IMG/VR virus record: IMGVR_UViG_3300045988_096244
DNA: 64,000 nucleotides
Direction: 5' to 3' (one strand)
Source of the DNA: a virus
Shown here: positions 1-64,000 of the stretch, in pieces
Layout of the letters: each line of letters starts with the position of its first letter
Numbering within the stretch: the first letter of the stretch is position 1
Made by a program: the position numbers and the translations under genes
The notes under the pieces: model-generated
Database searches by the model: none
The model's input: the letters and a program-made list of their open reading frames with translations, nothing else
What the model was told of the DNA's origin: nothing

Positions 1-912
1 TTCGATACGTTGAAAGAGCATATCCCACTCAGTATCAAAACTCTCGGAGTGGCAATTACCAAAGAAGATTACGAGGCAATAGCTATGCTTATCGACGGTG
101 TGGATAAAGCCTACTGTAACTACATTTGTGGTAAATATGTAGAGATATACATTACCCCAGATGGAGGTTCCGAAGCAAGCACTGAGCTTATCAACAATGT
201 AAAGCAGAGGATGGAATCTTCTAAGGTACTTACTACCAGGGTAAGTGTATATTCTACACATGCTGCCAAGATATACCTGTCAGCAACTATAACCGGCCGG
301 AAGTCTTTCAAGTCAATAGATATAAGCAATCAAGTGAAGAAAGCTTTACTGGATGCCTATAACTATCAGAACTCTGATATCAACAAACCGGTAAGACAGT
401 CTGACCTGTATGCTCTTATGGATAATCAACCCATGGTTGACTTCCTAACTATAACTGAGTTGTACTTACTGCCTTATCCGATAGCTATAAATATCAACTC
501 ACAAAATACGGAGGAGATAGTATCGGTACCCGCTCTAAACATAACCTATTTCAAGATGCTGTCATTTGCTACAGCAACTCCTGAAACAGGTTATGAGAAC
601 TGTTACATTAAAACAGTAATCGAGGATGGTAATGCTTTCTATCGGATATATGCTAACAAGGACCTTTCAGGAAATGCTTTGTACACTGGCCAGTATGGTA
701 AACCTCTTGAGGTATCCCTGACCAAGTCGAAATTCAGCTTAACCATCAACTTACCGGTTGAGAATGCAAACTATGAAAATGGGACCGTATATCAACTAAC
801 TACACAACCAATGGGTAGTGGAGGAAAGCTGGTAGACCTTATCCCTCATAATTACAATATCCCAACTATCAGTTCGGATAACATAACTCTTACAATCAAT
901 GAAGTGGTTTAA
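1..912 (+). CDS. baseplate J-like protein, C-terminal part (5' end outside window)
   Basis: The frame of track ORF 10..912 stays open back to nt 1. The pattern TRVSVYSTHAAKIYLSATITGRKSF...VKKALLDAYNY...RQSDLYALM resembles the C-terminal half of gpJ/gp6-type baseplate proteins. A gpI-like gene follows with a 14-nt overlap. Confidence 0.5.
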   Translation, partial: FDTLKEHIPLSIKTLGVAITKEDYEAIAMLIDGVDKAYCNYICGKYVEIYITPDGGSEASTELINNVKQRMESSKVLTTRVSVYSTHAAKIYLSATITGRKSFKSIDISNQVKKALLDAYNYQNSDINKPVRQSDLYALMDNQPMVDFLTITELYLLPYPIAININSQNTEEIVSVPALNITYFKMLSFATATPETGYENCYIKTVIEDGNAFYRIYANKDLSGNALYTGQYGKPLEVSLTKSKFSLTINLPVENANYENGTVYQLTTQPMGSGGKLVDLIPHNYNIPTISSDNITLTINEVV

Positions 913-1795
913 TCCAGCTAAGAGGTTCTTCAGGGATTACATCTTCAGTAACCTATTCGACCATTACTATAAAGCCAATGATACTTATCAGGATTCAGAA
1001 GGCAAGGGTATATTCGAAAGGTTCATAGATGTATGTTCAGGTTATTTCGATACTGAAGTAATGCCCGATATAGATAATTTCATGGAATGTCTGGATGTGG
1101 ATAAAGCCAATCCGATATTCCTGAATTATCTTTGGGAATACTTTGGGTTCATCCCCTATGCCTATGGCGTACTTACTAAGGGAGAACCATATACAGAGGA
1201 GAATCTAGAGAATTGGGTAAAAGAGGACAGGGGTTTTCCTACCGCTGATTTCCGATTAGTTCTAAGATACGCCATATCTTTATATAAGATACGAGGTACT
1301 CGAGGGTTTTATGAAATATTAGGCCGATTTTATGGAGTAACCTTTACTCTCACCGAAGTAGATGAAGGAACAAAACAAGCTGTTGCCCAGGCAATAGGAG
1401 ATGGTTCTGTAAACTATGACACTATCTCTCACTTCGATACTCCATCAGCTACATACGATACCGAGACAGATTGCTGGGAATGCGTACCAATGATTCTCAC
1501 TATTGGTATACCAAAGGGTCAATGGGACTTTATGTTAAAGAGGGACAAGGAAATTCAGGAACAACTCCTGGAAGAGTGGAAGCTAATGAACCCAGATGCA
1601 ACTGAGGAAGAGATTCAGGCTGCAAAGGAACAAATAGAATCAGAACATCCCTCTGATTACAGTGATAAGGTACGAGAGACTTTGGTAAACCTTGTCAACA
1701 AATACCTTCCAGTAAATGTAAAGTATTTCGAACCAAAAGATAGTTCAGTAGTATTCGAACAAACCTCAGTAGTAATCTATATTGTATATGCTTAG
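899..1795 (+). CDS. baseplate/tail protein, P2 gpI-like
   Basis: The core NYLWEYFGF...FRLVLRYAISLYKIRGTRGFYEILGRFYGV matches the Tail_P2_I pattern (..y..KGT..g) by eye. It sits directly after the baseplate J-like gene. Confidence 0.5.
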   Translation: MKWFNPAKRFFRDYIFSNLFDHYYKANDTYQDSEGKGIFERFIDVCSGYFDTEVMPDIDNFMECLDVDKANPIFLNYLWEYFGFIPYAYGVLTKGEPYTEENLENWVKEDRGFPTADFRLVLRYAISLYKIRGTRGFYEILGRFYGVTFTLTEVDEGTKQAVAQAIGDGSVNYDTISHFDTPSATYDTETDCWECVPMILTIGIPKGQWDFMLKRDKEIQEQLLEEWKLMNPDATEEEIQAAKEQIESEHPSDYSDKVRETLVNLVNKYLPVNVKYFEPKDSSVVFEQTSVVIYIVYA

Positions 1796-2432
1796 TAGAC
1801 CTCTAATCTCATTTCTATTCTTAACTGCTCAAGAAGACCCTAAGTTGGACCATGCAGTTCAGTCGCTAACCAAATCTTCTATCGAGTTAGCTGAAGCAGT
1901 CTCCAACTACGGAGCTCTAAAAGTAATCTTCGGTATCTTCATGGTATTGGTCCTTGTAATGGTAACGGTGTTTATATACACTATCTGGAACCTAAACGAG
2001 AAGATATCTATAGTATCTGAATCTTCACAACAGGTAGAGGAGTTCTTCGACGGGGCCACTGATTCTACGGTGGGTATAACCGAGGCTCAAATACTGATTC
2101 GCAGGGAGTTCAATTGTTTGGGCCATATATTAAAGTATGCCATACTACGAATAAGATTCGAGAACCATATAGACAACAAGGAGTCTACAATAAAGAAAGT
2201 GGAAAGCTTAGTAAACAATGAATATTCTGAGCTATACGGACTACTTTCTAACTTCACTTGTAATGGTAAATCTCTCTCAAATATCTTTGAGCCTCAGGAT
2301 AACGAGGCAATAAAAGATTTGGTAATAGAACAGATATACATACCTAAGGACCAGTTCTCCATTTCAAACATGGACCAATCTGTAAGTATGTATCTCAACG
2401 GATTAAAACTAATGTACCTTAAAAAATTATAA
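1782..2432 (+). CDS. hypothetical membrane protein (holin-like role possible)
   Basis: One strongly hydrophobic segment, ALKVIFGIFMVLVLVMVTVFIYTIW. It lies immediately upstream of the amidase gene. The function is a positional guess only. Confidence 0.35.
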   Translation: MYMLSRPLISFLFLTAQEDPKLDHAVQSLTKSSIELAEAVSNYGALKVIFGIFMVLVLVMVTVFIYTIWNLNEKISIVSESSQQVEEFFDGATDSTVGITEAQILIRREFNCLGHILKYAILRIRFENHIDNKESTIKKVESLVNNEYSELYGLLSNFTCNGKSLSNIFEPQDNEAIKDLVIEQIYIPKDQFSISNMDQSVSMYLNGLKLMYLKKL

Positions 2433-2434
2433 CT

Positions 2435-3061
2435 ATGGCACGAAGATTATTGCCTATTATCGACTTTGCTCATGGGTCTGATGTAGCAGGAAAACAATCT
2501 CCAGACGGTAGACATAAAGAATATCTCTGGAGTCGTAAAGTGGGAAAAGCTTTGGCAGAGCGTCTCGAGCAAGAGGGATTCGAGGTAGCTTTCACTAATA
2601 CCGGGGACACCGAAATCGGGCTGTCTAGAAGAAAAGAAATTGCAAACAAATTAGATACTCCCCGAGGGGGTGCAAAGTTTCTGATTTCACTCCATAACAA
2701 TGCTGCAGGTATGGGGAATGAGTGGTGCGCTGCAAGGGGTTTTGAAATATATACCACTAAAGGCCAAACTCGTTCGGATTTATTTGCCACGGTGATATTC
2801 GAACAGTTACAGGAAGACTTCCCAATCACCGACGGTTATAAGCATAGGACAGACCCATCTGATGGAGATCCTGACAAGGAAGCTAACTTCACTGTTCTCA
2901 TGGGTAATAACTATTGGGGAGTACTTCTCGAGTGGTTATTCCAGGATAATCCAGATGATGTGGCATTACTCGAAGATGAGATTGTAAACCGGAAATTGGT
3001 AGAATCTCTCACCAAAGCCCTCATCTTCATCGATGAAAATCTCGACAAATTAAAATTGTAA
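2435..3061 (+). CDS. N-acetylmuramoyl-L-alanine amidase (Amidase_3-type endolysin)
   Basis: IDFAHGSD, LISLHNNA, GFEIYT and ANFTVL are by-eye hallmarks of MurNAc-LAA (Amidase_3) cell-wall amidases. Confidence 0.8.
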   Translation: MARRLLPIIDFAHGSDVAGKQSPDGRHKEYLWSRKVGKALAERLEQEGFEVAFTNTGDTEIGLSRRKEIANKLDTPRGGAKFLISLHNNAAGMGNEWCAARGFEIYTTKGQTRSDLFATVIFEQLQEDFPITDGYKHRTDPSDGDPDKEANFTVLMGNNYWGVLLEWLFQDNPDDVALLEDEIVNRKLVESLTKALIFIDENLDKLKL

Positions 3062-3064
3062 GCC

Positions 3065-4879
3065 ATGGCACAGAAGAATGAAACCGAAGTTGTAAATGGT
3101 GTAGTACAACCAAGGTTCTATCAGGTGTACGGTGACTTGATAGAGTCTAAAGAGGTTATGGAACCTCTTGCTATAATGGGGGGTACAGGACCTATTTGTG
3201 GCTTCGACTGGGTAGATACTACCCAACAGAACATAACCATAACCAGTATCTTCAAAAGGTCCGGTACTATGCCTTCGGGGATAGGCAATATCTTAGGCAA
3301 AGCCAGGAGAGTATTTCTTTCTAACAAGGATAACACTGCCGGCCAGGTATTCAATGCCTATACTACTCCAGACGGCTTATGTCATATAGCCCCTGACACT
3401 CTTACTTTCACAAGTGTAAGACCTGATGGGGGTTGGCCAAGCTTAACTAATCCTCAGAAGTTGGTAGCTTTTGCAGTAAAAGCGTCCCATACTTATCGTC
3501 AAGATGGTAGTGAGAATCCACCGAGCATATCCAATTTTGGATGTGGGTGGATAACTTTCGACAATGCCTATGGATTGGAGGAAATACTTTCTTGGGGGTA
3601 TGGAAGAATGCTAAGTCTGTTAGAAGACTCTAACATACCTTTCAATAAAGATACAGACACTCTCATAGGAATATACTTGGTAGGTTGGAGACCCGAATGG
3701 AACCGTGATGAAGTAAGCCTTAGGTATAAGGATATCATGGCATCACTGAACTACACTCTTTGCTTAGTACCCTACAATGGTCAGTTCCCGGTAAAACCCT
3801 ATGGACTCAATCCTCTTGATTTACTTGACCTGAAGAGTCGAGTTAAGGCCCTGGAGGAGAGTACGGTTCCTACTGATATAAGTGTATTGACTCGGTACTT
3901 AAACACTCAGATGAACAGTCAGGGTAAGGGTATAGAGATAGAGTACTCCATTAGTAATAGAGATGACTATGAAGTATACACGTTTAGCAAATTGGTTATC
4001 AACGGGTGTGTATTGGCTAAACCTTCAGCTCCAGTAAGCAAACAGATATCATATCAATGGAGAGAAGGTAGTCCTTGTATATGTATATATACTACAGCAT
4101 CTGTATTAACTAACGCTTCTCTCACTCCAGCTCAATGGGGTATAAAGAGTGGAAATACTAATGTGGATTACAATGCAGAATTTTGGGATGGCTCATTTAA
4201 TAAGTTAGGTATGAACCTACCAAGCAATGCTACTTTGGTAGCAGTATTCGAAATAAGTTCCCCAGACGTAAATGCTTTAGTACTCCCGGAACATGCCTAC
4301 AGCCTTCTCAACAATGAAAAGGTAGATGGTCTTACAAGGGCCATACTCGGATTGTTTAGGTATACCTTCGAGAAAGGTAATACTGGTTTAGATACCAGCG
4401 TAGAGCAAACTACCTCAGGAAGCGGTGGTACTCGGTCAAGGTTAACGGTAGATGCTCATTACCATAATGGAGTGGCAATATTTGACTTAACCGAGATTAT
4501 GTTCTCCGGATGTCCGTCCTTTAAAGATGTGGCTGTGAACGTGACCGACCTGTTAACTAATAAAGATTCAAGGTGGGGTCCTATCTTAACTCAAATAGCT
4601 AAAAAGTATCACTCGGGTACTTATGGATATGGGCCATATATGCAGAAGTATGGTGATACAGCTTACTACATTGAAATCTATCCAAACCTCTTTACTACAA
4701 GTGATCTGGAATCGTTCAGGGTAACGGTATCCGGAAACAATGGTACTTCTGGCAGTGATTTAAGGGCTTATAAAGTACAACTTACCTTTGTAGTGGGCGA
4801 TGTTGGAAAGGATACTCTTACCAATGATGCGCGCCTACTTTTGGCATGTCTTAACAATCCTTTCAAATCGAATTATTAA
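3065..4879 (+). CDS. hypothetical large virion protein (possible tail fibre/receptor-binding protein)
   Basis: A 604-aa ORF 4 nt after the amidase, at the distal end of the baseplate cluster. No motif recognised; the function is positional inference. Confidence 0.35.
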   Translation: MAQKNETEVVNGVVQPRFYQVYGDLIESKEVMEPLAIMGGTGPICGFDWVDTTQQNITITSIFKRSGTMPSGIGNILGKARRVFLSNKDNTAGQVFNAYTTPDGLCHIAPDTLTFTSVRPDGGWPSLTNPQKLVAFAVKASHTYRQDGSENPPSISNFGCGWITFDNAYGLEEILSWGYGRMLSLLEDSNIPFNKDTDTLIGIYLVGWRPEWNRDEVSLRYKDIMASLNYTLCLVPYNGQFPVKPYGLNPLDLLDLKSRVKALEESTVPTDISVLTRYLNTQMNSQGKGIEIEYSISNRDDYEVYTFSKLVINGCVLAKPSAPVSKQISYQWREGSPCICIYTTASVLTNASLTPAQWGIKSGNTNVDYNAEFWDGSFNKLGMNLPSNATLVAVFEISSPDVNALVLPEHAYSLLNNEKVDGLTRAILGLFRYTFEKGNTGLDTSVEQTTSGSGGTRSRLTVDAHYHNGVAIFDLTEIMFSGCPSFKDVAVNVTDLLTNKDSRWGPILTQIAKKYHSGTYGYGPYMQKYGDTAYYIEIYPNLFTTSDLESFRVTVSGNNGTSGSDLRAYKVQLTFVVGDVGKDTLTNDARLLLACLNNPFKSNY

Positions 4880-4948
4880 ACTGAACCCTAGTTGAGTTGG
4901 TTAAGTGGGGTTGGAGTGAGGTTAGAGATAACCTTGCTCTGGCCTTTT

Positions 4949-5596
4949 TCATTGTTTAAGGTCTATGGCAGCTTGTTCTAAGGTCTTCTGTATAGTCTTT
5001 CGCATTTGAGAGAACATGTTGACTGCAAACTTATCCCGGGGCAACTCAAAGTAATCAATCAAGTGAAGGATAGATAACTTACCGTGGGAATCCTTGATAC
5101 GAGCCTCAAACCATTTGGGAGGTTCTAATTGTATTTGCATCACCAGGTATTCATCCGGAGTAAGATGCTCTTTCATATACTTATGGAATCTTTGAGATTG
5201 CTCTTCTTTAATTCGAGTCTCTTCGGAATCATCCAATAACTCTTTATTATTATCGAATAGAACTTCGAAAGAAGTCAACTCTTGATTGAACTCAGCCTGT
5301 TTGGTATAAGCATTCCGAAGCAACTTACTTTTATAAGTTTGCAAGGAAGATAAGAGAGTTGCCTTTAACCTCTCTTCATCATATTCGTCTTGGTATTTAT
5401 TAAATACATACAAGAACTTATCCCAGAAAAAAGAGTTAATTATATCGGGAGTAAGATTGAATCTTCTGGAATCCACTCCCCTTGTCAGCCTACGGATTAA
5501 AGGTTTGCAGGTTTTATACAACCTATTAAACAAATCCTCATCATAGGGTTTTAATTCTGTTAATCTGTGTAGTTCACTTCCGTTGTTGCCTTTCAT
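4949..5596 (-). CDS. RNA polymerase sigma-factor-like protein
   Basis: Start moved to ATG 5596 (MKGNNG...) because the 22 upstream codons of the track ORF cover its own TAtaTTTG box. By eye, the region-2-like segment FNRLYKTCKPLIRRLTRG...DIINSFFWDKFLYVF and a C-terminal HTH-like segment resemble ECF-type sigma factors. Confidence 0.4.
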   Translation of the reverse strand: MKGNNGSELHRLTELKPYDEDLFNRLYKTCKPLIRRLTRGVDSRRFNLTPDIINSFFWDKFLYVFNKYQDEYDEERLKATLLSSLQTYKSKLLRNAYTKQAEFNQELTSFEVLFDNNKELLDDSEETRIKEEQSQRFHKYMKEHLTPDEYLVMQIQLEPPKWFEARIKDSHGKLSILHLIDYFELPRDKFAVNMFSQMRKTIQKTLEQAAIDLKQ

Positions 5597-5618
5597 AGTA
5601 GTAAAGTTATTTACAATG

Positions 5619-5626
5619 CAAATATA
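5619..5626 (-). promoter_or_regulatory. -7 box TAtaTTTG (minus strand) for the sigma-like gene
   Basis: The plus strand reads caaatata, so the minus strand reads TATATTTG followed by cattgtaa. This is the same extended box as the plus-strand early promoters. It lies 22 nt upstream of ATG 5596. Confidence 0.5.
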
Positions 5627-5771
5627 ATATAATAAGTAACCACTTGTATGAATTTTTATCAAAATATTTCACCGTCTGTGTTCAAGTTAGTTCAAAGATG
5701 AGCTCAGGGAACTATATTATCTAGCAGATACTATTGGTTATACACTTATGAATATTATATAATATATATAT

Positions 5772-7238
5772 ATGAAACAAAATAGGGTAAAGAAAAGGTT
5801 AAACTCCTGTAACAAGTTCACATTCTCTATTGAGTTTCAATTGGAAGTACTCAGGTTTTTAATACAAGGGAAGGAATCTCTCTTGTATGTTCAAAAGATA
5901 AAACCTGGGTACTTTACTTTGATTGAACACTCGATAGTGGTAGAAGCCTTGGTAAAGTTCGTAAAGAAATATCAACGAATCCCAAGTGAGGTTTTAATGG
6001 TAGAGCAGGTAAAAACTTTATTGGAAGGTAGGGATTATGTAGACTTGGTTACCAAGGACGACATCCCCAATATTCATAAGTTAATATCCGAGCTTTATAA
6101 TAAGCCTTTGAAGGACGTAGATATCGTATTAGAGAACATTCATAAGTTCATTGCTTATATCGAATTGAAGGCTTTGAACGAGAGTATGGACTTCTCTGAT
6201 TACAATTCATACGAAACTTATCAAGCTAAGTTAACCAAAATACTCCAAAGTTCAAAGCCCCAGAAAAAAGATGAACCATTACTTATGGTTAGTGGAACTG
6301 CAATGCGTCAGCTTATGAGAAAAGTTGACCCGGATGTAGTACCTACTCCTTTCTGGCAATTAAATAGATTGGGTAATGGAGATGGCTATCCTAAGAATTC
6401 TCTATTCGTTTTAATTGACCGACCTAAACGGAGAAAGACATTTGCTCTCATCAATATTGCAAGAGGTTATCTGGCAATGAAAAAGAATGTTCTTTACATT
6501 GATACCGAGAACGGTAAGAATCAGTTAATGGACCGTATGATTCAGTCTACTCTTAACAAAACTAAGAGAGAGATGTTAACTGGTGATTACGATAAGATGG
6601 AGCAAAGGCACATGCGTAAATATAAACGTTTAGGTGTAGAGTTTATAGTCGAACGTGTACCTGCAACCATTGCTGATTGTAATACCATTATGAACTTGGT
6701 TAGGAAATTGGAAACTGAGAAAGGTATCAAGGTACATGTCATCATGATTGACTATGCTGCAAAGTTAGCCTCTATAGCCAGAGATAGAGATGATGTGGAA
6801 CGTATCAACAATGTATATATAGATATAGATAATATGGGTGATGAGTTAGGGCTTGATGCGGTATGGACTGCCCAACACGTTACCAGAGAAGGTGCTAAGC
6901 ATCAAGAAACCAAGTACGAGGATAATGATATAGCATCTGCTATATCTATCATAAGGAATGCAAAATGCGTCATGGGATTAAACTCTACTCAAGATGAAGA
7001 GGAACATAACATTATGAGAATGGAAGTTGTAGTTCAGAGGGATGGAGTTCCAAGTGGTAGGGTAATGTTTAATATGGACCCAGAAAGACAACGTATGAAA
7101 GAGTTCTCAAAAGAAGCTCGGGCAAAGTATGATGAGTCCATAGGTAAACAGGTAGATGACTTACTTAAGAAAAGGAAAAGGGTAAGCAATCCCAATGCAG
7201 ACCCCGAAAAGAGAAGTAAAACCTCAGGAGATATTTAG
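5772..7238 (+). CDS. DnaB-like replicative helicase
   Basis: C-terminal RecA-fold with DnaB-like motifs: LIDRPKRRKTFALINIA at the Walker A position, HVIMIDYAAKL (Walker B), WTAQHVTREG (H3, SQLNR-like) and NAKCVMGLN (H4). Confidence 0.55.
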   Translation: MKQNRVKKRLNSCNKFTFSIEFQLEVLRFLIQGKESLLYVQKIKPGYFTLIEHSIVVEALVKFVKKYQRIPSEVLMVEQVKTLLEGRDYVDLVTKDDIPNIHKLISELYNKPLKDVDIVLENIHKFIAYIELKALNESMDFSDYNSYETYQAKLTKILQSSKPQKKDEPLLMVSGTAMRQLMRKVDPDVVPTPFWQLNRLGNGDGYPKNSLFVLIDRPKRRKTFALINIARGYLAMKKNVLYIDTENGKNQLMDRMIQSTLNKTKREMLTGDYDKMEQRHMRKYKRLGVEFIVERVPATIADCNTIMNLVRKLETEKGIKVHVIMIDYAAKLASIARDRDDVERINNVYIDIDNMGDELGLDAVWTAQHVTREGAKHQETKYEDNDIASAISIIRNAKCVMGLNSTQDEEEHNIMRMEVVVQRDGVPSGRVMFNMDPERQRMKEFSKEARAKYDESIGKQVDDLLKKRKRVSNPNADPEKRSKTSGDI

Positions 7239-7262
7239 ATAAACCTTAATAATTAAAATTGT

Positions 7263-7475
7263 ATGGCACGAGTTATCGATTCTATGGATTTAGCTAAGTT
7301 TGGAGAAGGCGTTACATCTTGTAACAAGTGTAAAAAGGTAATAGCCTTCAATAAGAAGGAAATATTTTTAGACTTAAGCTATAGTCCAGGACATGATGGA
7401 GAAGAAAGTGTTAGATGTCCTCAATGCAATTCGGTATTACATGTAGGAAAGTTTCACGCCACTGAACACATGTAA
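7263..7475 (+). CDS. small zinc-ribbon protein
   Basis: 70 aa with two CxxC pairs (CNKCKK ... CPQCNS). Confidence 0.5.
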   Translation: MARVIDSMDLAKFGEGVTSCNKCKKVIAFNKKEIFLDLSYSPGHDGEESVRCPQCNSVLHVGKFHATEHM

Positions 7476-7477
7476 TT

Positions 7478-7837
7478 ATGAATATCAGGTTACTTAGGAT
7501 ATTCCGGAGAAGAGCTTCAAAGGAAATCTGTATCAGAAGACAACCTGGTAAAAGGTACGAGATAGTATGTCCATCTGAGGATGCTCCATTAGGGTATTTC
7601 TTTAGAGATTGGGTACCTATCAACTCTCAGCTTGCCTCAGTAACTTGGGAAAAGGTTATCCCTAACGGCAAAGACTTTCACGATAGATCTTTGGGTTATA
7701 GGTCCGACTGTTGCGTACCTTTTAAGAACACTTTCTTAAGCCTGGAGGAAGCCGAGGAAGAGTTGGTAAAGATAAGAAGAGGTTACATAATTCATCATTT
7801 GGTTTCGGAATTATGTAAAAGACTACCAGTTAGATAA
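7478..7837 (+). CDS. hypothetical protein
   Basis: Track ORF starting 3 nt after the previous stop and followed by a terminator hairpin. No motif recognised. Confidence 0.4.
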   Translation: MNIRLLRIFRRRASKEICIRRQPGKRYEIVCPSEDAPLGYFFRDWVPINSQLASVTWEKVIPNGKDFHDRSLGYRSDCCVPFKNTFLSLEEAEEELVKIRRGYIIHHLVSELCKRLPVR

Positions 7838-7842
7838 CAACT

Positions 7843-7875
7843 ACCCGGCTATGGTTTACATAGCCGGGTATTTTC
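7843..7875 (+). terminator. rho-independent terminator
   Basis: Stem acccggctatg (7843-7853) pairs with catagccgggt (7859-7869), with a 5-nt loop, followed by attttc. Confidence 0.6.
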
Positions 7876-7884
7876 GTTGATGAT

Positions 7885-8412
7885 ATGAAACTCAATAGCA
7901 ATATCAAAGGTTTTCCTTTATACCATGTCACTAAATATGGAAAGGTATATAATATAAAGCGCAGTCGTGAAGTAACCATACATCCACACTATCGTACCGG
8001 TAGAAATATAGTTCATCTGTACTCTAATGGGAAAAGGTATAATCTGAAAGTATACAGGTTAGTAGCCGAGGCCTATATACCTAATCCGGAAAATAAGCCC
8101 TGTGTATGTCATAAGGATAACGACAAGTCTAACGATGGAGTAGAGAATTTATACTGGGGTACGTACAAAGAGAATTCTCAGCAGATGGTTAGAGAGGGTA
8201 GAAGTACAAAGGGCCAACACCGCAAAGGTATTAAACAACCGAGATGTTTCAGAAATCCTCGTTCAGTACTCACTAAAGTTAGATATCAGACTTTATTAAA
8301 ATGTATAGGTGATAAGACTAAACTAAAAGCTTTAGTTAAAGCTTGGGGTATATCAACACGCAGTATGAATAGATATGTACATAAAATAAAGACTGGGTAT
8401 TATGAAGCTTAA
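7885..8412 (+). CDS. HNH homing endonuclease (HNH_3 / NUMOD4-like), paralog 1
   Basis: LVAEAYIPNPENKPCVCHKDNDKSNDGVENLYWGTYKENSQQ is a His-Me finger core. The gene is wedged between the helicase and primase genes. Three paralogs occur elsewhere in the window. Confidence 0.75.
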   Translation: MKLNSNIKGFPLYHVTKYGKVYNIKRSREVTIHPHYRTGRNIVHLYSNGKRYNLKVYRLVAEAYIPNPENKPCVCHKDNDKSNDGVENLYWGTYKENSQQMVREGRSTKGQHRKGIKQPRCFRNPRSVLTKVRYQTLLKCIGDKTKLKALVKAWGISTRSMNRYVHKIKTGYYEA

Positions 8413-9355
8413 TGGTAATTTCAAGGGTAGGCTCCATCAATACTTTATGAGAAAGATAGGGGCATTTGACTACAGACACTCGTGGATGAAGTCAGACTGC
8501 CCGTATTGTGGCGGAGAGAAGAAGTTCGGTATCAACCTTTCAAACAATCGGTGTAATTGCTTTAAGTGTGGTGAGCATCCTTCTCCAATAAGCCTGGTAA
8601 TGTATCTGGAGAATACGGATAGTTTTCATGAAGTACTTTCTATACTGGAATCAAGTGATTATTCTGGATATGTTTTCAAGGAAGAGAAGGTTGAGTTAAA
8701 AGGTAAGAAGGAGTTCTTTCTTCCCGATGGCTTTAAGAATATATCCATGGGCACCTCTCTATTAGCAAGGTCAGCCAGGAACTACCTTAAGAAACGTGGG
8801 TTTAATATAGAGGAGTTAGCTCGTAAGGGATGGGGATACTGTAATACTGGAAAGTATCTCGGATATATCATTATACCATTCACGGAGCATGGGCAATTAA
8901 CTTACTTCAATGCCCGATTATATATGGGCGCTGGTCCTAAATATAACAACCCAGAAGTAGATATAACGGGTTTGGGAAAGAGTTTTATTATATATAATGC
9001 AGATGCTCTAGAAATATACCGAACCATTTTTATTTGTGAGGGTGCAATCAATGCAGAAACCCTGGGAGAGAATGGGATTGCAACTGGTGGTAAAGCAGTA
9101 TCAAGGTATCAAGTAAATCGCTTAATTAAAAGTCCAGTTGAGAAATTTATCATATTGATTGACCCTGATGCTAAAGATAAGTCATTGGACTTGGCATTCA
9201 AATTAGTGCCTTTCAAAAAGGTAAAGGTGGTATTCCTACCAGATAATGAGGATGTCAATTCTTTGGGTAAGCGTAGGACTTTAGAATATGTACGAAAGAC
9301 GACATATCAGACTTATCAAGAACTTTTAACTATAAAATCAGAATTGAAATTGTGA
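8402..9355 (+). CDS. DNA primase (zinc finger + TOPRIM)
   Basis: Zn finger CPYCGGEKKF...CNCFKCGEH. TOPRIM motifs ICEGAINAETL and ILIDPDAKD. Confidence 0.75.
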   Translation: MKLNGNFKGRLHQYFMRKIGAFDYRHSWMKSDCPYCGGEKKFGINLSNNRCNCFKCGEHPSPISLVMYLENTDSFHEVLSILESSDYSGYVFKEEKVELKGKKEFFLPDGFKNISMGTSLLARSARNYLKKRGFNIEELARKGWGYCNTGKYLGYIIIPFTEHGQLTYFNARLYMGAGPKYNNPEVDITGLGKSFIIYNADALEIYRTIFICEGAINAETLGENGIATGGKAVSRYQVNRLIKSPVEKFIILIDPDAKDKSLDLAFKLVPFKKVKVVFLPDNEDVNSLGKRRTLEYVRKTTYQTYQELLTIKSELKL

Positions 9356-10194
9356 TGGCAAAAAGAGAACCTTCTATACATATATCAAGGGTTACCTTTT
9401 CACGGATATTCAAAGAAGTGATGGGCAGGTCTCTTGGTGATAAGTTCATTGATGAATTCTTCTATAAGGCAAGGCAATCCTCATTAGACCATCGTTCAGT
9501 GGTAGGGGAGAATAAAAAGGTACAAACTCAAGCTGTTCGTAGAGCTTCAGGAAGTATAGGGGATGCAAACTTATTAGCAGATATCATCTATTCCACTAGA
9601 GTTCAGCTCAAACATATAGGAGTAACCAAGATAAAGCAAACTGATGTGCAATGGGCATCAGTTAAAGAATTGGTACCTGTTGTAAATGAATTCTGTCAAA
9701 AGTTTGGATTCGAACCTCGTCAGGGATATATAGAGTTTGTAACTACTGGTATTAAACTCATGTCTCAGGCAAAGAAGGTGAACTATAACTTCTGTGCTAA
9801 TTGGTTACATCAGAGAGTGAATTGGATTATGGATGTATATGAGGCTGAAAAGGAAGTGAAGGAAGATAAATATCCCAAATTCACTCGGGAAGTATATGAA
9901 CATTATACTAAAGAGATTCTTGATAGAGTAGGTATCAATAACACCTATGACAAGAATCCTCAAGAGTACGTATGGTTTGTAAGAGCAAGGAATCTTGCAG
10001 ATGAGATGGGTATTGACTATGAAACATTTGTACAGGCTCAGTTTTATGCACTAGAGTTCTGTAATGGTATACCCAAGATAGAAGACCTATCAAATGATAA
10101 GGCTCGTCAAAGGGTAATAAACTATATGGCAAAATTCAATATTGTATCACGCCCAAAGGTTGATAACACCAACTGGGATGATTTTAAGAAATAA
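9352..10194 (+). CDS. hypothetical protein (replication module)
   Basis: Track ORF with a 4-nt overlap on the primase gene. No motif recognised. Confidence 0.45.
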   Translation: MMAKREPSIHISRVTFSRIFKEVMGRSLGDKFIDEFFYKARQSSLDHRSVVGENKKVQTQAVRRASGSIGDANLLADIIYSTRVQLKHIGVTKIKQTDVQWASVKELVPVVNEFCQKFGFEPRQGYIEFVTTGIKLMSQAKKVNYNFCANWLHQRVNWIMDVYEAEKEVKEDKYPKFTREVYEHYTKEILDRVGINNTYDKNPQEYVWFVRARNLADEMGIDYETFVQAQFYALEFCNGIPKIEDLSNDKARQRVINYMAKFNIVSRPKVDNTNWDDFKK

Positions 10195-10198
10195 GGTT

Positions 10199-10312
10199 AT
10201 GAAAAAGAAGATTGATAGGGAAGCTATAGCTTTCTATGTTATTCTGTCAGGTATTATTGTAATGGGGATTTTATTCCTTGCCCATCTCTTCATATTAACT
10301 CTACACTCATGA
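10199..10312 (+). CDS. small hydrophobic protein (37 aa)
   Basis: Below the ORF-track cutoff. Sequence MKKKIDREAIAFYVILSGIIVMGILFLAHLFILTLHS. Its TGA overlaps the ATG of the next gene (ATGA at 10309-10312), which suggests translational coupling. Confidence 0.4.
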   Translation: MKKKIDREAIAFYVILSGIIVMGILFLAHLFILTLHS

Positions 10313-11736
10313 TAACTATCACCATAAAGAACTGTAATGTTTGTGAAATTTCTGGCCCAGCTAAGTTCACAAATAAATTATATGAGATGTTCCGGATTAA
10401 GCATCCGGATGCTTGGCATATAATGATGTATAGTAGGGCAAAGAATTGGGATGGGTATGTAAAGTATATCTCAGATTATGGGCAATTCAAAATAGGCCTT
10501 TTGAATAAGGTTTATAATGAATGCCTCAAGATGGGTCAAAAGGTAAAAATTATAGATAATAGACCCCCGTTAGGAATTAAACCAGTAATTCCAACAGTTA
10601 TGGGGGATAAAGAATTACGGGAAGTACAAAGGGAAGCTCTAGAAAAGATACTGTATAATAAGGTTGGAAATACTCCTTTTCTTATTTGTGCATCCGACTT
10701 GGCAGTTAACTTCGGAAAGACTTTGGTGTTCTGTGGATTGCATCAAGCATTCAAGAGGAAGTTGAAGACTGTCTTGCTGTTGAATAGTGCAGACTTATTC
10801 AAGCAATTCAAGAGGGAGATTCCAGAGTTACTACCTGGAGAGAAGGTAGCATTTATCCAGGGGAGTAAATGTAGTGAGTGGGGCAACTTTAACGTTTGTA
10901 TGGTTCAATCTCTGGCAGGCAACATAAACAGGTATCAAAAGTTCCTTTCGGAAATAGACATGGTACTTATAGATGAGGCTGACGTGATTGACAATAAAAC
11001 TTATAAGACAGTAATACAACATCTGTATAACTCAAGAGTAAGAGTGGGATTGAGTGGTACCCTTTATATGAGTGAGCTCAAGAAGAAGCTGGTTCACAAC
11101 ATGAATATCATGTCATTTATTGGTGATAGAGTAAACCAGGTGAAACTGGCTGAGATGATTGATAAGGGGTACTCTACTCCCATTATCTGTAAGTTGGTAT
11201 ATGCCCATTACAAGTATACCAAAGATGGGGATTATCCCACCGAATATAAGGAAGTGATATCGGATAATGTAAAAGCTTGGCGATTGTCTTTGTCTCGTAC
11301 TAAGTATAACATCCGACGAAAAAGATTGCCGGCACTCATTGTATGTAAGTTCATTGGTCATTGTGAAAACCTTTATAGGTACTACGTTAAACATCTCGGA
11401 AATCAATACAATATACAATATGTCCATCACAAGACAAAAGGGCGAGATGAAATTCTACAAGCTTTCAGAGAGGGGAAAATAGATATACTAATCGCTACCA
11501 CGATTATTTCTAGAGGTCAAAACTTCCCTGAATTGAAATATCTGCAGAACACAGCATCAATGGATTCTAATGAAAAATCCTTGCAGATATTGGGCCGACT
11601 TGCAAGAACTCACATGAACAAAAAGAAAGCTTATTTGGACGACCTTCAATTCCCAGGTAGTTATCTAAAGAGACATGGGAACCATCGTAAGAACTACTAC
11701 ATGAAGGAGAAGTTGAAGGTAATTAAGATTGAATGA
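10309..11736 (+). CDS. SF2 DEAD/DEAH-box DNA helicase
   Basis: Walker A AVNFGKT, Walker B VLIDEADV, motif III SGT and motif VI TTIISRGQNFP. Confidence 0.7.
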   Translation: MITITIKNCNVCEISGPAKFTNKLYEMFRIKHPDAWHIMMYSRAKNWDGYVKYISDYGQFKIGLLNKVYNECLKMGQKVKIIDNRPPLGIKPVIPTVMGDKELREVQREALEKILYNKVGNTPFLICASDLAVNFGKTLVFCGLHQAFKRKLKTVLLLNSADLFKQFKREIPELLPGEKVAFIQGSKCSEWGNFNVCMVQSLAGNINRYQKFLSEIDMVLIDEADVIDNKTYKTVIQHLYNSRVRVGLSGTLYMSELKKKLVHNMNIMSFIGDRVNQVKLAEMIDKGYSTPIICKLVYAHYKYTKDGDYPTEYKEVISDNVKAWRLSLSRTKYNIRRKRLPALIVCKFIGHCENLYRYYVKHLGNQYNIQYVHHKTKGRDEILQAFREGKIDILIATTIISRGQNFPELKYLQNTASMDSNEKSLQILGRLARTHMNKKKAYLDDLQFPGSYLKRHGNHRKNYYMKEKLKVIKIE

Positions 11737-11760
11737 ACCCTAATTACTCGTGTATACATA

Positions 11761-11810
11761 TATACCCGTATACAAGCACATAGGGATAATATCCCCGATA
11801 TACGGGTATA
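11761..11810. promoter_or_regulatory. nested perfect palindromes (possible protein-binding site or structured element)
   Basis: tatacccgtata (11761-11772) and tatacgggtata (11799-11810) form a 12-bp perfect inverted repeat. It encloses an inner gggat-aat-atccc palindrome. Confidence 0.45.
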
Positions 11811-11870
11811 CGGTATATAGTTACCTCTAAAATCGGTAACATATATACTTACAGAAATTTTAGAGGAGGT

Positions 11871-12329
11871 ATGAAAATAAAATGTCACTATTTTGAAATG
11901 AAAAAGGTAAATCACATAAAGGTATTAGATGAGCTATTAAACGAATTCGAATTCAAGTACGGCAGTAGGGTTCAAAATAAAATGTTTGTGAACCAGTTAT
12001 TTAGGTATCTGGTTAATCATGGGGTGGATGTTGATAAGTACGTAGGGTTTGGTAAAGGTACAAAAAGAGATTCTCAAAAGATACATTTAGTGTTTGAGTA
12101 TGAAGGCTTTACCTATGCTGTGGACCTTAGCCGAAAATACCCGAGAAGATATTCTTTAGAAAAACTATCGGAGGTCCCAGATTCGTTTGTAAAAGTTCTC
12201 TTCATAATTGATGGAGAATATAGATGGAGAGTAAGGTCAGAAGATAATTCAGTAAATATCGTGTACTCTTCTAAATTAGCTAAAGAAAATACCAGCCGTA
12301 ACCCAAGTAGAAAGTCTATTAGATACTAA
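11871..12329 (+). CDS. hypothetical protein
   Basis: Track ORF preceded by a GGAGG Shine-Dalgarno-like sequence (11865-11869), which is unusual in this genome. Confidence 0.45.
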   Translation: MKIKCHYFEMKKVNHIKVLDELLNEFEFKYGSRVQNKMFVNQLFRYLVNHGVDVDKYVGFGKGTKRDSQKIHLVFEYEGFTYAVDLSRKYPRRYSLEKLSEVPDSFVKVLFIIDGEYRWRVRSEDNSVNIVYSSKLAKENTSRNPSRKSIRY

Positions 12330-12351
12330 CGATAATCAAACACTCAAATAT

Positions 12352-12753
12352 ATGGCGAAGAAAAAGAAAGACAAATTTAATGAAGTAAGGGGAGAACTTG
12401 AGACCGGAGATATCCTGGAACCTATGGACATCACCAAATTAGGTTCAGGTAATGACCCTTGCTTCGGTAAGCATTACGACCTTTCAACCAAGGAATGTAA
12501 GATGTGCGGGGATTCAGAACTCTGTTGCATTAAGTTCACAGCTCTCATGGGTAAAACCCGTAAGGAGTTGGAAGCAGAGACTCAGTTCAAGGATTTGGAA
12601 CCTCTCATAGATATGGAAGGTTGTAAAAAGTATTATCGTAAACTGGTAAGGGAAAAACTCGGTAAGAAGGAAATACTCGATAAGCTTCAGAGTAAGTTCG
12701 AGTTATCCCGTAAGGAAGCAAGAGACTTATATCGTAAATTTAACAGTAAATAA
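12352..12753 (+). CDS. hypothetical Cys-rich protein
   Basis: Track ORF with a cysteine cluster, CFGKHYDLSTKECKMCGDSELCC. Confidence 0.45.
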   Translation: MAKKKKDKFNEVRGELETGDILEPMDITKLGSGNDPCFGKHYDLSTKECKMCGDSELCCIKFTALMGKTRKELEAETQFKDLEPLIDMEGCKKYYRKLVREKLGKKEILDKLQSKFELSRKEARDLYRKFNSK

Positions 12754-12754
12754 C

Positions 12755-13330
12755 ATGGTTCAATTAGAGTTTACAAAGATTCGAGAGGTTAAATCCCCTA
12801 ACCGAGCAAATGACGGGGATGCCGGATTGGATTTCTACATCCCTCAGTTATCTGACCAAGATATTCTTAAGGTTGGAGAGAAAGGTGAAAATGACTTTTC
12901 TGGTATCAATCGGAAGATGTTTGGTAAAGGTTACATCAAACTGAAAGCATTGGGTACTGAAGATGTATATGTAGCAATTAAACCAGGTGGAAGACTTCTC
13001 ATTCCTTCTGGTATAAAGGTACTTATCAATCCAAAAGAGTCCATGCTCATGGCAGCAAATAAATCCGGGATTGCAACCAAAGAGGGTTTATCATTTACTG
13101 CCGAGATAGTGGATAGTCCATATACTGGTGAAATGCACATCGGTATTCATAACGGTTCCCCCGAAGAGGTTTATATTCCTCTGAACCAAAACAAGAAGAT
13201 AATGCAGTTTATACATGTACCAATTATACTTTCAAACCCGGTAGAGATTACCAATGAAGAGTATGACGAGAAAGCCAAGAATTGGGGAACTCGAGGGGAT
13301 AAGGGATTCGGTGCTCACGATAATAAGTAA
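12755..13330 (+). CDS. dut: dUTPase (trimeric dUTPase/dCTP deaminase fold)
   Basis: GDAGLDFY, LIPSGI, NKSGIATK, VDSPYTGEM and the C-terminal RGDKGFGAHD correspond by eye to dUTPase motifs I-V. Confidence 0.75.
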   Translation: MVQLEFTKIREVKSPNRANDGDAGLDFYIPQLSDQDILKVGEKGENDFSGINRKMFGKGYIKLKALGTEDVYVAIKPGGRLLIPSGIKVLINPKESMLMAANKSGIATKEGLSFTAEIVDSPYTGEMHIGIHNGSPEEVYIPLNQNKKIMQFIHVPIILSNPVEITNEEYDEKAKNWGTRGDKGFGAHDNK

Positions 13331-13335
13331 AAACC

Positions 13336-14241
13336 ATGGATAGCAGAGACATTAAAGAAGAACCAAAAAACATAGAGGGTAACAAATATCTCGAGGAGAT
13401 ATACTCTATGCAAAAGAACCTCTTATCTGGTTATATGGGTATAGAGGGACTACCACAGTATCCCATAGATATCAATACAAAAGCTTCTCAAACCTTACTC
13501 AAGGACTTCACTGCACGGGTAATAGAGGAGTTATCAGAGGGATACGAATCTTTTCAAGCAGTGGATGGTATCATGCAGGACAGTCACCACAAGATTATGG
13601 CCGGTGATGACCTGGTATACATTGAACTGCTTAATCACCTTCAGAATGCCAATGAGGAAAATGCCGATGCAGTACATTTCTTCGTTGAGTTGCTGATATA
13701 TGCTAACATTCAACCCGATGATATCAAGGCATACATGGTGAAGTGGGTAAGGGATAACAAATGCGAACAGAGTACGGTAGATTACTTTAACTCTATACGG
13801 AATGATATCCTAAATACTGCTCAATCCCTTGGAGTGAAGTGGTTGATGAATGAGAGAGATATAGAGGTAATCTTTGACAGCAACTCAACCAACTTATTGA
13901 AGTGGTATGAAGAGAAAGACTCTGAAACTTTCCCTGAGTACAATGATAAGTTACTGAAAGGTGGTCATAAGTATAACCACGAAAACTATGCTCTTCAATA
14001 TCCCTACATATTGTGGAAGATAACTCACCACCTTAATATAGCCAGGAATTTCCTGAAGAACAAACCTTGGAAACAATCTCAGGTAATGACTCAGGAGTTA
14101 AAGTATCAGGCTGAGTTGGTGAAGGCTTTCATATACTTCTGTGGTTATCTTGGATGGATAGGAATGGATTCTAAGGAAGTGTTCTATATTTACTTCAAGA
14201 AAAATCACATAAACCTGTTCCGCCAAAAATCTAAGTATTAG
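13336..14241 (+). CDS. all-alpha NTP pyrophosphohydrolase-like protein (MazG / dimeric dUTPase / dCTPase-like)
   Basis: By eye, ARVIEELSEGYES and EENADAVHFFVELLIYA resemble the paired acidic metal-binding helices of the all-alpha NTP-PPase superfamily. Confidence 0.35.
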   Translation: MDSRDIKEEPKNIEGNKYLEEIYSMQKNLLSGYMGIEGLPQYPIDINTKASQTLLKDFTARVIEELSEGYESFQAVDGIMQDSHHKIMAGDDLVYIELLNHLQNANEENADAVHFFVELLIYANIQPDDIKAYMVKWVRDNKCEQSTVDYFNSIRNDILNTAQSLGVKWLMNERDIEVIFDSNSTNLLKWYEEKDSETFPEYNDKLLKGGHKYNHENYALQYPYILWKITHHLNIARNFLKNKPWKQSQVMTQELKYQAELVKAFIYFCGYLGWIGMDSKEVFYIYFKKNHINLFRQKSKY

Positions 14242-14242
14242 T

Positions 14243-15232
14243 ATGAATCTTATAAAAACTAAGAGCCCAATAGAGGCTTGGGAGAAGATACTCGAAAACT
14301 TCTTAATCAAGAAGACCGAGTGGTTCTGTGAAGGAGTTGGTTACAATCTAACCGACTCTCTATTCACTTATGACTTAATGGTAGAGATAGTAGAAGCTAA
14401 GTTCGACCCAAACTTCGACTTCGGTAAGATGTTTGGGTACACCATGACAAAGTGGACAGGTTTAATTACCAACTACTTGGATTTGGATGTACTTGACCAA
14501 GCTAAGTTGATGATAAGGAAGTTAGAAGAGAATAAGACCGTAAACAGGAATTATCACATAGGCTTCCATTTTGCCGATAATCACGGCAGCGGTAAGGGAT
14601 GTTTGGTGGGCGGTATATTCTCTCGTAAGATAGGGATTGAAAATCCCGAGATAACCGTGATACTTCGCTCATCAGAGGTGGTTACACGATTGCCAATAGA
14701 TATTCTCCTATTCTGTCGTATGGGACAGTATATCTACGGTCATGATAACTTCTCGCTAAAATTAGTTATCAAGGCTGCTTGGGCAAATGATACTACAATC
14801 TTGTTGTATCAGAACCGAAAAGATATCAAGGAGTTCTTGAAAGAGAACTGTGATGATGAAGCTCGTAGAAAAAAGATACGTAAGTCTCTCAAGAAACTAA
14901 TGACAAGTGATGAAGCTGTTTATAAAACATACGGTAACAGTTTCAGAGCTTTCAAAGTATTAAGGAAAGACTTGGGATATAATCAGAAGTCCATGTTGGC
15001 ATCATCTTTAGAGATTGGTGATTGGGATGGTATTCCTTTACCAGAAGTATGCCCATCTATACTTAAGCGAAACATGATAAAGAAGACATACTTAAAGTTC
15101 ACTGAAAAGTACGGACTTAAGTTAAAGCTTGAAGAAAGTGGGGAAAGGAAAAAGAAGAAACTAATCTCGTTCTCCTCATCAGACGAAGATGATATGGATG
15201 ATAATGAATCAACTGTAGAATCAGATGAGTAG
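14243..15232 (+). CDS. thymidylate-synthase-fold protein, paralog A (divergent, acidic Ser/Asp/Glu C-terminal tail)
   Basis: By-eye alignment to ThyA: [27 protein letters not shown] vs [36 protein letters not shown] vs [26 protein letters not shown] vs QRSCDVFLGLPFNIA. The ThyA H-x-Y motif is not evident. Confidence 0.35.
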   Translation: [329 protein letters not shown]

Positions 15233-16013
15233 AGTAAAGGTAAAGAATAACCTGTTAATGTTCAAGAACAGCATGAAAGCTTGGGAAGGACTTAACAGGT
15301 TATTCCTGTTCAATACGCTTGGTTTGGACATAGAAAGAATTGGTAAAGCTCAATACATAAATGATTTAGTCATTAGTATTAAAGAACCTCTGGTAGACCC
15401 CGAATTTGATTTTGGTAGGCATTTCAATTATACCATGTCAAAGTGGAAGTCATTAGTGGCTAACTATGTTGATGAGAATAGTCTTTCATTACTGAGGCTG
15501 GATGTTATAGAGGCTATCAACAATAGAAAGATATTCAACATAGGCTATCAGTTTAATAATAAACATGCCCACGGAAAGAATTGCCTATTATCCATGACTG
15601 TATCTAAAAAAGTGGGTATGGATAACCCCATGATAACAGTATTCATGAGGGCATCCGAGGTTACTAAAAGGCTGATATGTGACCTACTCCTTATTCAACG
15701 TATGGGAGAATATATATTCGGATATGGGCAGAAGTTTCATGTATCAATACATTTCAGTCAGATATTCAATGATGATACTGTACTTCTTATGTACCATGCC
15801 CATGAAGACTTACTTAAGTTGAGTGATAAGCTTGGTATATACGACGGTAATTGGTATGACCGATTGAAGTATCTGCTTGAGGTGGACCCTGACAAAATAA
15901 AATATAAGGTACATAAAAGGGCAATAAAAGTATTAAGACCTGAGCTTTTCAAATATCCTAAGACCTTAGCTAAAGACTGTACTCTTGGGAGTGAAGACTG
16001 GCTACCGTTCTAA
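15225..16013 (+). CDS. thymidylate-synthase-fold protein, paralog B
   Basis: Clear paralog of 14243..15232 (VDPEFDFGRHFNYTMSKWKSLVANYVD; HGKNCLLSMTVS; FMRASEVTKRLICDLLLIQRMGEYIFG), with an 8-nt overlap. Confidence 0.35.
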   Translation: MSRVKVKNNLLMFKNSMKAWEGLNRLFLFNTLGLDIERIGKAQYINDLVISIKEPLVDPEFDFGRHFNYTMSKWKSLVANYVDENSLSLLRLDVIEAINNRKIFNIGYQFNNKHAHGKNCLLSMTVSKKVGMDNPMITVFMRASEVTKRLICDLLLIQRMGEYIFGYGQKFHVSIHFSQIFNDDTVLLMYHAHEDLLKLSDKLGIYDGNWYDRLKYLLEVDPDKIKYKVHKRAIKVLRPELFKYPKTLAKDCTLGSEDWLPF

Positions 16014-16049
16014 TATAGGGAAGTCTATTGAATTGCAAATACCAATGCA

Positions 16050-16229
16050 ATGAATATAGAAGTAAAGAAATCCCCCTATACAAGTAAGCTTGGTGGAGAT
16101 ATTGATATTACCTTTTCTACTGATAGCGGATGGTTGTTCAATACTGTAGTCAATATAAGTAGGAAGGATTTAAGACAACTCAAAAGAAAGATAAGGAGGT
16201 ATCTCCATGAAACAATAGAAGAAAAGTAA
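16050..16229 (+). CDS. small hypothetical protein (59 aa)
   Basis: Below the track cutoff. Sequence MNIEVKKSPYTSKLGGDIDITFSTDSGWLFNTVVNISRKDLRQLKRKIRRYLHETIEEK. A paralogous open frame lies immediately downstream. Confidence 0.4.
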   Translation: MNIEVKKSPYTSKLGGDIDITFSTDSGWLFNTVVNISRKDLRQLKRKIRRYLHETIEEK

Positions 16230-16407
16230 TCCATACTTTGGTGTAGAAATATCCAGGAGCGAGTATAAAAATAGGTATGATAGAGATATTGAATTATCTA
16301 TATCTACTAACGGTCATCACTGGATAGGATTGCCAAATATGAATATCCAGGACCTGAAAGAACTACGAAAATCTATAAGAAAATATATTAAAGAAAACAA
16401 ACAATGA
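16219..16407 (+). pseudogene. start-less paralog of the 16050 gene (open frame without ATG/GTG/TTG near its 5' end)
   Basis: The frame is open from 16219 and encodes ...EISRSEYKNRYDRDIELSISTNGHHWIGLPNMNIQDLKELRKSIRKYIKENKQ, which aligns with the upstream protein. The first ATG is only 22 codons before the stop. Its TGA overlaps the ATG of 16404 (ATGA). Confidence 0.35.
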
Positions 16408-17174
16408 GAATATATTCGAACCCCTATGAGTTAATGTCAGAGACGGCAAGAAACTTATGGGAAATGGGTAATGAGGTAAAACCCCGTACCTATCAAAACA
16501 AGGTAATAGAAGGCAATGATGACTTCATTACAAAGGAACTCATCTGTGAGCAGTACTGTTTAACTCACATGGAAGACCCAGCTGCACTTTTTGTATTCAC
16601 TAAGTCCAAAGATTGGGCAGAGGCAGAATTCGAAGAGAGAGTATGCGGTAGGATGGAAAATCCAGGTAAAGCATGGGAACTCCGTAAAAACGTTTGGGAA
16701 GAGTTTTTAGTTGATGGGTTCTTTGACTATACCTATGCAGAACGTATGAACGAGTCAGTGTTATACAAAGGTAAGGCATTCTCAAAACTCGAAGCAGTAA
16801 TAGAATTGTTAAGGAATGACAATGATACAAGAAAAGCCATATTAAATATATATGGTGAAGTCGGTTACCATGAGGACTGCGATTCAAACTATCTCGGTGG
16901 AGAAAAGAGAATACCGTGCTCCATGTATTACGACTTCCTCATCCGAGAGAATGCCCGAGGAGAAAAGCAACTCAATATATGTTATCACCAAAGGTCTTCT
17001 GATTTTGTAACCCACTTCGGTAATGATGTTTACCTGGCATGGAGACTCATGGAATATGTAGCTAGCGAGGTGGGAATCAAGCCTGGATATCTCTATCATA
17101 CTATTGATAGTTTGCATAGTTATAAAAAAGACTGGGTGAAACTGAAGACCTCAATCCAAACCGAATTGAGATAA
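16404..17174 (+). CDS. thymidylate synthase superfamily enzyme (ThyA / pyrimidine hydroxymethylase-like)
   Basis: DTRKAILNIYG (RRxIxSAWN-like), RIPCSMYYDF (catalytic P-C), YHQRSSDFVTHFGNDVYLA (QRSxDxxLGxPFNI-like) and IDSLHSY (DxHxY-like). Confidence 0.65.
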   Translation: MRIYSNPYELMSETARNLWEMGNEVKPRTYQNKVIEGNDDFITKELICEQYCLTHMEDPAALFVFTKSKDWAEAEFEERVCGRMENPGKAWELRKNVWEEFLVDGFFDYTYAERMNESVLYKGKAFSKLEAVIELLRNDNDTRKAILNIYGEVGYHEDCDSNYLGGEKRIPCSMYYDFLIRENARGEKQLNICYHQRSSDFVTHFGNDVYLAWRLMEYVASEVGIKPGYLYHTIDSLHSYKKDWVKLKTSIQTELR

Positions 17175-17259
17175 CCTCAGAAGGTAACGGTATAATTGGA
17201 GGGGATTGTTCTTTTCTGTAACCTTGAGATTAGTAGTAAAGTTACCGTTACCTTCACTC

Positions 17260-17333
<74 letters not shown>

Positions 17334-17425
17334 CAAGATGAATCTTTACTTTGCGCTGTGGACCGCGAGTCCTGATTCACCCCGGGTATCAGACTGTAGG
17401 GATATAGACTGATACCCATTTTTAT

Positions 17426-17500
17426 ACGGAAGTAGCACAGTCCGGTTAGTGTACTTGCTTTGGGAGCAAGGGGTCGCAGGTTCGAATCCTGTCTTCCGTA
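17426..17500 (+). tRNA. tRNA-Pro (anticodon TGG)
   Basis: Acceptor acggaag/cttccgt, anticodon stem cttgc/gcaag with 7-nt loop ttTGGga, T arm gcaggttcgaatcctgt. Confidence 0.85.
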
Positions 17501-17655
17501 CAAGGGCTATATGCTGGGTCATAACCGGAGATACGACCTCCAGCTAGCAATGGGCAATAACCCGGTACGAGATACCAAAAGCTCATAATTAAAGTCGAAG
17601 GCTATAGCTCTAGGAGATGAGCGAAGAACAGTACCTCATCTCCCCTTTTGTAAAG

Positions 17656-17738
17656 GCTCGGATGGAGAAATAGGTAAACTCATCAGATTTAAGCTCTGAC
17701 GGTCATTGACCTTGCGGGTTCGATTCCCGCTCCGAGTA
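17656..17738 (+). tRNA. tRNA-Leu (anticodon TAA), class II with long variable arm
   Basis: Acceptor gctcgga/tccgagt (G1-U72 wobble), anticodon stem tcaga/tctga with loop ttTAAgc, variable arm ggtcattgacc, T arm gcgggttcgattcccgc. Confidence 0.8.
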
Positions 17739-17753
17739 CAAAATACCCTTAAC

Positions 17754-18089
17754 ATGACAATCACATTCAAAGATTACCCTTGCGGTACAATTTCATTAGG
17801 TACTTCAGTAACAATAATACCTAATTCATATCAGATTAAATCAATCCAGGATATGGAAGATATAATCAACCGTTCTAGAGAAGAAGTAAATAAAAGTCCA
17901 GTATTCCATACGTTTGCAATAAATAAAAGAACTACAGCTGGTATGATTATTGAATGGCGAGCCCATAATATGCTATATGCACTGCATATAAAAAGGAATA
18001 GGACTCGAACGGTTGACCTGGATATAAATGAACCATGGTACCGTAAAGTAGGATATTTAATATTATCAACACTATATCTAAGATGGTAG
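17754..18089 (+). CDS. hypothetical protein
   Basis: Track ORF 17706..18089 trimmed to ATG 17754 (MTITFKDYP...), because the upstream codons overlap tRNA-Leu. Confidence 0.4.
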   Translation: MTITFKDYPCGTISLGTSVTIIPNSYQIKSIQDMEDIINRSREEVNKSPVFHTFAINKRTTAGMIIEWRAHNMLYALHIKRNRTRTVDLDINEPWYRKVGYLILSTLYLRW

Positions 18090-18691
18090 AAATTACAAAC
18101 GTAGATGTGTATGACTTAGAGAAGTCAATTATAGCATGTAGAAATGCTATGCGTACAGAACCAGTATTCCCAGTAGACATGGATGCTTGGGGACATCCAA
18201 TTTATGAACAGAAAGAATGGGATGATTCATTTAAGAGGGCCGTTAACTTGGCCAAATCCCCATCTAACAGTGGTCACCCTAATTTCTTAACCGGAATAAG
18301 GGTATCATTTGACATCCTATACCCAAACTACTTTTCACCCGAGTTACAACGATATCATTGGATAGATATTGTAACCTCATCTTCAAAGATGCACAGGCTC
18401 GGTGAGATTGTAAAGAAGGAGTCATTCAATAAGTATGTAACCCCGGAGGTAATAGCTATAGTTCAGGACTTGGCAAATAAGTTCATAGAAGACCCAAGCT
18501 ATGAGAATCGTATCAAGCTGCTGAGTAATTGCCCTCTCGGGATAGAATTATTCATGAGGGTAAGTACCAACTATATGCAACTCCGGAATATATACCATCA
18601 GAGGAAAGATCATCGTCTGAGAGAGGATTGGGGAGCATTCTGTAAGATGATTCAAGAGTTACCCTTCTTCGAAGAGTTCATAAACAAATAA
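18083..18691 (+). CDS. ThyX-like (flavin-dependent thymidylate synthase family) protein, divergent
   Basis: By eye, SGHPNFLTGIRVSFDILYPNYFSPELQRYHWIDIVTSSSKMH parallels ThyX H.S.lEh..ftF.i.gvSR....ql.RHR..S...S.RY. The C-terminal NYMQLRNIYHQR...EDW parallels the ThyX tail. The RHR signature reads RYH here. Confidence 0.4.
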   Translation: MVEITNVDVYDLEKSIIACRNAMRTEPVFPVDMDAWGHPIYEQKEWDDSFKRAVNLAKSPSNSGHPNFLTGIRVSFDILYPNYFSPELQRYHWIDIVTSSSKMHRLGEIVKKESFNKYVTPEVIAIVQDLANKFIEDPSYENRIKLLSNCPLGIELFMRVSTNYMQLRNIYHQRKDHRLREDWGAFCKMIQELPFFEEFINK

Positions 18692-18694
18692 GGT

Positions 18695-18934
18695 ATGCCA
18701 TAAGATTACGAATATGTAAACCATCCTAAACATTATAATCACTACAGTGTAGAAGTTATAGATATGATGGTATCTATCTATGGAATAGAAGCAACTGCTA
18801 CCTGGTGTGAGATGCCTGCTTTCAAATATCGCATGAGAGTAGGTACCAAACCTGACAATCCTGTAGAACAGGACTTGGATAAAGAGAGATGGTACCTTAA
18901 CAAGGCAAAAGAATTAAGGAGTAAGCTTGAGTAA
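18695..18934 (+). pseudogene. DUF3310-like gene with in-frame TAA at codon 3
   Basis: ATG CCA TAA (18701-18703) is followed in the same frame by DYEYVNHPKHYNHYSVEVIDMMVSIYG...AFKYRMRVGTKPDNPVEQDLDKERWYL. By eye this is the DUF3310 pattern (hPxHY....e.id.i....KY..R.g.K.....DL.KA.wY). The next in-frame ATG is at 18764. Confidence 0.5.
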
Positions 18935-18942
18935 AATAAAAG

Positions 18943-18977
18943 GGACAGTATATTGTGAAAGGTATACTGTCCTTCTT
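18943..18977 (+). terminator. rho-independent terminator
   Basis: Stem ggacagtata (18943-18952) pairs with tatactgtcc (18963-18972), followed by ttctt. Confidence 0.55.
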
Positions 18978-19063
18978 GTCGAAGAAGCTGAAGAGATATC
19001 TACAGAGATATGGTTTACTAAAGAACTATTGCATACTACAAATATTTATATTAAATACCACAG

Positions 19064-20632
19064 ATGGAGTCAAGATATGCTATACTAAAGAGTTTCTCAC
19101 AAGTCAAGCGGCTTGTGAAAGCTTGTTTAAGAACTGGCCTAGCTTCCGTCGACTTCGAGACAAATGCTGAAGGTATCTATAACAAATCTTTCAAACCAAC
19201 CATCCTATCAGTAACTTTTCAGGTAGGTTCTGGTGTATCAATCCCTTTATGTCATCATGAATATAACAACCCTCATTGGAAACGTTGGTTAAAGTATTTT
19301 GGTAGGCATGTGATTGAAAATCCTAAAATAACTAAAGTAGGATGGAATCTGAAGTTTGACCTTCAGATATTCGAGTTATTTGGGATATATGTTAGAGGTA
19401 CTGTTCTGGACGGAATGCTTATGAAGTATCTCCTAAATGAGGAGAAACCTAATGACCTGAAATCAATGGTTAGAAGGTATCTACCAGAACACGGAGATTA
19501 CGAAAAGTCGGATAAGTTTGATAAGATACCATGGGACAAGAAACCATTGGAACCCTTATGCAAATACGGTTGCCAGGATACGGATTATACCTTAAGATTA
19601 TCTATGTTCTTTGAGAGCAAGTTAATTGAGATAGGTATGTATCCATTATTTAGGCATTTGATAATGCCAGCATCCAGGGTACTCCAACATGCAGAGAAAA
19701 CTGGGTTATACCTTGATAGGGAATTCAATCAGGAATTGCTTAAATCCTACAAGCCAAAGATTGACCAAGCAACTGCTAATTGCTTGAATCTTCCCAGAGT
19801 AAAGAAATTCTCTAGATGGCTTACCGAACAGAGAATAAGCAAATACCTGGAGTCCATAGAAAGTGAACTTGAAGATATGGATTATAGAGACCCTGCAAAT
19901 AAGAGGAAGATAGCAAGTAGGGAACAAAAGATATCCAATATCAGGGCTGGAGTATTTACAACTAAGAAAGAACTTGAATTAACTCGAGAAGTAAACTTGG
20001 GCAGTCCTATTGATTTACCTTTATTATTGTACTCTAAAAAGGGATTCAACTTCCCGGTTATCAAGTATACTAAGGATAAGAAAACAAATAGGGATACTGA
20101 TAAACCCAGTACCGATGAAGACACATTGGTAGAACTTCGGTTAACGGTTAAAGACCCTGAAAGTCCCAAAGCAATCTTCCTGGATAATCTTCTCGAGTTG
20201 AGAGGGTTAAAGAAAATGTATACAACCTATATTGAGGGATGGCATGATAAAGTTCAGGATGATGACAGGATTCACGGGCAATTCAAAATCATTGGTACTA
20301 CTTCTGGCCGTTTAAGTTGCATAAGTGGAGATACTAAAGTATTAACCCAGTATGGAGAAATACCCATTATAGATATTAAAGATTGGATTGGTGAAGGGTT
20401 GTGTGCCATGACTAAAGAGGGGTGGCAATTAATAGAAAACTTCATATATAAGGGTGTTAATGATATGTATGAAGTAACACTTGAGGATGGTACTTCTATT
20501 CAATGTACTTTAGACCATAAGTTTATAACCAATCAGGGGACTAAAAGATTAGGGGAAATTTACAATAAATACCGAAATACTATTGATTCTAAAGTTAAAC
20601 TTTTAAGATATGTCCCAGACCACGAACAATAG
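19064..20632 (+). CDS. family-A DNA polymerase, N-terminal fragment (3'-5' exonuclease + N-part of the polymerase domain) fused to the split-intein N half
   Basis: Exo I motif VDFETN. The sequence runs to ...IIGTTSGRLS, then Cys at 20318 starts CISGDTKVL...TLDHKF (Hint blocks A and B). The frame stops 104 codons after that Cys. Confidence 0.8.
   Translation: MESRYAILKSFSQVKRLVKACLRTGLASVDFETNAEGIYNKSFKPTILSVTFQVGSGVSIPLCHHEYNNPHWKRWLKYFGRHVIENPKITKVGWNLKFDLQIFELFGIYVRGTVLDGMLMKYLLNEEKPNDLKSMVRRYLPEHGDYEKSDKFDKIPWDKKPLEPLCKYGCQDTDYTLRLSMFFESKLIEIGMYPLFRHLIMPASRVLQHAEKTGLYLDREFNQELLKSYKPKIDQATANCLNLPRVKKFSRWLTEQRISKYLESIESELEDMDYRDPANKRKIASREQKISNIRAGVFTTKKELELTREVNLGSPIDLPLLLYSKKGFNFPVIKYTKDKKTNRDTDKPSTDEDTLVELRLTVKDPESPKAIFLDNLLELRGLKKMYTTYIEGWHDKVQDDDRIHGQFKIIGTTSGRLSCISGDTKVLTQYGEIPIIDIKDWIGEGLCAMTKEGWQLIENFIYKGVNDMYEVTLEDGTSIQCTLDHKFITNQGTKRLGEIYNKYRNTIDSKVKLLRYVPDHEQ
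20318..20629 (+). mobile_element. split intein, N-terminal half (IntN, 104 aa)
   Basis: CISGDTKVLTQYGEIPIIDIKDW (block A) and CTLDHKFITNQG (block B, TxxH), terminated by the TAG at 20630. Confidence 0.75.
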
Positions 20633-21590
20633 GCAAAAGGTATTTGAAGATAAATCTACTAGGGGTCCAAGGAGAAAATTAAAGCTAATAATAGAGGATG
20701 GTAAAAGGTATATAAAGAAAGAAGATCTTTTACATTACTTCTTTCAAGAGAATTGGAATATAGAAGACTTCAATTATCATTTTGGTATTGGCCATAGAAT
20801 AGTGAGAGGTTCTCTATATAAATGGTTTACTAGAGAGGAGATAGAGGAATCCCATAGAAAGAAGATTGCTAATAAACAAAGGGGTAGTAACAATTCTAAT
20901 AGGGTTAATTGGTATAAGCCTCGTAAGCTTATACCTTTATTGGATTTAGAGGAAGCTATTAAAAAATCTACTTGTAAACGGGATTTGAAAGAAAGATTAC
21001 AATTAACTACTTGGGAATTGTCTTCTATACAGCAATTCTATAATTTTAAGCTCCCTAATAAATCTTCTTTACTCAATACTAAACTCCAGTATTCTCTTTC
21101 TAAAGAAGATGTAAAACTCTTATGTAAAGTTATTACAGGAATGCAATTGGAAGACCTATTTTTCTCTAATACTCCTCAAGCTATCTACAAAATAGATTGT
21201 CTTGTTTGGGAACTTAAGAAGATTAACCGCTCTCTTAGAAGAGCTTTTAGGAAACCTATAGTAGCTCAGGGTATTAAGTTTTCTACTAATTTGATAGAAT
21301 ATAAATTCCACAAAGCTTTAGAAAAAATGGGTATAGAACATGAAATACAGTATTACATACCCGAACATAATATACACCTAGACTTTTTAATACAAGGTCA
21401 CTACAACTTAGAATTAGATGGAAATTTACATGAAAAAGAAGCAGATATGGATAGAGACTATGTTCTCAAATCCCTTGGCTATAAAGTTATACGATTAGAT
21501 TTAAAAACCCTTGGTATCACTAGATTTTCAAAAGAAAAGGAGGTAAGAAAATGTATAAAGAAGTTGGTATTACCCAAGTTAAATTCGTAG
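20610..21590 (+). CDS. free-standing Vsr/DUF559-like (PD-(D/E)XK) endonuclease lodged between the intein halves
   Basis: It is in a different phase from both polymerase fragments and overlaps them by 23 and 40 nt. By eye, the C-terminus IEHEIQYYIPEHNIHLDFLIQGHYNLELDGNLHEKEADMDRDYVLKSLGYKVIRLD matches the DUF559/Vsr pattern (..Df....vvE.DG..H....D..R...L...G..vlR). Confidence 0.65.
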   Translation: MSQTTNNRQKVFEDKSTRGPRRKLKLIIEDGKRYIKKEDLLHYFFQENWNIEDFNYHFGIGHRIVRGSLYKWFTREEIEESHRKKIANKQRGSNNSNRVNWYKPRKLIPLLDLEEAIKKSTCKRDLKERLQLTTWELSSIQQFYNFKLPNKSSLLNTKLQYSLSKEDVKLLCKVITGMQLEDLFFSNTPQAIYKIDCLVWELKKINRSLRRAFRKPIVAQGIKFSTNLIEYKFHKALEKMGIEHEIQYYIPEHNIHLDFLIQGHYNLELDGNLHEKEADMDRDYVLKSLGYKVIRLDLKTLGITRFSKEKEVRKCIKKLVLPKLNS

Positions 21591-21664
21591 GTAGAAATGG
21601 GGTATATGATTTATCAGTTATGAACTGTCATCAATTTGTGGCTAATAATATCTTAAATCACAAT
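21551..21664 (+). mobile_element. split intein, C-terminal half (IntC, 38 aa)
   Basis: MYKEVGITQVKFVGRNGVYDLSVMNCHQFVANNILNHN ends in the H-N splice junction and is followed by Ser. It has its own ATG, preceded by AAGGAGGT at 21537-21544. Confidence 0.75.
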
Positions 21665-22699
21665 TCTAGTGAACCTAACCTTCAGCAAATACCTAAAACC
21701 TCCGTAGATGCTAACATAAAGAAACAGTTAGTAGCTCCTAAAGGAAAGTTATATATGGCACTTGACTACTCTCAGGCAGAGTTAAGAATCATGGCTCACC
21801 TTTCCGGGGATGAAACTTATCTCGAGGCTTTTGCAAAGGGTCAGGACCCTCACCTTGCTATTGCAGCAAAGAAGTATGGTGTATCGTACGATGAAGCAAA
21901 CCAAGCTTATAGTGACGAGCAACATCCAGATTACAAGGTTTGGAAGAACAGGAGAAAGCAGGCAAAGCAGATATGTTTTGGTATTATCTATGGTATTCAA
22001 AAGAAACTACTTGCAGTTAAACTGTCTGACCCAAAAGCGGGTATCATTGTAACACCCGATGAAGCTCAACAGCAATTGAATGAGTTCTTCCAGGAACACC
22101 CCAAGATTAAGAAGTTCATGATTAACCAGGAGAAGGTACTGATTGAGCATGGATATATTAAATCTCTGTTTGGTAGGAAGAGAAGGTTACCACAAGTATA
22201 TTCTGACAATGAGCAAGAGGCAGCATACGCAGTAAGATTATCAGTTAACATGCCATGTCAATCAGCTGCATCTGATATGACTCTGTTTGCATCCATACTC
22301 AATTATTGGAAAATACGACAAGGTATACTTCCACCACTGCTTGAAACCTGTACAGTACATGATGCCGTTTATTACTTGGCAGACCCTGAGTATATAAATA
22401 TATTCACGGTGTACAATATATGGGAGACTTGCCGTAACCCAAGTACAAAAGAGTATTTCAAATTTGAAATCAACGATGTAGATATGTCAATGGACTTTAC
22501 TATCGGACGTTCGATGGCTGAGGAGTTGCCATATATACCTGGATATGACTATAGAAAAATGCTTCAACCCGATTTTAATGTGGAGAAGTATTTGGAAGAA
22601 CACCGTAAGTGGAAAGACTTATCCATCAAGGAGTTCCCCAAGAAGTTCCCCGAATACTTTAAGAAGGATTACTCATGGAGAAAGGAAAAGGTGGTATAG
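21551..22699 (+). CDS. family-A DNA polymerase, C-terminal fragment (IntC + palm/fingers)
   Basis: After IntC come SSEPNLQQIP, LDYSQAELRIMAHLSGD (motif A), RRKQAKQICFGIIYG (motif B) and VHDAVYY (motif C). It is in the same phase as 19064..20632. Confidence 0.8.
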   Translation: MYKEVGITQVKFVGRNGVYDLSVMNCHQFVANNILNHNSSEPNLQQIPKTSVDANIKKQLVAPKGKLYMALDYSQAELRIMAHLSGDETYLEAFAKGQDPHLAIAAKKYGVSYDEANQAYSDEQHPDYKVWKNRRKQAKQICFGIIYGIQKKLLAVKLSDPKAGIIVTPDEAQQQLNEFFQEHPKIKKFMINQEKVLIEHGYIKSLFGRKRRLPQVYSDNEQEAAYAVRLSVNMPCQSAASDMTLFASILNYWKIRQGILPPLLETCTVHDAVYYLADPEYINIFTVYNIWETCRNPSTKEYFKFEINDVDMSMDFTIGRSMAEELPYIPGYDYRKMLQPDFNVEKYLEEHRKWKDLSIKEFPKKFPEYFKKDYSWRKEKVV

Positions 22700-23136
22700 T
22701 ACGTCTATCCCAGATTAAGAAAAATACTCTGAAGATTCTGTTTCAAGGTAAAACCTATGAGATTGATTTAGACCAGGAACTCATGATTGATGAGAACCTG
22801 GTCAATCAGTCTTTACGTAGAAGTCCATCCAATTACGCTTTATTGGTAATGGTAAGGGATAGGCTTATATATAAAAGGGATAAACTTGAAAAGGCCAAGG
22901 ACCAAGCTTATAGCAAGGCATGGCTTTACTACAAGGAGTCAGGTAACATCAACAACGATGCTGCAGCACATAAAGCTGAAAATAACCAAGCCTATCAAGG
23001 GGCTTTGAAAAGGTATATGAAGGCTGAGTATAATGCAAGTAAGTTTATAAGCATCTGCAAAGCCTATGAATCAAGGGAAAATATATTAAGAACCATAAGT
23101 GCGAACATAAGGGTACAAGATGGATTTAAGAGATAA
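22675..23136 (+). CDS. hypothetical protein
   Basis: Track ORF overlapping the polymerase 3' end by 25 nt. No motif recognised. Confidence 0.4.
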   Translation: MEKGKGGIVRLSQIKKNTLKILFQGKTYEIDLDQELMIDENLVNQSLRRSPSNYALLVMVRDRLIYKRDKLEKAKDQAYSKAWLYYKESGNINNDAAAHKAENNQAYQGALKRYMKAEYNASKFISICKAYESRENILRTISANIRVQDGFKR

Positions 23137-23660
23137 CCATCCCTATTTAATAGGGTATCATATTTCTAATGTAGGTAAAATATACAGTAGAGTAAAGGGT
23201 TATTGGAGAGAATTAACTCCTCGTATCAATAGAGAGGGATATCTTAGGATAAAATTAAATGGTAAGCAATACTCAATACATAAATTAGTTGCTGAAGCTT
23301 ATATACCTAATTCGGAAAATAAGCCCCTGTGTATGTCATAAGGATAACAATAAGCTAAACAATTCGGTTGATAACTTGTATTGGGGAACACAAAAGGAGA
23401 ACTTAGAACAAATGATTAAAGACGGTAGGAGTTTGAAAGGTAGAAGAAACCCTATGTGGAAAAATCATTATAATTCTGGTTATGGTAGATATGGAGAAAA
23501 AGCAACAGCTAGTAAACTATCAAACAAAGATAGAATAAGTATAGTTAAAAGTCTAAACTCGGGTATAAGTATAGATACTTTATCCAAAAGATACAAAGTA
23601 TCAAGAGCCTGTATTAGAAGTCAAATAAGAATAGTGTCAAACTTACGTAAACAACAATAA
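23120..23660 (+). pseudogene. HNH homing endonuclease paralog 2, split by a +1 frameshift
   Basis: ORFs 23120..23341 and 23289..23660 together rebuild ...HKLVAEAYIPNSENKP|CVCHKDNNKLNNSVDNLYWGTQKEN. The break is a CCCC run (23324-23327) where paralog 1 has CCC. Confidence 0.7.
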
Positions 23661-23662
23661 TT

Positions 23663-24037
23663 ATGTCAAAAGTAGAATTAAACCTTATCTCGGTAGAAGA
23701 AGCAAGGTATTTGAACAGTAAACTTGAGGGATATGGAACACCCACGGGAGGCAGGGTACTGATAGTATCACCGATTGTAACGGCTGATACAAAAACTAAA
23801 GGTGGACTCTATATCCCTCAGGAACACGATAAAGAAACCGTTCCCCGTAAAGGAGTAGTGATTCAAATGAGTTACATGACTCCCGAACAGGAAATAGATT
23901 ATCCAGGTCTTCAGGTAGGTGCTGTGGTTACATACGGATTATATGCCGGCAAAGAGCTAGACGTAGTAGACCTTCCTAACCAGGTAACAACTATATTATC
24001 TCTGAATGAGATACTTTACATAGAAACCAATAAATAA
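23663..24037 (+). CDS. GroES-like co-chaperonin (gp31 analogue)
   Basis: By eye, RVLIVSPIVTADTKTKGGLYIPQEHDKETVPRKGVVIQMS...GAVVTYGLYAGKEL parallels the GroES layout (mobile loop, GG-hydrophobic-P, later G.V....yaG.e). Confidence 0.55.
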   Translation: MSKVELNLISVEEARYLNSKLEGYGTPTGGRVLIVSPIVTADTKTKGGLYIPQEHDKETVPRKGVVIQMSYMTPEQEIDYPGLQVGAVVTYGLYAGKELDVVDLPNQVTTILSLNEILYIETNK

Positions 24038-24041
24038 AGCC

Positions 24042-24827
24042 ATGAAAGAAGAGAAAAAAAAGAAAAAAGGTAGTGTAATGACTACTCGGGAAAAGATGCT
24101 TGCCAGGAAAAAGGAACTGGAAAAGCGAAGCAGTGGTGGAGGTATTATCTACCCGAAAGAGGGAACTACACGAGTACGTATCAAATCTCGTGGTGCAGAT
24201 GAAGAGCTGGGTATAGAAATTGTACAGTTCTACCTGGGACCGAAAGAGGGAGGTATCATTTCTCCGGCCACTTTCGACGAACCATGTCCTTTCATGGAGA
24301 AGTTCCAGGAGCTCAAGAACTCAGATGACCCAGATGACAAGGCACTGGCATCGAAGTTGGTACCGAAGAGAAAGTATCTCATAGGGGTACTCGGTTACAA
24401 AGATACCAAGGGTAAGGAGATTGACCCTGACAGGGTTGACAAACCCATGATGGTACCACGCTCTGTATATCAGGATATTATCGACCTTTATCTCGACGAA
24501 GAGGATTGGGGCGATATGACTGACCCAATCGAAGGATACGATGTCAAGATTACCCGTACCGGCTCTGGTAAGAATGATACCAGTTATTCTGTATCACCTT
24601 GCCAGAAAACCAAGCTGGACAAGAAGTATCAGGGAGAGGTCGACCTGGAGAAAGCAATCCGTGCAAACATTCTTTCCTATGAGGAGCTCGAGGAGAAGCT
24701 GGCTTCATTCCTTAACGAAGATAGGGATGACGATGAAGAGGATGAAGCTCCCCGCAAGAAATCTTCCAAAAGCAAGCTAGCGGACAAGAAGGAGAAAAAG
24801 AGAAAGAAATATAAGGGTGATATCTAA
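24042..24827 (+). CDS. single-stranded DNA-binding protein (gp32-like), charged C-terminal tail
   Basis: TTRVRIKS...PCPFMEKF...KRKYLIGVLGY...PIEGYDVKITRTGSGKNDTSYSVS resembles the gp32-type OB-fold pattern. It has an acidic then basic tail and sits between the chaperonin and the recombinase. Confidence 0.45.
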   Translation: MKEEKKKKKGSVMTTREKMLARKKELEKRSSGGGIIYPKEGTTRVRIKSRGADEELGIEIVQFYLGPKEGGIISPATFDEPCPFMEKFQELKNSDDPDDKALASKLVPKRKYLIGVLGYKDTKGKEIDPDRVDKPMMVPRSVYQDIIDLYLDEEDWGDMTDPIEGYDVKITRTGSGKNDTSYSVSPCQKTKLDKKYQGEVDLEKAIRANILSYEELEEKLASFLNEDRDDDEEDEAPRKKSSKSKLADKKEKKRKKYKGDI

Positions 24828-24853
24828 AATCTCTGGATATATACCTAAAGCAG

Positions 24854-24883
24854 GAGTGAGGTATAGTTATACCCCACTCTTTT
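24854..24883 (+). terminator. rho-independent terminator
   Basis: Stem gagtgaggtata (24854-24865) pairs with tataccccactc (24868-24879) with one mismatch, followed by tttt. Confidence 0.5.
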
Positions 24884-24902
24884 CATATAATAAATAATAA
24901 TT

Positions 24903-26093
24903 ATGGCACGAAAGGCAAGAGCTCCTAAAAAATCCGGAGGTCATAAATTCAAAATACCAACACAAAACGAGATACTCAAGAAATATGGGTCATCTCTCCA
25001 ATTCAAAGCCAGTACCATAAATCATCACGGGTTATGGATTCCTTCAACCTTCTTTGCTCTCAATTATCAGATGGGTGGTGGTGTACCATTCGGAAAGATA
25101 ATCGAAATAATGGGAGAGGAATCATCGGGTAAATCTCTGATAGCATATAACTTTGCGTATGCAACTCAGCAACTCGGGGGTCATGTAATCTGGGTGGATG
25201 CAGAACAAGCTTGGATGAACTCATGGGCTGAAGAGAATGGTCTGGACCCTGAAAGGGTAACAGTACTGAACGACACCCGAATAGAAACCATATCTGATGC
25301 TATAGCAGACTTGGCAATCTATTGGAGGTCAAAACTCACTAACAACGAACCTATTATCGTTGTGATAGACTCTATAGCAGCCTTGGATTCAATAGAAGCC
25401 ATAGATGCAAAGATGGCTGACGGTAAAGCCGAAATGGGTAACCGAGCAAAACAGATATACAAGATGTTCCGAATCAGGAATGAACTGTTCTATCGGTTGG
25501 GAGTAACTATGGTATGTATCAACCAATTACGTAGTAAACTGGGAGCAGGCTTCGGTCAAGATACAAGTACTACTCCCGGAGGTGCAGCACTCAAGTTCTA
25601 TGCTTCAATACGGTTGGCTTTCTATTCGGGTAAGACTCTGAAGATTAAGTATAAGGGTAAAGAAAGACGGGCAGGTAAATATGTAACTGTCCAAATGAAA
25701 AAGAATAAGGTATCTCCCCCAAGAGAAACCATATCTAAGGCCCCTATATATTTCAATCCAAAATATCACGAGGTAGGGTTTGACAGATATTTCTGGTTGG
25801 AAGAGTCACTGGAAGATGCGGGTGTAATTGAAAAACTCGGTGGTGGAACATATATGTTCGAGGGGAGTAAGTTATGCCGAGGAGAAGATGCCTTCCACAA
25901 GTTGATTGAAGAGGATGCTGAACTTCGAAAGAAACTTCTTAAGGCTGCAGGTATAAATACTATAGGAACAACAAAACGCAAGATAAAGAAGATTGCACGA
26001 AACATGTTCCCTGTTGATGCAGACTTAGACTATGAATCTCAAATAGAATCTGATGATACAGAAGAAGACGAATACATCCCGGACGAGGGGTAG
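24903..26093 (+). CDS. RecA/UvsX-like recombinase
   Basis: Walker A GEESSGKS and Walker B IIVVIDSIAAL, with a RecA-like core and an acidic C-terminus. Confidence 0.75.
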   Translation: MARKARAPKKSGGHKFKIPTQNEILKKYGSSLQFKASTINHHGLWIPSTFFALNYQMGGGVPFGKIIEIMGEESSGKSLIAYNFAYATQQLGGHVIWVDAEQAWMNSWAEENGLDPERVTVLNDTRIETISDAIADLAIYWRSKLTNNEPIIVVIDSIAALDSIEAIDAKMADGKAEMGNRAKQIYKMFRIRNELFYRLGVTMVCINQLRSKLGAGFGQDTSTTPGGAALKFYASIRLAFYSGKTLKIKYKGKERRAGKYVTVQMKKNKVSPPRETISKAPIYFNPKYHEVGFDRYFWLEESLEDAGVIEKLGGGTYMFEGSKLCRGEDAFHKLIEEDAELRKKLLKAAGINTIGTTKRKIKKIARNMFPVDADLDYESQIESDDTEEDEYIPDEG

Positions 26094-26103
26094 AAAGCCG
26101 AGG

Positions 26104-27003
26104 ATGCTTATGGTAGTGGACGGGAGTAACCTTGCTCACCGTTCATACCATAAGTTTAAGAATCTTAAAGCTAATAACGGAGCTGGTACCGGATTAGTAT
26201 ATGGATTCTTAAGAATACTCGGTTCATACCTTGTAAGGTTTAAACCAAGTCACGTGGTAATAACATTTGACACTCAGAAGAGTAAAGAGTCTAACTTCCG
26301 TAATGAATTACTTGAAGGTTACAAAGCTCACCGGAGTAAGATAAGTATGGATTATGAAGACTTCAATAAACAGTTAGCTCTGTTGAGAAGGATTTTAAGA
26401 CTACTCGGGGTTCAGATGATTCTAGATAAGAAAGGGTTAGGACATGAATCAGATGACTACATTGCCTGGCTGGCTATAAACCATCCTGGTAAATCTCTCA
26501 TAATATCTTCAGATAAGGACTTCTGTCAATTACTTGACAAACGAGTGAAGATATTCAATCCCAACAAAGAGACACTAATCCACAATCAAACCTGCAAGGA
26601 GATTATGGGTTATTCTGCTGAGGAATGCGTTGATTACCTAATACTTAACGGAGATAAGTCTGATGATATCCCGGGTTACTACGGTATGGGTGAAGTGAAG
26701 ACCAAAGCTTTCCTGAACCAATTCGGGAGTATAGCTGACTTCATAGATGCAAGAGGAGCAGAGTTTAAGGGCATAGAAAGGGACCAGCTAGAAGAGTTAT
26801 ATAAGAAGAACAAGCCTCTTATAGATTTGAAAGCTGCTTTAACTCTATACCCGATAAAGAAAGTCCCTTGGGTAAAAGGATGTACTAATAATATAAGGAA
26901 AGATAGGTTATTCATGGTCCTCGATAAGTTCAATCTGAGGTCATTCAAGATACCTGACTTTTTGGAACCTTTCAAAAAACTACAAACGTATGTACAACGG
27001 TAA
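26104..27003 (+). CDS. 5'-3' exonuclease / flap endonuclease (FEN, RNase H-like)
   Basis: Start moved to ATG 26104 (MLMVVDGSNLAHRSYH), just after the recombinase stop. The PIN-like N-terminal motif, SSDKDFCQL and GDKSDDIPG are typical of Pol I-type 5' nucleases. Confidence 0.75.
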   Translation: MLMVVDGSNLAHRSYHKFKNLKANNGAGTGLVYGFLRILGSYLVRFKPSHVVITFDTQKSKESNFRNELLEGYKAHRSKISMDYEDFNKQLALLRRILRLLGVQMILDKKGLGHESDDYIAWLAINHPGKSLIISSDKDFCQLLDKRVKIFNPNKETLIHNQTCKEIMGYSAEECVDYLILNGDKSDDIPGYYGMGEVKTKAFLNQFGSIADFIDARGAEFKGIERDQLEELYKKNKPLIDLKAALTLYPIKKVPWVKGCTNNIRKDRLFMVLDKFNLRSFKIPDFLEPFKKLQTYVQR

Positions 27004-27649
27004 ATATCAAATTATGTTTACAGGTGTTTCCGGAGTAGGGAAAACAACCATTGCAAAGGAAGTATCGGAAATGTTGAAGATACCCTTTATATCTGGTTCA
27101 TACTCTGACCTGGTACCAGAAACAAAAGACATGCCCCACGCTGACATGATTCAGCAGGATGCAAAGACAGTATTCATGCAGGATATGCAGGTACTCAATC
27201 TTCGTAACAAAGCCTTTCGAGGGGAGGATAACTTTGTAACTGACAGGTCATACTTTGACTCTGCAGCATACTTCATCAATAAGTTATCTCATAGGTTGGC
27301 AGAGTGTGACCTGGACCATGCTATAGACTTATGCAAAATGCTACTTGGTCAACAGTGTACTCACTTGATATTCATACCATTCTCCTCAAGCTTTTTCAAG
27401 GACTGGGTAACCGAGGATAACGGGAAACGAGTACTGTCAAAGTACTATCAGTTCCAAGTTTCTCAGGTTATGTATGGATTACTTGACCTGTGGGGGTACA
27501 AGCCAGATTCCAAAGTAATGCAAGTCGTGGATGGAATACCAAGTACTGGTACTCTGGAAATAATGGGTTACAAGGTAAAGGTTCTCATATTAGATGAGAT
27601 GAACTACGAAAAGAGAAAGCATCTAATAAGGAAATTTCTTCAGTTATGA
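26990..27649 (+). CDS. P-loop NTPase, nucleotide-kinase-like
   Basis: An N-terminal Walker A (FTGVSGVGKTTIAKEV) at the very start of a roughly 220-aa protein, as in (d)NMP kinases. Specificity unknown. Confidence 0.4.
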   Translation: MYNGKYQIMFTGVSGVGKTTIAKEVSEMLKIPFISGSYSDLVPETKDMPHADMIQQDAKTVFMQDMQVLNLRNKAFRGEDNFVTDRSYFDSAAYFINKLSHRLAECDLDHAIDLCKMLLGQQCTHLIFIPFSSSFFKDWVTEDNGKRVLSKYYQFQVSQVMYGLLDLWGYKPDSKVMQVVDGIPSTGTLEIMGYKVKVLILDEMNYEKRKHLIRKFLQL

Positions 27650-28962
27650 AGGTAGATAAGGTGGATAATATTAAAGACTTCCCGGGATATTATATTTCTC
27701 GGGAAGGTTTTTTATATAGTAGGTATGATAAGGTAGGCCGTTTAACAGACACTTATAAGAGAAATAAGACATATGTAAGGTCTAACGGTTATGTACAAGT
27801 GGTATTGAAAATACGAAAGGAGAATAGATTACGTAGAGTATATATACATAGGTTAGTAGCTGAAACTTATATCCCTAATCCATATAATAATCCCTGTGTA
27901 GGACATAGGGATAATAATAGAGAGAATAACTCTGTAGAGAACCTATATTGGTGTACTCATAAGGAGAATACTCAACAGTGTATAGATGACGGTCGTATGA
28001 ACTTTAGGCCTAAACTACAATTCTTATTATTTTCAGACTTACACATATCAGACTATAAGAAGTTTCCAAGTAGAGAGCATAGTGGATTTAGAGTATTGGA
28101 TATTATATCTCAACGATGTGAAAAGCTTGGAGTACCCGCAGTACATGTGGGTGATTTGATACATAGACCTGAGGTTATAAGCAATGAGTTATTGTACAGG
28201 TTAATAAAAGAGTTTAATCAATTATCTCATCGTAAGTGGAAATTATATTCTATATCGGGTAATCATTGTATAAGTACTCGTAGTGAAATAGGCCATAAAC
28301 CAATTTCATGGGATAGAACTTTATCTATGATATACCCATGGTTTAAGTGTATAGATTACAAAAGAGTTCATGTAGATAAATGTTATATATATGGAATACC
28401 TTATATAGACCATAATATAGGTTTATCTAAATACATATCAGAACTAAAGCTTACTGGCAGTAAAAGAAGTAAACACATACTCCTATTACATACTGACTAT
28501 CCTGGGGCAAAGGATACGGACGGTACAGTAGTAAACAGTGTAGAGAACCTGAATATAAATTCTATATCAAAGTTTGACTTAACTCTTTGTGGGCATATAC
28601 ACAAACCCCAGAGGTTAGGTAAGAAGGTGTATATGGTAGGTTCACCATATCAACAACGTAGAACTGATAAGAATTGTGAATTGGGCTACTGGGAAGTATA
28701 CTCAGATATGTCACTTAAATTTATACCGTTAAATGATTTTCCTAAATTTGTGGATGTATCATCAGAGGATGAAATTAAAGATGACGGCAATTATTATACT
28801 GTTGTTGCTAGCAAGTCTCGGGTTGTGGCGGTGGAAGATACCCCGCAAATAACTCGGGAACTTACTAAGAAATCCATGGTACGCAGATATATGAAAGCCA
28901 AAGGCATAAAAGACAAAGAAAAGAAGGCCACATTATTAAAGGTAATAAAGGAGGCAGAATGA
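27646..28962 (+). CDS. sbcD: SbcD/Mre11 nuclease with an in-frame N-terminal truncated HNH_3 endonuclease module (paralog 3)
   Basis: aa 1-117 carry HRLVAETYIPNPYNNPCVGHRDNNRENNSVENLYWCTHKEN. From the internal ATG 27997 (MNFRPKLQFLLFSDLHISD) the calcineurin-like motifs follow: DLH, HVGDLIH, SGNHC, LLLHTD, CGHIHKP. Confidence 0.7.
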   Translation: MKVDKVDNIKDFPGYYISREGFLYSRYDKVGRLTDTYKRNKTYVRSNGYVQVVLKIRKENRLRRVYIHRLVAETYIPNPYNNPCVGHRDNNRENNSVENLYWCTHKENTQQCIDDGRMNFRPKLQFLLFSDLHISDYKKFPSREHSGFRVLDIISQRCEKLGVPAVHVGDLIHRPEVISNELLYRLIKEFNQLSHRKWKLYSISGNHCISTRSEIGHKPISWDRTLSMIYPWFKCIDYKRVHVDKCYIYGIPYIDHNIGLSKYISELKLTGSKRSKHILLLHTDYPGAKDTDGTVVNSVENLNINSISKFDLTLCGHIHKPQRLGKKVYMVGSPYQQRRTDKNCELGYWEVYSDMSLKFIPLNDFPKFVDVSSEDEIKDDGNYYTVVASKSRVVAVEDTPQITRELTKKSMVRRYMKAKGIKDKEKKATLLKVIKEAE

Positions 28963-30674
28963 TACAGTTCGGAAATATAATCATAGATGGATTCTGTTCT
29001 ATACCCTACCTGGAATTAAACCTGGGTTCAAAGGGTATAACCGTAATCAGAGGAGCTACCGGGGAAGGTAAGACTACAATCTTATCAGCTCTGGTGTGGG
29101 GTGCTTATGGTAAGAATCTCAAAGGCAAATCTGATGTAAACACTTGGGAGAAATATAGACCTAAGAATTACAATGGTACCAAAGTGGAGATATACTTTGG
29201 TAAAGATGGAAAGACCCATAAGATAACCAGATGCCTTAAGTATAAAGGTGAGGTAAACGGAGCTAAGGGTAAAGACAGACTTATATATGAGATAGATGCT
29301 GTTGAAGTATCTGAAAAGAATAAGGGGGAGATACAGGCGCTTATAAACGCTGATTTGGGTATGTCTTATAGCCTTTTTATGAATTCTATACTATTCGGTC
29401 AAGGTATGAAAAGACTGATACAGGAATCCTCTTCAGACAAGAAAGACTTGTTTGAGGAGATTTTTGAGTTGGAATACATATCCAAGGCAAGAGATATTGC
29501 AAAGGGCTACTATACAGAAGCTTTGAGAGAGTACAATGAAATAAGCCAGAAGTACTCATCAAGCAAAGAAAAGAAGCAATCTATTCAGCGAATGCTTGAT
29601 GACTTGAAGAAGCAGGCCAACCATGTAAAGAATGACCTATCTTCAAGAGTAAAGGTTTTGGAAAAGAAGTTATCGTTGCTAGCTAAGGCCAAAAAAGAGA
29701 ACGAGCTTAGGGAGACAGTAACTTATAAGAACCGTATAGAACAGAGAATTCAGGAAGCCCGGGACAATCAAAAGGAGTTACTCAATAAGATAAATGATGC
29801 CAAGAAGAAGACCAGGGTATCTCTAGAAGAGTTTATTGGTGTAATTATAAAGTTACTAAAGAGAGGTGATATTAAAAACTCTTTGAAACGTCTAATGGAG
29901 GTAAAGAAAGCCTTTGGAGATATAGAAAGGTTACAAGATAAATGTTCTAAACTGGCGGACAAAATCTCCAACTACAGGGATAAGTTGGAAGAGCTTAGGG
30001 ACCAAGAATATGAGGCAAATAAAGTTCAGAGGGATATTGACTTAACTAAGGCCGAGATAAAGAAGCTTTTGTCTGAAAAGAAAGCAGGGGTTAACATGGG
30101 CTTAATCAAGAAATATAAGACCCAGTTATCAACTCTATCTGATAAGCTTCAAGCTATAGAGAGTGAAATGGAGGAGAAGAGGTCTAAAGTAGATAACTAC
30201 AAATGGGTAATGGATGACCCTCTTGGGAATAGGGGTATAAAAGCCTTCTTATTTGAAAGCTCTTTGGATATATTAAATGAGACTTTGGAATCATACTCTG
30301 AGGTACTTGGGTTTAGTATACTGTTCTATGTAGATATCCAGGGTGTAAAGAAGGATTTCAACACCCAGATAATTATGGATGGTATAGAGGTATCTTATGA
30401 AGAGCTATCAGGTGGTCAAAAGCAATTAGTTAACTTAGCTATGGCATTTGCTATGAACGAAGTTATGACTAAGGCTAAAGGGATTAACATTGCTTTCTTG
30501 GATGAGGTATTCGAGAACCTTAGTTCAGAGTATGTAGACCTCGTAATAGGCCTTATCAGGAAAATATACAAGGATAAAACCCTATACCTTATATCACACC
30601 AGGAATCACTCCCAATACCCAATGCCAGGGTGCTTACTGTGACCAGAGAAAGGGGCCTTTCACAATACCACTAA
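28959..30674 (+). CDS. sbcC: SbcC/Rad50-like ATPase
   Basis: Walker A RGATGEGKTT, a long coiled-coil middle, signature LSGGQKQLVNLAMAFA and Walker B IAFLDEVF. Confidence 0.75.
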   Translation: MIQFGNIIIDGFCSIPYLELNLGSKGITVIRGATGEGKTTILSALVWGAYGKNLKGKSDVNTWEKYRPKNYNGTKVEIYFGKDGKTHKITRCLKYKGEVNGAKGKDRLIYEIDAVEVSEKNKGEIQALINADLGMSYSLFMNSILFGQGMKRLIQESSSDKKDLFEEIFELEYISKARDIAKGYYTEALREYNEISQKYSSSKEKKQSIQRMLDDLKKQANHVKNDLSSRVKVLEKKLSLLAKAKKENELRETVTYKNRIEQRIQEARDNQKELLNKINDAKKKTRVSLEEFIGVIIKLLKRGDIKNSLKRLMEVKKAFGDIERLQDKCSKLADKISNYRDKLEELRDQEYEANKVQRDIDLTKAEIKKLLSEKKAGVNMGLIKKYKTQLSTLSDKLQAIESEMEEKRSKVDNYKWVMDDPLGNRGIKAFLFESSLDILNETLESYSEVLGFSILFYVDIQGVKKDFNTQIIMDGIEVSYEELSGGQKQLVNLAMAFAMNEVMTKAKGINIAFLDEVFENLSSEYVDLVIGLIRKIYKDKTLYLISHQESLPIPNARVLTVTRERGLSQYH

Positions 30675-30704
30675 TGACTATTGGTATTAAACACTATCAA
30701 AACC

Positions 30705-31232
30705 ATGAGAAAGAACAGTAGAAACAAAGGGAGCAGGTTCGAGCGTACCATAGCAAAGGCCTGGGAATCCTGGACAGGATATAAATTCTCTAGAACCCCT
30801 GGCTCAGGAGGATGGGCAAAGGCAAAAGATGCTATGGGAGACTTGGTATGCACCGACGAAAAACACTCGAGAAGATTCCCTTTCAGTATAGAATGTAAGA
30901 ACTATCAAGAGATTAAATTCGAACATATACTCTTAGGCCTTAGAAGTTGTAAAATAATTTCTTTCTGGGAACAGGCCACAAAAGATGCCAAACGATGTGG
31001 AAAAATACCCGTATTGATTATGAGGTATAATTCTATGCCAAAGGGGGAGGCCTTCTTTATTATAGAAGGAAATGGAGCACTGGATTTATTCATGTTAAAC
31101 AGTTGTTCAGAACTATCACGGATGGAAATCAAAACCCAAAAGGTACACTTATCCGTATACATGTTCAAAGAAGTACAAAGGTTGTTAAACTATATGGACA
31201 TATTCAAGTATGTCCGGAAATTAAATAAGTAA
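30705..31232 (+). CDS. PD-(D/E)XK nuclease, Holliday-junction-resolvase-like
   Basis: Start moved to ATG 30705. By eye, GSRFERTIAK...GDLVC...FSIECKN gives a D...E.K catalytic pattern. Confidence 0.45.
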   Translation: MRKNSRNKGSRFERTIAKAWESWTGYKFSRTPGSGGWAKAKDAMGDLVCTDEKHSRRFPFSIECKNYQEIKFEHILLGLRSCKIISFWEQATKDAKRCGKIPVLIMRYNSMPKGEAFFIIEGNGALDLFMLNSCSELSRMEIKTQKVHLSVYMFKEVQRLLNYMDIFKYVRKLNK

Positions 31233-31233
31233 T

Positions 31234-31944
31234 ATGAAGACCCCCTACGTATACTGTATTTTTAGGCTTGATAGGAAGTTCTACAAAAGAATCAACTCTG
31301 ATTTGAAAAGTAGGGGGTATAAACATGTGAAAGCAATAATCCCTACTATCAGCGTATTAAAGAAATCTCGAAAGGGTAATAATGAGTACGATGATGTACC
31401 ATTATTGTTCAACTACGGATTCATACGAATGAAGCCTGAGAAAGCTTTTGATAGATACTACTTAAACAAACTAAAGAAAGACATACCAGGCATAATGTCT
31501 TTCATGAAATCCCTTGACTATCGTCCGAAAAGAAAGAGGCTGAGGGTGGATAATGCCGAGGACTTTGATGATTACTCAGTAGTAGCTACCATAACTAAGG
31601 AAGAGGTAAAGAAATACAGAAGAATGTCTAAAGCCAATAAGATATTCTCTGCAGATGATATTACCCGGGTAGCTATTGGGGATTACGTAGTACTTAGAGG
31701 ATATCCGTTTGAGGGAATACCTGCAATCTTATTGGAGAACAACTTGTCTACTAAGATGATGTTGGTAAAGTTATATCCAGAAATGGACGGCAGTTTGGAA
31801 ATAGAGGTACCTCGAGAAAATGTACTCTACTCTGCCTATCATGAATCAGACGAGTATAAGATGTATTCGGCAGACTATGAAGTAGACTTATCTCAGATTC
31901 CAGACGGTAGTACTGAAGATATTCTAATGAACAAACAATACTAA
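31234..31944 (+). CDS. NusG/UpxY-like transcription elongation/antitermination factor
   Basis: NGN-like N-terminus (VYCIFRLDRKFYKRINSDLKSRGYKHVKAIIPT...PLLFNYGFIRM) and a KOW-like segment (IGDYVVLRGYPFEGIPAILLE). Confidence 0.45.
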   Translation: MKTPYVYCIFRLDRKFYKRINSDLKSRGYKHVKAIIPTISVLKKSRKGNNEYDDVPLLFNYGFIRMKPEKAFDRYYLNKLKKDIPGIMSFMKSLDYRPKRKRLRVDNAEDFDDYSVVATITKEEVKKYRRMSKANKIFSADDITRVAIGDYVVLRGYPFEGIPAILLENNLSTKMMLVKLYPEMDGSLEIEVPRENVLYSAYHESDEYKMYSADYEVDLSQIPDGSTEDILMNKQY

Positions 31945-31946
31945 AT

Positions 31947-32876
31947 ATGGAACGACATCAAGAATTGGCTTGGGACTGTTTGACCGAGCCCGAGAAGAAT
32001 AGCCTGATGTTTATTCAGGGCAGAGGACTATCAACTTGGGAAGCTGGAGAAATTCTCAAGATGTCTCATTACAAATATCTGGAACTAAAGGCCAGGGCAG
32101 AAAAATTCTTCAAACTATTCTCTGACTACTTTGAACTTCATCCATCATTAGTAAATCCCCAATCTCCAATAGAACCAAGGTTCAGGGACTACCTATTTGG
32201 AGCTATGGTTAAAAGGCTACCAAAGGAGGAAGCAAAGATACATTCAGGAGATTCATCTTGGTTGTTAACTTCTATAACAAACCCAAGAATCATAAAGAAT
32301 ATGAAAAGGCTGAAAGAATCAGAGAATAAGTGGGATAAAGACCTCTATGCTCTGATTCTTGAGTTTGATAGATGGAACAACTATCGAATAATGCCTCGTG
32401 TATTACAAGCTCCTACAGCATATAAGAGAAGGTCAACTAAGAAGGATAAGGTATACTTATCTTACCTTCATCGAATACCTGACTTTAAGATAAGGCAATT
32501 GATTACTGAGTATTGGAAGAACGGTCCTTCCGGTAGGAGGTATTTCACAGCTATAGTATCAGATGAACTTTTCCCAGAAGAGGGTTATGGGGTGATGCCA
32601 ATTAAGAGAGAGGATGATGTTATTAAGGCTGTTACTGATTTAAGGATGTATATATTCGAGAGTCAGCCTATTGCCGATACCTTTGGATTTTTGGTTACAA
32701 GGTACTTTGAAAAAACGGTGGATAGTAAAGGGGGCTTGAAGTTCTGGAAGGAGTACAGGGAGGTTATCCAGAAAGCTATTAACTACAAATCAATAAATAA
32801 CATGGATTTTACTTGTGAGACTCTGGATACTGCCTATAAATTACGCCGGAAAAGAACCACTAAATCTAACTCTTAG
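31947..32876 (+). CDS. hypothetical protein with an N-terminal sigma region-4-like HTH
   Basis: By eye, LTEPEKNSLMFIQGRGLSTWEAGEILKMSHYKYLELKARAEKF resembles a sigma-70 region 4 / LuxR-type HTH. Confidence 0.3.
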   Translation: MERHQELAWDCLTEPEKNSLMFIQGRGLSTWEAGEILKMSHYKYLELKARAEKFFKLFSDYFELHPSLVNPQSPIEPRFRDYLFGAMVKRLPKEEAKIHSGDSSWLLTSITNPRIIKNMKRLKESENKWDKDLYALILEFDRWNNYRIMPRVLQAPTAYKRRSTKKDKVYLSYLHRIPDFKIRQLITEYWKNGPSGRRYFTAIVSDELFPEEGYGVMPIKREDDVIKAVTDLRMYIFESQPIADTFGFLVTRYFEKTVDSKGGLKFWKEYREVIQKAINYKSINNMDFTCETLDTAYKLRRKRTTKSNS

Positions 32877-32893
32877 AATTTTAATGCAAATAT

Positions 32894-32924
32894 TTTGCAA
32901 CTTCGAGAAATTTGATTATATTTA
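32894..32924 (+). promoter_or_regulatory. Bacteroidota-type promoter (TTTG -33, variant -7 TAtaTTTA)
   Basis: TTTG at 32894-32897, a 19-nt spacer, then tatatttacataacgaaa at 32917 onward. It shares the extended box with the other early promoters. Confidence 0.5.
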
Positions 32925-32964
32925 CATAACGAAATAAGAAAATAAATTTTATACTTATATAAAT

Positions 32965-33531
32965 ATGCGCAAAAGTAAGAAAAAGGACAAAAGACCGTTA
33001 AAGCTTAACAAGGAAAAGCTTAAGGTCATGGGAAGTGGGTTAGAAAATATGACCTACAAGGACATGAAAAGAAGAGCAGTTGCTCTCGGCATGCCTTTCC
33101 CAGATGCTTGTTCAGCAGATTACAATGGACTGGCATCATGGATTCACCACTCAGAAAATAAGCCGGATAACTCCCTTATTGATGAGTATGATAAGTGGAT
33201 GGACCAGCAACTAGAACTTACGGGTTATGCAAAGGACGATCCGATGAGAAACTATCAACTCAATCTAGGGTTCATTGGAGAAGATGCAGTAACCAAGCAA
33301 AAGAAAACTAAGAGGGTGAAAGGGTTGGAGAAACCTAAAAAACCTAAGAAAGAGAAGGATGATAACGGTCTCTGGAAAGGAACCAAGAAATCCTATGTAT
33401 TCGAATTAACCTACAAAGGTTTGTCAATCGACCGTATTACTAGAAGAGTGCAAAAGAAGTTTCCTGATGCCAAGGAGAAATCCATTCAGCAATGGTATCG
33501 GGCAGCATTACGTAAACAAAAGAAAGAGTAG
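32965..33531 (+). CDS. hypothetical basic protein
   Basis: Track ORF with Lys-rich termini. No motif recognised. Confidence 0.45.
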   Translation: MRKSKKKDKRPLKLNKEKLKVMGSGLENMTYKDMKRRAVALGMPFPDACSADYNGLASWIHHSENKPDNSLIDEYDKWMDQQLELTGYAKDDPMRNYQLNLGFIGEDAVTKQKKTKRVKGLEKPKKPKKEKDDNGLWKGTKKSYVFELTYKGLSIDRITRRVQKKFPDAKEKSIQQWYRAALRKQKKE

Positions 33532-33534
33532 GGT

Positions 33535-34362
33535 ATGCCTGTTGTATTTAGATTCAAGGGTCATGATGACTTTGAAGAATCCTGCTATAGATTAGGAATC
33601 CCATGGGTACCTCCTCAAGTTCTTAAGATGAGTCTAAAACTAAAACAGCAATGGCAAAGGAAAGTACTCTGTGGAAAACTAAAGGTTCATAAATATAGGG
33701 AAAGGGATAAACGCTTTCTGGATAGATACCGGGAATGCTTAAAAGAAGCTACCAGGATTAACGGGGTAGTAGACCCTGATTCTTTACCTCCTGATGTTAG
33801 GGCTTATTTCTTGGAAAAGAAAAGAAGGAGAGAGTACTACAATAGGTTCAATAAGGTAGTAAAAGAAATGGACTTAAAGATTTACCTTCACAAATGGTAT
33901 CCATGGTCTTACAACTACAAAGGAGAACCAGCAGTAGTATTACAAGGGTTCTACTCATTAAAGGCAGCCAGAAGAAGGTTTTTAATCTATTATGGACGAG
34001 AGAACTTAAAAGCAGTCCATTGGATAAAAGGTAAAACCGCACTTGAGAAAAAATTTGTTATAGGTAATTCTTTACTTATAGCTGGAAAAAGAAAGAAACC
34101 TATATCAAAGATATTGCTAACCGAAGCCTACAGAAATCGTAAGGAAGCAGCCCAAAGAGAAATCGGTAAGAGGATGGCTCGGAAAAAGAGGCTGGGCTCT
34201 CAACAGAAGGAAAAGTACTTTTTGAACTTGGTAGATAAGTTTAATTATGGAGCAAAAGAATATAGAACTTTACTCAAGCCTGTTCCGGAAAAGCTTGTTA
34301 AGTTATCGAAGGCTAAGGAGATTGAGTCGAAAAGAAAGAAGGCTCTTTACGAAGAAGAGTGA
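33535..34362 (+). CDS. hypothetical basic protein
   Basis: Track ORF, Lys/Arg rich. No motif recognised. Confidence 0.45.
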   Translation: MPVVFRFKGHDDFEESCYRLGIPWVPPQVLKMSLKLKQQWQRKVLCGKLKVHKYRERDKRFLDRYRECLKEATRINGVVDPDSLPPDVRAYFLEKKRRREYYNRFNKVVKEMDLKIYLHKWYPWSYNYKGEPAVVLQGFYSLKAARRRFLIYYGRENLKAVHWIKGKTALEKKFVIGNSLLIAGKRKKPISKILLTEAYRNRKEAAQREIGKRMARKKRLGSQQKEKYFLNLVDKFNYGAKEYRTLLKPVPEKLVKLSKAKEIESKRKKALYEEE

Positions 34363-34792
34363 TTTAACCTGGGCTCAAATTAAAGTAGCCCTTGCATATA
34401 AAGCCATAACTAAACGTTCTGCTATCAGTTCTATCAGGTGGACTAAAAGACATTGGGATGAATATCAAAAGGCAGTACTACATAGGTTAGGTGGAATGCC
34501 TTTGGTAAGAAGAAGGTTAAATGAGAAGTATATTCTCAAAGAACTATTATCACAGGGTTTTGTTCTCAGGTCAGAGTTCCCTATGAAAATGAAATCTGGA
34601 TGGTATGCTTACTTGGTAACTAACCAAACGGTATGTGGAGAACACTATATTTATCCTGAACACTTTGCTCATGATTATAGGGCAGGTAGAAAGGGTTACA
34701 GGGATATCCATACTGCTCTGAACTCTGGAATAGGACAAGAAGGATATACGAGAATCTATTATACTGCATATAAAAACGGAATAGCGAAATGA
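34247..34792 (+). CDS. hypothetical protein (start uncertain)
   Basis: The only ATG, at 34247, gives a 116-nt overlap with the upstream gene. An in-frame TTG at 34322 is an alternative start. Confidence 0.35.
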   Translation: MEQKNIELYSSLFRKSLLSYRRLRRLSRKERRLFTKKSDLTWAQIKVALAYKAITKRSAISSIRWTKRHWDEYQKAVLHRLGGMPLVRRRLNEKYILKELLSQGFVLRSEFPMKMKSGWYAYLVTNQTVCGEHYIYPEHFAHDYRAGRKGYRDIHTALNSGIGQEGYTRIYYTAYKNGIAK

Positions 34793-35049
34793 CAGTAGTA
34801 AATAAAAGGGAGCCAGAAAATCCCTGGGATGGTATAAAACTCATAGTGGGTATAAAAAAATACTATACCGAAACAGGTAATGCAATAGACGATACCTTCA
34901 CCATAGAAGGTGAACCTTTCGAAGTAAAAGACCAAAACGAATTTACTCAGAAAGTAGAAGCTATCAGGGATAAAAACGTATTCTTGAAAGCAATGGCGGT
35001 CCAAGAAAACAAGGAGATATATACTCAAAAGTTTATCACGAAACTATAA
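34789..35049 (+). CDS. hypothetical protein
   Basis: Track ORF with a 4-nt overlap (ATGA) on the upstream gene. Confidence 0.4.
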   Translation: MTVVNKREPENPWDGIKLIVGIKKYYTETGNAIDDTFTIEGEPFEVKDQNEFTQKVEAIRDKNVFLKAMAVQENKEIYTQKFITKL

Positions 35050-35091
35050 TCAATCAAACATTTTTCAAACAACCTTTTAATTCATTAAATT

Positions 35092-35592
35092 ATGGCAAAG
35101 AAAAAAGCTGCAGTAAAAGAGGTAGAACGCAAGGTTCTCTCTAACGGGGTTATCCTCATCAAATACGATGACGGTTCCTATGCACTCCTGACTCCCATTT
35201 CGGCAGATGATGCCGAGGATATCTTCGGTGGGGAAGCCGAGGATTCGGAGGACGAAGATGACGACGAGGATGAAGATGAGTCGGATGACGAAGATTCCGA
35301 TGAAGATGAAGACGAGGAGGATTCCGATGACGAAAGCGACGAGGACGGAGATGAGGAAGACGACGAGGATGAGGATGAAGAGGATGACGAGGTAACCCCT
35401 GAGGACCTGGCCGGCATGGACTTCGAAGCTCTAGAGGACCTCTGCGACGACAAAGAACTCGAAACTGACCCCGACGAATTCGACGAGGAGGACGTGGAGA
35501 AACTCCGCAAGGCGATTGCCAAGGAGCTGGGCATCACTCTGCCCAAGGCAAAGGCCGATTCCAAGAAGGACACCAAGAAAAAGAAAAAGTAA
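35092..35592 (+). CDS. extremely acidic low-complexity protein (about 53-residue D/E/S tract)
   Basis: Basic termini (MAKKKAAVKE..., ...KKDTKKKKK) flank an uninterrupted Asp/Glu/Ser tract (nt 35233-35391). It uses GC-rich codons, unlike most of the window. Confidence 0.55.
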   Translation: MAKKKAAVKEVERKVLSNGVILIKYDDGSYALLTPISADDAEDIFGGEAEDSEDEDDDEDEDESDDEDSDEDEDEEDSDDESDEDGDEEDDEDEDEEDDEVTPEDLAGMDFEALEDLCDDKELETDPDEFDEEDVEKLRKAIAKELGITLPKAKADSKKDTKKKKK

Positions 35593-35726
35593 GGGTCCTT
35601 CCGACTATAACAATTCCCGAGGGCTGCTATACTCTTAATTAGCTGAAGATAATACCTGGTAAAGATGGCATCAAGTTCATTCAGGTCAGCCCTCTTTTTA
35701 ATCAAAAACCTTAATCAATAAAAGAT

Positions 35727-36158
35727 ATGGCAACCAAGAAGAAAGACCAAGCAGCTGAGGCAAAGGATGCAGCAAAAGCAGAAACGAAAAAAGGCGGTAA
35801 GAAAGAACTGACCGCAGAAGAGAAGAAGGCCAAACGAGAGGCCATGAAGGAGCGACTCAAGAACCGGGCACCTGGTCAGCGACCCAACAGCAAACAGTGC
35901 GATATCATCGACCTGGGCGGTGGCAACGTTGCAAAGACCTTCGCCATGAACGTACGGAAGTACGGCGTTCTCATCACCTCAGTGGTTACCGACAAGGACG
36001 GCAAGGTGATTGCTGTCTCGAATGCAACCATCCCCGGAGTATCCGTCAAGTCCAAGAAGGAGCACGGCACGCTGGTCCCGAAGATGCCCGGCATGGGTAA
36101 GAAAGGGAAGGCAGCCGAGGCAGAGGATGATGAAGATGACGAAGACGATGAGGAATAG
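35727..36158 (+). CDS. charge-polarised protein (Lys-rich N-terminus, poly-acidic C-terminus)
   Basis: MATKKKDQAAEAKDAAKAETKKGGKK... ends in ...AEAEDDEDDEDDEE. Codon usage is GC-rich. Confidence 0.5.
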   Translation: MATKKKDQAAEAKDAAKAETKKGGKKELTAEEKKAKREAMKERLKNRAPGQRPNSKQCDIIDLGGGNVAKTFAMNVRKYGVLITSVVTDKDGKVIAVSNATIPGVSVKSKKEHGTLVPKMPGMGKKGKAAEAEDDEDDEDDEE

Positions 36159-36206
36159 GCACACGACGCAGCCTAACCAATTCGGACATAGTTTTTGAGT
36201 CATACA

Positions 36207-36241
36207 GGGGAGGTCATCCAAATTAAAGGGTGGACCTCCCC
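36207..36241 (+). terminator. hairpin, possible terminator
   Basis: ggggaggtc (36207-36215) pairs with gacctcccc (36233-36241). The downstream T-run is weak. Confidence 0.4.
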
Positions 36242-36256
36242 ACTTTGTATAGGTAT

Positions 36257-36475
36257 ATGCAAGAAGACGATGAAATTATATACCTGGCATTATGTAATCA
36301 ATTGCAATCATATCAGCTATTGCTAGAGGAAGAAAAAGACCTCACCGAAGAAAATAGACTGATGGCTGAGTATATTATCTCTAGAACTGAGCAATTGATT
36401 GAAATATATGCCCAGAAAATAGGAAGTGACACCTTTATTCAAAGACCCCAATGGGACAATTTAACTCCTCCGTAA
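36257..36475 (+). CDS. hypothetical protein
   Basis: Track ORF 36230.. trimmed to ATG 36257 (MQEDDEIIYL...), because the GTG start lies inside the hairpin. Confidence 0.4.
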   Translation: MQEDDEIIYLALCNQLQSYQLLLEEEKDLTEENRLMAEYIISRTEQLIEIYAQKIGSDTFIQRPQWDNLTPP

Positions 36476-36831
36476 AAGGGTTGATATATCGGATTAAGGA
36501 TATGACCCGATTGATTCAGGACATTGATGCTCAACTATCAGTGCCAGGATTATCCCCCGGAAAAAGGCAATCTTTAATCAAAGATAAGACCCTGAAATTA
36601 GGTAAGGTCAAGGCATTAGTCAAAAGGGTAGAAGACCTGGCTAATGGAAATATCTTAACCATAACCTTTGAAAACAAAGGCACTGGGGAAAGATATAGGA
36701 TTATATACACCAACATCTCTCAGGATGATGCCATTGCCCATCTGAAATTGATGGCATATCTTCGGGGGATAGAAATAATCATCTCAGAGATAAAGGAAGT
36801 GCAGACCAAAAACTCCATGACCAAACTATAA
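36451..36831 (+). CDS. hypothetical protein
   Basis: Track ORF with a 25-nt overlap on the upstream gene. Confidence 0.4.
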   Translation: MGQFNSSVKGLIYRIKDMTRLIQDIDAQLSVPGLSPGKRQSLIKDKTLKLGKVKALVKRVEDLANGNILTITFENKGTGERYRIIYTNISQDDAIAHLKLMAYLRGIEIIISEIKEVQTKNSMTKL

Positions 36832-36878
36832 ACATGCAAAGGTAATTCAAACTCATTTTTTTAATCAACTCAACAACA

Positions 36879-37514
36879 ATGGCAAAGGACATTAGCAAGA
36901 AAGACCTGGCAGCAAAGAAAGCTCGCCGGGCTCAGAAGGAAATGCTGGCCTACATGGAAGAGAACAATCTCGACCCCAAGAAAGACTGGACAGGCCACAA
37001 GAAACACGGTAAGAAAATCCAGGCATGGATTGACGTTATCAACCTCGGAAACAAGAAGGCCCGGGAACTCAACGAGGAAAAGGCCATCGAGAAGTCCGAA
37101 AAGAAAAAGAACAAGAAGCCGGAAGCCCATCCCAAGAAGGAAAAGGTAACCAGCACTCCGAATGCCTACGACTATCCTACGGTAGATGGCAAGGAGATGA
37201 CTTCGGACCAGAAAAAGAAGTATCGCCAGAAGATGCGTACTCTTCTGAAGACGATGTCGAAGGAGAAGGCCGAAGCAGAAGGAAAGAAATATGCTGCAGA
37301 GCTGGCTTCAGGTTCGACTGCTGCTCCAAAGAAGGAGAAGGCCGAAGCAGAAGGAAAGAAATATGCTGCAGAGCTGGCTTCAGGTTCGACTGCTGCTCCA
37401 AAGAAGGAGAAGGCAAAGAAGGAAGAGCCGGCCAAGGAAAAGAAGGCTGAGAAACCTGCCAAGGAAGGCAAGGACAAGAAAAAGAAAAATAAGGTAAAGA
37501 AAGAGGAGGATTAA
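36879..37514 (+). CDS. Lys/Glu/Ala-rich low-complexity protein with an internal 24-aa duplication
   Basis: Track ORF with GC-rich codons. It contains KEKAEAEGKKYAAELASGSTAAPK twice. Confidence 0.5.
   Translation: MAKDISKKDLAAKKARRAQKEMLAYMEENNLDPKKDWTGHKKHGKKIQAWIDVINLGNKKARELNEEKAIEKSEKKKNKKPEAHPKKEKVTSTPNAYDYPTVDGKEMTSDQKKKYRQKMRTLLKTMSKEKAEAEGKKYAAELASGSTAAPKKEKAEAEGKKYAAELASGSTAAPKKEKAKKEEPAKEKKAEKPAKEGKDKKKKNKVKKEED
37260..37414 (+). repeat. perfect 72-bp tandem duplication (2 copies + 11-bp partial third)
   Basis: 37260-37331 and 37332-37403 are identical base for base. The next 11 nt (aaggagaaggc) repeat again. Confidence 0.95.
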
Positions 37515-37544
37515 ACCGATAGGCAATCAGTGAAACTTCTCATG

Positions 37545-37577
37545 CCCCGAATCCACGAAGGGTTCGGGGTTCTTTGT
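37545..37577 (+). terminator. rho-independent terminator
   Basis: ccccgaa (37545-37551) pairs with ttcgggg (37563-37569), followed by ttctttgtt. Confidence 0.65.
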
Positions 37578-37609
37578 TGAATATACCTATACAACACCAC
37601 TGAATTTAA

Positions 37610-37641
37610 TTTGTATATTATAATAATAAGTATTATATTTG
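37610..37641 (+). promoter_or_regulatory. Bacteroidota-type promoter (TTTG-N20-TAtaTTTG)
   Basis: TTTG at 37610-37613 and TATATTTG at 37634-37641, within tattatatttgcataacgaaa. ATG lies 20 nt downstream. Confidence 0.7.
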
Positions 37642-37661
37642 CATAACGAAATATTATAAAG

Positions 37662-38105
37662 ATGAAAATCAACCGAGGCTGTATTAAACTGAAATTGCAA
37701 AGGCATCTATCTGCCCAGGAAATATGGAATCAGATTATGGATGTGCATATTCAGGCGCTGGAATCCCTTTTAGAGGATAAGAGCTTAGATAACTGGAAAA
37801 TTATATTCCCCTGCTATGGAACTTCTCTAGAAGCGGTAGAATCAATGGCAAGGGAATATATAGAAGCCTTCAAAAGGGTTCAAGGCAATACGTTCAACGA
37901 AAGATATGAGGATGTTGAAACTATGTTGGTAACCGGATTAAACCAAAGATGGTTCAATACTATCATGAGTACACTCTATATGATGGAAGAGGACTTAATG
38001 GAAATGAGTTCTGATTCCGTCTTCACTCTCTGGGATATTTTCTTCACATGCCAGGCACTGCGTAAAGAAAATAATGTGGTAGCTATGGGACTTAACACTT
38101 TCTAG
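37662..38105 (+). CDS. hypothetical protein (early region)
   Basis: Track ORF directly downstream of a consensus promoter. Confidence 0.5.
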   Translation: MKINRGCIKLKLQRHLSAQEIWNQIMDVHIQALESLLEDKSLDNWKIIFPCYGTSLEAVESMAREYIEAFKRVQGNTFNERYEDVETMLVTGLNQRWFNTIMSTLYMMEEDLMEMSSDSVFTLWDIFFTCQALRKENNVVAMGLNTF

Positions 38106-38122
38106 CTTAAAGGACAGTAAAG

Positions 38123-38350
38123 ATGAAAGACACAATTAAAATCACAGGCTCATCAAGGATTGAAAAGGTTATCTTTGATGACGAGACAAGGGACATTGAG
38201 ATAACCTTCAAAGGGGAAAAGGTATACCGGTATAATTCGGTATCTGAATTCGACTTCAGAATGTTCAAAGAGGATATCCAAAACGGAGAATCCGTTGGGA
38301 AGTCCTTCGAGAAAAGAATCAGGAATAAGTACGCAGGAGTAAGATTATGA
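38123..38350 (+). CDS. KTSC-domain protein
   Basis: By eye, SSRIEKVIFDDETRDIEITFKGEKVYRYNSVSEFDFRMFKE...SVGKSFEKRIRNKY matches the KTSC pattern (S.i..v.Yd....L.v.F..G..Y.Y..V....y..l....S.G.yf...I). Confidence 0.55.
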   Translation: MKDTIKITGSSRIEKVIFDDETRDIEITFKGEKVYRYNSVSEFDFRMFKEDIQNGESVGKSFEKRIRNKYAGVRL

Positions 38351-38766
38351 AAAGGTATTACACCCCAGACGGGGAACCCGATGAAGCTAAGACCACTTGG
38401 GTAGCAGTAAAGAAAGGAATCATAGGGGTATCAGTATTCTGTGCAATATGCGTATTGTGGGATACTAAGACAGTTCCCCCTACTCCCGATGCTACTCCTC
38501 ACTGGAAAAACTGGGATGAGTCAAGACACTTATCCGAGGTAAAGAGCTATGACTACAAAAACGGTATCATTCACTATCGGGATGAATCTACCGGAGAGAG
38601 ACCCATGGAGTTAAATCTTCATGGGTCTTCTGGCAGTTATGGTTCTGGTATAACTCTGCAAGTATCAGGTGCATCAGTACACTTGGATATGGATGCAGGA
38701 GAATTGATGGACCAGTTAACTGAGGATGTAGATTTTTACGAATACTTCGAACGAAATATGGATTGA
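38347..38766 (+). CDS. hypothetical membrane-anchored protein
   Basis: Track ORF with one TM segment (IIGVSVFCAICVLW) and a 4-nt overlap. Confidence 0.45.
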   Translation: MKRYYTPDGEPDEAKTTWVAVKKGIIGVSVFCAICVLWDTKTVPPTPDATPHWKNWDESRHLSEVKSYDYKNGIIHYRDESTGERPMELNLHGSSGSYGSGITLQVSGASVHLDMDAGELMDQLTEDVDFYEYFERNMD

Positions 38767-38767
38767 T

Positions 38768-39088
38768 ATGGCAGGTCGGATTAAATTCAAAGTAAACAAG
38801 TACGTTCACGGTTCAAGAAGCAAGGATGTATTTGAATTCAAGCCTAAAGCTCAGATTATATTCGAGGGTAAGAGGATTGGTCATATAATTGACACAGAGG
38901 TATACTTCCACATAAGTGTAAAAGACCCTATCCTAAACTACATACCTGAATTGTGGGGAAAATTCTCTACTCATCAGGAAGCAAAGGAAGCAGTAATAAC
39001 TCAGGCAGAATATATCTGGAAAACACTAAACATTTATCACCCACTTAAAACATTAGCACCAAACTACGGATTATGGGAAAAGAAGTAA
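38768..39088 (+). CDS. hypothetical protein
   Basis: Track ORF, tightly packed. Confidence 0.45.
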   Translation: MAGRIKFKVNKYVHGSRSKDVFEFKPKAQIIFEGKRIGHIIDTEVYFHISVKDPILNYIPELWGKFSTHQEAKEAVITQAEYIWKTLNIYHPLKTLAPNYGLWEKK

Positions 39089-39399
39089 AGAAACCGACAA
39101 ACAGCTGGGTATGGAAAAAGATATTCGGTGTAACCCTATTGGGATGGATGAATATCCTGATATTCCAATGGCTATTCATCCGGATATCTTATAATTGGGT
39201 ATATGTAGACCCTGACAAAGATGAAGATGCTAGAACAGATGATTTCTGGGATGATGAGAAACAGCAGTTTGTTGCAAAAACTTTCTACTACTATGCCATT
39301 ATCGGGTGTATTATACCTCTAACGGGGTGGTGGGGAGACTATGTAATGCCGTTCAAATTCAAAGGTCGGTTAACTAAGGTAAAAGAATACTACGAATGA
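39073..39399 (+). CDS. hypothetical membrane protein
   Basis: Track ORF with two hydrophobic segments. Confidence 0.45.
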   Translation: MGKEVKKPTNSWVWKKIFGVTLLGWMNILIFQWLFIRISYNWVYVDPDKDEDARTDDFWDDEKQQFVAKTFYYYAIIGCIIPLTGWWGDYVMPFKFKGRLTKVKEYYE

Positions 39400-39629
39400 G
39401 TACAGTAGACTTCAAAGCTGCTTGTGCAGCTCATAGGAAATGTTGCCCATATAAGGCAACTCCATCTACAAAATGTAAAGTGGAGGACAAGGATAAGGAG
39501 AATTTATATGAGAGGTATAAAGGTAAATGTGGGGCTAATGTAGAAACTCCAGATGGTTTATGCCCGGTAAAAGATTGCTACTATATGGCTAAGTTCAAAA
39601 GAACACTCAAGAAGTTATCCGAGAAGTAA
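39396..39629 (+). CDS. hypothetical Cys-rich protein
   Basis: Track ORF with a 4-nt overlap. Confidence 0.45.
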   Translation: MSTVDFKAACAAHRKCCPYKATPSTKCKVEDKDKENLYERYKGKCGANVETPDGLCPVKDCYYMAKFKRTLKKLSEK

Positions 39630-39808
39630 TGACACCAGTAGCTGTGGCTAAAACTTATAATGAGCTTATGGGACCTGAATCTCAGGTTAAATCCGTAGAG
39701 ATACAAGATGATGGTCATAGGCAAACCCTCTATGTAAAGATGACACCCATACGTAGGGATAACTCACTCTCATCAATTAACATTGCCTTGAACGTACCAG
39801 AAAAGTAG
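39629..39808 (+). CDS. small hypothetical protein (59 aa)
   Basis: Below the track cutoff. Its ATG overlaps the previous TAA (TAATG). Sequence MTPVAVAKTYNELMGPESQVKSVEIQDDGHRQTLYVKMTPIRRDNSLSSINIALNVPEK. Confidence 0.4.
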   Translation: MTPVAVAKTYNELMGPESQVKSVEIQDDGHRQTLYVKMTPIRRDNSLSSINIALNVPEK

Positions 39809-39819
39809 TTGCAAAATTA

Positions 39820-39851
39820 TTTGCGGGGATAAATATTTATATCTATATTTG
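39820..39851 (+). promoter_or_regulatory. Bacteroidota-type promoter (TTTG-N20-TAtaTTTG)
   Basis: TTTG at 39820-39823 and TATATTTG at 39844-39851 (ctatatttgcataaac). The first ATG-led ORF of any size is about 180 nt downstream. Confidence 0.6.
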
Positions 39852-39931
39852 CATAAACAATAAAAGGGAAAGCCACAAGAGGTTAACACACAGAAGCCAA
39901 GAACACAACCTCAAAGAAATTGATAAAAATA

Positions 39932-39965
39932 TTTGCATATATATAGAAAAGTTCCCTTATATTTG
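39932..39965 (+). promoter_or_regulatory. Bacteroidota-type promoter (TTTG-N22-TAtaTTTG), tandem to the previous one
   Basis: TTTG at 39932-39935 and TATATTTG at 39958-39965 (ttatatttgcatta). Confidence 0.55.
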
Positions 39966-40028
39966 CATTAGGAAAAAGAAATAATAAAACACTTTTAATT
40001 TATTGTAAAACCTTTAATATTGTTAGCC

Positions 40029-40484
40029 ATGAAAAAGAACAAGAAAAATCAGGCTCAGAAAACCAAAAAGACCAACCTGGTAGAGGGAATCAACAACCTC
40101 ATCGAAGAGAAGACCCAGAAGGTCGAGAAATCCAAAAAGGATCTGAAGGCCGAGGCTAAAAAGGAGGAAACTCCTGAAGCGGCCAAAGAAAAGAAGGTCA
40201 AGAAGACTCAGAAAGAGAAACTGGTCGATAAGACCAAGAAAAAGGCCGAAGCCAACCTCGTCGAAGAGGTGGTAACGAAACGGGAAGTCAAGTACATCTA
40301 TCCGGCAGACTGCGAGGACACTCTTTCCCGGAAAAAGTTCCGGCAGACGGTCCGAAACAGGATTCATCAGCTGGAGCTGGCAATGCTCCGAATCGAGAAC
40401 CAGGACTCCAAGGAGTTCAAGAAAGCAAAGAAGGAGTACCTCGAGTACAAGAACCAATTCGTCAAGGAATCCGTTGCAATCTAA
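40029..40484 (+). CDS. Lys/Glu-rich low-complexity protein
   Basis: Track ORF trimmed to ATG 40029 (MKKNKKNQAQKTKKT...). Codon usage is GC-rich, like the 35.1-37.5 kb genes. Confidence 0.5.
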   Translation: MKKNKKNQAQKTKKTNLVEGINNLIEEKTQKVEKSKKDLKAEAKKEETPEAAKEKKVKKTQKEKLVDKTKKKAEANLVEEVVTKREVKYIYPADCEDTLSRKKFRQTVRNRIHQLELAMLRIENQDSKEFKKAKKEYLEYKNQFVKESVAI

Positions 40485-40566
40485 TCTTTCATAGTAGGAG
40501 AGGGGTACCGGGATAAGTAAGGTCCGGGCCCCTTAGTATAATAACACTTTAACGATATGAAAGATT

Positions 40567-40869
40567 ATGGTTGTCGGCTTACCTGAGAAAGCAATTCAGA
40601 AAGTAGACAAGGAATTGCTAGAATTACACAAAGAAGTTCTTAAGTCATATCTCACACAACGGAGTCTAAAGCACAAGTACCAAAAGAAATTCTTTAAGAT
40701 ATACGACCACTACATTACAGAGAAGAACATAAGAAGGTTTTTCTTCCGTTCTGCTAAGCTGTTTGTATATGCTTTAGTAACGGACCGATTGGATGAGATT
40801 GAAGACTATGTACCCGTAAAAGATAAGAAAAAACATGTTTCCCGAAAGAGTAAAAAGCGTAACGCTTGA
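40567..40869 (+). CDS. hypothetical protein
   Basis: Track ORF. Confidence 0.4.
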   Translation: MVVGLPEKAIQKVDKELLELHKEVLKSYLTQRSLKHKYQKKFFKIYDHYITEKNIRRFFFRSAKLFVYALVTDRLDEIEDYVPVKDKKKHVSRKSKKRNA

Positions 40870-41251
40870 TAAGTCCAGGATTACCTATTACCTTCAAACT
40901 CAGGGAAGGGTGCAAACCCACGCTGAATATCCCATAAACCCTGAATTATACCAGGTAGAGGATTTAGCCTTTGATTGCAGTGTAAGGTCTAATCAGTATC
41001 TTCCGGATTATGCAATCAAAGGGTATTTCACGGTAGATGAGAATTTACAGCACCCGGTATTCATTGAGAATACAAACGGGCCTCACCTATTATATATCAC
41101 AGGGATTCCCAGTAATCTTCCTGAGGTAGAGAGGAATAGGTTTAGGTTCCAGGAACATATTTGGTTATCATACTGGGAAGATAAGCATATAGGCTACCTT
41201 TTCCAGGTGGTAACTAGAGAACAAGCATTAACTCACTTAATAAACCGATAA
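40835..41251 (+). CDS. hypothetical protein
   Basis: Track ORF with a 35-nt overlap on the upstream ORF. Confidence 0.4.
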   Translation: MFPERVKSVTLDKSRITYYLQTQGRVQTHAEYPINPELYQVEDLAFDCSVRSNQYLPDYAIKGYFTVDENLQHPVFIENTNGPHLLYITGIPSNLPEVERNRFRFQEHIWLSYWEDKHIGYLFQVVTREQALTHLINR

Positions 41252-41271
41252 CTTACAAAATACAAAGCACT

Positions 41272-41781
41272 ATGAAAACTCAGGAGTATGTAAAGCAATT
41301 CAAATTGGACCGGGAACATTACAACTTCAACCGGGAAAAATTTATGGAGGCCTTCGGTCAGGAATTTAAGGACCGAATTGAGGCAACCATTACGGCCTGT
41401 AAAAAAATGCAAGTGCAATTCACCTATGAAAAATTCCTCCATGCCATAAAGGAGCAGCAGGATAAATTCTGGAATATTTCCAACAAGAAAATCGGGGAAC
41501 CTTTTTCGGAAGGTTTATTCTCGGCATTTTTTGCCTTGTATGTTATCCCTCTCCGGGCAAGTCTTTTCCCTAACATTCATGCCGAATTAGAGGAGAAGAG
41601 GAGAAAGGCAATTGAAAAGGATGCCAAGATTAAGGCAGAACTGGAGGCCGCTGAAAAAGAACGGCAGGAAAGGAAAAAGAAAATGGAGCCGGTTGTAAAT
41701 GCTCTGATGACCTACGTAGCAGCCAAAAACCTGGCAAAGCAACCCAAGCAGGTGGGTAATAAACTCAAAGGAAAGAAGTAA
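41272..41781 (+). CDS. hypothetical protein
   Basis: Track ORF. Confidence 0.45.
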   Translation: MKTQEYVKQFKLDREHYNFNREKFMEAFGQEFKDRIEATITACKKMQVQFTYEKFLHAIKEQQDKFWNISNKKIGEPFSEGLFSAFFALYVIPLRASLFPNIHAELEEKRRKAIEKDAKIKAELEAAEKERQERKKKMEPVVNALMTYVAAKNLAKQPKQVGNKLKGKK

Positions 41782-41819
41782 ATCCTAATAATACAAGACT
41801 CTAAAGTTACTAAGATTTT

Positions 41820-42080
41820 ATGAAGACCATTTTAGAGATAGCAAAATTGGTAGAGGATAAAATGGTGACCTTGTATCAGGAAGCCGGAGAAAATGAGGTA
41901 AACATGAGCTATTGCTTCAGACAAAGTTCTCTAACCATAGAAATGCTTTATCCTAAACACGTGCACAAGCTGCTATCTGAACTTTTAGCTATGAGTAACC
42001 AGCTTAAATGCGAGAGTCATATAGCAGATTACAAGCTCTCAATAAGCTCATCAATATTGAAGGTAAGCCTATTTCAGTGA
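41820..42080 (+). CDS. hypothetical protein
   Basis: Track ORF followed by a strong terminator. Confidence 0.45.
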   Translation: MKTILEIAKLVEDKMVTLYQEAGENEVNMSYCFRQSSLTIEMLYPKHVHKLLSELLAMSNQLKCESHIADYKLSISSSILKVSLFQ

Positions 42081-42112
42081 TCCAGCAACCTGACTATCAA
42101 AGAGTTAATTCA

Positions 42113-42146
42113 AAAAGGCCCTTACCCAATCGGGGCCTTTTTATTT
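42113..42146 (+). terminator. rho-independent terminator
   Basis: aaaaggccc (42113-42121) pairs with gggcctttt (42133-42141), followed by a T-rich tail. Confidence 0.7.
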
Positions 42147-42188
42147 ACTTATCTTGGGATTAACTATTAGATACCAAAACTTAACATT

Positions 42189-43031
42189 ATGAAAGAACAA
42201 AAGATAGTTCCAAGGTTTCCAAGAGGAATGGGAGTAACCCAATTAGCTCTACAGGCTAATGCTGGAGATGATGAAGCTCTCAAGAATCTGACCAAGTTCA
42301 TTATCCATACCTGGATTGTCAACAACGGGAAATTATGGGCAAAGGTTTATTCCGTAAATGAACTCGCGGATTTCTTGAAATGTGAACCAGCAATTATTCA
42401 GATGCAAATGAAACAAACGTTTCTAGACAACGGTTTATTTGACCGTAGCAAGATGAATGAGATTGCTGATTCTCTTATGGGAGCTTGCATATCATGGGCA
42501 CTTGAAGACCGTATGGAAGTAAGCCAGCAGGTTCAAATACTCAGGGATTCTCAGGGCGGAAGATATGCTCCATTCATCACCTCAGAAGTCAATAAGGCCC
42601 TTGGATTGAAACAGCAATCTACAACTTCTCTTCAGAGTTTAGTAAGGGCAGTAACTGGAGGGGGTACCGTGAATATCTTTGCTCAACAGAACAATCAATT
42701 CAATAATGGTGCCCAAGAAGAGCAGACTTTAACTAGAGATGAAGCCATGGAAATGATTCAAAGGGAGTTGGCTGACAAGGGTGGTATAAAGGAAATTGAA
42801 TATGTAGAGAACCAATATGACTTCAAAGAACTACCTGTTGTAGTTGCAACCAAACAAGATGGCAACAGGGGTGAGAAAGAAGGATTAACCCTTAAAAACG
42901 GAGAACTCGATAGCGTAACAGGGGACTACCATGGTGCCTTAAAAGTTTTTGACGAAGACCATCACCAAATCCGACGAGAGATAGAAGAAGGAATAGCTTA
43001 CGAAGAAGTAGACCCAGAAATCCAAGATTAG
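42189..43031 (+). CDS. hypothetical protein
   Basis: A 280-aa track ORF. No motif recognised. Confidence 0.5.
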   Translation: MKEQKIVPRFPRGMGVTQLALQANAGDDEALKNLTKFIIHTWIVNNGKLWAKVYSVNELADFLKCEPAIIQMQMKQTFLDNGLFDRSKMNEIADSLMGACISWALEDRMEVSQQVQILRDSQGGRYAPFITSEVNKALGLKQQSTTSLQSLVRAVTGGGTVNIFAQQNNQFNNGAQEEQTLTRDEAMEMIQRELADKGGIKEIEYVENQYDFKELPVVVATKQDGNRGEKEGLTLKNGELDSVTGDYHGALKVFDEDHHQIRREIEEGIAYEEVDPEIQD

Positions 43032-43044
43032 CCATTGATTTTTA

Positions 43045-43076
43045 TTTGCATATTTGAATTATAATTATTAAATTTG
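43045..43076 (+). promoter_or_regulatory. Bacteroidota-type promoter (TTTG-N20-TAaaTTTG)
   Basis: TTTG at 43045-43048 and TAAATTTG at 43069-43076 (taaatttgtataaac). Confidence 0.65.
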
Positions 43077-43099
43077 TATAAACAAAAAATCAAAAGGCT

Positions 43100-43345
43100 A
43101 TGTATTTAATAATTAGACCCAGTAGCAATGACACTATAGCTATTGCTCTTGGTGGTAAATTAAAGGGAATAAAGGTTAAGAATTCCTGGGTAACTCTATA
43201 TCTATCCCAAGATGATCTTTGTAAGATAAAATATACCCTTGAAAATTATGATTATCATGGTAAGTACTTAATATCATTCCTGGATAAATCTTTAAGTATT
43301 AAAAGTAAAAGTGAACAAGGAGAAGAGATTCAATTCAATCTATAA
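43100..43345 (+). CDS. hypothetical protein
   Basis: Track ORF downstream of a promoter. Confidence 0.45.
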   Translation: MYLIIRPSSNDTIAIALGGKLKGIKVKNSWVTLYLSQDDLCKIKYTLENYDYHGKYLISFLDKSLSIKSKSEQGEEIQFNL

Positions 43346-43357
43346 CAAACACCTACT

Positions 43358-43870
43358 ATGAAAGAAGTATTAAACGCAACTCAAGTAGTAAACCGAGTAA
43401 ATCAACTTATCAATGAAGATAAGAAGTTAAAGGTATTCGGTTTACCTTATCCACCTTATCAGGAAGACTTGGTCTTTACCGATGAGAGAATCCATCGGCA
43501 GGGTTGGCTATGCACCAACTCGAAGGTAACTTTATCAGCATCTGCCTGTGCTACCAAGATAAAGATACACACAATCACGGGTTGGTGCAACCTTTTCCAA
43601 TATGTTGAAAACGGCAAATACATCGATACCCTCAGTGAAGACGGGAACTACGTCGGTATGTCGATTATGGATGATATCTGCCCGGGAATGCTTTTGGGAG
43701 AGTCTCAGGAAGACAAATTGATAAATCTGGGTATGATTATAGATGTAATGGATGATGAAGATGAAGCTATTCGTACGGTAACAGTAGTTGGCACGGATTT
43801 CTTGGAAAGAAACTATCATTCATTAGCCAAAGAACCTTCAAGTTACTTTGTATTCGACAAAATCATGTAA
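43358..43870 (+). CDS. hypothetical protein
   Basis: Track ORF. Confidence 0.45.
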   Translation: MKEVLNATQVVNRVNQLINEDKKLKVFGLPYPPYQEDLVFTDERIHRQGWLCTNSKVTLSASACATKIKIHTITGWCNLFQYVENGKYIDTLSEDGNYVGMSIMDDICPGMLLGESQEDKLINLGMIIDVMDDEDEAIRTVTVVGTDFLERNYHSLAKEPSSYFVFDKIM

Positions 43871-43881
43871 CACTTTTATAT

Positions 43882-44211
43882 ATGCACACTAATCATCGCA
43901 TAGCTCTTTTAATCAGGGCAAGCAGACTTTACTGCCACAGCATGTACCAGGAGTATGACCCAAAATATTATCCCACAATCAAAGAAGTAGTTCTCAACTT
44001 TACTAACAAACTCTTCGGTACAAAGAGTATTGAGAACAAGATAGATATCAAGGTATTGCCTCTGTTTGAGGATAATTACATAGGGGTAAATATAGCTATG
44101 GAGTTCCCTGATGAATCCGGTCTGGAGTTCGAGCTTACAAGCAACCACTTATTCCGGAAAAAGATTACTACTACAAGCCGAGACCTATACCAGCTAAGGC
44201 CTAATAAATAA
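43882..44211 (+). CDS. hypothetical protein
   Basis: Track ORF followed by a terminator. Confidence 0.45.
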   Translation: MHTNHRIALLIRASRLYCHSMYQEYDPKYYPTIKEVVLNFTNKLFGTKSIENKIDIKVLPLFEDNYIGVNIAMEFPDESGLEFELTSNHLFRKKITTTSRDLYQLRPNK

Positions 44212-44220
44212 AGGACCATT

Positions 44221-44247
44221 AAGACCTCTTATCTAGAGGTCTTTTTT
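44221..44247 (+). terminator. rho-independent terminator
   Basis: aagacctct (44221-44229) pairs with agaggtctt (44235-44243), followed by a T-run to 44247. Confidence 0.75.
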
Positions 44248-44327
44248 GTGTTACTAAACTAAACTTACCTTTATAAGGATTAAAATCTCTAGAACCTATT
44301 CCTACTGCCTGATGCCGAGAAGTTTTA

Positions 44328-44359
44328 TTTGCATATTAAAAATATTATTGCTATATTTG
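44328..44359 (+). promoter_or_regulatory. Bacteroidota-type promoter (TTTG-N20-TAtaTTTG)
   Basis: TTTG at 44328-44331 and TATATTTG at 44352-44359 (ctatatttgtataaag). Confidence 0.65.
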
Positions 44360-44393
44360 TATAAAGATAAAAATAAACCTTAAATATAATACC

Positions 44394-44598
44394 ATGGAAA
44401 AGAAAAAGATTAAGGACTTAGCAAAAGGGGAATACTTTATTCTGAATCCCCTCGAAGAATCCCAATGCCTCTCAAGTCTGGGTAAGAGGAGAATACATCA
44501 GGGAAGCTAAGAAATACAGTACCTACAAATGAGAGGACACTAATCATGAAACTCTCAGGAAAGGAGACAAGGAAGTTTACATAGGTTTTACCTTTTAA
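44394..44598 (+). pseudogene. small gene disrupted by a +1 frameshift and an in-frame TGA
   Basis: Frame A reads MEKKKIKDLAKGEYFILNP..., stopping at 44508. The +1 frame continues ...SKNPNASQVWVRGEYIREAKKYSTYK*EDTNHETLRKGDKEVYIGFTF (TGA at 44530-44532, final TAA at 44596-44598). The frames meet at a CCCC run (44448-44451). Confidence 0.5.
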
Positions 44599-44609
44599 CA
44601 CTTACAACT

Positions 44610-44840
44610 ATGGCACAGCAGAAAAGGTACAAATTGCTCATTTGGTTCTATCTCCACAATCACCTTCACAAAAGTATTCATGCTGCACATAGCATGGAGG
44701 TAGAACTAACCCGGAAAACTGAAGTTAGTGAATGGGTAGATGAGAATGATGAGAGTATTGCAAAAGCATACCTCATTGACCGGGTTAAAGATACCCGAGA
44801 AACGGTAATAGAAAGAAATATTGAACGAACAATATACTAA
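44610..44840 (+). CDS. hypothetical protein
   Basis: Track ORF. Confidence 0.4.
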   Translation: MAQQKRYKLLIWFYLHNHLHKSIHAAHSMEVELTRKTEVSEWVDENDESIAKAYLIDRVKDTRETVIERNIERTIY

Positions 44841-44851
44841 AACTAAAGATT

Positions 44852-45070
44852 ATGAGTTACACAGTAGAAGACCTGATTGGAGCTCTAGAAGAAATGGACC
44901 CTCAGGCACCAGTAATGGTAGCAGTACAACCCATATGGCCATTTGAACACAGTATCACTGGTGTTATCAATGCTCAGAATGGGACGGTATACCTTGCATC
45001 AAAACAGGAAGGTTATTTACCCCCAGAAGCTAAAGAAGCTTTCGAAGAAAACGGTATCCCTTTTTTCTAA
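44852..45070 (+). CDS. hypothetical protein
   Basis: Track ORF. Confidence 0.45.
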   Translation: MSYTVEDLIGALEEMDPQAPVMVAVQPIWPFEHSITGVINAQNGTVYLASKQEGYLPPEAKEAFEENGIPFF

Positions 45071-45093
45071 CCTCATCTGACCTCTGATTTATA

Positions 45094-45125
45094 TTTGCAA
45101 ATATAGATTAAATTCATTATATTTG
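45094..45125 (+). promoter_or_regulatory. Bacteroidota-type promoter (TTTG-N20-TAtaTTTG)
   Basis: TTTG at 45094-45097 and TATATTTG at 45118-45125. Confidence 0.65.
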
Positions 45126-45155
45126 TAATATAGAAAAGAAATAAAATCGAATATT

Positions 45156-45512
45156 ATGAAAGATTACAAAAAGGTATTGCTGGATGGGTTAAGGAAGTCG
45201 AGCAATGTTCAAGAAGAAGAGAGGGATTGCATTAAAGAAGCAATTAAAGAAACCTACCTTGGTATGGTAAAAGAGTTGGATGCCCGATTAGGGTTAGAAC
45301 TCTTTGATTATCGGGTAGAAGTAAGATACTACTCTGATGGAATCCCGGAAAGGTTCAAACATACTCTCTGGGTTAAATTCTCGGATGAGACCATGCCCAA
45401 GATGTCTTTCAGAGGGGCAATGCAACAGGTGGTATCTATCCTCTCAACTGGAGAGGATGAAGTAAAGATTATCAGTCATAACACTGGACTCAAAATCGAG
45501 ATAGTAGCATGA
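45156..45512 (+). CDS. hypothetical protein
   Basis: Track ORF downstream of a promoter. Confidence 0.45.
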   Translation: MKDYKKVLLDGLRKSSNVQEEERDCIKEAIKETYLGMVKELDARLGLELFDYRVEVRYYSDGIPERFKHTLWVKFSDETMPKMSFRGAMQQVVSILSTGEDEVKIISHNTGLKIEIVA

Positions 45513-45697
45513 GTGCATTCAATAAGATACAAAGAGAATACAACTGGGTATGCAAGCATATCAAAGGTCCTTTGTATAGAATAAAGATGCAAGAGCTATA
45601 CAATGAGGCTAATAAAGCTATCCTCGACCCAAAGTTAACTCCAGAACAGAAATTAAAACTAATCGGTATCAGAGATACATTAAAGACAAAACTATGA
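45509..45697 (+). CDS. hypothetical protein
   Basis: Track ORF with 4-nt overlaps on both sides. Confidence 0.4.
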   Translation: MSAFNKIQREYNWVCKHIKGPLYRIKMQELYNEANKAILDPKLTPEQKLKLIGIRDTLKTKL

Positions 45698-45984
45698 AAA
45701 AGAAAGAAGAACAAGGGTGCTTAAGGCCCCTACTGATAGCTATCGTATTAGTATTGGTAGCGACGATTTGGTACCAGATATCCTACCAAAGTGAGGAAAA
45801 GAAAGAGCCCGAGACAAGGCAATTAGTAAATCCCGACGGGAGCCTAAAATTTGAAGCAGTTCAAAGATTGGCTCCCGATTATATTGATAGCCTCAAAAGA
45901 GCCGGTGAAATTGAGAGATGGTTAAAAGAACACCCTCAGCAAAACCTTAATATTCATATAACCATCGAAGACGAACGCTGGTAA
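45694..45984 (+). CDS. hypothetical membrane-anchored protein
   Basis: Track ORF with an N-terminal TM segment (LRPLLIAIVLVLVATIWYQI). Confidence 0.45.
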   Translation: MKKKEEQGCLRPLLIAIVLVLVATIWYQISYQSEEKKEPETRQLVNPDGSLKFEAVQRLAPDYIDSLKRAGEIERWLKEHPQQNLNIHITIEDERW

Positions 45985-46040
45985 AGGCCGTTAATATTTG
46001 TATAAAGAGAAATAAATATAAACCATAAATTTAATAAGCC

Positions 46041-46262
46041 ATGATTAAACAAACTCATAAACCTATTCAATTAACCAAATCAATGTTAATTAATATACTT
46101 AGAGATATGGAGGCTAAACACTTAAAAAGTGCTACCATATACGACTATGATTCAGAGGAACATGTAATCCTATCAATAGAGGAGATTAAATACTTAATCG
46201 ACTTACCTCAACAGAATTACCGTATACTCCCCGCAGAGTACAACCCTAATAAACTCAGCTAA
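46041..46262 (+). CDS. hypothetical protein
   Basis: Track ORF. Confidence 0.4.
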   Translation: MIKQTHKPIQLTKSMLINILRDMEAKHLKSATIYDYDSEEHVILSIEEIKYLIDLPQQNYRILPAEYNPNKLS

Positions 46263-46264
46263 TC

Positions 46265-46423
46265 ATGAAAACACAATCAGATCTTCATTTATACCTCTTG
46301 AAGAAAGTTCACGGATGGTGCAAAAGACAAGGCATGACAGACCCCCGAAATGTATTTCCTTCAATAGGAGGATGCACCTCATTTTGCAACGGAGAACGCT
46401 TCCAACAAAAGAACAGAAAATGA
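46265..46423 (+). CDS. small hypothetical protein (52 aa)
   Basis: Below the track cutoff. Its TGA overlaps the next ATG (ATGA at 46420-46423). Confidence 0.35.
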   Translation: MKTQSDLHLYLLKKVHGWCKRQGMTDPRNVFPSIGGCTSFCNGERFQQKNRK

Positions 46424-46752
46424 AACAAGAAGAATCTAGAGAGTTAAGGAATCTCTCCATGAATCAACTCAATGCAAAGTTATCTGAACTCTATAAGGAA
46501 CTTCCGAGAAGGAATCCTAAGTACTCTTTCGAAAGACCTTACAGGAATCATCTCCTAAGGCAAATCAACCAAATCAAATACGAACAAACCCTTAAAGGAA
46601 AGGGGTTAAGGTCACAAGGAGTCTGGATAGAATCAGGATACACTCACCAAGGAACCAAGTCAGGAAGATTCTCTTCAGGATATCACTCCTCAGAATTATC
46701 CCTATCCAACCCCCCAAAAGAAGTTCTACCCCCAACACAAATAAAACCATGA
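46420..46752 (+). CDS. hypothetical protein
   Basis: Track ORF 46315.. trimmed to ATG 46420 (MKQEESRELRNLS...), which forms an ATGA overlap with the upstream small ORF. Confidence 0.4.
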   Translation: MKQEESRELRNLSMNQLNAKLSELYKELPRRNPKYSFERPYRNHLLRQINQIKYEQTLKGKGLRSQGVWIESGYTHQGTKSGRFSSGYHSSELSLSNPPKEVLPPTQIKP

Positions 46753-46898
46753 AAAGAAAACCTAAAACCATATCCAAGGAAAAGGCCATAGTCATAGCCT
46801 CCAACCATAACAACCTCCCAATCCAAATCGCAAAGGGATATACAGAATCCGAACTAAGGGAAGTATTAAGGCATCTGAACCTAAAGCCAGGCTTCTAA
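46749..46898 (+). CDS. small hypothetical protein (49 aa)
   Basis: Below the track cutoff, with an ATGA overlap at 46749-46752. Sequence MKRKPKTISKEKAIVIASNHNNLPIQIAKGYTESELREVLRHLNLKPGF. Confidence 0.35.
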   Translation: MKRKPKTISKEKAIVIASNHNNLPIQIAKGYTESELREVLRHLNLKPGF

Positions 46899-47749
46899 TA
46901 CAACCCCCAAACAAGAATAAATTCAAATATCCATATACATAACCATAATATATACATCATACCTATAGAATATTCATAAGGTAATATACATATAATATAA
47001 ACCATCAATCATATATGGCTTTTAGGATTAGCTTTTATCTTAGAAGCCTTTAGTTTGACTGTTAAGATAGGGCAAAAGTTAACAAGCAGTCATTGTGACA
47101 GGTCAGGACAACGAAAAAGTCCAAGGGCCATAAAATCAGGTTAGGGCAAATTTTTTGGTTAAGGCAATATTAGGGCCTTACGGTGTACCCTAAGAGCTCT
47201 GGAGCTATCTATGTTACTATACGTATTAGCTAAGTCGACTTAGGGCCCTAAGACCAGGAACAAGGTCCTAAAAGCACCTTTAAGGTACCTAAACCCCTAC
47301 CTTATTCAAGTCTATATATATATATATAATATAAGTATATTAAGGATAAGGCTTAAGGCAGTAGCTAAGGCCTTTTCGATAAAGAGACATTAGGCCCCCC
47401 TGACTCTTGATATCTACAGCTTGACTCTATATTCATATTGGTACACTGATGGTACCTAAGATGGGCCTTAATCCCAAGCCTTAAAGAGTACAATCTATAT
47501 TATATATATATATATGCGAGTCTTTTAGGTCATTTTGGAACAGGTGTCTAAAATCGATATGCCAGGAATAGAGTATTGGAGATTTGATTTCTCAAGTTAA
47601 GGCTGGTTTAAGGCACATTTAGGGTACCTTAAAAGGCCTTTTTGTGGTAGGTTAAGGTACCTTAATATAGCCTTCATATTATATAAGGATTGGCTTTTAG
47701 TGGCCTTTGGGATTATGGCCTTGGGCCTTATGAAGGCCTCCAATTATTA
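46899..47749. repeat. gene-free tract dense in TTARGG/CCYTAA half-sites, perfect palindromes and two (TA)n runs
   Basis: No ORF of 60 aa or more on either strand. By eye there are roughly two dozen TTAAGG/TTAGGG-type motifs. Perfect palindromes are CTTAGGGCCCTAAG (47239-47252) and TTAAGGTACCTTAA (47652-47665). (TA)n runs lie near 47313-47330 and 47497-47515. Confidence 0.8.
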
Positions 47750-47781
47750 TTTGCATATATAATATATTATATCTATATTTG
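47750..47781 (+). promoter_or_regulatory. Bacteroidota-type promoter (TTTG-N20-TAtaTTTG), copy 1 of a duplicated 57-bp cassette
   Basis: TTTG at 47750-47753 and TATATTTG at 47774-47781. It lies inside the 47725-47781 repeat. Confidence 0.7.
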
Positions 47782-47823
47782 CATAACGAAAGATAAATAA
47801 TAAACTCTAAAACATTTAAGGCT

Positions 47824-48048
47824 ATGCTTAATTATAAAGACTTCACCACTGCCCTGGGAATTATCTCCAAACACCATTCAACCGAATTGGCCATCAATAC
47901 TCCTCGCAATAACTTTGTAGGGTATATGGGCCAGACTAGATTCAGGTTGCATATTAAGAAATGCGTACCCGCCGTAATCCATAACCTTGTTAAGGAAGGT
48001 TTCATATTAAGTATGGGACCTGAAGGATTAGAGGTAGATAAAATCTAG
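47824..48048 (+). CDS. hypothetical protein
   Basis: Track ORF downstream of a consensus promoter. Confidence 0.45.
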   Translation: MLNYKDFTTALGIISKHHSTELAINTPRNNFVGYMGQTRFRLHIKKCVPAVIHNLVKEGFILSMGPEGLEVDKI

Positions 48049-48072
48049 CCTTATGAAGGCCTCCAATTATTA

Positions 48073-48104
48073 TTTGCATATATAATATATTATATCTATA
48101 TTTG
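48073..48104 (+). promoter_or_regulatory. Bacteroidota-type promoter, copy 2 of the duplicated 57-bp cassette
   Basis: TTTG at 48073-48076 and TATATTTG at 48097-48104. 48048-48104 is identical to 47725-47781. Confidence 0.7.
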
Positions 48105-48115
48105 TAATGCAGTAA

Positions 48116-48151
48116 AACAAATTAAACCAATTAAACAAATTAAACAAATTA
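48116..48151 (+). repeat. 4 x 9-bp tandem repeat (AACAAATTA) in the 5' leader
   Basis: aacaaatta / aaccaatta / aacaaatta / aacaaatta, immediately before ATG 48156. Confidence 0.9.
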
Positions 48152-48155
48152 AATT

Positions 48156-48443
48156 ATGAATTACTCGGTACACTCTTTTAAGGTTTATATTTATAAGGTT
48201 AATCCTGATAGTTGGATTATTAGGGCCTTGGAAAATAACGGATATAACCTAGATAACTGTCTCGAATTGGATTACCTGGCGGGGTTTATTGTAATCGAGG
48301 TATATAGGGATGATTTCGATTGGGTATGCGAACTCCTGGATTATACTGAGAACCCGGATAACACCAGGGAACAGCTGCTCGAGTTTTATAACTATGCTCG
48401 GACAGAGTATAAGGACCTGGAAGGTTATCCGGAATATATTTAG
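48156..48443 (+). CDS. hypothetical acidic protein
   Basis: Track ORF downstream of a promoter, followed by two hairpins. Confidence 0.45.
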   Translation: MNYSVHSFKVYIYKVNPDSWIIRALENNGYNLDNCLELDYLAGFIVIEVYRDDFDWVCELLDYTENPDNTREQLLEFYNYARTEYKDLEGYPEYI

Positions 48444-48501
48444 GGTATGGGTGGGGGTTGGCCCACCCATTTACCCATTTGCTTTCATATTTCTTTCTGT
48501 T

Positions 48502-48528
48502 AAGGCCTGCCAACCCAGGCCTTTTTTA
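48502..48528 (+). terminator. rho-independent terminator
   Basis: aaggcctg (48502-48509) pairs with caggcctt (48516-48523), followed by tttttt. An additional hairpin, atgggtggg/cccacccat, lies at 48447-48470. Confidence 0.75.
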
Positions 48529-49064
48529 TTTATGAACTTATAAGGCCTTTAAGGATTCAATAAAGGTACCTTCTGGCACCCAATAAGGCCTTATACCTTA
48601 GGCATATTGGTAAGGCCTTATATCGCTTTTAGTGGCTTGGCTTATAGGCCTTTTATAATAGGCTGTATTGGTACCTAATGGTGCCTTGCCAAAGGACCTT
48701 TACTAAATTTCCTTTCAATCGGAATTAAATGAAAGGTGTAATTTAATGCAAGCAGGGGTATATCATAGAAGTTTATAATTAACAAGCTGGAGAATTAGTT
48801 ATTTATAAAATAAAAATATTCTAGATTCCTGAGGACTAAGGCCGAAAATTGAAATGAACATTAAAGGCCTAATCCAAGGAGTTAAGGTACCTCGGGGTGC
48901 TAGCTAAGGCTAAGTTTTAATTCAACCTTATACCAACAAACCTTCATGCTAACCAACACCATTAAACCCACTTACCCAATTCCTTACCCCAACTCCTTAA
49001 TAAGCATAAATTATCGTAATTCGTTCTATTATAGGAAAAGATAATCAAAATTGATGCTTAAAAT
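48529..49064. repeat. second gene-free tract with TAAGGCC / AAGGTACC motifs
   Basis: No ORF of 60 aa or more. Palindromes are ATAAGGCCTTAT (48583-48594) and TAAGGCCTTA (48611-48620), with many half-sites. The 12-mer gcttttagtggc is shared with 47693-47704. Confidence 0.7.
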
Positions 49065-49095
49065 TTTGTAATTAAAAATATTATTTGTATATTTG
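49065..49095 (+). promoter_or_regulatory. Bacteroidota-type promoter (TTTG-N19-TAtaTTTG)
   Basis: TTTG at 49065-49068 and TATATTTG at 49088-49095. Confidence 0.65.
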
Positions 49096-49153
49096 TATAT
49101 CTGGAAACAGAAAGAACTAACAAAAATTAAATTAATTAAAATTTTTTACTACT

Positions 49154-49498
49154 ATGAAAGCAAATGAAATTTTAGCAATCGGAAACGAAATTTTTTCAAC
49201 CAGTGAAAGAAAATCAATTTATCGCAAAGAAATTTTTGTAGAGTGTAAAACAGACAAAGAAAAAAAGAATTTACGAATGAAGATACGCAAAAAATTAGAT
49301 GCTTTTATCGTTGAATTTATTGCAACCGCTAAAAATGAGGAAAAAAGAAAAGCATTGAGAAAAGCGTGGCAAGAATATGCAAAGCAAGTCTATATTAACG
49401 TAAATAGTATTGTAGATTCTAACGCAAATACAGAAAAAAGGGACACAATTAAAAATTTCCTGCTTGCAATGAACGAAACCGAAAAGAAAAATAAATAA
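49154..49498 (+). CDS. hypothetical Lys-rich protein (very AT-rich cassette)
   Basis: Track ORF. By eye its composition is much more A/T-rich than the neighbouring genes. Confidence 0.45.
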   Translation: MKANEILAIGNEIFSTSERKSIYRKEIFVECKTDKEKKNLRMKIRKKLDAFIVEFIATAKNEEKRKALRKAWQEYAKQVYINVNSIVDSNANTEKRDTIKNFLLAMNETEKKNK

Positions 49499-49524
49499 AA
49501 TTAAACCCATTAAAATTTAAAGTT

Positions 49525-49878
49525 ATGTTACTTAATTTTCAAAAGGTAGAGGATATAAAAAAAGTATTAGACAACTTAACCTCCAATGAAAAATTAGAAT
49601 TAGCAAATAATATTTTTATAGGTCGTAATCAATCCGATTTCCTCGATAGCAAAGGAAATTTTTTTGAGGAGTTAGATAAAGAAACAGACATAAATAATTT
49701 CTATGAGGAAATAAATAATATTTTTATAAAAATTTATAACAATCATAAAAAAGTAGAAAAATACTTAATTCGAAAATTACAGGAGTCGTATAGATATTTT
49801 GATATAGATGAAAAAGATATAGATAAAATTGACCTACAATATTTAGACGACAGATGCGCCGAAATTTTCGAATATTAA
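49525..49878 (+). CDS. hypothetical acidic Asn/Ile/Lys-rich protein (very AT-rich cassette)
   Basis: Track ORF, followed by a strong terminator. Confidence 0.45.
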   Translation: MLLNFQKVEDIKKVLDNLTSNEKLELANNIFIGRNQSDFLDSKGNFFEELDKETDINNFYEEINNIFIKIYNNHKKVEKYLIRKLQESYRYFDIDEKDIDKIDLQYLDDRCAEIFEY

Positions 49879-49896
49879 AAATAAAATATTAAAAAT

Positions 49897-49927
49897 AAAT
49901 AGGGGACATATTATGTCCCCTATTTTT
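49897..49927 (+). terminator. rho-independent terminator (29-nt perfect palindrome)
   Basis: aaataggggacata-t-tatgtcccctattt (49897-49925), followed by a T-run. Confidence 0.75.
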
Positions 49928-50614
49928 AATAAAATTTAATTTTGCGATAGGGACACCGTGGCCCCTTTTTACTGTCAGATGTTTTTGAAGACCTCATGAT
50001 AAGACTCTTTAAGGTACCAAAACCTTTTTACTGCTAGCCCCTTAGGCTCCTCGTGATAAGCTCTTCCTGAAAGGCCCATACCACATAGGTACATATCCAT
50101 TACCTAATCACCCCCTCTCCCTACACAAAATGAAGAACCCATCCAAAGGCCCTTCATAAAATTTTTCCAGGATATTTTTAAGGCTCCCATTATAAGGACT
50201 TCCCATACACCTTTGCCTCATAAACCTTAATCAATTTATCAAAGGCCTTAATCCTGGATTCAGTATCAAACCTATCCCCCAATAAATATCATGGATAGAA
50301 AGGTTATCACTAAGGTTCTTATAGACCCCCTGTATTCTTATCACCACCCAAGAAATCAAACCAGAATGCAAAATATTCCAAATATAAATAACTCACCTAA
50401 TATTTGAAGATATTTTCTAGAAGTGTTGCCTAAGATTGAAAGGACAAGCCCTGTTATTCCTATTAAGGAAGTAAATCATAGTAATTTACTTTTAATCCAT
50501 AAACCATATAGCTATGAGTTTCCTTATGTTTCACTCGGGTAATATACCTATAATTGAAGAAGATGATATGAAGTTAGTAGAGTTAGTTATTAAGAACAAC
50601 AATCAAGGGGGGTT

Positions 50615-50893
50615 TTGATTGTTGTTTCTAATTCAGTAGTTACCTCTAGTATTGCCTCTGACCTTATGTACGGCCATATTGATGGGGTAAAGCTAAAGTG
50701 TTTGAACCAAGCACACAATAATAATTTTCTGATTATCATACCAGACGTATTTGTGAATATGGAGGTAGAGGGTGTTAATTTATACTTACCTAACAATGTC
50801 TTATTCTTAAATGATGAAGGTACCCAAAAATTAGTCAAGATAATATGTTACCAAGACGGTGACCAGGAGTTCCAAACGGCAGCCACTATGTAG
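50615..50893 (+). CDS. hypothetical protein (start uncertain: TTG 50615 or ATG 50666)
   Basis: The plus-strand track ORF looks more protein-like than the overlapping minus ORF 50590..50838. It ends just before a bidirectional hairpin. Confidence 0.35.
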   Translation: MIVVSNSVVTSSIASDLMYGHIDGVKLKCLNQAHNNNFLIIIPDVFVNMEVEGVNLYLPNNVLFLNDEGTQKLVKIICYQDGDQEFQTAATM

Positions 50894-50896
50894 ACT

Positions 50897-50925
50897 AAAA
50901 GAAAAGGGCAGGAAATTTCCTGCCC
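50897..50925 (-). terminator. rho-independent terminator of the minus-strand operon (possibly bidirectional)
   Basis: A 20-nt perfect palindrome, gggcaggaaatttcctgccc (50906-50925). On the minus strand it is followed by ttttctttt. Confidence 0.7.
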
Positions 50926-50946
50926 TTAACTGTGTGAATGTAATGA

Positions 50947-51276
50947 TTATTTCTGATCTGGTTCTTGAATCTTTGCTCTCTGTTTCAGGTAGAACTTGGT
51001 CTCTACAAATAGATATGGATAATCCTTATTCTCCGGGTCATGTACCAAAGTATAATCAACACCTCTCACGTTAGCCCTCATATAGTGTAACTTTCTCCAG
51101 GCTTTACTGTTCAGGTTTTTGATTACCTGTTTGAAAGAAGAAACAAAACCTATCCTCTTCCTAAGGTATTGTTTCGGTGCTCTCGATGTACTTCTAACTA
51201 CTTCTTCGTAGAACATCTCTTCTACTACTCCACCAGCTGCATAGAACTGACCCGGTGTATAAACTTTTACTGCCAT
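50947..51276 (-). CDS. hypothetical protein
   Basis: Track ORF trimmed to the Met (MAVKVYTPG...) that avoids overlap with the upstream gene. Confidence 0.4.
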   Translation of the reverse strand: MAVKVYTPGQFYAAGGVVEEMFYEEVVRSTSRAPKQYLRKRIGFVSSFKQVIKNLNSKAWRKLHYMRANVRGVDYTLVHDPENKDYPYLFVETKFYLKQRAKIQEPDQK

Positions 51277-51286
51277 ATAATTGTGA

Positions 51287-51637
51287 TTAAGATTCCCAGA
51301 TATCAAATGATTGGTCTTGGTTTGTTGTAACTACTAAATCGTAGTTTTCCCTCTTTACTCTAAGCTTGGAGTAGGTTATACCATATTTCTTGTAAATACC
51401 TAGCTCAGTATCGGTTAGGATATTTTCTATATTACCTTTAAGTTTACCACTAAACTTCTGAGGACCCCACCTTATCAAGGAGTTTATCTTTCCATAGATT
51501 TTGTCCACTATCAAGCTTGGAATATCTCCGTCCAGTATTACTTTCCCTATATAGGCATCCCACACGGGAATATCCTTCTTTTCTTGGTCACTAACCCTCG
51601 GGAGAATTATCTCAGTGTTGATTCGTCTTCTTGCCAT
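51287..51637 (-). CDS. hypothetical protein
   Basis: Track ORF in the minus-strand operon. Confidence 0.45.
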   Translation of the reverse strand: MARRRINTEIILPRVSDQEKKDIPVWDAYIGKVILDGDIPSLIVDKIYGKINSLIRWGPQKFSGKLKGNIENILTDTELGIYKKYGITYSKLRVKRENYDLVVTTNQDQSFDIWES

Positions 51638-51893
51638 TTCTGAATAGTACGTTGAATGTTAATATAAACAGCCCGGTTACTACTGCCGGACTTACCGCCC
51701 AAATAAGGAATAAAACTCCATACCTTACTGGATTACTGGCTTTCTTTAAGGGAGTTTTCTGGATTACACTCTTCAGGAAGATACAAAAAATAAACCCTAA
51801 AACATACATGATGAGTAGGGTATAACCCAACCAAGTCGGGGGAGTAGCTGTTAGCGTATTATACATGATATAATGATTAAGCAGGTGATGCAA
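51612..51893 (-). CDS. hypothetical membrane protein (start uncertain)
   Basis: Track ORF with two to three hydrophobic segments. Confidence 0.4.
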   Translation of the reverse strand: MHHLLNHYIMYNTLTATPPTWLGYTLLIMYVLGFIFCIFLKSVIQKTPLKKASNPVRYGVLFLIWAVSPAVVTGLFILTFNVLFRNGKKTNQH

Positions 51894-52054
51894 ATTATGA
51901 GTGTTTGTATGGCTTCTTTCTTACCTTTGGACCAAGATTCATTACCTTCATATTCCTTGTCAAGCTCTTTCAAAGCTTTCCAAGCCATTCCACCACTATA
52001 TGCAGTGTAACTGAGTATGTTAACTATAGCCCAATGTAAGATAAATCGTATCAT
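51851..52054 (-). CDS. hypothetical small membrane protein
   Basis: Track ORF with two hydrophobic segments flanking a charged loop. 4-nt overlap with the upstream gene. Confidence 0.4.
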   Translation of the reverse strand: MIRFILHWAIVNILSYTAYSGGMAWKALKELDKEYEGNESWSKGKKEAIQTLIICITCLIIISCIIR

Positions 52055-52389
52055 ATATCTCCAAGTTTTTCGAGGATACGGCTGATTTTAGCCGCTGCAT
52101 ACCGAATAATATGGGCATTTTCAATGCCTTTCTTATTGATAGCGGCTAATTTATCGATACCACGAGTTAAAGTTCTATGAGCCGTCATAGTTTTGTACTT
52201 TTCTTCATCGAAAACTTCAATTTTGTACTTCGAATTTAGAGGATGAAGAGTTCTATCCATCTTGATACCATTCTCAAGGGTGTAAATTCCATTTTTCCTC
52301 TCCTTAATTGCCGTCTTTTCAAAGAAGGCAGGTCCTGTTACCAGTAGTAAATCACCAACTTTCATAGGTTTTGTTATTATTTTATGCAA
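52051..52389 (-). CDS. hypothetical protein (C-terminus ...KLGDI)
   Basis: Track ORF in the minus-strand operon. Confidence 0.45.
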   Translation of the reverse strand: MHKIITKPMKVGDLLLVTGPAFFEKTAIKERKNGIYTLENGIKMDRTLHPLNSKYKIEVFDEEKYKTMTAHRTLTRGIDKLAAINKKGIENAHIIRYAAAKISRILEKLGDI

Positions 52390-52400
52390 TATAATATAGA

Positions 52401-52964
52401 TTATTCAACTTCCTTTAAGTATTCAGCTATAATAGGATCTTCACCTCGTATAATCTTACGTAAAGGACGGTAACTTTTAACTTTGAATTTAGATTGAAGT
52501 TGTTTAGTAGTCCAATTAGGATGTTTTTGATAGAATTTATAAATCTTTATCTTGAGTTCGTTGCTATATTTAGATTTTGGATGTTTATCTCCGAATACTC
52601 TATAATAAGGGTTTTTATCTCCTCGTTTATCCCCCGGCTTCATTCTACCCTCTCTCACAGCTTTTTCAGTATTTTCTTTGGGTGTACACCAATATAGGTT
52701 ACTTACCCTATTATTTAGGGGGTTATTATCCTTATGACCCACATAAGGTTTATTATATTTGTTAGGTATATGAACTTTTGCTACTAACCTTGAAACCGAA
52801 CGTATTCCTCCTCTAAAATAAAAATAAGCTCGACGGTATTTATGATTCTTGGATAAACTGTGGTATATCCTTAACTGTACCCAATTATTATTCCTTAACT
52901 CAAAGATATCACCGTCAACACTTACATATAATCCGGGCATCCAGGGAACATTCTCTTTCATCAT
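52401..52964 (-). CDS. HNH homing endonuclease (HNH_3), paralog 4
   Basis: RLVAKVHIPNKYNKPYVGHKDNNPLNNRVSNLYWCTPKENTEKAVREGR aligns with the other three paralogs. Confidence 0.7.
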   Translation of the reverse strand: MMKENVPWMPGLYVSVDGDIFELRNNNWVQLRIYHSLSKNHKYRRAYFYFRGGIRSVSRLVAKVHIPNKYNKPYVGHKDNNPLNNRVSNLYWCTPKENTEKAVREGRMKPGDKRGDKNPYYRVFGDKHPKSKYSNELKIKIYKFYQKHPNWTTKQLQSKFKVKSYRPLRKIIRGEDPIIAEYLKEVE

Positions 52965-53040
52965 AAAATATGTTTTAGAACAATAACAAAGCTAGTTCTT
53001 TGCAAGACCTTCCGGTATATATTATATAAATCTATTTTCA

Positions 53041-54033
53041 ATGAATGTTTTAGGTGTCTGTGGAGCTCAAGGAGCTCTGTTATTTGAGTTTAAAGAGCAT
53101 CTTGTAGCCAATGTAGAGCCAAGAGCTGTGTTTCACTCCAAAAAAGAAGAGCAATGGAAGCTCAATTTTGGCAATATACCCTTTGTAAGGAGCCTTGAAG
53201 AGGTCAAAAACACCAAAATTGACCTAATACTCGGTTCTCCCTCATGTGGTCATAGCTCTGTATTCTCCTATTCGAGGAAAAAATCCTTGGGAAAACCCCG
53301 AGAAGATGCCACCCTTAATTTATATCTTTCTAGTATAAAGAAGTTCAAACCAGCAATATTTATGCTGGAGAACCTCCCTAAGCTTCTAGATTTTATTCCT
53401 ATCGGGGAATGGGAGCATAATTTACCCGATTATAAATTTATAGTTCACTGTCACTCCGTTTCGGTATTCGGTAATTCCCAACAAAGTAGGAAACGTATGG
53501 TATTGATAGGGGTGCGTAAAGATTCTAAAGTTAATCCCGACCTCTTTACTCATACTTTCAAAGTAAGTAAGTTGAAGAATCTATGTGAACTAAAGAAAGA
53601 AGTACGTAGAGATATAAATTACAGAGAAGCGGATGATAAGAAGTTGGCAATGTACCATTATGCAGATAAGTCAAAAACTACTCTAACTGTAGCTCAAGTG
53701 AGAAAGTTATGGAGAACTGAGTTTAAGAATGATTATAAATGGCCAATGAGAACTCAGAAGATGAAGACTCTTCCAGGAGTATACCGTAATAGAAAAAGAA
53801 GTTATCCCTTAACCGTTAGACCATCTTCAAGGCAATTCAATCCTCATGGAAGGATTATGGGCCTTGAAGAGTATAGGGTTATAATGGGCTTTCCTAAAAA
53901 CTTTAAGGTATACTTCGATAAGGCTAATCCAACCTACTGGTTAAATAAGGGAAGGAATACCTTAACCAAGGGGACTGTATATGAAATCTCACTATGGATT
54001 AAGACTTGTCTGAAGAAAGCGGATCTGATTTGA
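53041..54033 (+). CDS. DNA (cytosine-5)-methyltransferase-like protein, divergent motifs
   Basis: By eye: motif IV-like LGSPSCGHS (SPSC instead of PPC), motif VI ENLPKL, motif VIII QQSRKRMVLIG, motif IX-like LEEYRVIMGFPKNFKV. Motif I is atypical (LGVCGAQG). Confidence 0.55.
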   Translation: MNVLGVCGAQGALLFEFKEHLVANVEPRAVFHSKKEEQWKLNFGNIPFVRSLEEVKNTKIDLILGSPSCGHSSVFSYSRKKSLGKPREDATLNLYLSSIKKFKPAIFMLENLPKLLDFIPIGEWEHNLPDYKFIVHCHSVSVFGNSQQSRKRMVLIGVRKDSKVNPDLFTHTFKVSKLKNLCELKKEVRRDINYREADDKKLAMYHYADKSKTTLTVAQVRKLWRTEFKNDYKWPMRTQKMKTLPGVYRNRKRSYPLTVRPSSRQFNPHGRIMGLEEYRVIMGFPKNFKVYFDKANPTYWLNKGRNTLTKGTVYEISLWIKTCLKKADLI

Positions 54034-54208
54034 AATCTTTGTACATTTGTTTCAATTTATTATTTATCTCAACCTGCTTAGCTTTAAGCCTTAATCTCTT
54101 TATAGTAATGATAGTATACTTAGCTTTCAATTCTTTAACCTCGGGTAAATCCCTAAACTTAATTGCCTTTTGCATAACTAAAAGATTTATGAACCAATAG
54201 ATTCCCAA
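53999..54208 (-). CDS. hypothetical coiled-coil protein (uncertain; strand ambiguous)
   Basis: The minus ORF (MQKAIKFRDLPEVKELKAKY...) overlaps the MTase 3' end by 35 nt. A hydrophobic plus-strand ORF, 54006..54200, covers the same DNA. The sequence alone does not resolve which is real. Confidence 0.25.
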   Translation of the reverse strand: MGIYWFINLLVMQKAIKFRDLPEVKELKAKYTIITIKRLRLKAKQVEINNKLKQMYKDFKSDPLSSDKS

Positions 54209-54387
54209 AACTCTTTAAGGTAGCCTCCTTATATACGTATGCGTAATACGTGTACAGCCCATGTGATAATAGATATACATTAAAAGTATATCTATATATC
54301 TATATACGTATATGATATCGTCTATAGCTAAAGCTATATCTACTTTTTAAGGTAATGAAAAAGAACAAAAAATAACAAATACAGAAA

Positions 54388-55047
54388 ATGAAAAATGTAA
54401 TCCTAACCTTAGCCTTTATATTTATGGCCTTAACCATATTCTGGCTATGGAACCGAAATTCGGAATTAAAGGAAGGTATTAAAAATTCTACCGAGCAACC
54501 TGATACCGTTTGGGTTAATAAACCTTTTACAGCAAAGGTAGAATTTCCAAATTTTAAGTTGCCCAAGATGGTATTCCTCTATCAGATAGATTCAGTACCT
54601 ATTGAACGTATTGAATATGTTGATAGAGTAGTTACTATCATTCAGAAAGATTCAACCAAGATTGAATACAATGAGTTATTTCTAACTAACTATCCAAAGG
54701 CTCCAAAGTTATTGCAGATACTTTCAAATCGAGATAAGCTATCTATCACTACATTCAATACAGACTGTAGATTAGCTACAGAAGAATATAAGGTCAACTA
54801 TTCTCGGTATCAGTATAATTACCTGGATGGGAAATTAACCTATAAGAAAACACCTTTCCTTAAAAGATTCAATCCAGTGATTCAATATACCTTACGACCA
54901 GTACATAACTTCCATGATTTAGATTTCGGCCTGAAGTACAATACCAGTAAATTTAATTATGAGGCTGGGTTGAATATCAACTATTATCCCAAACTTCGGG
55001 ACAATTTAGGTCTCGACCCATACCTAAGAATTTCATACAATTTCTAA
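54388..55047 (+). CDS. secreted/outer-membrane-like protein (signal peptide, C-terminal ...LRISYNF)
   Basis: N-terminal hydrophobic signal-like segment MKNVILTLAFIFMALTIFWLW. Tyr/Asn-rich alternating strands end in a terminal Phe, as in beta-barrel OMP beta-signals. It sits 1 nt upstream of terL. Confidence 0.4.
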   Translation: MKNVILTLAFIFMALTIFWLWNRNSELKEGIKNSTEQPDTVWVNKPFTAKVEFPNFKLPKMVFLYQIDSVPIERIEYVDRVVTIIQKDSTKIEYNELFLTNYPKAPKLLQILSNRDKLSITTFNTDCRLATEEYKVNYSRYQYNYLDGKLTYKKTPFLKRFNPVIQYTLRPVHNFHDLDFGLKYNTSKFNYEAGLNINYYPKLRDNLGLDPYLRISYNF

Positions 55048-55048
55048 C

Positions 55049-57382
55049 ATGGCAAGAAAGAAGACATTAGTTGAAGATGCAAGTCTTACACCCGAACAAC
55101 TTAAGACCTTGGTTCGGGTGATGAAAGACCCGTTCTTCTTCTCTACTTTCTGCTACGTGATTAACCCCGTATTGGGTATGGTAAAGTTCCTCCTTTATCC
55201 TTTTCAGAAAGCGGTTCTTTACCAATTCATGCTCAATAGGTTCAATATCATCCTAAAGTTTCGTCAGGCTGGTATTACTGAGCTAATCTCTCTCTACTGT
55301 CTTTGGTTAGCAATGTATCATCCTAACAAGAAGATAAACATTATCTCAATCAAGGACACTGTAGCAAAGAAGGTACTGAAGAAGATTAAGTTCATGTACA
55401 AGAATCTTCCTTCATATCTGCAAGAGCCAATTATAAATGGTCGTGCAGGGGAGTTTGGTTCTGTATCAACTATAGAGTTTGCAAACGGTTCAGTTATTGA
55501 ATCTATACCAACATCTGACCAAGCTGGTCGTTCTGAATCTTTGTCGTTATTAGTGATTGATGAGGCAGCTATTGTTAGATGGGCTTCAACTATTTGGGCC
55601 TCAGCTTTCCCTACTCTATCAACCGGTGGTGCTGCTATAGTAAACTCTTGTATTACGGGAGATACCCAGATTATTGGCAAGGATGGTCCTTTTAGGGTTG
55701 ATTCTATTTGTCCCAAAACTTTTGGTAAGATGGATATATCACATCTTGGACTGAGAGTATTATCACATACTGGAAAGTGGCAGAGAGTACTTGGTTCTGT
55801 AAATAAGGGTGTACTTAAAACTTGGGAAGTTCACAATGAGCAAGGTAGGGTTATTAAATGTACTCCAAAACATAAGTTGTATACTCTTGAAGGTTGGTTA
55901 CCTGTTTCAGAGATAATCAAACGAGATATACCTGCTATCTTTTATCATACTGGTATAAGTGGTCTGGAGCAGAATCCAGTAACCGTAAAACCCAAGAAAA
56001 AGATATGTGTCCACAATCTGGTGGCTAAAGTATTCTTGGGAGAAATTCCTGATGGGTATGTAGTTGACCACATCAATAATAACCCATCTGACAACTATGT
56101 AACCAATCTTCAGATAGTTACAGTAGCTGAAAATGGTCAGAAAGCTGCAAAACATTCTTATGGGATGAAGCTTGGGTCCAAATTGAAAGGTGGATTCAAC
56201 TACGACTTAAGAGTGGTGGCTTACATAAGATACCGTTATCAAGAGCTTGGTTACTATTATGGAGTGTTAGAGAAGATATCTAAAGAGGTTGAAAGTAAGT
56301 TCGGAGTTAAGCTGAACAAACCTTACATTCAACGCATTGTATCTGGTAAACGTGGTACGAGTATCTACCTTTCTAAACTGAAAGTAGTTAGAAAATATTA
56401 CGATACCATTTATGATATTTGCGTTGAAAATGATGAATCTTACCTCATCAACGAAGACTACGTGTCTCATAACACCCCTTATGGTGTAGGTAACTTCTTC
56501 CACGGTACTTGGGTAGATGCCATATCTGGAGGTAATCCCTTTAATCCCATACGTTTGTATTGGCAGATGCACCCAGACAGAGATGAGAAGTGGTATGAAG
56601 AGATGTCTGCTGCACTTGGTCCTAAAAGAACTGCTCAGGAGATAGATGGTGACTTTTTATCATCTGGTAACACGGTATTCGATTTAGCTGACATCAAAGC
56701 TATTGAGGAATGTTTATTCGACTATCCAGTTATCAACACTCGTCTGAAAGGCCAATACAAGGAGTTCAATGAGCCAGACCCAAATAAGGAATACTTCATT
56801 GGTGGAGACTGTGCTACTGGACGAGGTACTGACTACTCTGCTTTTACTTGTATGGACCGGGATGGTGAAGAAGCTGCAGTATACAAGGGTAGAATACCTT
56901 TGAATAAGTATGCCCGTTTACTGGGTGATATTGGAGAGAAGTATAACTTTGCTAAGTTAGCTCCTGAGACCAATGACGTTGGTATGACAGTGACCACCAT
57001 ACTTCAGGATGAAGGTTATCCAAACCTTTACTTCTATACCAAGCTTCTCAGGAAGAAGCGTAAGAATAGACCTGAAGAAGACAAGTTCCCTGGTTGGTTG
57101 ACCACAACAAAAAACAGGTCTGTAATTATAGAGAACTTGGAGAAGGACATACGGGAGGAAAACGTAATTGTGAAAGACCCGTTCTTTGTACAAGAAGCTT
57201 ACACATTTATCTATGATGGTACAGGAAGACCCATTGCTAGAGGTAAGCATAGAATGAACAACTCATCAATGGACCTTGATTTGGAAGGTGAGACATACTC
57301 TGATGATGCTATCTTCGGGAAAGCTATTACAAACCATATTAGGTGTCACAGTGCATCTAACACTGTAGTTATTCCACAGTAG
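55049..57382 (+). CDS. terL: terminase large subunit, interrupted by an in-frame intein
   Basis: Walker B LLVIDEAA. The extein junction IVNS|TPYGVGNFFHGTW restores a terminase coupling motif. The C-terminal nuclease-domain region is present. The gene sits immediately upstream of the portal gene. Confidence 0.8.
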   Translation: MARKKTLVEDASLTPEQLKTLVRVMKDPFFFSTFCYVINPVLGMVKFLLYPFQKAVLYQFMLNRFNIILKFRQAGITELISLYCLWLAMYHPNKKINIISIKDTVAKKVLKKIKFMYKNLPSYLQEPIINGRAGEFGSVSTIEFANGSVIESIPTSDQAGRSESLSLLVIDEAAIVRWASTIWASAFPTLSTGGAAIVNSCITGDTQIIGKDGPFRVDSICPKTFGKMDISHLGLRVLSHTGKWQRVLGSVNKGVLKTWEVHNEQGRVIKCTPKHKLYTLEGWLPVSEIIKRDIPAIFYHTGISGLEQNPVTVKPKKKICVHNLVAKVFLGEIPDGYVVDHINNNPSDNYVTNLQIVTVAENGQKAAKHSYGMKLGSKLKGGFNYDLRVVAYIRYRYQELGYYYGVLEKISKEVESKFGVKLNKPYIQRIVSGKRGTSIYLSKLKVVRKYYDTIYDICVENDESYLINEDYVSHNTPYGVGNFFHGTWVDAISGGNPFNPIRLYWQMHPDRDEKWYEEMSAALGPKRTAQEIDGDFLSSGNTVFDLADIKAIEECLFDYPVINTRLKGQYKEFNEPDPNKEYFIGGDCATGRGTDYSAFTCMDRDGEEAAVYKGRIPLNKYARLLGDIGEKYNFAKLAPETNDVGMTVTTILQDEGYPNLYFYTKLLRKKRKNRPEEDKFPGWLTTTKNRSVIIENLEKDIREENVIVKDPFFVQEAYTFIYDGTGRPIARGKHRMNNSSMDLDLEGETYSDDAIFGKAITNHIRCHSASNTVVIPQ
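55649..56473 (+). mobile_element. intein (275 aa) with an HNH endonuclease insert in TerL
   Basis: It starts CITGDTQIIGKDGPF (block A), then CTPKHKLYT (block B), and ends DICVENDESYLINEDYVSHN followed by Thr. The internal HNLVAKVFLGEIPDGYVVDHINNNPSDNYVTNLQIVTVAEN is an HNH core. Confidence 0.8.
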
Positions 57383-57404
57383 ACCATAAATAATCTTATA
57401 TAAC

Positions 57405-58889
57405 ATGAAACTTAATCCTATCAGGTGGTTCTTAAGGTCAAAACCGGTAGAATCAAAGAACAAAGATGAAGGAAAGGGTTCCATAAGTCCGGGCAGAGTT
57501 TCTCAACCAGATGATGGTGTGGGGAACTCTGAACTCATTACCACTCTTAATGGTATGACGAACTTAGTTACCCCAACGTTCAGAACTGAACTAATACCTA
57601 TCATTCGGGACTTGTACAAAATAAACCCGGATGTAAGTATTGCACTACAGGATATGTTCAAGTTGTCCAATACCGGTCATACCATTGACTTCCCAAATAA
57701 CACGGCTGAAGAGTCTACCAAGATGAGGGAACACCTAAAGAAAGTAACAAAGAGGTGGTCGAGGTATACTGCAGGTATAGACGGGTTGGTAAACAAGTTC
57801 ATTGTTCAGTTACTGGTTAGTGGTGCAATATCTGCAGAGGGAGTACCAAACAAGAAACTTTCTGGACTGGAAACCATCCTCTTCATTAAGCCAGAGACTA
57901 TCAGGTTTAAGAGAGAGAACAATGGGGTATATCATCCATATCAAAGGAATCCACGTATAGTAGATGGTCTTAAAGATTCATTTATCAAATTGAATACCGA
58001 GACCTACTGTTATGTTGGGATGTACAACGACACTGATGAACCATACGGAGTACCTCCTTTCATGTCTGCTCTGGACTCCATTGCTGGTCAACATACTATG
58101 AGGAAGAATTTCAAACATATCATGGAAATCATGGGTATGGTTGGATTCTTGGAAGCAAAGATGGCTAAACCTCCTCGTACTGCTGGTGAAAGTGAAAAAA
58201 CTTACCAAGAACGTCTGAACAGTACGCTCCGAAAGATGAAAACCAACATTGTTGGTGGTATGTCTGATGGAGTTGTAGTTGGTTATATCGATGACCACGA
58301 ATTTGATTTGAAGTCTACCTCGGCTTCTATGCAGAACATTAACCTTCCTTGGAACATGAATCAGCAATCTGTTGCTAATGGCTTGGGAGTGAATGGTTCT
58401 ATCATAGGGGTTTCTGCATCACAATCTGGTACTGAGGGTGGAGCTGGTATACAGCTGTCAAAGATGATATCCCAGTTAAAAAATATACAAACCCTTGTAA
58501 TCTTTGTACTGGAGTTCTTTTATTCTCTAGAACTGCGCCTGGCGGGGTTCAATAATAAGGGAATAACAATTCAATTCGGGACTTCTACTGTTTCTGATGA
58601 TATCAAGTTACAACAGGCTCGTGAGTACCGTGCTCGGGTGAATGTAACCCTTTATAATCAGGGTATAATCAGTCAGGACCAGTTTGCTCGTGATATGGGT
58701 TATGAGGCTCCTGACCAACCCGAACCTAGAGAACCCGTTGAAGCCGATGATGATTCAGGTACTGGTGATACTACTACTGGCAAGAAGAAAAAGAAACGGG
58801 AAGATGATAAGGATAAGTCAGACCGTAGAACCAGGGATAAGAATAATCCAAATCCTAAACGAGGAGACCAAGACAGTAAACCAAGATAA
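57405..58889 (+). CDS. portal protein
   Basis: A 494-aa ORF directly after terL and before the scaffold/capsid genes. It has a charged, disordered-looking C-terminal tail. The call is mainly positional. Confidence 0.55.
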   Translation: MKLNPIRWFLRSKPVESKNKDEGKGSISPGRVSQPDDGVGNSELITTLNGMTNLVTPTFRTELIPIIRDLYKINPDVSIALQDMFKLSNTGHTIDFPNNTAEESTKMREHLKKVTKRWSRYTAGIDGLVNKFIVQLLVSGAISAEGVPNKKLSGLETILFIKPETIRFKRENNGVYHPYQRNPRIVDGLKDSFIKLNTETYCYVGMYNDTDEPYGVPPFMSALDSIAGQHTMRKNFKHIMEIMGMVGFLEAKMAKPPRTAGESEKTYQERLNSTLRKMKTNIVGGMSDGVVVGYIDDHEFDLKSTSASMQNINLPWNMNQQSVANGLGVNGSIIGVSASQSGTEGGAGIQLSKMISQLKNIQTLVIFVLEFFYSLELRLAGFNNKGITIQFGTSTVSDDIKLQQAREYRARVNVTLYNQGIISQDQFARDMGYEAPDQPEPREPVEADDDSGTGDTTTGKKKKKREDDKDKSDRRTRDKNNPNPKRGDQDSKPR

Positions 58890-58891
58890 TT

Positions 58892-60421
58892 ATGCCAATG
58901 GGACAACAGAACACCGATGTGATGGTGTTAAGTGCAGCTCATAGCTTGATGGTATCTGATGTACCAGAGATAGTTATAGATGCTCACTCTCTTTCTGAAA
59001 ACTTCTATAAGGGCACTGGTAACTTCAGTGATGACCCTAAGAAGTCTCTGGAAAGATTTGGTATGTGGGGAGGCACTCTGAATGTCAACCAGTTCATGCC
59101 AAATGTAACTCCAGAAATGTTAAAGCCAAAGGACAGCGACTTTATAGAGCCGATGTTCAGAATGCTTTCTGCCGCAATCGTGGCAAAGAAGTATAATCCA
59201 ACCGAGTTTCCGGCAGATATTCTGAAGGAATCAATGCCTTTGCTTGTAGGTCAGTCTGTAAACCTCGACCATGAGACTGATGTAGCCAATGCTATTGGTG
59301 CAGTTAAATCTGTAGAATGGCAGGAAGCCTACAAGGATGAAAAAACCGGAATAATTATTCCGGCAGGTATAAACGGTATCATGAAAATCGATGGGTTATC
59401 AAATCCTCGCATTGCTCGTGGTATTCAAATGGACCCACCATCTATCCACTCCAATTCGGTTACAGTTGAGTTTGCATGGGAACCTTCTCATACCTTCGAG
59501 GATATGTGGGAGTTCTATTCCAAACTCGGAACTTACACTGAAAACGGAGAACTCATTCGTAGGGTTGTTACAAAGATTATCTCCTACAAAGAGACTTCTT
59601 TGGTATGGCACGGAGCAGACCCATTTGCTCAACTTATCAAGAGTGGTAAGTTAAACAGCCCTGCTTATGCAGGAAGTCAGTACTATTCTTTCTCTGAGGA
59701 CAAGGCTGCTGAGGCTAACAACCCAGCAAAGCGGATATCTCTCTTTGACTTCAAGGTTCTTTCAGAAAAAGAGATAAAGTACAATACCACCCAATCTAAT
59801 AATGAAAAGGGTGCCGGAAAGGGTAACCACAATAACCAAAATAATAAAACAAACATGGACAAAGAATTGCAGCAGATGCTGACGAGTCTCTTTGGTGAAA
59901 ATCTTTTGACCCTTTCTGAAGGTCAGGAAGTTTCGACCGAGCTGGCTCTTTCCCAGATTAAGACTCTGGTACAGCAGAACAAGGACTTTGCTGAGGCAGT
60001 CGAGGCAAAGAACAAGGAGATTCAGACTCTCACGGAAGAGAAGACCATTCTCGAGAAAGACCTCAAATCGTACAAGGAGGCAAAAGAAAACTGGGATGGC
60101 CACATCCAGATTTTCCGTGAGGAAACGGTGGCAGCCTACAAAAAAGTTTCCGGAGAAGAGAACGTAGACTCGAACATCCTGGCACTTCTGGAGAATGAGG
60201 GAACTACGATGGAAACTCTCAAGGCTCTGCGTAAGACATATGACGCCCAGCTGGAAGAGAAATTCCCGATGCACTGCAACCACTGCGGCTCTCATGACGT
60301 GGGCCGTGCTTCTTCTATCAATCCCGAAGAGGACGAGGAGAAGAACCAGGCTCCCAAGTCCACTCGTGACGTAGCTCAGACTCTGGCAGACCGGAAACTC
60401 CGGGGCGAAATCAAGAAATAA
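58892..60421 (+). CDS. prohead protease and/or scaffolding protein (fusion-like)
   Basis: It lies between the portal and capsid genes. The C-terminal half is coiled-coil-like (QEVSTELALSQIKTLVQQNKDFAEAVEAKNKEIQTLTEEKTILEKDLKSYKEAKE). The N-terminal domain is unassigned. Confidence 0.4.
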   Translation: MPMGQQNTDVMVLSAAHSLMVSDVPEIVIDAHSLSENFYKGTGNFSDDPKKSLERFGMWGGTLNVNQFMPNVTPEMLKPKDSDFIEPMFRMLSAAIVAKKYNPTEFPADILKESMPLLVGQSVNLDHETDVANAIGAVKSVEWQEAYKDEKTGIIIPAGINGIMKIDGLSNPRIARGIQMDPPSIHSNSVTVEFAWEPSHTFEDMWEFYSKLGTYTENGELIRRVVTKIISYKETSLVWHGADPFAQLIKSGKLNSPAYAGSQYYSFSEDKAAEANNPAKRISLFDFKVLSEKEIKYNTTQSNNEKGAGKGNHNNQNNKTNMDKELQQMLTSLFGENLLTLSEGQEVSTELALSQIKTLVQQNKDFAEAVEAKNKEIQTLTEEKTILEKDLKSYKEAKENWDGHIQIFREETVAAYKKVSGEENVDSNILALLENEGTTMETLKALRKTYDAQLEEKFPMHCNHCGSHDVGRASSINPEEDEEKNQAPKSTRDVAQTLADRKLRGEIKK

Positions 60422-60459
60422 AACTGAAGAGTAACTTAAACATTAAATTAAATTAAATT

Positions 60460-60912
60460 ATGGCAGACTTACACAAAGTGGGTGGACGAACCCTCCAGGC
60501 TGTGATTTACAAAAGTGAATCTCACAAGCTTCATCAGGCATTTCCGGTAAAGGACGGTGACACCATCGTTCAGGGTCAGCCGGTAAAACTCAACACCGAT
60601 GGTACCATCTCTCCGTATACCGGAGCTGAAGGTGAAGTATACCTCGGTATCGCTGTTAACTACAGCAAGTACCCTGCATACCCTGTAACTCCAGCTGGGG
60701 TAGAAGTAACCGTAATGATGGAAGGATTTGCCGTCATTCACGGTATCGCAAAGACTGATATTACAAAGACTGGATATGTCCAGACTGACGGTACTCTGGA
60801 TGCCAGTGGTACGTATCTCAACTTCTCACCCTCGACAAGCAGTGCTGAAACCAAATTCATTGCCATCAACGTGGCTGAGGTGGACGACCTGGTACAGATT
60901 CTGGTAAAATAA
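60460..60912 (+). CDS. head accessory/decoration-like protein
   Basis: A 150-aa ORF immediately upstream of the major capsid gene with the same GC-rich codon usage. The call is positional. Confidence 0.35.
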   Translation: MADLHKVGGRTLQAVIYKSESHKLHQAFPVKDGDTIVQGQPVKLNTDGTISPYTGAEGEVYLGIAVNYSKYPAYPVTPAGVEVTVMMEGFAVIHGIAKTDITKTGYVQTDGTLDASGTYLNFSPSTSSAETKFIAINVAEVDDLVQILVK

Positions 60913-60931
60913 CTGAAAACATAAATTCAAT

Positions 60932-62041
60932 ATGGCAGAAAAAACTTTAACTCGGGAGCAGTACTTAAAGGAGCTTCCCGAAATCGTAAAGAACATGGAT
61001 GGCTTCCGACAGGGAAGCAACAAGAGTCTCCCGGTGGACATTCATTTGGGAGATATGGTCCAGGAGAAATACGGCATAACTCAGGAGGACTACTTCAAGG
61101 CCGTGGGATTCAATCCCAAAGTTGACACGATGGAGAACATCTACTCGATGCCGAATCCCGAACTGCGCTGGCTCGTGCCGGAGATCGTCCGTGAGGCAAT
61201 CTACCTGGGTATGCGAGAGGCTCCGTTCTATCCCAACATCATAGCTTCCGACCAGCCTATCAACGGGCTGACCGCTATCATGCCGCTCGTCAACATGTCC
61301 GACGCCAACCCTGCCCGGGTGAACGAGGCTGAGACCATTCCTCTGGGTACCGTATCCTTCGGCCAGAAGTCGGTCAACCTCTTCAAAATCGGCAAGGGTT
61401 TCAAGGTTACCGACGAGGTACGTAGCTACGTATCGATGGACGTCATGGCTATCTTCCTCCGTGACTTCGGCGTTCAGCTGGGTTATGCCATGGATGCACT
61501 GGCAATGGATGTCCTCGTCAAGGGTAACAAACTGGACGGTTCCGAGTCGGCCCCGGTTATCGGCGTAGGCGATACTACAAAGGGAATCCAGTATCGTGAC
61601 CTCCTCCGGGTATGGATTCGGGCATCCCGTATGGGCCGTCAGTTCCGTACCATTATCGGCGGCGAAGAGCAGGCACTCGACCTTCTCGACCTTCCGGAGT
61701 TCAAACTGCGTTCGTCTGGTACTACCGATGCCCGCCTGAACCTGAAGACCCCGGTTCCCAACTCAGCAGACTTCTACATTCATGGCGGAACTCCGGCAAA
61801 CGAGGTTATGCTCGTAGACCCGGCAGCTGCCATGATTAAGCTGACTGCAAAACAGCTCATGCTGGAGTCGGAGCGAATCGTATCGAACCAGACCGAGGCT
61901 ATCTATGCTTCGCTGACGACCGGTTTCTCGAAGATGTACCAGGATGCTTCTATCCTCATCGATGCCACGAAGGACTTCTCAACTCAGGGATTCCCTGACT
62001 ACATGAACGTAGACAACTATCTGACCGGTATCATCGAGTAA
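60932..62041 (+). CDS. major capsid protein
   Basis: A 369-aa ORF in the canonical position after the scaffold, with GC-rich codon usage and a terminator hairpin after it. Confidence 0.6.
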   Translation: MAEKTLTREQYLKELPEIVKNMDGFRQGSNKSLPVDIHLGDMVQEKYGITQEDYFKAVGFNPKVDTMENIYSMPNPELRWLVPEIVREAIYLGMREAPFYPNIIASDQPINGLTAIMPLVNMSDANPARVNEAETIPLGTVSFGQKSVNLFKIGKGFKVTDEVRSYVSMDVMAIFLRDFGVQLGYAMDALAMDVLVKGNKLDGSESAPVIGVGDTTKGIQYRDLLRVWIRASRMGRQFRTIIGGEEQALDLLDLPEFKLRSSGTTDARLNLKTPVPNSADFYIHGGTPANEVMLVDPAAAMIKLTAKQLMLESERIVSNQTEAIYASLTTGFSKMYQDASILIDATKDFSTQGFPDYMNVDNYLTGIIE

Positions 62042-62059
62042 CCTTCACAACTTAAACCT

Positions 62060-62085
62060 GGGAGCGGTATAATACCGCTCCCTTT
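62060..62085 (+). terminator. rho-independent terminator after the capsid gene
   Basis: gggagcggta (62060-62069) pairs with taccgctccc (62073-62082), followed by ttt. Confidence 0.6.
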
Positions 62086-62098
62086 AATCAATTTAACT

Positions 62099-62524
62099 AT
62101 GGCAAGTCCCAAGTACATAAAACTTAATCCGAAGGCCAGTATCTTCTACGACCAGGCTTCCAAGATTAAGGTTCTCCGTAACGAAGTTGTGGAGATAACC
62201 GAAAAACAGTTCAACACTCGAGTAATCAAAGCAGCTATCGCAAACGGTTACCTTCAGGAAGCTAAGGCAGACGAGTTCAAGGCCGGCGGTGCAAAGGTTA
62301 ATCCCACTGCTCCTAAGAAGGAGGTAGACCTGGAAGCCGTTAAGAAGAAGTTCGAAGACCTCGCCGAGGCAGAAGAGGCTCCAGAGAAAATCAAGGAGCA
62401 GTTCAACACGGAAGAGCTGAAGGCCCTGGCCATCTCCCTGGAGATTGAGCCGGAAGAGGGTGATACCAAGCTCGACTTGGTGAATGCTATCCTCGATGAG
62501 CTGAAGGACGAAGACTACGAGTAA
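62099..62524 (+). CDS. hypothetical head-associated protein with a C-terminal HeH/Rho-N-like motif
   Basis: By eye, EELKALAISLEIEPEEGDTKLDLVNAILDEL resembles the Rho_N/HeH helix-extension-helix pattern. Confidence 0.35.
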   Translation: MASPKYIKLNPKASIFYDQASKIKVLRNEVVEITEKQFNTRVIKAAIANGYLQEAKADEFKAGGAKVNPTAPKKEVDLEAVKKKFEDLAEAEEAPEKIKEQFNTEELKALAISLEIEPEEGDTKLDLVNAILDELKDEDYE

Positions 62525-62527
62525 GCT

Positions 62528-63391
62528 ATGGAAACGGTAGATTTCTTATCTACCATAGTTGGACTCAATGCAAGGTTCAGGGCATTCGCTGATGAACTAC
62601 CCAATGACTTTACAGTAACGTGGACATTTGGTGATGGGAAGACAGAATCACATGTAGGTGTGGTAACTGCTTCCCATCTTTATGAAACTCCTGGTGACTA
62701 TGTTGTCAAGGTAACAATAACCAACAACGTAGGCGGAGCTAACCTTTCCAAGTCAAGAGTCATTGGAGTTAGTGATAAGGTAAATACCCAGTTGCCTGGC
62801 AGTATCTATGAGCTGATTGATACTTATATCCCTGAGGATATCTTCGGTAAACTTTCTCTTCAAGAGAAGCAACAGTTTATTGAAAAATGGCAGCTGTATA
62901 TTCAGCCGCTAGTAAATCACGAAGTACCCATAGAGGAATTTAATAATGAGTTGTATTATGAAGCTCTAGAAAACCAGCTAATTATGGAATTGGCAGCCTA
63001 TGATTTCATGGTTGTACAGATTTCATTGATGGTTGGTGCTACTGCAGAATCCGTTAAGGAGAGTAACTCATCCTCAAGTTCTGAATCCGAATCCTCAGAG
63101 TCAAGCCAAGGTTCAGGTGAGGTTAAACGAATACAAACAGGTCCAACTGAGGTAGAATTCTTCAACGATACTGACTCTGAATCTAAAACCTCATCCAATG
63201 TTATTAAAGCAATGCAACCAGGCGGAGTTATTGATATACTCAAACAAAACCTATGTATGCTTGCTGAAAGACTTTCCATCTATCTACCTATTTGCCGTAC
63301 GGTGAAGAAGGTAGTAGTTCCCAAAGTAGTTAACCACCGGAGGCCAGGACCACTCGATGGCCCAGACCCAGGCTTCCTCGTAAAGAAGTAG
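62528..63391 (+). CDS. PKD (Ig-like) domain protein, head-associated
   Basis: FTVTWTFGDGKTESHVGVVTASHLYETPGDYVVKVTITNNVG is a classic PKD-domain signature (W.FGDG......H.Y...G.Y.V.l.v.n). Confidence 0.6.
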   Translation: METVDFLSTIVGLNARFRAFADELPNDFTVTWTFGDGKTESHVGVVTASHLYETPGDYVVKVTITNNVGGANLSKSRVIGVSDKVNTQLPGSIYELIDTYIPEDIFGKLSLQEKQQFIEKWQLYIQPLVNHEVPIEEFNNELYYEALENQLIMELAAYDFMVVQISLMVGATAESVKESNSSSSSESESSESSQGSGEVKRIQTGPTEVEFFNDTDSESKTSSNVIKAMQPGGVIDILKQNLCMLAERLSIYLPICRTVKKVVVPKVVNHRRPGPLDGPDPGFLVKK

Positions 63392-63394
63392 GGT

Positions 63395-63991
63395 ATGGTA
63401 CGGAGGAAAAGAATTACTAAGGGAGTATGGGATAGATACAAGGCCATTGTAAATGACTTTGTTGAAGTGGATGCAGGTAAACAACCTCTCATCTGGTTAA
63501 AGAGATTTGACCAGATTCTGTCTTACGGTGAAGATGTTGGTAATAACTACGAACCATATTTTCTGGACGGCTTAATTCAGTACAACTACATAAGAACATG
63601 GCCTTCATTAAAAGAGACTGTTTCAGGTGAACTGGACGGAATCAATATTGTGCTATACGTAACAAAGAGGTCACTGGAAGAGAATGGACATATAACCAAA
63701 GAGGGATATTGGAACTTTGACTGGGCTCAGGATAAGTTTGTAATCAATGGTAAAGTATATTCTCCAACCGGTGATACTCAGGTTGCTCAGGCACATGATG
63801 AGGCTTTGCTCTTTTTTGTTGTACTGAAGAGAGAAACTCCGGAGGAAACGAAAAGGATACTCTCCTATATGGAGAACATCGATAAGTACGTAGAGCTGAC
63901 CAAATACATTCTTGAACTGAGTGAAATAAATCATTACGAGGATGAAACCACAGTGAAGACCAATACGACTTTCAAAGTGAAACCTAAATAA
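63395..63991 (+). CDS. hypothetical head-completion/structural protein
   Basis: Track ORF at the end of the head module. No motif recognised. Confidence 0.4.
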   Translation: MVRRKRITKGVWDRYKAIVNDFVEVDAGKQPLIWLKRFDQILSYGEDVGNNYEPYFLDGLIQYNYIRTWPSLKETVSGELDGINIVLYVTKRSLEENGHITKEGYWNFDWAQDKFVINGKVYSPTGDTQVAQAHDEALLFFVVLKRETPEETKRILSYMENIDKYVELTKYILELSEINHYEDETTVKTNTTFKVKPK

Positions 63992-64000
63992 AAAAAAAAT

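Follow-up and report, generated by a model that had tools for sequence, protein, structure and literature searches.

Origin E (oriE) of bacteriophage T4 has evenly spaced 12-nt iterons, whose role is unproven, depends on an early promoter and is a site where transcription switches strands (PMC3016281). TP228 parH/OF contains 20 ACTC boxes in mixed orientation, which are bound by ParG (PMC3130281). PeSL cassettes of the T4 type yield mini-circles by recombination (PMC2839356). For the proposed family Flandersviridae, Benler et al. suggested that the phages may persist as extrachromosomal circles; partition genes were not found (PMC8008677).

The window analysed here is a 64-kb stretch of DNA from an uncultured phage of the human gut, with a genome of roughly 77–80 kb, Bacteroidota-type promoters and a gene layout similar to that of the Flandersviridae. 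The phage codes for DnaB, DnaG, PolA, a gp32-like SSB, a RecA/UvsX-like recombinase and SbcCD, and its terminase is most similar to T4 gp17 (E about 1e-20). The three largest gaps of the window containing no ORF of at least 60 aa (46814–47823, 48544–49153 and 49879–50589) all fall within 46.8–50.6 kb. They correspond to the three gene-free tracts delimited by a first-pass annotation (46899–47749, 48529–49064 and 49928–50513; tracts 1–3), with the sole exception of positions 48529–48543, covered by the last part of a 77-aa ORF, which overlaps a 95-aa ORF (48156–48443). As at T4 oriE, early-type promoters, located by a promoter scan, surround the tracts and a plus-to-minus strand switch coincides with them. 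The region is best explained as a conserved, cis-acting DNA element that is not transcribed, and we tentatively consider tract 1 to be an iteron-type replication origin or unwinding element comparable to oriE. The features of tract 1 are, from left to right:

46899–47016: AT-rich, poorly conserved spacer with no ORF, after the stop codon of a 49-aa ORF (46749–46898)
47017–47048, plus strand: hairpin with a 12-bp stem and then a T-rich tail, a terminator-like insulator on the tract's left border
47068–47180, plus strand: left box cluster, with TARGG starting at 47068, 47142, 47160 and 47171
47181–47256: near-invariant block, almost every column at least 97% conserved in 30 sequences, with palindromes AGAGCTCT (47193–47200), GTCGAC (47234–47239) and CTTAGGGCCCTAAG (47239–47252)
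47295–47372: first composite, with minus-oriented boxes at 47295 and 47300, (TA)n run 1 and plus-oriented boxes at 47341, 47347, 47354 and 47366
47466–47515: left half of the second composite, with minus-oriented boxes at 47466 and 47479, then (TA)n run 2
47516–47597: most conserved block of tract 1 (mean identity 0.93–0.96)
47597–47642, plus strand: iteron-like array of four tandem 11-bp units, [G/T]TTA[A/G]GG[C/T]NNN
47652–47665: perfect palindrome TTAAGGTACCTTAA, to the right of the 11-bp array
47725–47781, plus strand: 57-bp cassette, stem-loop GGCCTTATGAAGGCC and host-type early promoter TTTG-N20-TATATTTG

The hairpin at the left edge is near-invariant among 30 sequences and has a folding energy of −15.7 kcal/mol (z = −4.3), with none of 200 shuffles equally stable. 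The left cluster, in which the boxes at 47160 and 47171 are 11 bp apart, is variable among relatives. The block 47181–47256 also carries the inverted pair CCCTAAG...CTTAGGG, and its RNA fold is no improvement over shuffles. Within 47516–47597, the core GGTGTCTAAAATCGATATGCCAGGAATAGAG (47543–47573) is almost invariant; this exact 31-mer has matches in 96 stretches from metagenomes and 47 from IMG/VR. The same block has stops in all frames and no preserved ORF, and its RNA folding z-scores are +0.5 and +1.4. The 11-bp unit pattern occurs three times against 0.15 expected. Some relatives are short of exactly one unit of the array, and A and G are near 50 : 50 at its R position; from about 47640 rightwards, the sequences of relatives diverge into alternative versions. 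The 57-bp cassette resembles the T4-type PeSL cassettes (PMC2839356) and has an identical copy at 48048–48104 and a 68% identical one at 44303–44359. In relatives, stop codons break the small ORFs of tract 1, and no host-type −7 promoter element (TAnnTTT[G/A]) occurs on either strand between 46800 and 47773. The GC skew goes with the orientation of the genes and adds no separate indication of an origin, and the tracts contain no DnaA box.

On both strands, TTARGG is present 19 times in the 1-kb bin 47001–48000 versus 0–3 times in most other bins. Compared with 500 dinucleotide-preserving shuffles per tract, the TTARGG, AAGGCC and AAGGTACC boxes of the tracts are 5- to 30-fold enriched. Tract 1 has 17 TTARGG (3.2 expected; reached by none of the 500 shuffles), 10 AAGGCC (0.8 expected) and six AGGTACC (0.2 expected). 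Tract 2 is enriched in AAGGCC (nine versus 0.8) and AGGTACC (five versus 0.0) and shows no enrichment in TTARGG (three versus 2.5). Enrichment is weak in tract 3, with four AAGGCC (0.4 expected) and five TTARGG (2.0 expected; reached by 28 of 500 shuffles). The tracts had been described as packed with TTARGG half-sites and related motifs, by eye roughly two dozen in the first one. Box enrichment holds even against shuffles of each tract; tracts 2 and 3 are better described by other words than TTARGG, and the number applies to the looser core TARGG (26 in tract 1) rather than to TTARGG. The top words of an unbiased k-mer comparison are AAGGCC, TAAGGC, TTAAGG, AAGGCCTT (six versus 0) and AAGGTACC (eight versus one), and (T)TA(A/G)GG with CC or TACC after it is therefore a better notation for the box common to them.

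The tracts exceed not only the shuffle background but also the other non-coding gaps of the window: TARGG reaches 18–29 per kb in the three tracts versus 5–8 in those gaps, and AGGCC 4–12 per tract versus 0. Outside 44–55 kb, all but one of the extended boxes lie inside ORFs, so the boxes are not a promoter element. Terminator stems and the 57-bp cassette account for some of the AAGGCC signal. Some boxes stand alone, others form direct repeats spaced by about one helical turn, and others again pair into palindromes whose centre is 0 or 2 bp. A small DNA-binding protein that dimerises or oligomerises and coats one face of the DNA would be expected to have sites in such a pattern.

Tract 1 could be aligned end to end in 29 distinct relatives (78–92% identity). 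Its best blocks (identity 0.93–0.96) are at the level of the terminase gene, neighbouring genes being at about 0.8, and 47150–47600 is retained in 44–48 of 54 relatives, more than the surrounding genes. The motifs singled out by the first-pass annotation are maintained in related phages: all 30 sequences keep 18–24 boxes per roughly 585 bp. Neighbouring boxes on the same strand show a spacing peak at 11–13 bp, A and G often replace each other at the R position among relatives, and the GG positions are the least variable (0.06–0.14 versus a regional mean of 0.19). Box positions overall are no more conserved than non-box positions (Mann–Whitney p = 0.99), and their phylogenetic footprint is modest. 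Judging from these comparisons, the boxes are real and selected, because they are enriched, are kept at 18–24 per sequence, toggle between A and G, have a preferred spacing and vary in the array by one whole unit.

The two (TA)n runs (run 1, 47313–47333; run 2, 47496–47515) form a 20-nt inverted repeat, 100% complementary, with 162 nt between the arms. They had been noticed as bracketing about 170 bp and likened to a DNA-unwinding element, and duplex stability agrees with this: run 1 is the least stable 20-bp and 40-bp duplex of the whole window, and run 2 the third least stable 20-bp duplex. Each run has two minus-oriented boxes on its left and three or four plus-oriented boxes on its right; the box at 47466 is present in 30 of 30 relatives. 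On the plus strand of the window, CCYTA-N(4-18)-(TA)n occurs only at these two runs. The tracts of distant relatives cannot be aligned with those of the window. In five of eight such loci (L117, L056 and L059–L061), CCYTA-(TA)n is found once per 20-kb locus at the syntenic position, and AGGCC is the top enriched word of the distant relatives except in L115, where AGGTACC is enriched instead. The composite of boxes and (TA)n is thus deeply conserved.

Tracts 2 and 3 and the genes next to them have the following features:

47824–48048, plus strand: 74-aa ORF of no known function, between tracts 1 and 2
48156–48443, plus strand: 95-aa ORF of no known function, between tracts 1 and 2
48450–48523, plus strand: two hairpins, 3' of the 95-aa ORF
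48537–48670: box cluster of tract 2, with palindromes ATAAGGCCTTAT (48583–48594) and TAAGGCCTTA (48611–48620)
48835–48912, plus strand: further conserved boxes of tract 2, CTAAGGCCGAAAA..., AAAGGCC, TTAAGGTACC and GCTAAGGC
49065–49095, plus strand: host-type promoter (promoter scan)
49154–49498, plus strand: basic, helical 114-aa ORF
49897–49925: hairpin with a 13-bp stem and T-runs on both sides, terminator-like in both directions
49935–50035: near-invariant 100-nt block of tract 3
50104–50260: conserved part of tract 3 with AAGGCC and GGCCTT boxes

The four palindromes reported in the first pass, two in tract 1 and two in tract 2, were all recovered at the coordinates given there. The second hairpin 3' of the 95-aa ORF (48502–48523), AAGGCCTG-ccaacc-CAGGCCTT with TTTTTT after it, is a terminator, and the AAGGCC box makes up its stem. 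The block 48611–48660, which includes TATATCGCTT, is invariant in 36 sequences, and two distant relatives, L117 and L056, also have TATATCGCTT in their tracts. The hairpin at 49897–49925, matched on the minus strand in a scan for terminators, its plus-strand T-run being read from the sequence, stands where plus genes (last ORF ending at 49878) meet minus genes (first ORF 50590–50838). In the block 49935–50035, CCTTTTTACTG is present twice, at a distance of about 59 nt, together with a single AAGGTACC box; the covariation term of this block, −0.07 (19 sequences), does not support an RNA structure. A possible 37-aa minus-strand ORF (50108–50221) overlaps 50104–50260. Tracts 2 and 3 are mixed: besides conserved blocks bearing the same boxes, they contain ordinary terminators and also promoter cassettes, which stand between small genes that can be swapped.

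The gene cassettes between the tracts vary from relative to relative, and only some relatives carry the small genes adjoining tract 1. About 37 of 54 relatives match the sequence covering the 74-aa ORF; for the 95-aa ORF, a variable cassette, the number is about 10 of 54. None of the neighbouring ORFs (49, 74, 95, 114 and 145 aa) has a significant family or fold match. The 114-aa ORF lies directly downstream of the non-coding tracts both in the window and in the relatives examined; its 190 homologues include none with a Pfam domain or functional name, and its AF2 model is helical (pLDDT 68) and gave no match in a fold search. No initiator or other box-binding protein was identified.

RNA structure, promoter and Rfam family all fail to fit, and the element is therefore considered to act as DNA. 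This agrees with the general view of the first-pass annotation, a conserved non-coding cis region at the DNA level with half-sites, palindromes and (TA)n, and no RNA signal. Among the roles then listed, an origin with iterons fits best, with phased 11-bp repeats beside the least stable DNA of the window; the suggested analogy with the T7 terminal repeat is weakened by the gp17-like terminase, read-through assemblies and scattered contig ends (see below). Against an origin, boxes extend over 3.6 kb in three tracts, beyond the needs of a single origin, some are mere terminator stems or parts of promoter cassettes, and the clustering of relatives' contig ends in tract 1 could point to a physical DNA end. 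An R-loop of the T4 oriF/oriG type is a poor fit because the strong flanking promoter is directed away from the (TA)n runs.

An operator or centromere-type array, its boxes coated by a small phage protein (e.g. ribbon-helix-helix or winged-helix), is rather unlikely, and much the same can be said of its supposed role in early-promoter control or in a partition or silencing complex of a plasmid-like carrier state. Degenerate direct and inverted boxes with AT-rich spacers and a spacing near the helical turn match plasmid centromeres and operators, and share their grammar with TP228 parH/OF (PMC3130281). Arrays occur directly upstream of strong early promoters (47750, 48073 and 49065), although the main arrays are 100–700 bp from promoters and not over them. 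Small conserved ORFs without known function flank the array, and the extrachromosomal persistence suggested for Flandersviridae (PMC8008677) would suit such a state; however, ParA, ParM and ParB homologues and recognisable repressors are absent among about 56 ORFs scanned. The (TA)n composites and the long box-free invariant blocks are not accounted for by such an array.

Repeated boxes are found in the pac site of SPP1, and short-repeat arrays adjoin the terminal repeat of T7. That the tracts are likewise a packaging-initiation or genome-end region, with arrays binding the small terminase and a first or fixed cut in or beside tract 1, is in our view unlikely. Wrapping by an oligomeric small terminase would suit phased short repeats and palindromes, and the terminase genes are 7 kb downstream on the same strand, but a terminase of the T4 gp17 type implies headful packaging without a unique site. 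Tract 1 has more than its share of the contig ends of relatives, and five independent contigs or loci end within 25 nt (equivalent to 47625–47650 of the window), among them a 76.8-kb contig whose ends abut (47643 and 47669) and share a short GGCCTTT(T)A; the source contigs of loci L130 and L187 are 75.9 and 79.5 kb long. The ends nevertheless scatter, with no single-nucleotide pile-up, and the cluster at 47640 is the point where relatives change sequence. Other clusters fall exactly at both (TA)n runs, where Nextera adapter is attached in some cases, and also at the promoter that is repeated, which is the usual effect of low-complexity sequence and repeats on assemblies. Eight of 12 full-length IMG/VR contigs are assembled here without a break and have their ends at other places, two genome lengths are contained in one contig of 156 kb, and (TA)n runs are no known feature of pac or cos.

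It is quite improbable that the tracts contain no dedicated element and are regulatory debris of a hyperplastic region, made of terminator stems, PeSL-like stem-loop-plus-promoter cassettes and recombination linkers between swappable small genes, with AAGGCC merely a preferred stem sequence. AAGGCC does make the stems of the 48502–48523 terminator and of the 57-bp cassette, which is repeated at 47725 and 48048 and, with 68% identity, at 44303. Gene cassettes between the tracts differ between relatives, and contig L133 fuses 47781 to 44360 via the promoter, the expected product of cassette recombination. Tract 1, however, has 700 bp with zero promoters and one terminator, arrays of tandem or isolated boxes rather than hairpins, and invariant blocks that do not fold; it is kept in more relatives (44–48 of 54 for 47150–47600) than the surrounding genes, and AGGCC is wholly absent from the other intergenic gaps of the phage.

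Non-coding RNAs, such as a protein sponge with repeated UAAGG motifs, are highly improbable: repeated short motifs are a feature of CsrB-type sponge RNAs, and tract 3, between the terminator-like hairpin and the minus-strand genes, is probably transcribed and has a possible plus-strand −7 element at 49937, but the boxes occur on both strands and in palindromes, an Rfam search gave no match near the gathering score, conserved blocks fold no better than shuffles (z-scores −0.95 to +1.4), tract 3 lacks covariation and tract 1 has no promoter on either strand.

Should tract 1 be an origin or unwinding element of the iteron type, a protein encoded by the phage would fill the box arrays and strain the flanking (TA)n DNA open, and the opened DNA would let the DnaB-type helicase and DnaG primase of the phage load. 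With the conserved terminator to its left and early promoters to its right, the element would be insulated yet early-active, as in the proposal for T4 oriE. Within this scheme, we infer the binding of a protein, its identity and the initiation of replication. The tract region is about 2 kb of conserved, non-translated DNA, and for the phage it is probably a protein-binding control site.

The window covers the greater part of the genome of a human-gut phage that has not been cultured. Its gene order runs from the end of a structural block (baseplate, endolysin) through a DnaB-like helicase, a DnaG primase and a family-A DNA polymerase to a gp32-like SSB, a RecA/UvsX-like recombinase, a 5'-3' exonuclease, SbcCD and RusA. 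Next come about 15 kb of small ORFs without an assignment, and after them a C5-methyltransferase, the terminase, the portal, the protease and the major capsid protein. The Bacteroidota promoter consensus TTTG-N17-21-TAnnTTTG has 13 matches in the whole window (2.0 expected), eight of them on the plus strand between 37.6 and 49.1 kb. Among solved structures, the large terminase is closest to T4 and RB49 gp17 (E = 8e-21).

The proposed family 'Flandersviridae' is recognized by a structural block followed by DnaB, DnaG and PolA and then by about 20 kb of unassigned ORFs, together with a T4/Ackermann-like TerL and a Bacteroides-type host. Its published description gives a median genome of 85 kb and a locus of about 20 kb, at this part of the genome, composed of ORFs without recognizable function (PMC8008677). 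Compared with that description, the layout of the present phage agrees in gene order, T4-like TerL and promoters; the genomes of its relatives measure 76-82 kb, against the family median of 85 kb. There are only two relatives in GenBank, both uncharacterized, and well over 100 in IMG/VR and public metagenomes. No literature was found on the GenBank relative MT121964, and a search of a genome collection for host or prophage context returned just three mis-binned MAG contigs.

The small terminase is encoded at 54388-55047. The large terminase ORF (55049-57382, 777 aa) has T4 gp17-like N- and C-terminal parts, interrupted both by a Hint/intein-like segment at about residues 201-295 (Spl DnaX mini-intein, E = 2.6e-5) and by an HNH endonuclease domain (residues 316-446); the insert resembles an intein that contains a homing endonuclease. 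The family-A polymerase is apparently split into ORFs 19064-20632 and 21551-22699, between which lies an ORF with a DUF559 endonuclease-like domain (20610-21590); insertion of a homing endonuclease or an intron may account for the split. Several HNH endonucleases are encoded (27646-28962, 7885-8412 and 52401-52964): one is fused to the N-terminus of an SbcD-like nuclease, another lies between the helicase and primase genes, and a third, matched in only about 6-7 of 54 relatives, adjoins the tract region. Three tRNA genes (Met-CAT, Pro-TGG and Leu-TAA; 17260-17739) are located inside the replication module.

Three ORF-poor tracts are the subject of the analysis below. They carry boxes, short repeated motifs with the core TARGG (R = A or G), which are called plus or minus according to the strand on which they read. 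The features of the region are as follows.

44303-44359, third copy of a 57-bp promoter unit
46749-46898, 49-aa ORF
about 46899-47749, tract 1, non-coding
47006-47050, near-invariant block of tract 1
47181-47256, near-invariant block of tract 1
47295 and 47300, minus strand, boxes left of (TA)n run 1
47313-47333, (TA)n run 1
47341-47366, plus strand, boxes right of run 1
47362-47390, near-invariant block of tract 1
47466 and 47479, minus strand, boxes left of (TA)n run 2
47496-47515, (TA)n run 2
47516-47597, near-invariant block of tract 1 (82 nt)
47598-47620, plus strand, boxes right of run 2
47725-47781 and 48048-48104, identical copies of the 57-bp promoter unit
47824-48048, 74-aa ORF
48156-48443, 95-aa ORF
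48502-48523, terminator, stem built from AAGGCC
about 48529-49064, tract 2, non-coding
49154-49498, 114-aa ORF
about 49928-50513, tract 3, non-coding

The first-pass annotation had described these tracts as gene-free DNA packed with TTARGG half-sites, palindromes and (TA)n runs. In the 64 kb, the three longest gaps between ORFs of at least 60 aa are indeed 46814-47823, 48544-49153 and 49879-50589, and the palindromes and (TA)n runs are present where they had been placed. TTARGG is dense in the first tract, with 19 copies in the 47-48 kb bin versus 0-3 in most other bins. Its enrichment beyond composition, judged against dinucleotide-preserving shuffles, is clear for tract 1 (17 TTARGG versus 3.2 expected, and 10 AAGGCC versus 0.8); tract 2 is enriched in AAGGCC and AGGTACC and not in TTARGG, and tract 3 is weakly enriched. 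Unbiased word counts gave 26 copies of AAGGCC in 2.36 kb of tract DNA versus 34 in 53 kb elsewhere; other top enriched words are TAAGGC, TTAAGG, AAGGCCTT (6 versus 0) and AAGGTACC (8 versus 1). There are 18-29 TARGG per kb in the three tracts versus 5-8 in the other non-coding gaps of the phage, and AGGCC, found 4-12 times in each tract, is absent from those gaps. As a consensus, (T)TA(A/G)GG with CC or TACC after it describes the box best.

Depletion of GGCC from genes through restriction-site avoidance was rejected as the source of this enrichment, because GGCC is not depleted genome-wide (116 versus 88 expected). A role as a general promoter motif for middle or late genes was also discarded: outside 44-55 kb, extended boxes occur at a chance-like frequency and lie within ORFs in all cases except one. 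Over the whole window, CCGG is likewise not depleted (131 versus 88 expected), and other 4-mers are rare (GATC 14 versus about 220, GCGC 12 versus 88, CGCG 3 versus 88 and CTAG 63 versus 220), a pattern that suggests restriction avoidance. The C5-methyltransferase is encoded at 53041-54033, and a sequence search for a PDB relative that might indicate its specificity found none.

There are 18-24 boxes per ~585 bp in all 30 sequences. TAAGG and TAGGG exchange freely at single sites (for example 15:14 and 18:12), and GG is the least variable part of the box (0.06-0.14 versus a regional mean of 0.19); the box positions, when pooled, show no significant excess of conservation over the remainder of tract 1. 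In the 30 sequences, boxes adjacent on one strand are most often 11, 12 or 13 bp apart. The array at 47597-47642 is composed of four tandem 11-bp units, of which exactly one is missing in some relatives, and provides the at least three direct repeats in helical phase that are typical of iterons. A second 11-bp pair is found at 47159-47175. The pattern of 11-bp-spaced pairs occurs three times in the window versus 0.15 expected, always in tract 1.

Tract 1 was aligned over its full length in 29 distinct relatives, with 78-92% identity. It is not protein-coding, as the first reading had it: there are stops in all frames and every small ORF is interrupted in relatives. The same evidence eliminates an alternative genetic code or hidden small genes. 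Conservation is uneven, and the near-invariant blocks reach 0.93-0.96 identity (50-nt windows), equal to the terminase gene; the small genes beside tract 1 are matched in only some of 54 relatives. The block at 47006-47050 is a hairpin (folding z = -4.3), and the block at 47516-47597 holds a 31-mer almost invariant in 30 sequences, which retrieved 96 metagenome stretches and 47 IMG/VR stretches in an exact-match search. The long invariant blocks contain few boxes. Similar conserved islands are present in tract 2 (48611-48660) and tract 3 (49935-50035).

No match to tract 1 was found in the INPHARED phage collection or PLSDB at blastn sensitivity, and both GenBank relatives lack it, except for about 60 nt at the start of MT121964.1. 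This 75.5-kb record (L001/L002 in our set of stretches from related contigs) starts at the window-equivalent position 47616 and ends at 44387; it is therefore an incomplete genome, probably without some 3.2 kb in which most of tract 1 would lie. Just beyond tract 3, a 34-aa ORF (50514-50618) is stop-free in 44 relative loci, with ~54% identity, and may be a real small gene. Between tracts 2 and 3, a segment of 25% G+C holds a 117-aa ORF (49525-49878). Only about 2 of 54 relatives have a match to this segment, which has the look of a cassette gained recently.

By nearest-neighbour energies, (TA)n runs 1 and 2 are the first and third least stable 20-bp duplexes of the window, and run 1 is also its least stable 40-bp duplex; they give the boxes the adjacent AT-rich, candidate unwinding element that is expected of an iteron-type origin. 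Each run has two minus boxes to its left and plus boxes to its right, those of run 2 lying beyond the 82-nt invariant block. The plus-strand composite CCYTA-N(4-18)-(TA)n occurs in the window solely at these two runs. A third (TA)n run (5745-5785), the second least stable 20-bp duplex, is situated directly upstream of the start codon of the DnaB-like helicase.

Eight loci from distant relatives, with 53-66% protein identity in anchor genes, were checked for comparable tracts. ORF-free tracts are found at the syntenic spot, upstream of the homologue of the 114-aa ORF. They have no nucleotide homology to tract 1 detectable by nhmmer, and a five-way alignment of them was too noisy for use. AGGCC, TAGGCC or AGGTACC are again among their top enriched words, and in five of the eight 20-kb loci (L117, L056 and L059-L061) the box-plus-(TA)n composite has a single occurrence, located in the ORF-free tract. 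The syntenic non-coding tract of L117 (8450-8670) also carries, besides AGGCC-type boxes, a repeat of its own, TTCAGG[C/T]ACCGA-like. This repeat suggests boxes specific to a lineage, which may co-vary with a protein that binds them.

We conclude that the region is probably a DNA-level, protein-binding cis-element. That tract 1 is an iteron-type origin or unwinding element is a tentative reading, for which the odds are somewhat less than even. A phage protein would fill the phased boxes of tract 1, this would open the flanking (TA)n DNA, and the DnaB/DnaG machinery would then load. Iteron-type plasmid and phage origins, like the SV40-type core origin, combine short initiator boxes, direct or inverted, with an adjacent AT-rich segment that melts first. 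Here, too, short boxes in direct and inverted orientation adjoin an AT-rich, easily melted segment. Classical iterons are 17-22 bp long with the Rep gene adjacent, whereas in tract 1 the specific core is 5-8 bp in an 11-bp unit and no Rep-like gene was found.

The search for a binder among about 56 ORFs scanned gave no recognizable Rep-like, origin-binding, ParA/ParB-like or repressor-like protein, many ORFs being without an assignment. Pfam and PHROGs gave no significant family for the flanking ORFs of 49, 74, 95, 114 and 145 aa, a Myb-like match to one flanking ORF (E = 0.046) being below threshold. For the 74-aa ORF, the AF2 model (pLDDT 76) gave the DNA-binding domain of T4 MotA as its top Foldseek matches (E = 0.2-0.7, TM = 0.36), a predicted likeness that is not significant and serves as a lead, not as evidence. 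The AF2 model of the 114-aa ORF is helical and has no fold match.

The closest parallel that has been described is T4 oriE, which has 12-nt repeats at even spacing, needs an early promoter and is situated close to a strand switch, its iteron role being unproven (PMC3016281). In both elements, short direct repeats recur at an even spacing of about one helical turn; small early genes surround them, early promoters of host type are adjacent, and transcription changes strand nearby. The two phages also share a terminase of T4 type, a gp32-like SSB and a recombinase like UvsX/RecA (PMC3016281). However, the box sequence is unrelated, palindromes are present here and two (TA)n runs have boxes at their sides; the element extends over about 0.7 kb, more tracts follow it, and no homologue was recognized of repEA or repEB, the small early genes of the oriE region. 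An R-loop arrangement like that of T4 oriF and oriG, with a promoter reading into the unwinding element, is not seen: there is no host-type -7 element on either strand at 46800-47773, and the 47750 promoter is directed away from the (TA)n runs. An origin based on DnaA boxes was rejected, since the stretch from 44.1 to 51.0 kb has no TTATCCACA-like site (at most one mismatch). Perfect DnaA boxes occur at two places, 99-107 and 1096-1104, and DnaA-like sites overall are at chance level.

In overall look, the nearest parallel is the untranslated repeat regions of the T5 terminal repeat. In the 'injection stop signal' (iss) region of the T5 left terminal repeat, as in the present tracts, untranslated DNA with ordered repeats and palindromes is better conserved than the neighbouring ORFs; the T5 regions lie inside a 10-kb terminal repeat, contain eight paired DnaA boxes and have a hypothesized function (bioRxiv 10.1101/866236). 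The tracts here differ in lacking DnaA boxes, paired ones included, in having no terminal repeat shown and in belonging to a phage with a T4-like terminase. T7 has non-coding arrays of short repeats, with a unit of ~7 bp, next to its terminal repeat, and the first-pass annotation had offered them as an analogue. The resemblance lies in ~7-bp repeat arrays in non-coding DNA; the boxes here are on both strands and include palindromes, and the comparison with the T7 terminal repeat is weakened, no T7-like terminase or defined terminal repeat having been found.

An operator or centromere-type array is an unlikely alternative to an origin. The tract arrays have the short boxes in direct and inverted orientation that a centromere would have, and they resemble the ParG-bound parH/OF sites of plasmid TP228, in which degenerate boxes of 4-7 bp, in either orientation, are separated by AT-rich spacers and function tolerates changes in box number (PMC3130281), as box number varies among relatives here. 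Against this, no partition ATPase or other partition NTPase, ribbon-helix-helix or centromere-binding gene was recognized in the window, about 14 kb of the genome lying outside it, and Benler et al. found no partition genes in Flandersviridae (PMC8008677). The (TA)n composites and long invariant blocks are also absent from plasmid centromeres.

That tract 1 is a packaging-initiation site, with a possible cut near 47.64 kb, is slightly more doubtful still. Contigs of relatives frequently end in tract 1. Their ends cluster at both (TA)n runs, at the repeated promoter, where the variable left box cluster has its edge (47173-47192), and at 47625-47650. The last of these positions is the stopping point of five contigs or loci, among them a 76.8-kb contig whose two ends abut there; this cluster coincides with the point where relatives switch to alternative sequences. 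On the other hand, the ends are spread over (TA)n runs, repeats and the variable junction, a pile-up on one nucleotide was never seen among the relatives, and most full-length IMG/VR contigs run through the tract region, 8 of 12 ending elsewhere. A 37-mer from one end of the 76.8-kb contig has a single exact occurrence in it, so that contig has no long terminal repeat, and the assemblies gave no sign of one around the tracts. The closeness of the terminase to T4/RB49 gp17, a rough proxy for packaging mode, does not point to a fixed-end type. The end pattern is consistent with an assembly map that is circular or permuted, with local difficulties in assembly. Untrimmed Nextera transposase adapter is present at contig ends of L079, L093, L147, L151, L156, L178 and L208, some of them at (TA)n runs, and ODLK01000008.1 (L158, L181; 155,969 nt) contains two copies of the invariant 31-mer and represents two genome lengths head to tail.

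We consider it improbable that the tracts are regulatory debris of a hyperplastic region. The 57-bp unit consists of the stem-loop GGCCTTATGAAGGCC and a strong early promoter; 47725-47781 and 48048-48104 carry it in 100% identical form, and the third copy has 68% identity. With the terminator stem built from AAGGCC, these promoter cassettes resemble the PeSL (promoter-early stem-loop) cassettes in hyperplastic regions of T4-type phages, in which a repeated stem-loop and promoter lie amid swappable small ORFs (PMC2839356); the small genes between the tracts are likewise cassettes differing among relatives, and one contig has a cassette-recombination junction. The likeness accounts for the three 57-bp cassettes but not for the box arrays, (TA)n composites and invariant blocks. 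The junction, present in this single contig (L133, OLNQ01017747.1, 2854 nt), passes via the promoter from 47437-47811 into 44360-46622 and continues into 46901-47199. It joins the module end at 47781 to its start at 44360, with the crossover inside the repeated early promoter, which indicates a mini-circle or tandem duplication of the 3.4-kb tract-1 module, or an assembly loop.

A non-coding RNA made from the tracts is very improbable, since structured RNA was ruled out by Rfam scan (sole match in the region a snoRNA model, E = 0.12, under its gathering score), by single-sequence folding (conserved blocks no better than shuffles, z -0.95 to +1.4) and by alignment folding (no covariation in tract 3, covariation term -0.07).

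The element is real, conserved and previously undescribed, and it belongs to an abundant uncultured phage lineage; such phages, so far without a cultured member, belong to the most common ones of the human gut. A cis-element of this kind yields a consensus for the box, the 11-bp array, the two composites of box and (TA)n, and a near-invariant 31-mer that picks out about 100 metagenome contigs. It thus gives a handle for a binder search, for plasmid tests of an origin or packaging function in Bacteroides, for tracking the lineage in metagenomes and for explaining the assembly breaks at this locus. If its function is ordinary, the result is a useful annotation and no new principle. In a wider reading, which we regard as a long shot, the tracts would form a replication-and-maintenance locus, with an origin whose firing would be controlled by a phage protein, and possibly also by the C5-methyltransferase acting on the clustered boxes that contain GGCC, and with arrays doubling as a centromere-like site. 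Its module of about 3.4 kb (44360-47781) could then also exist as a self-contained mini-circle. Benler et al. suspected a carrier state of Flandersviridae and could tie no gene to it (PMC8008677); if this reading is true, the locus would let the phage persist in that state, as a circular episome in Bacteroides.
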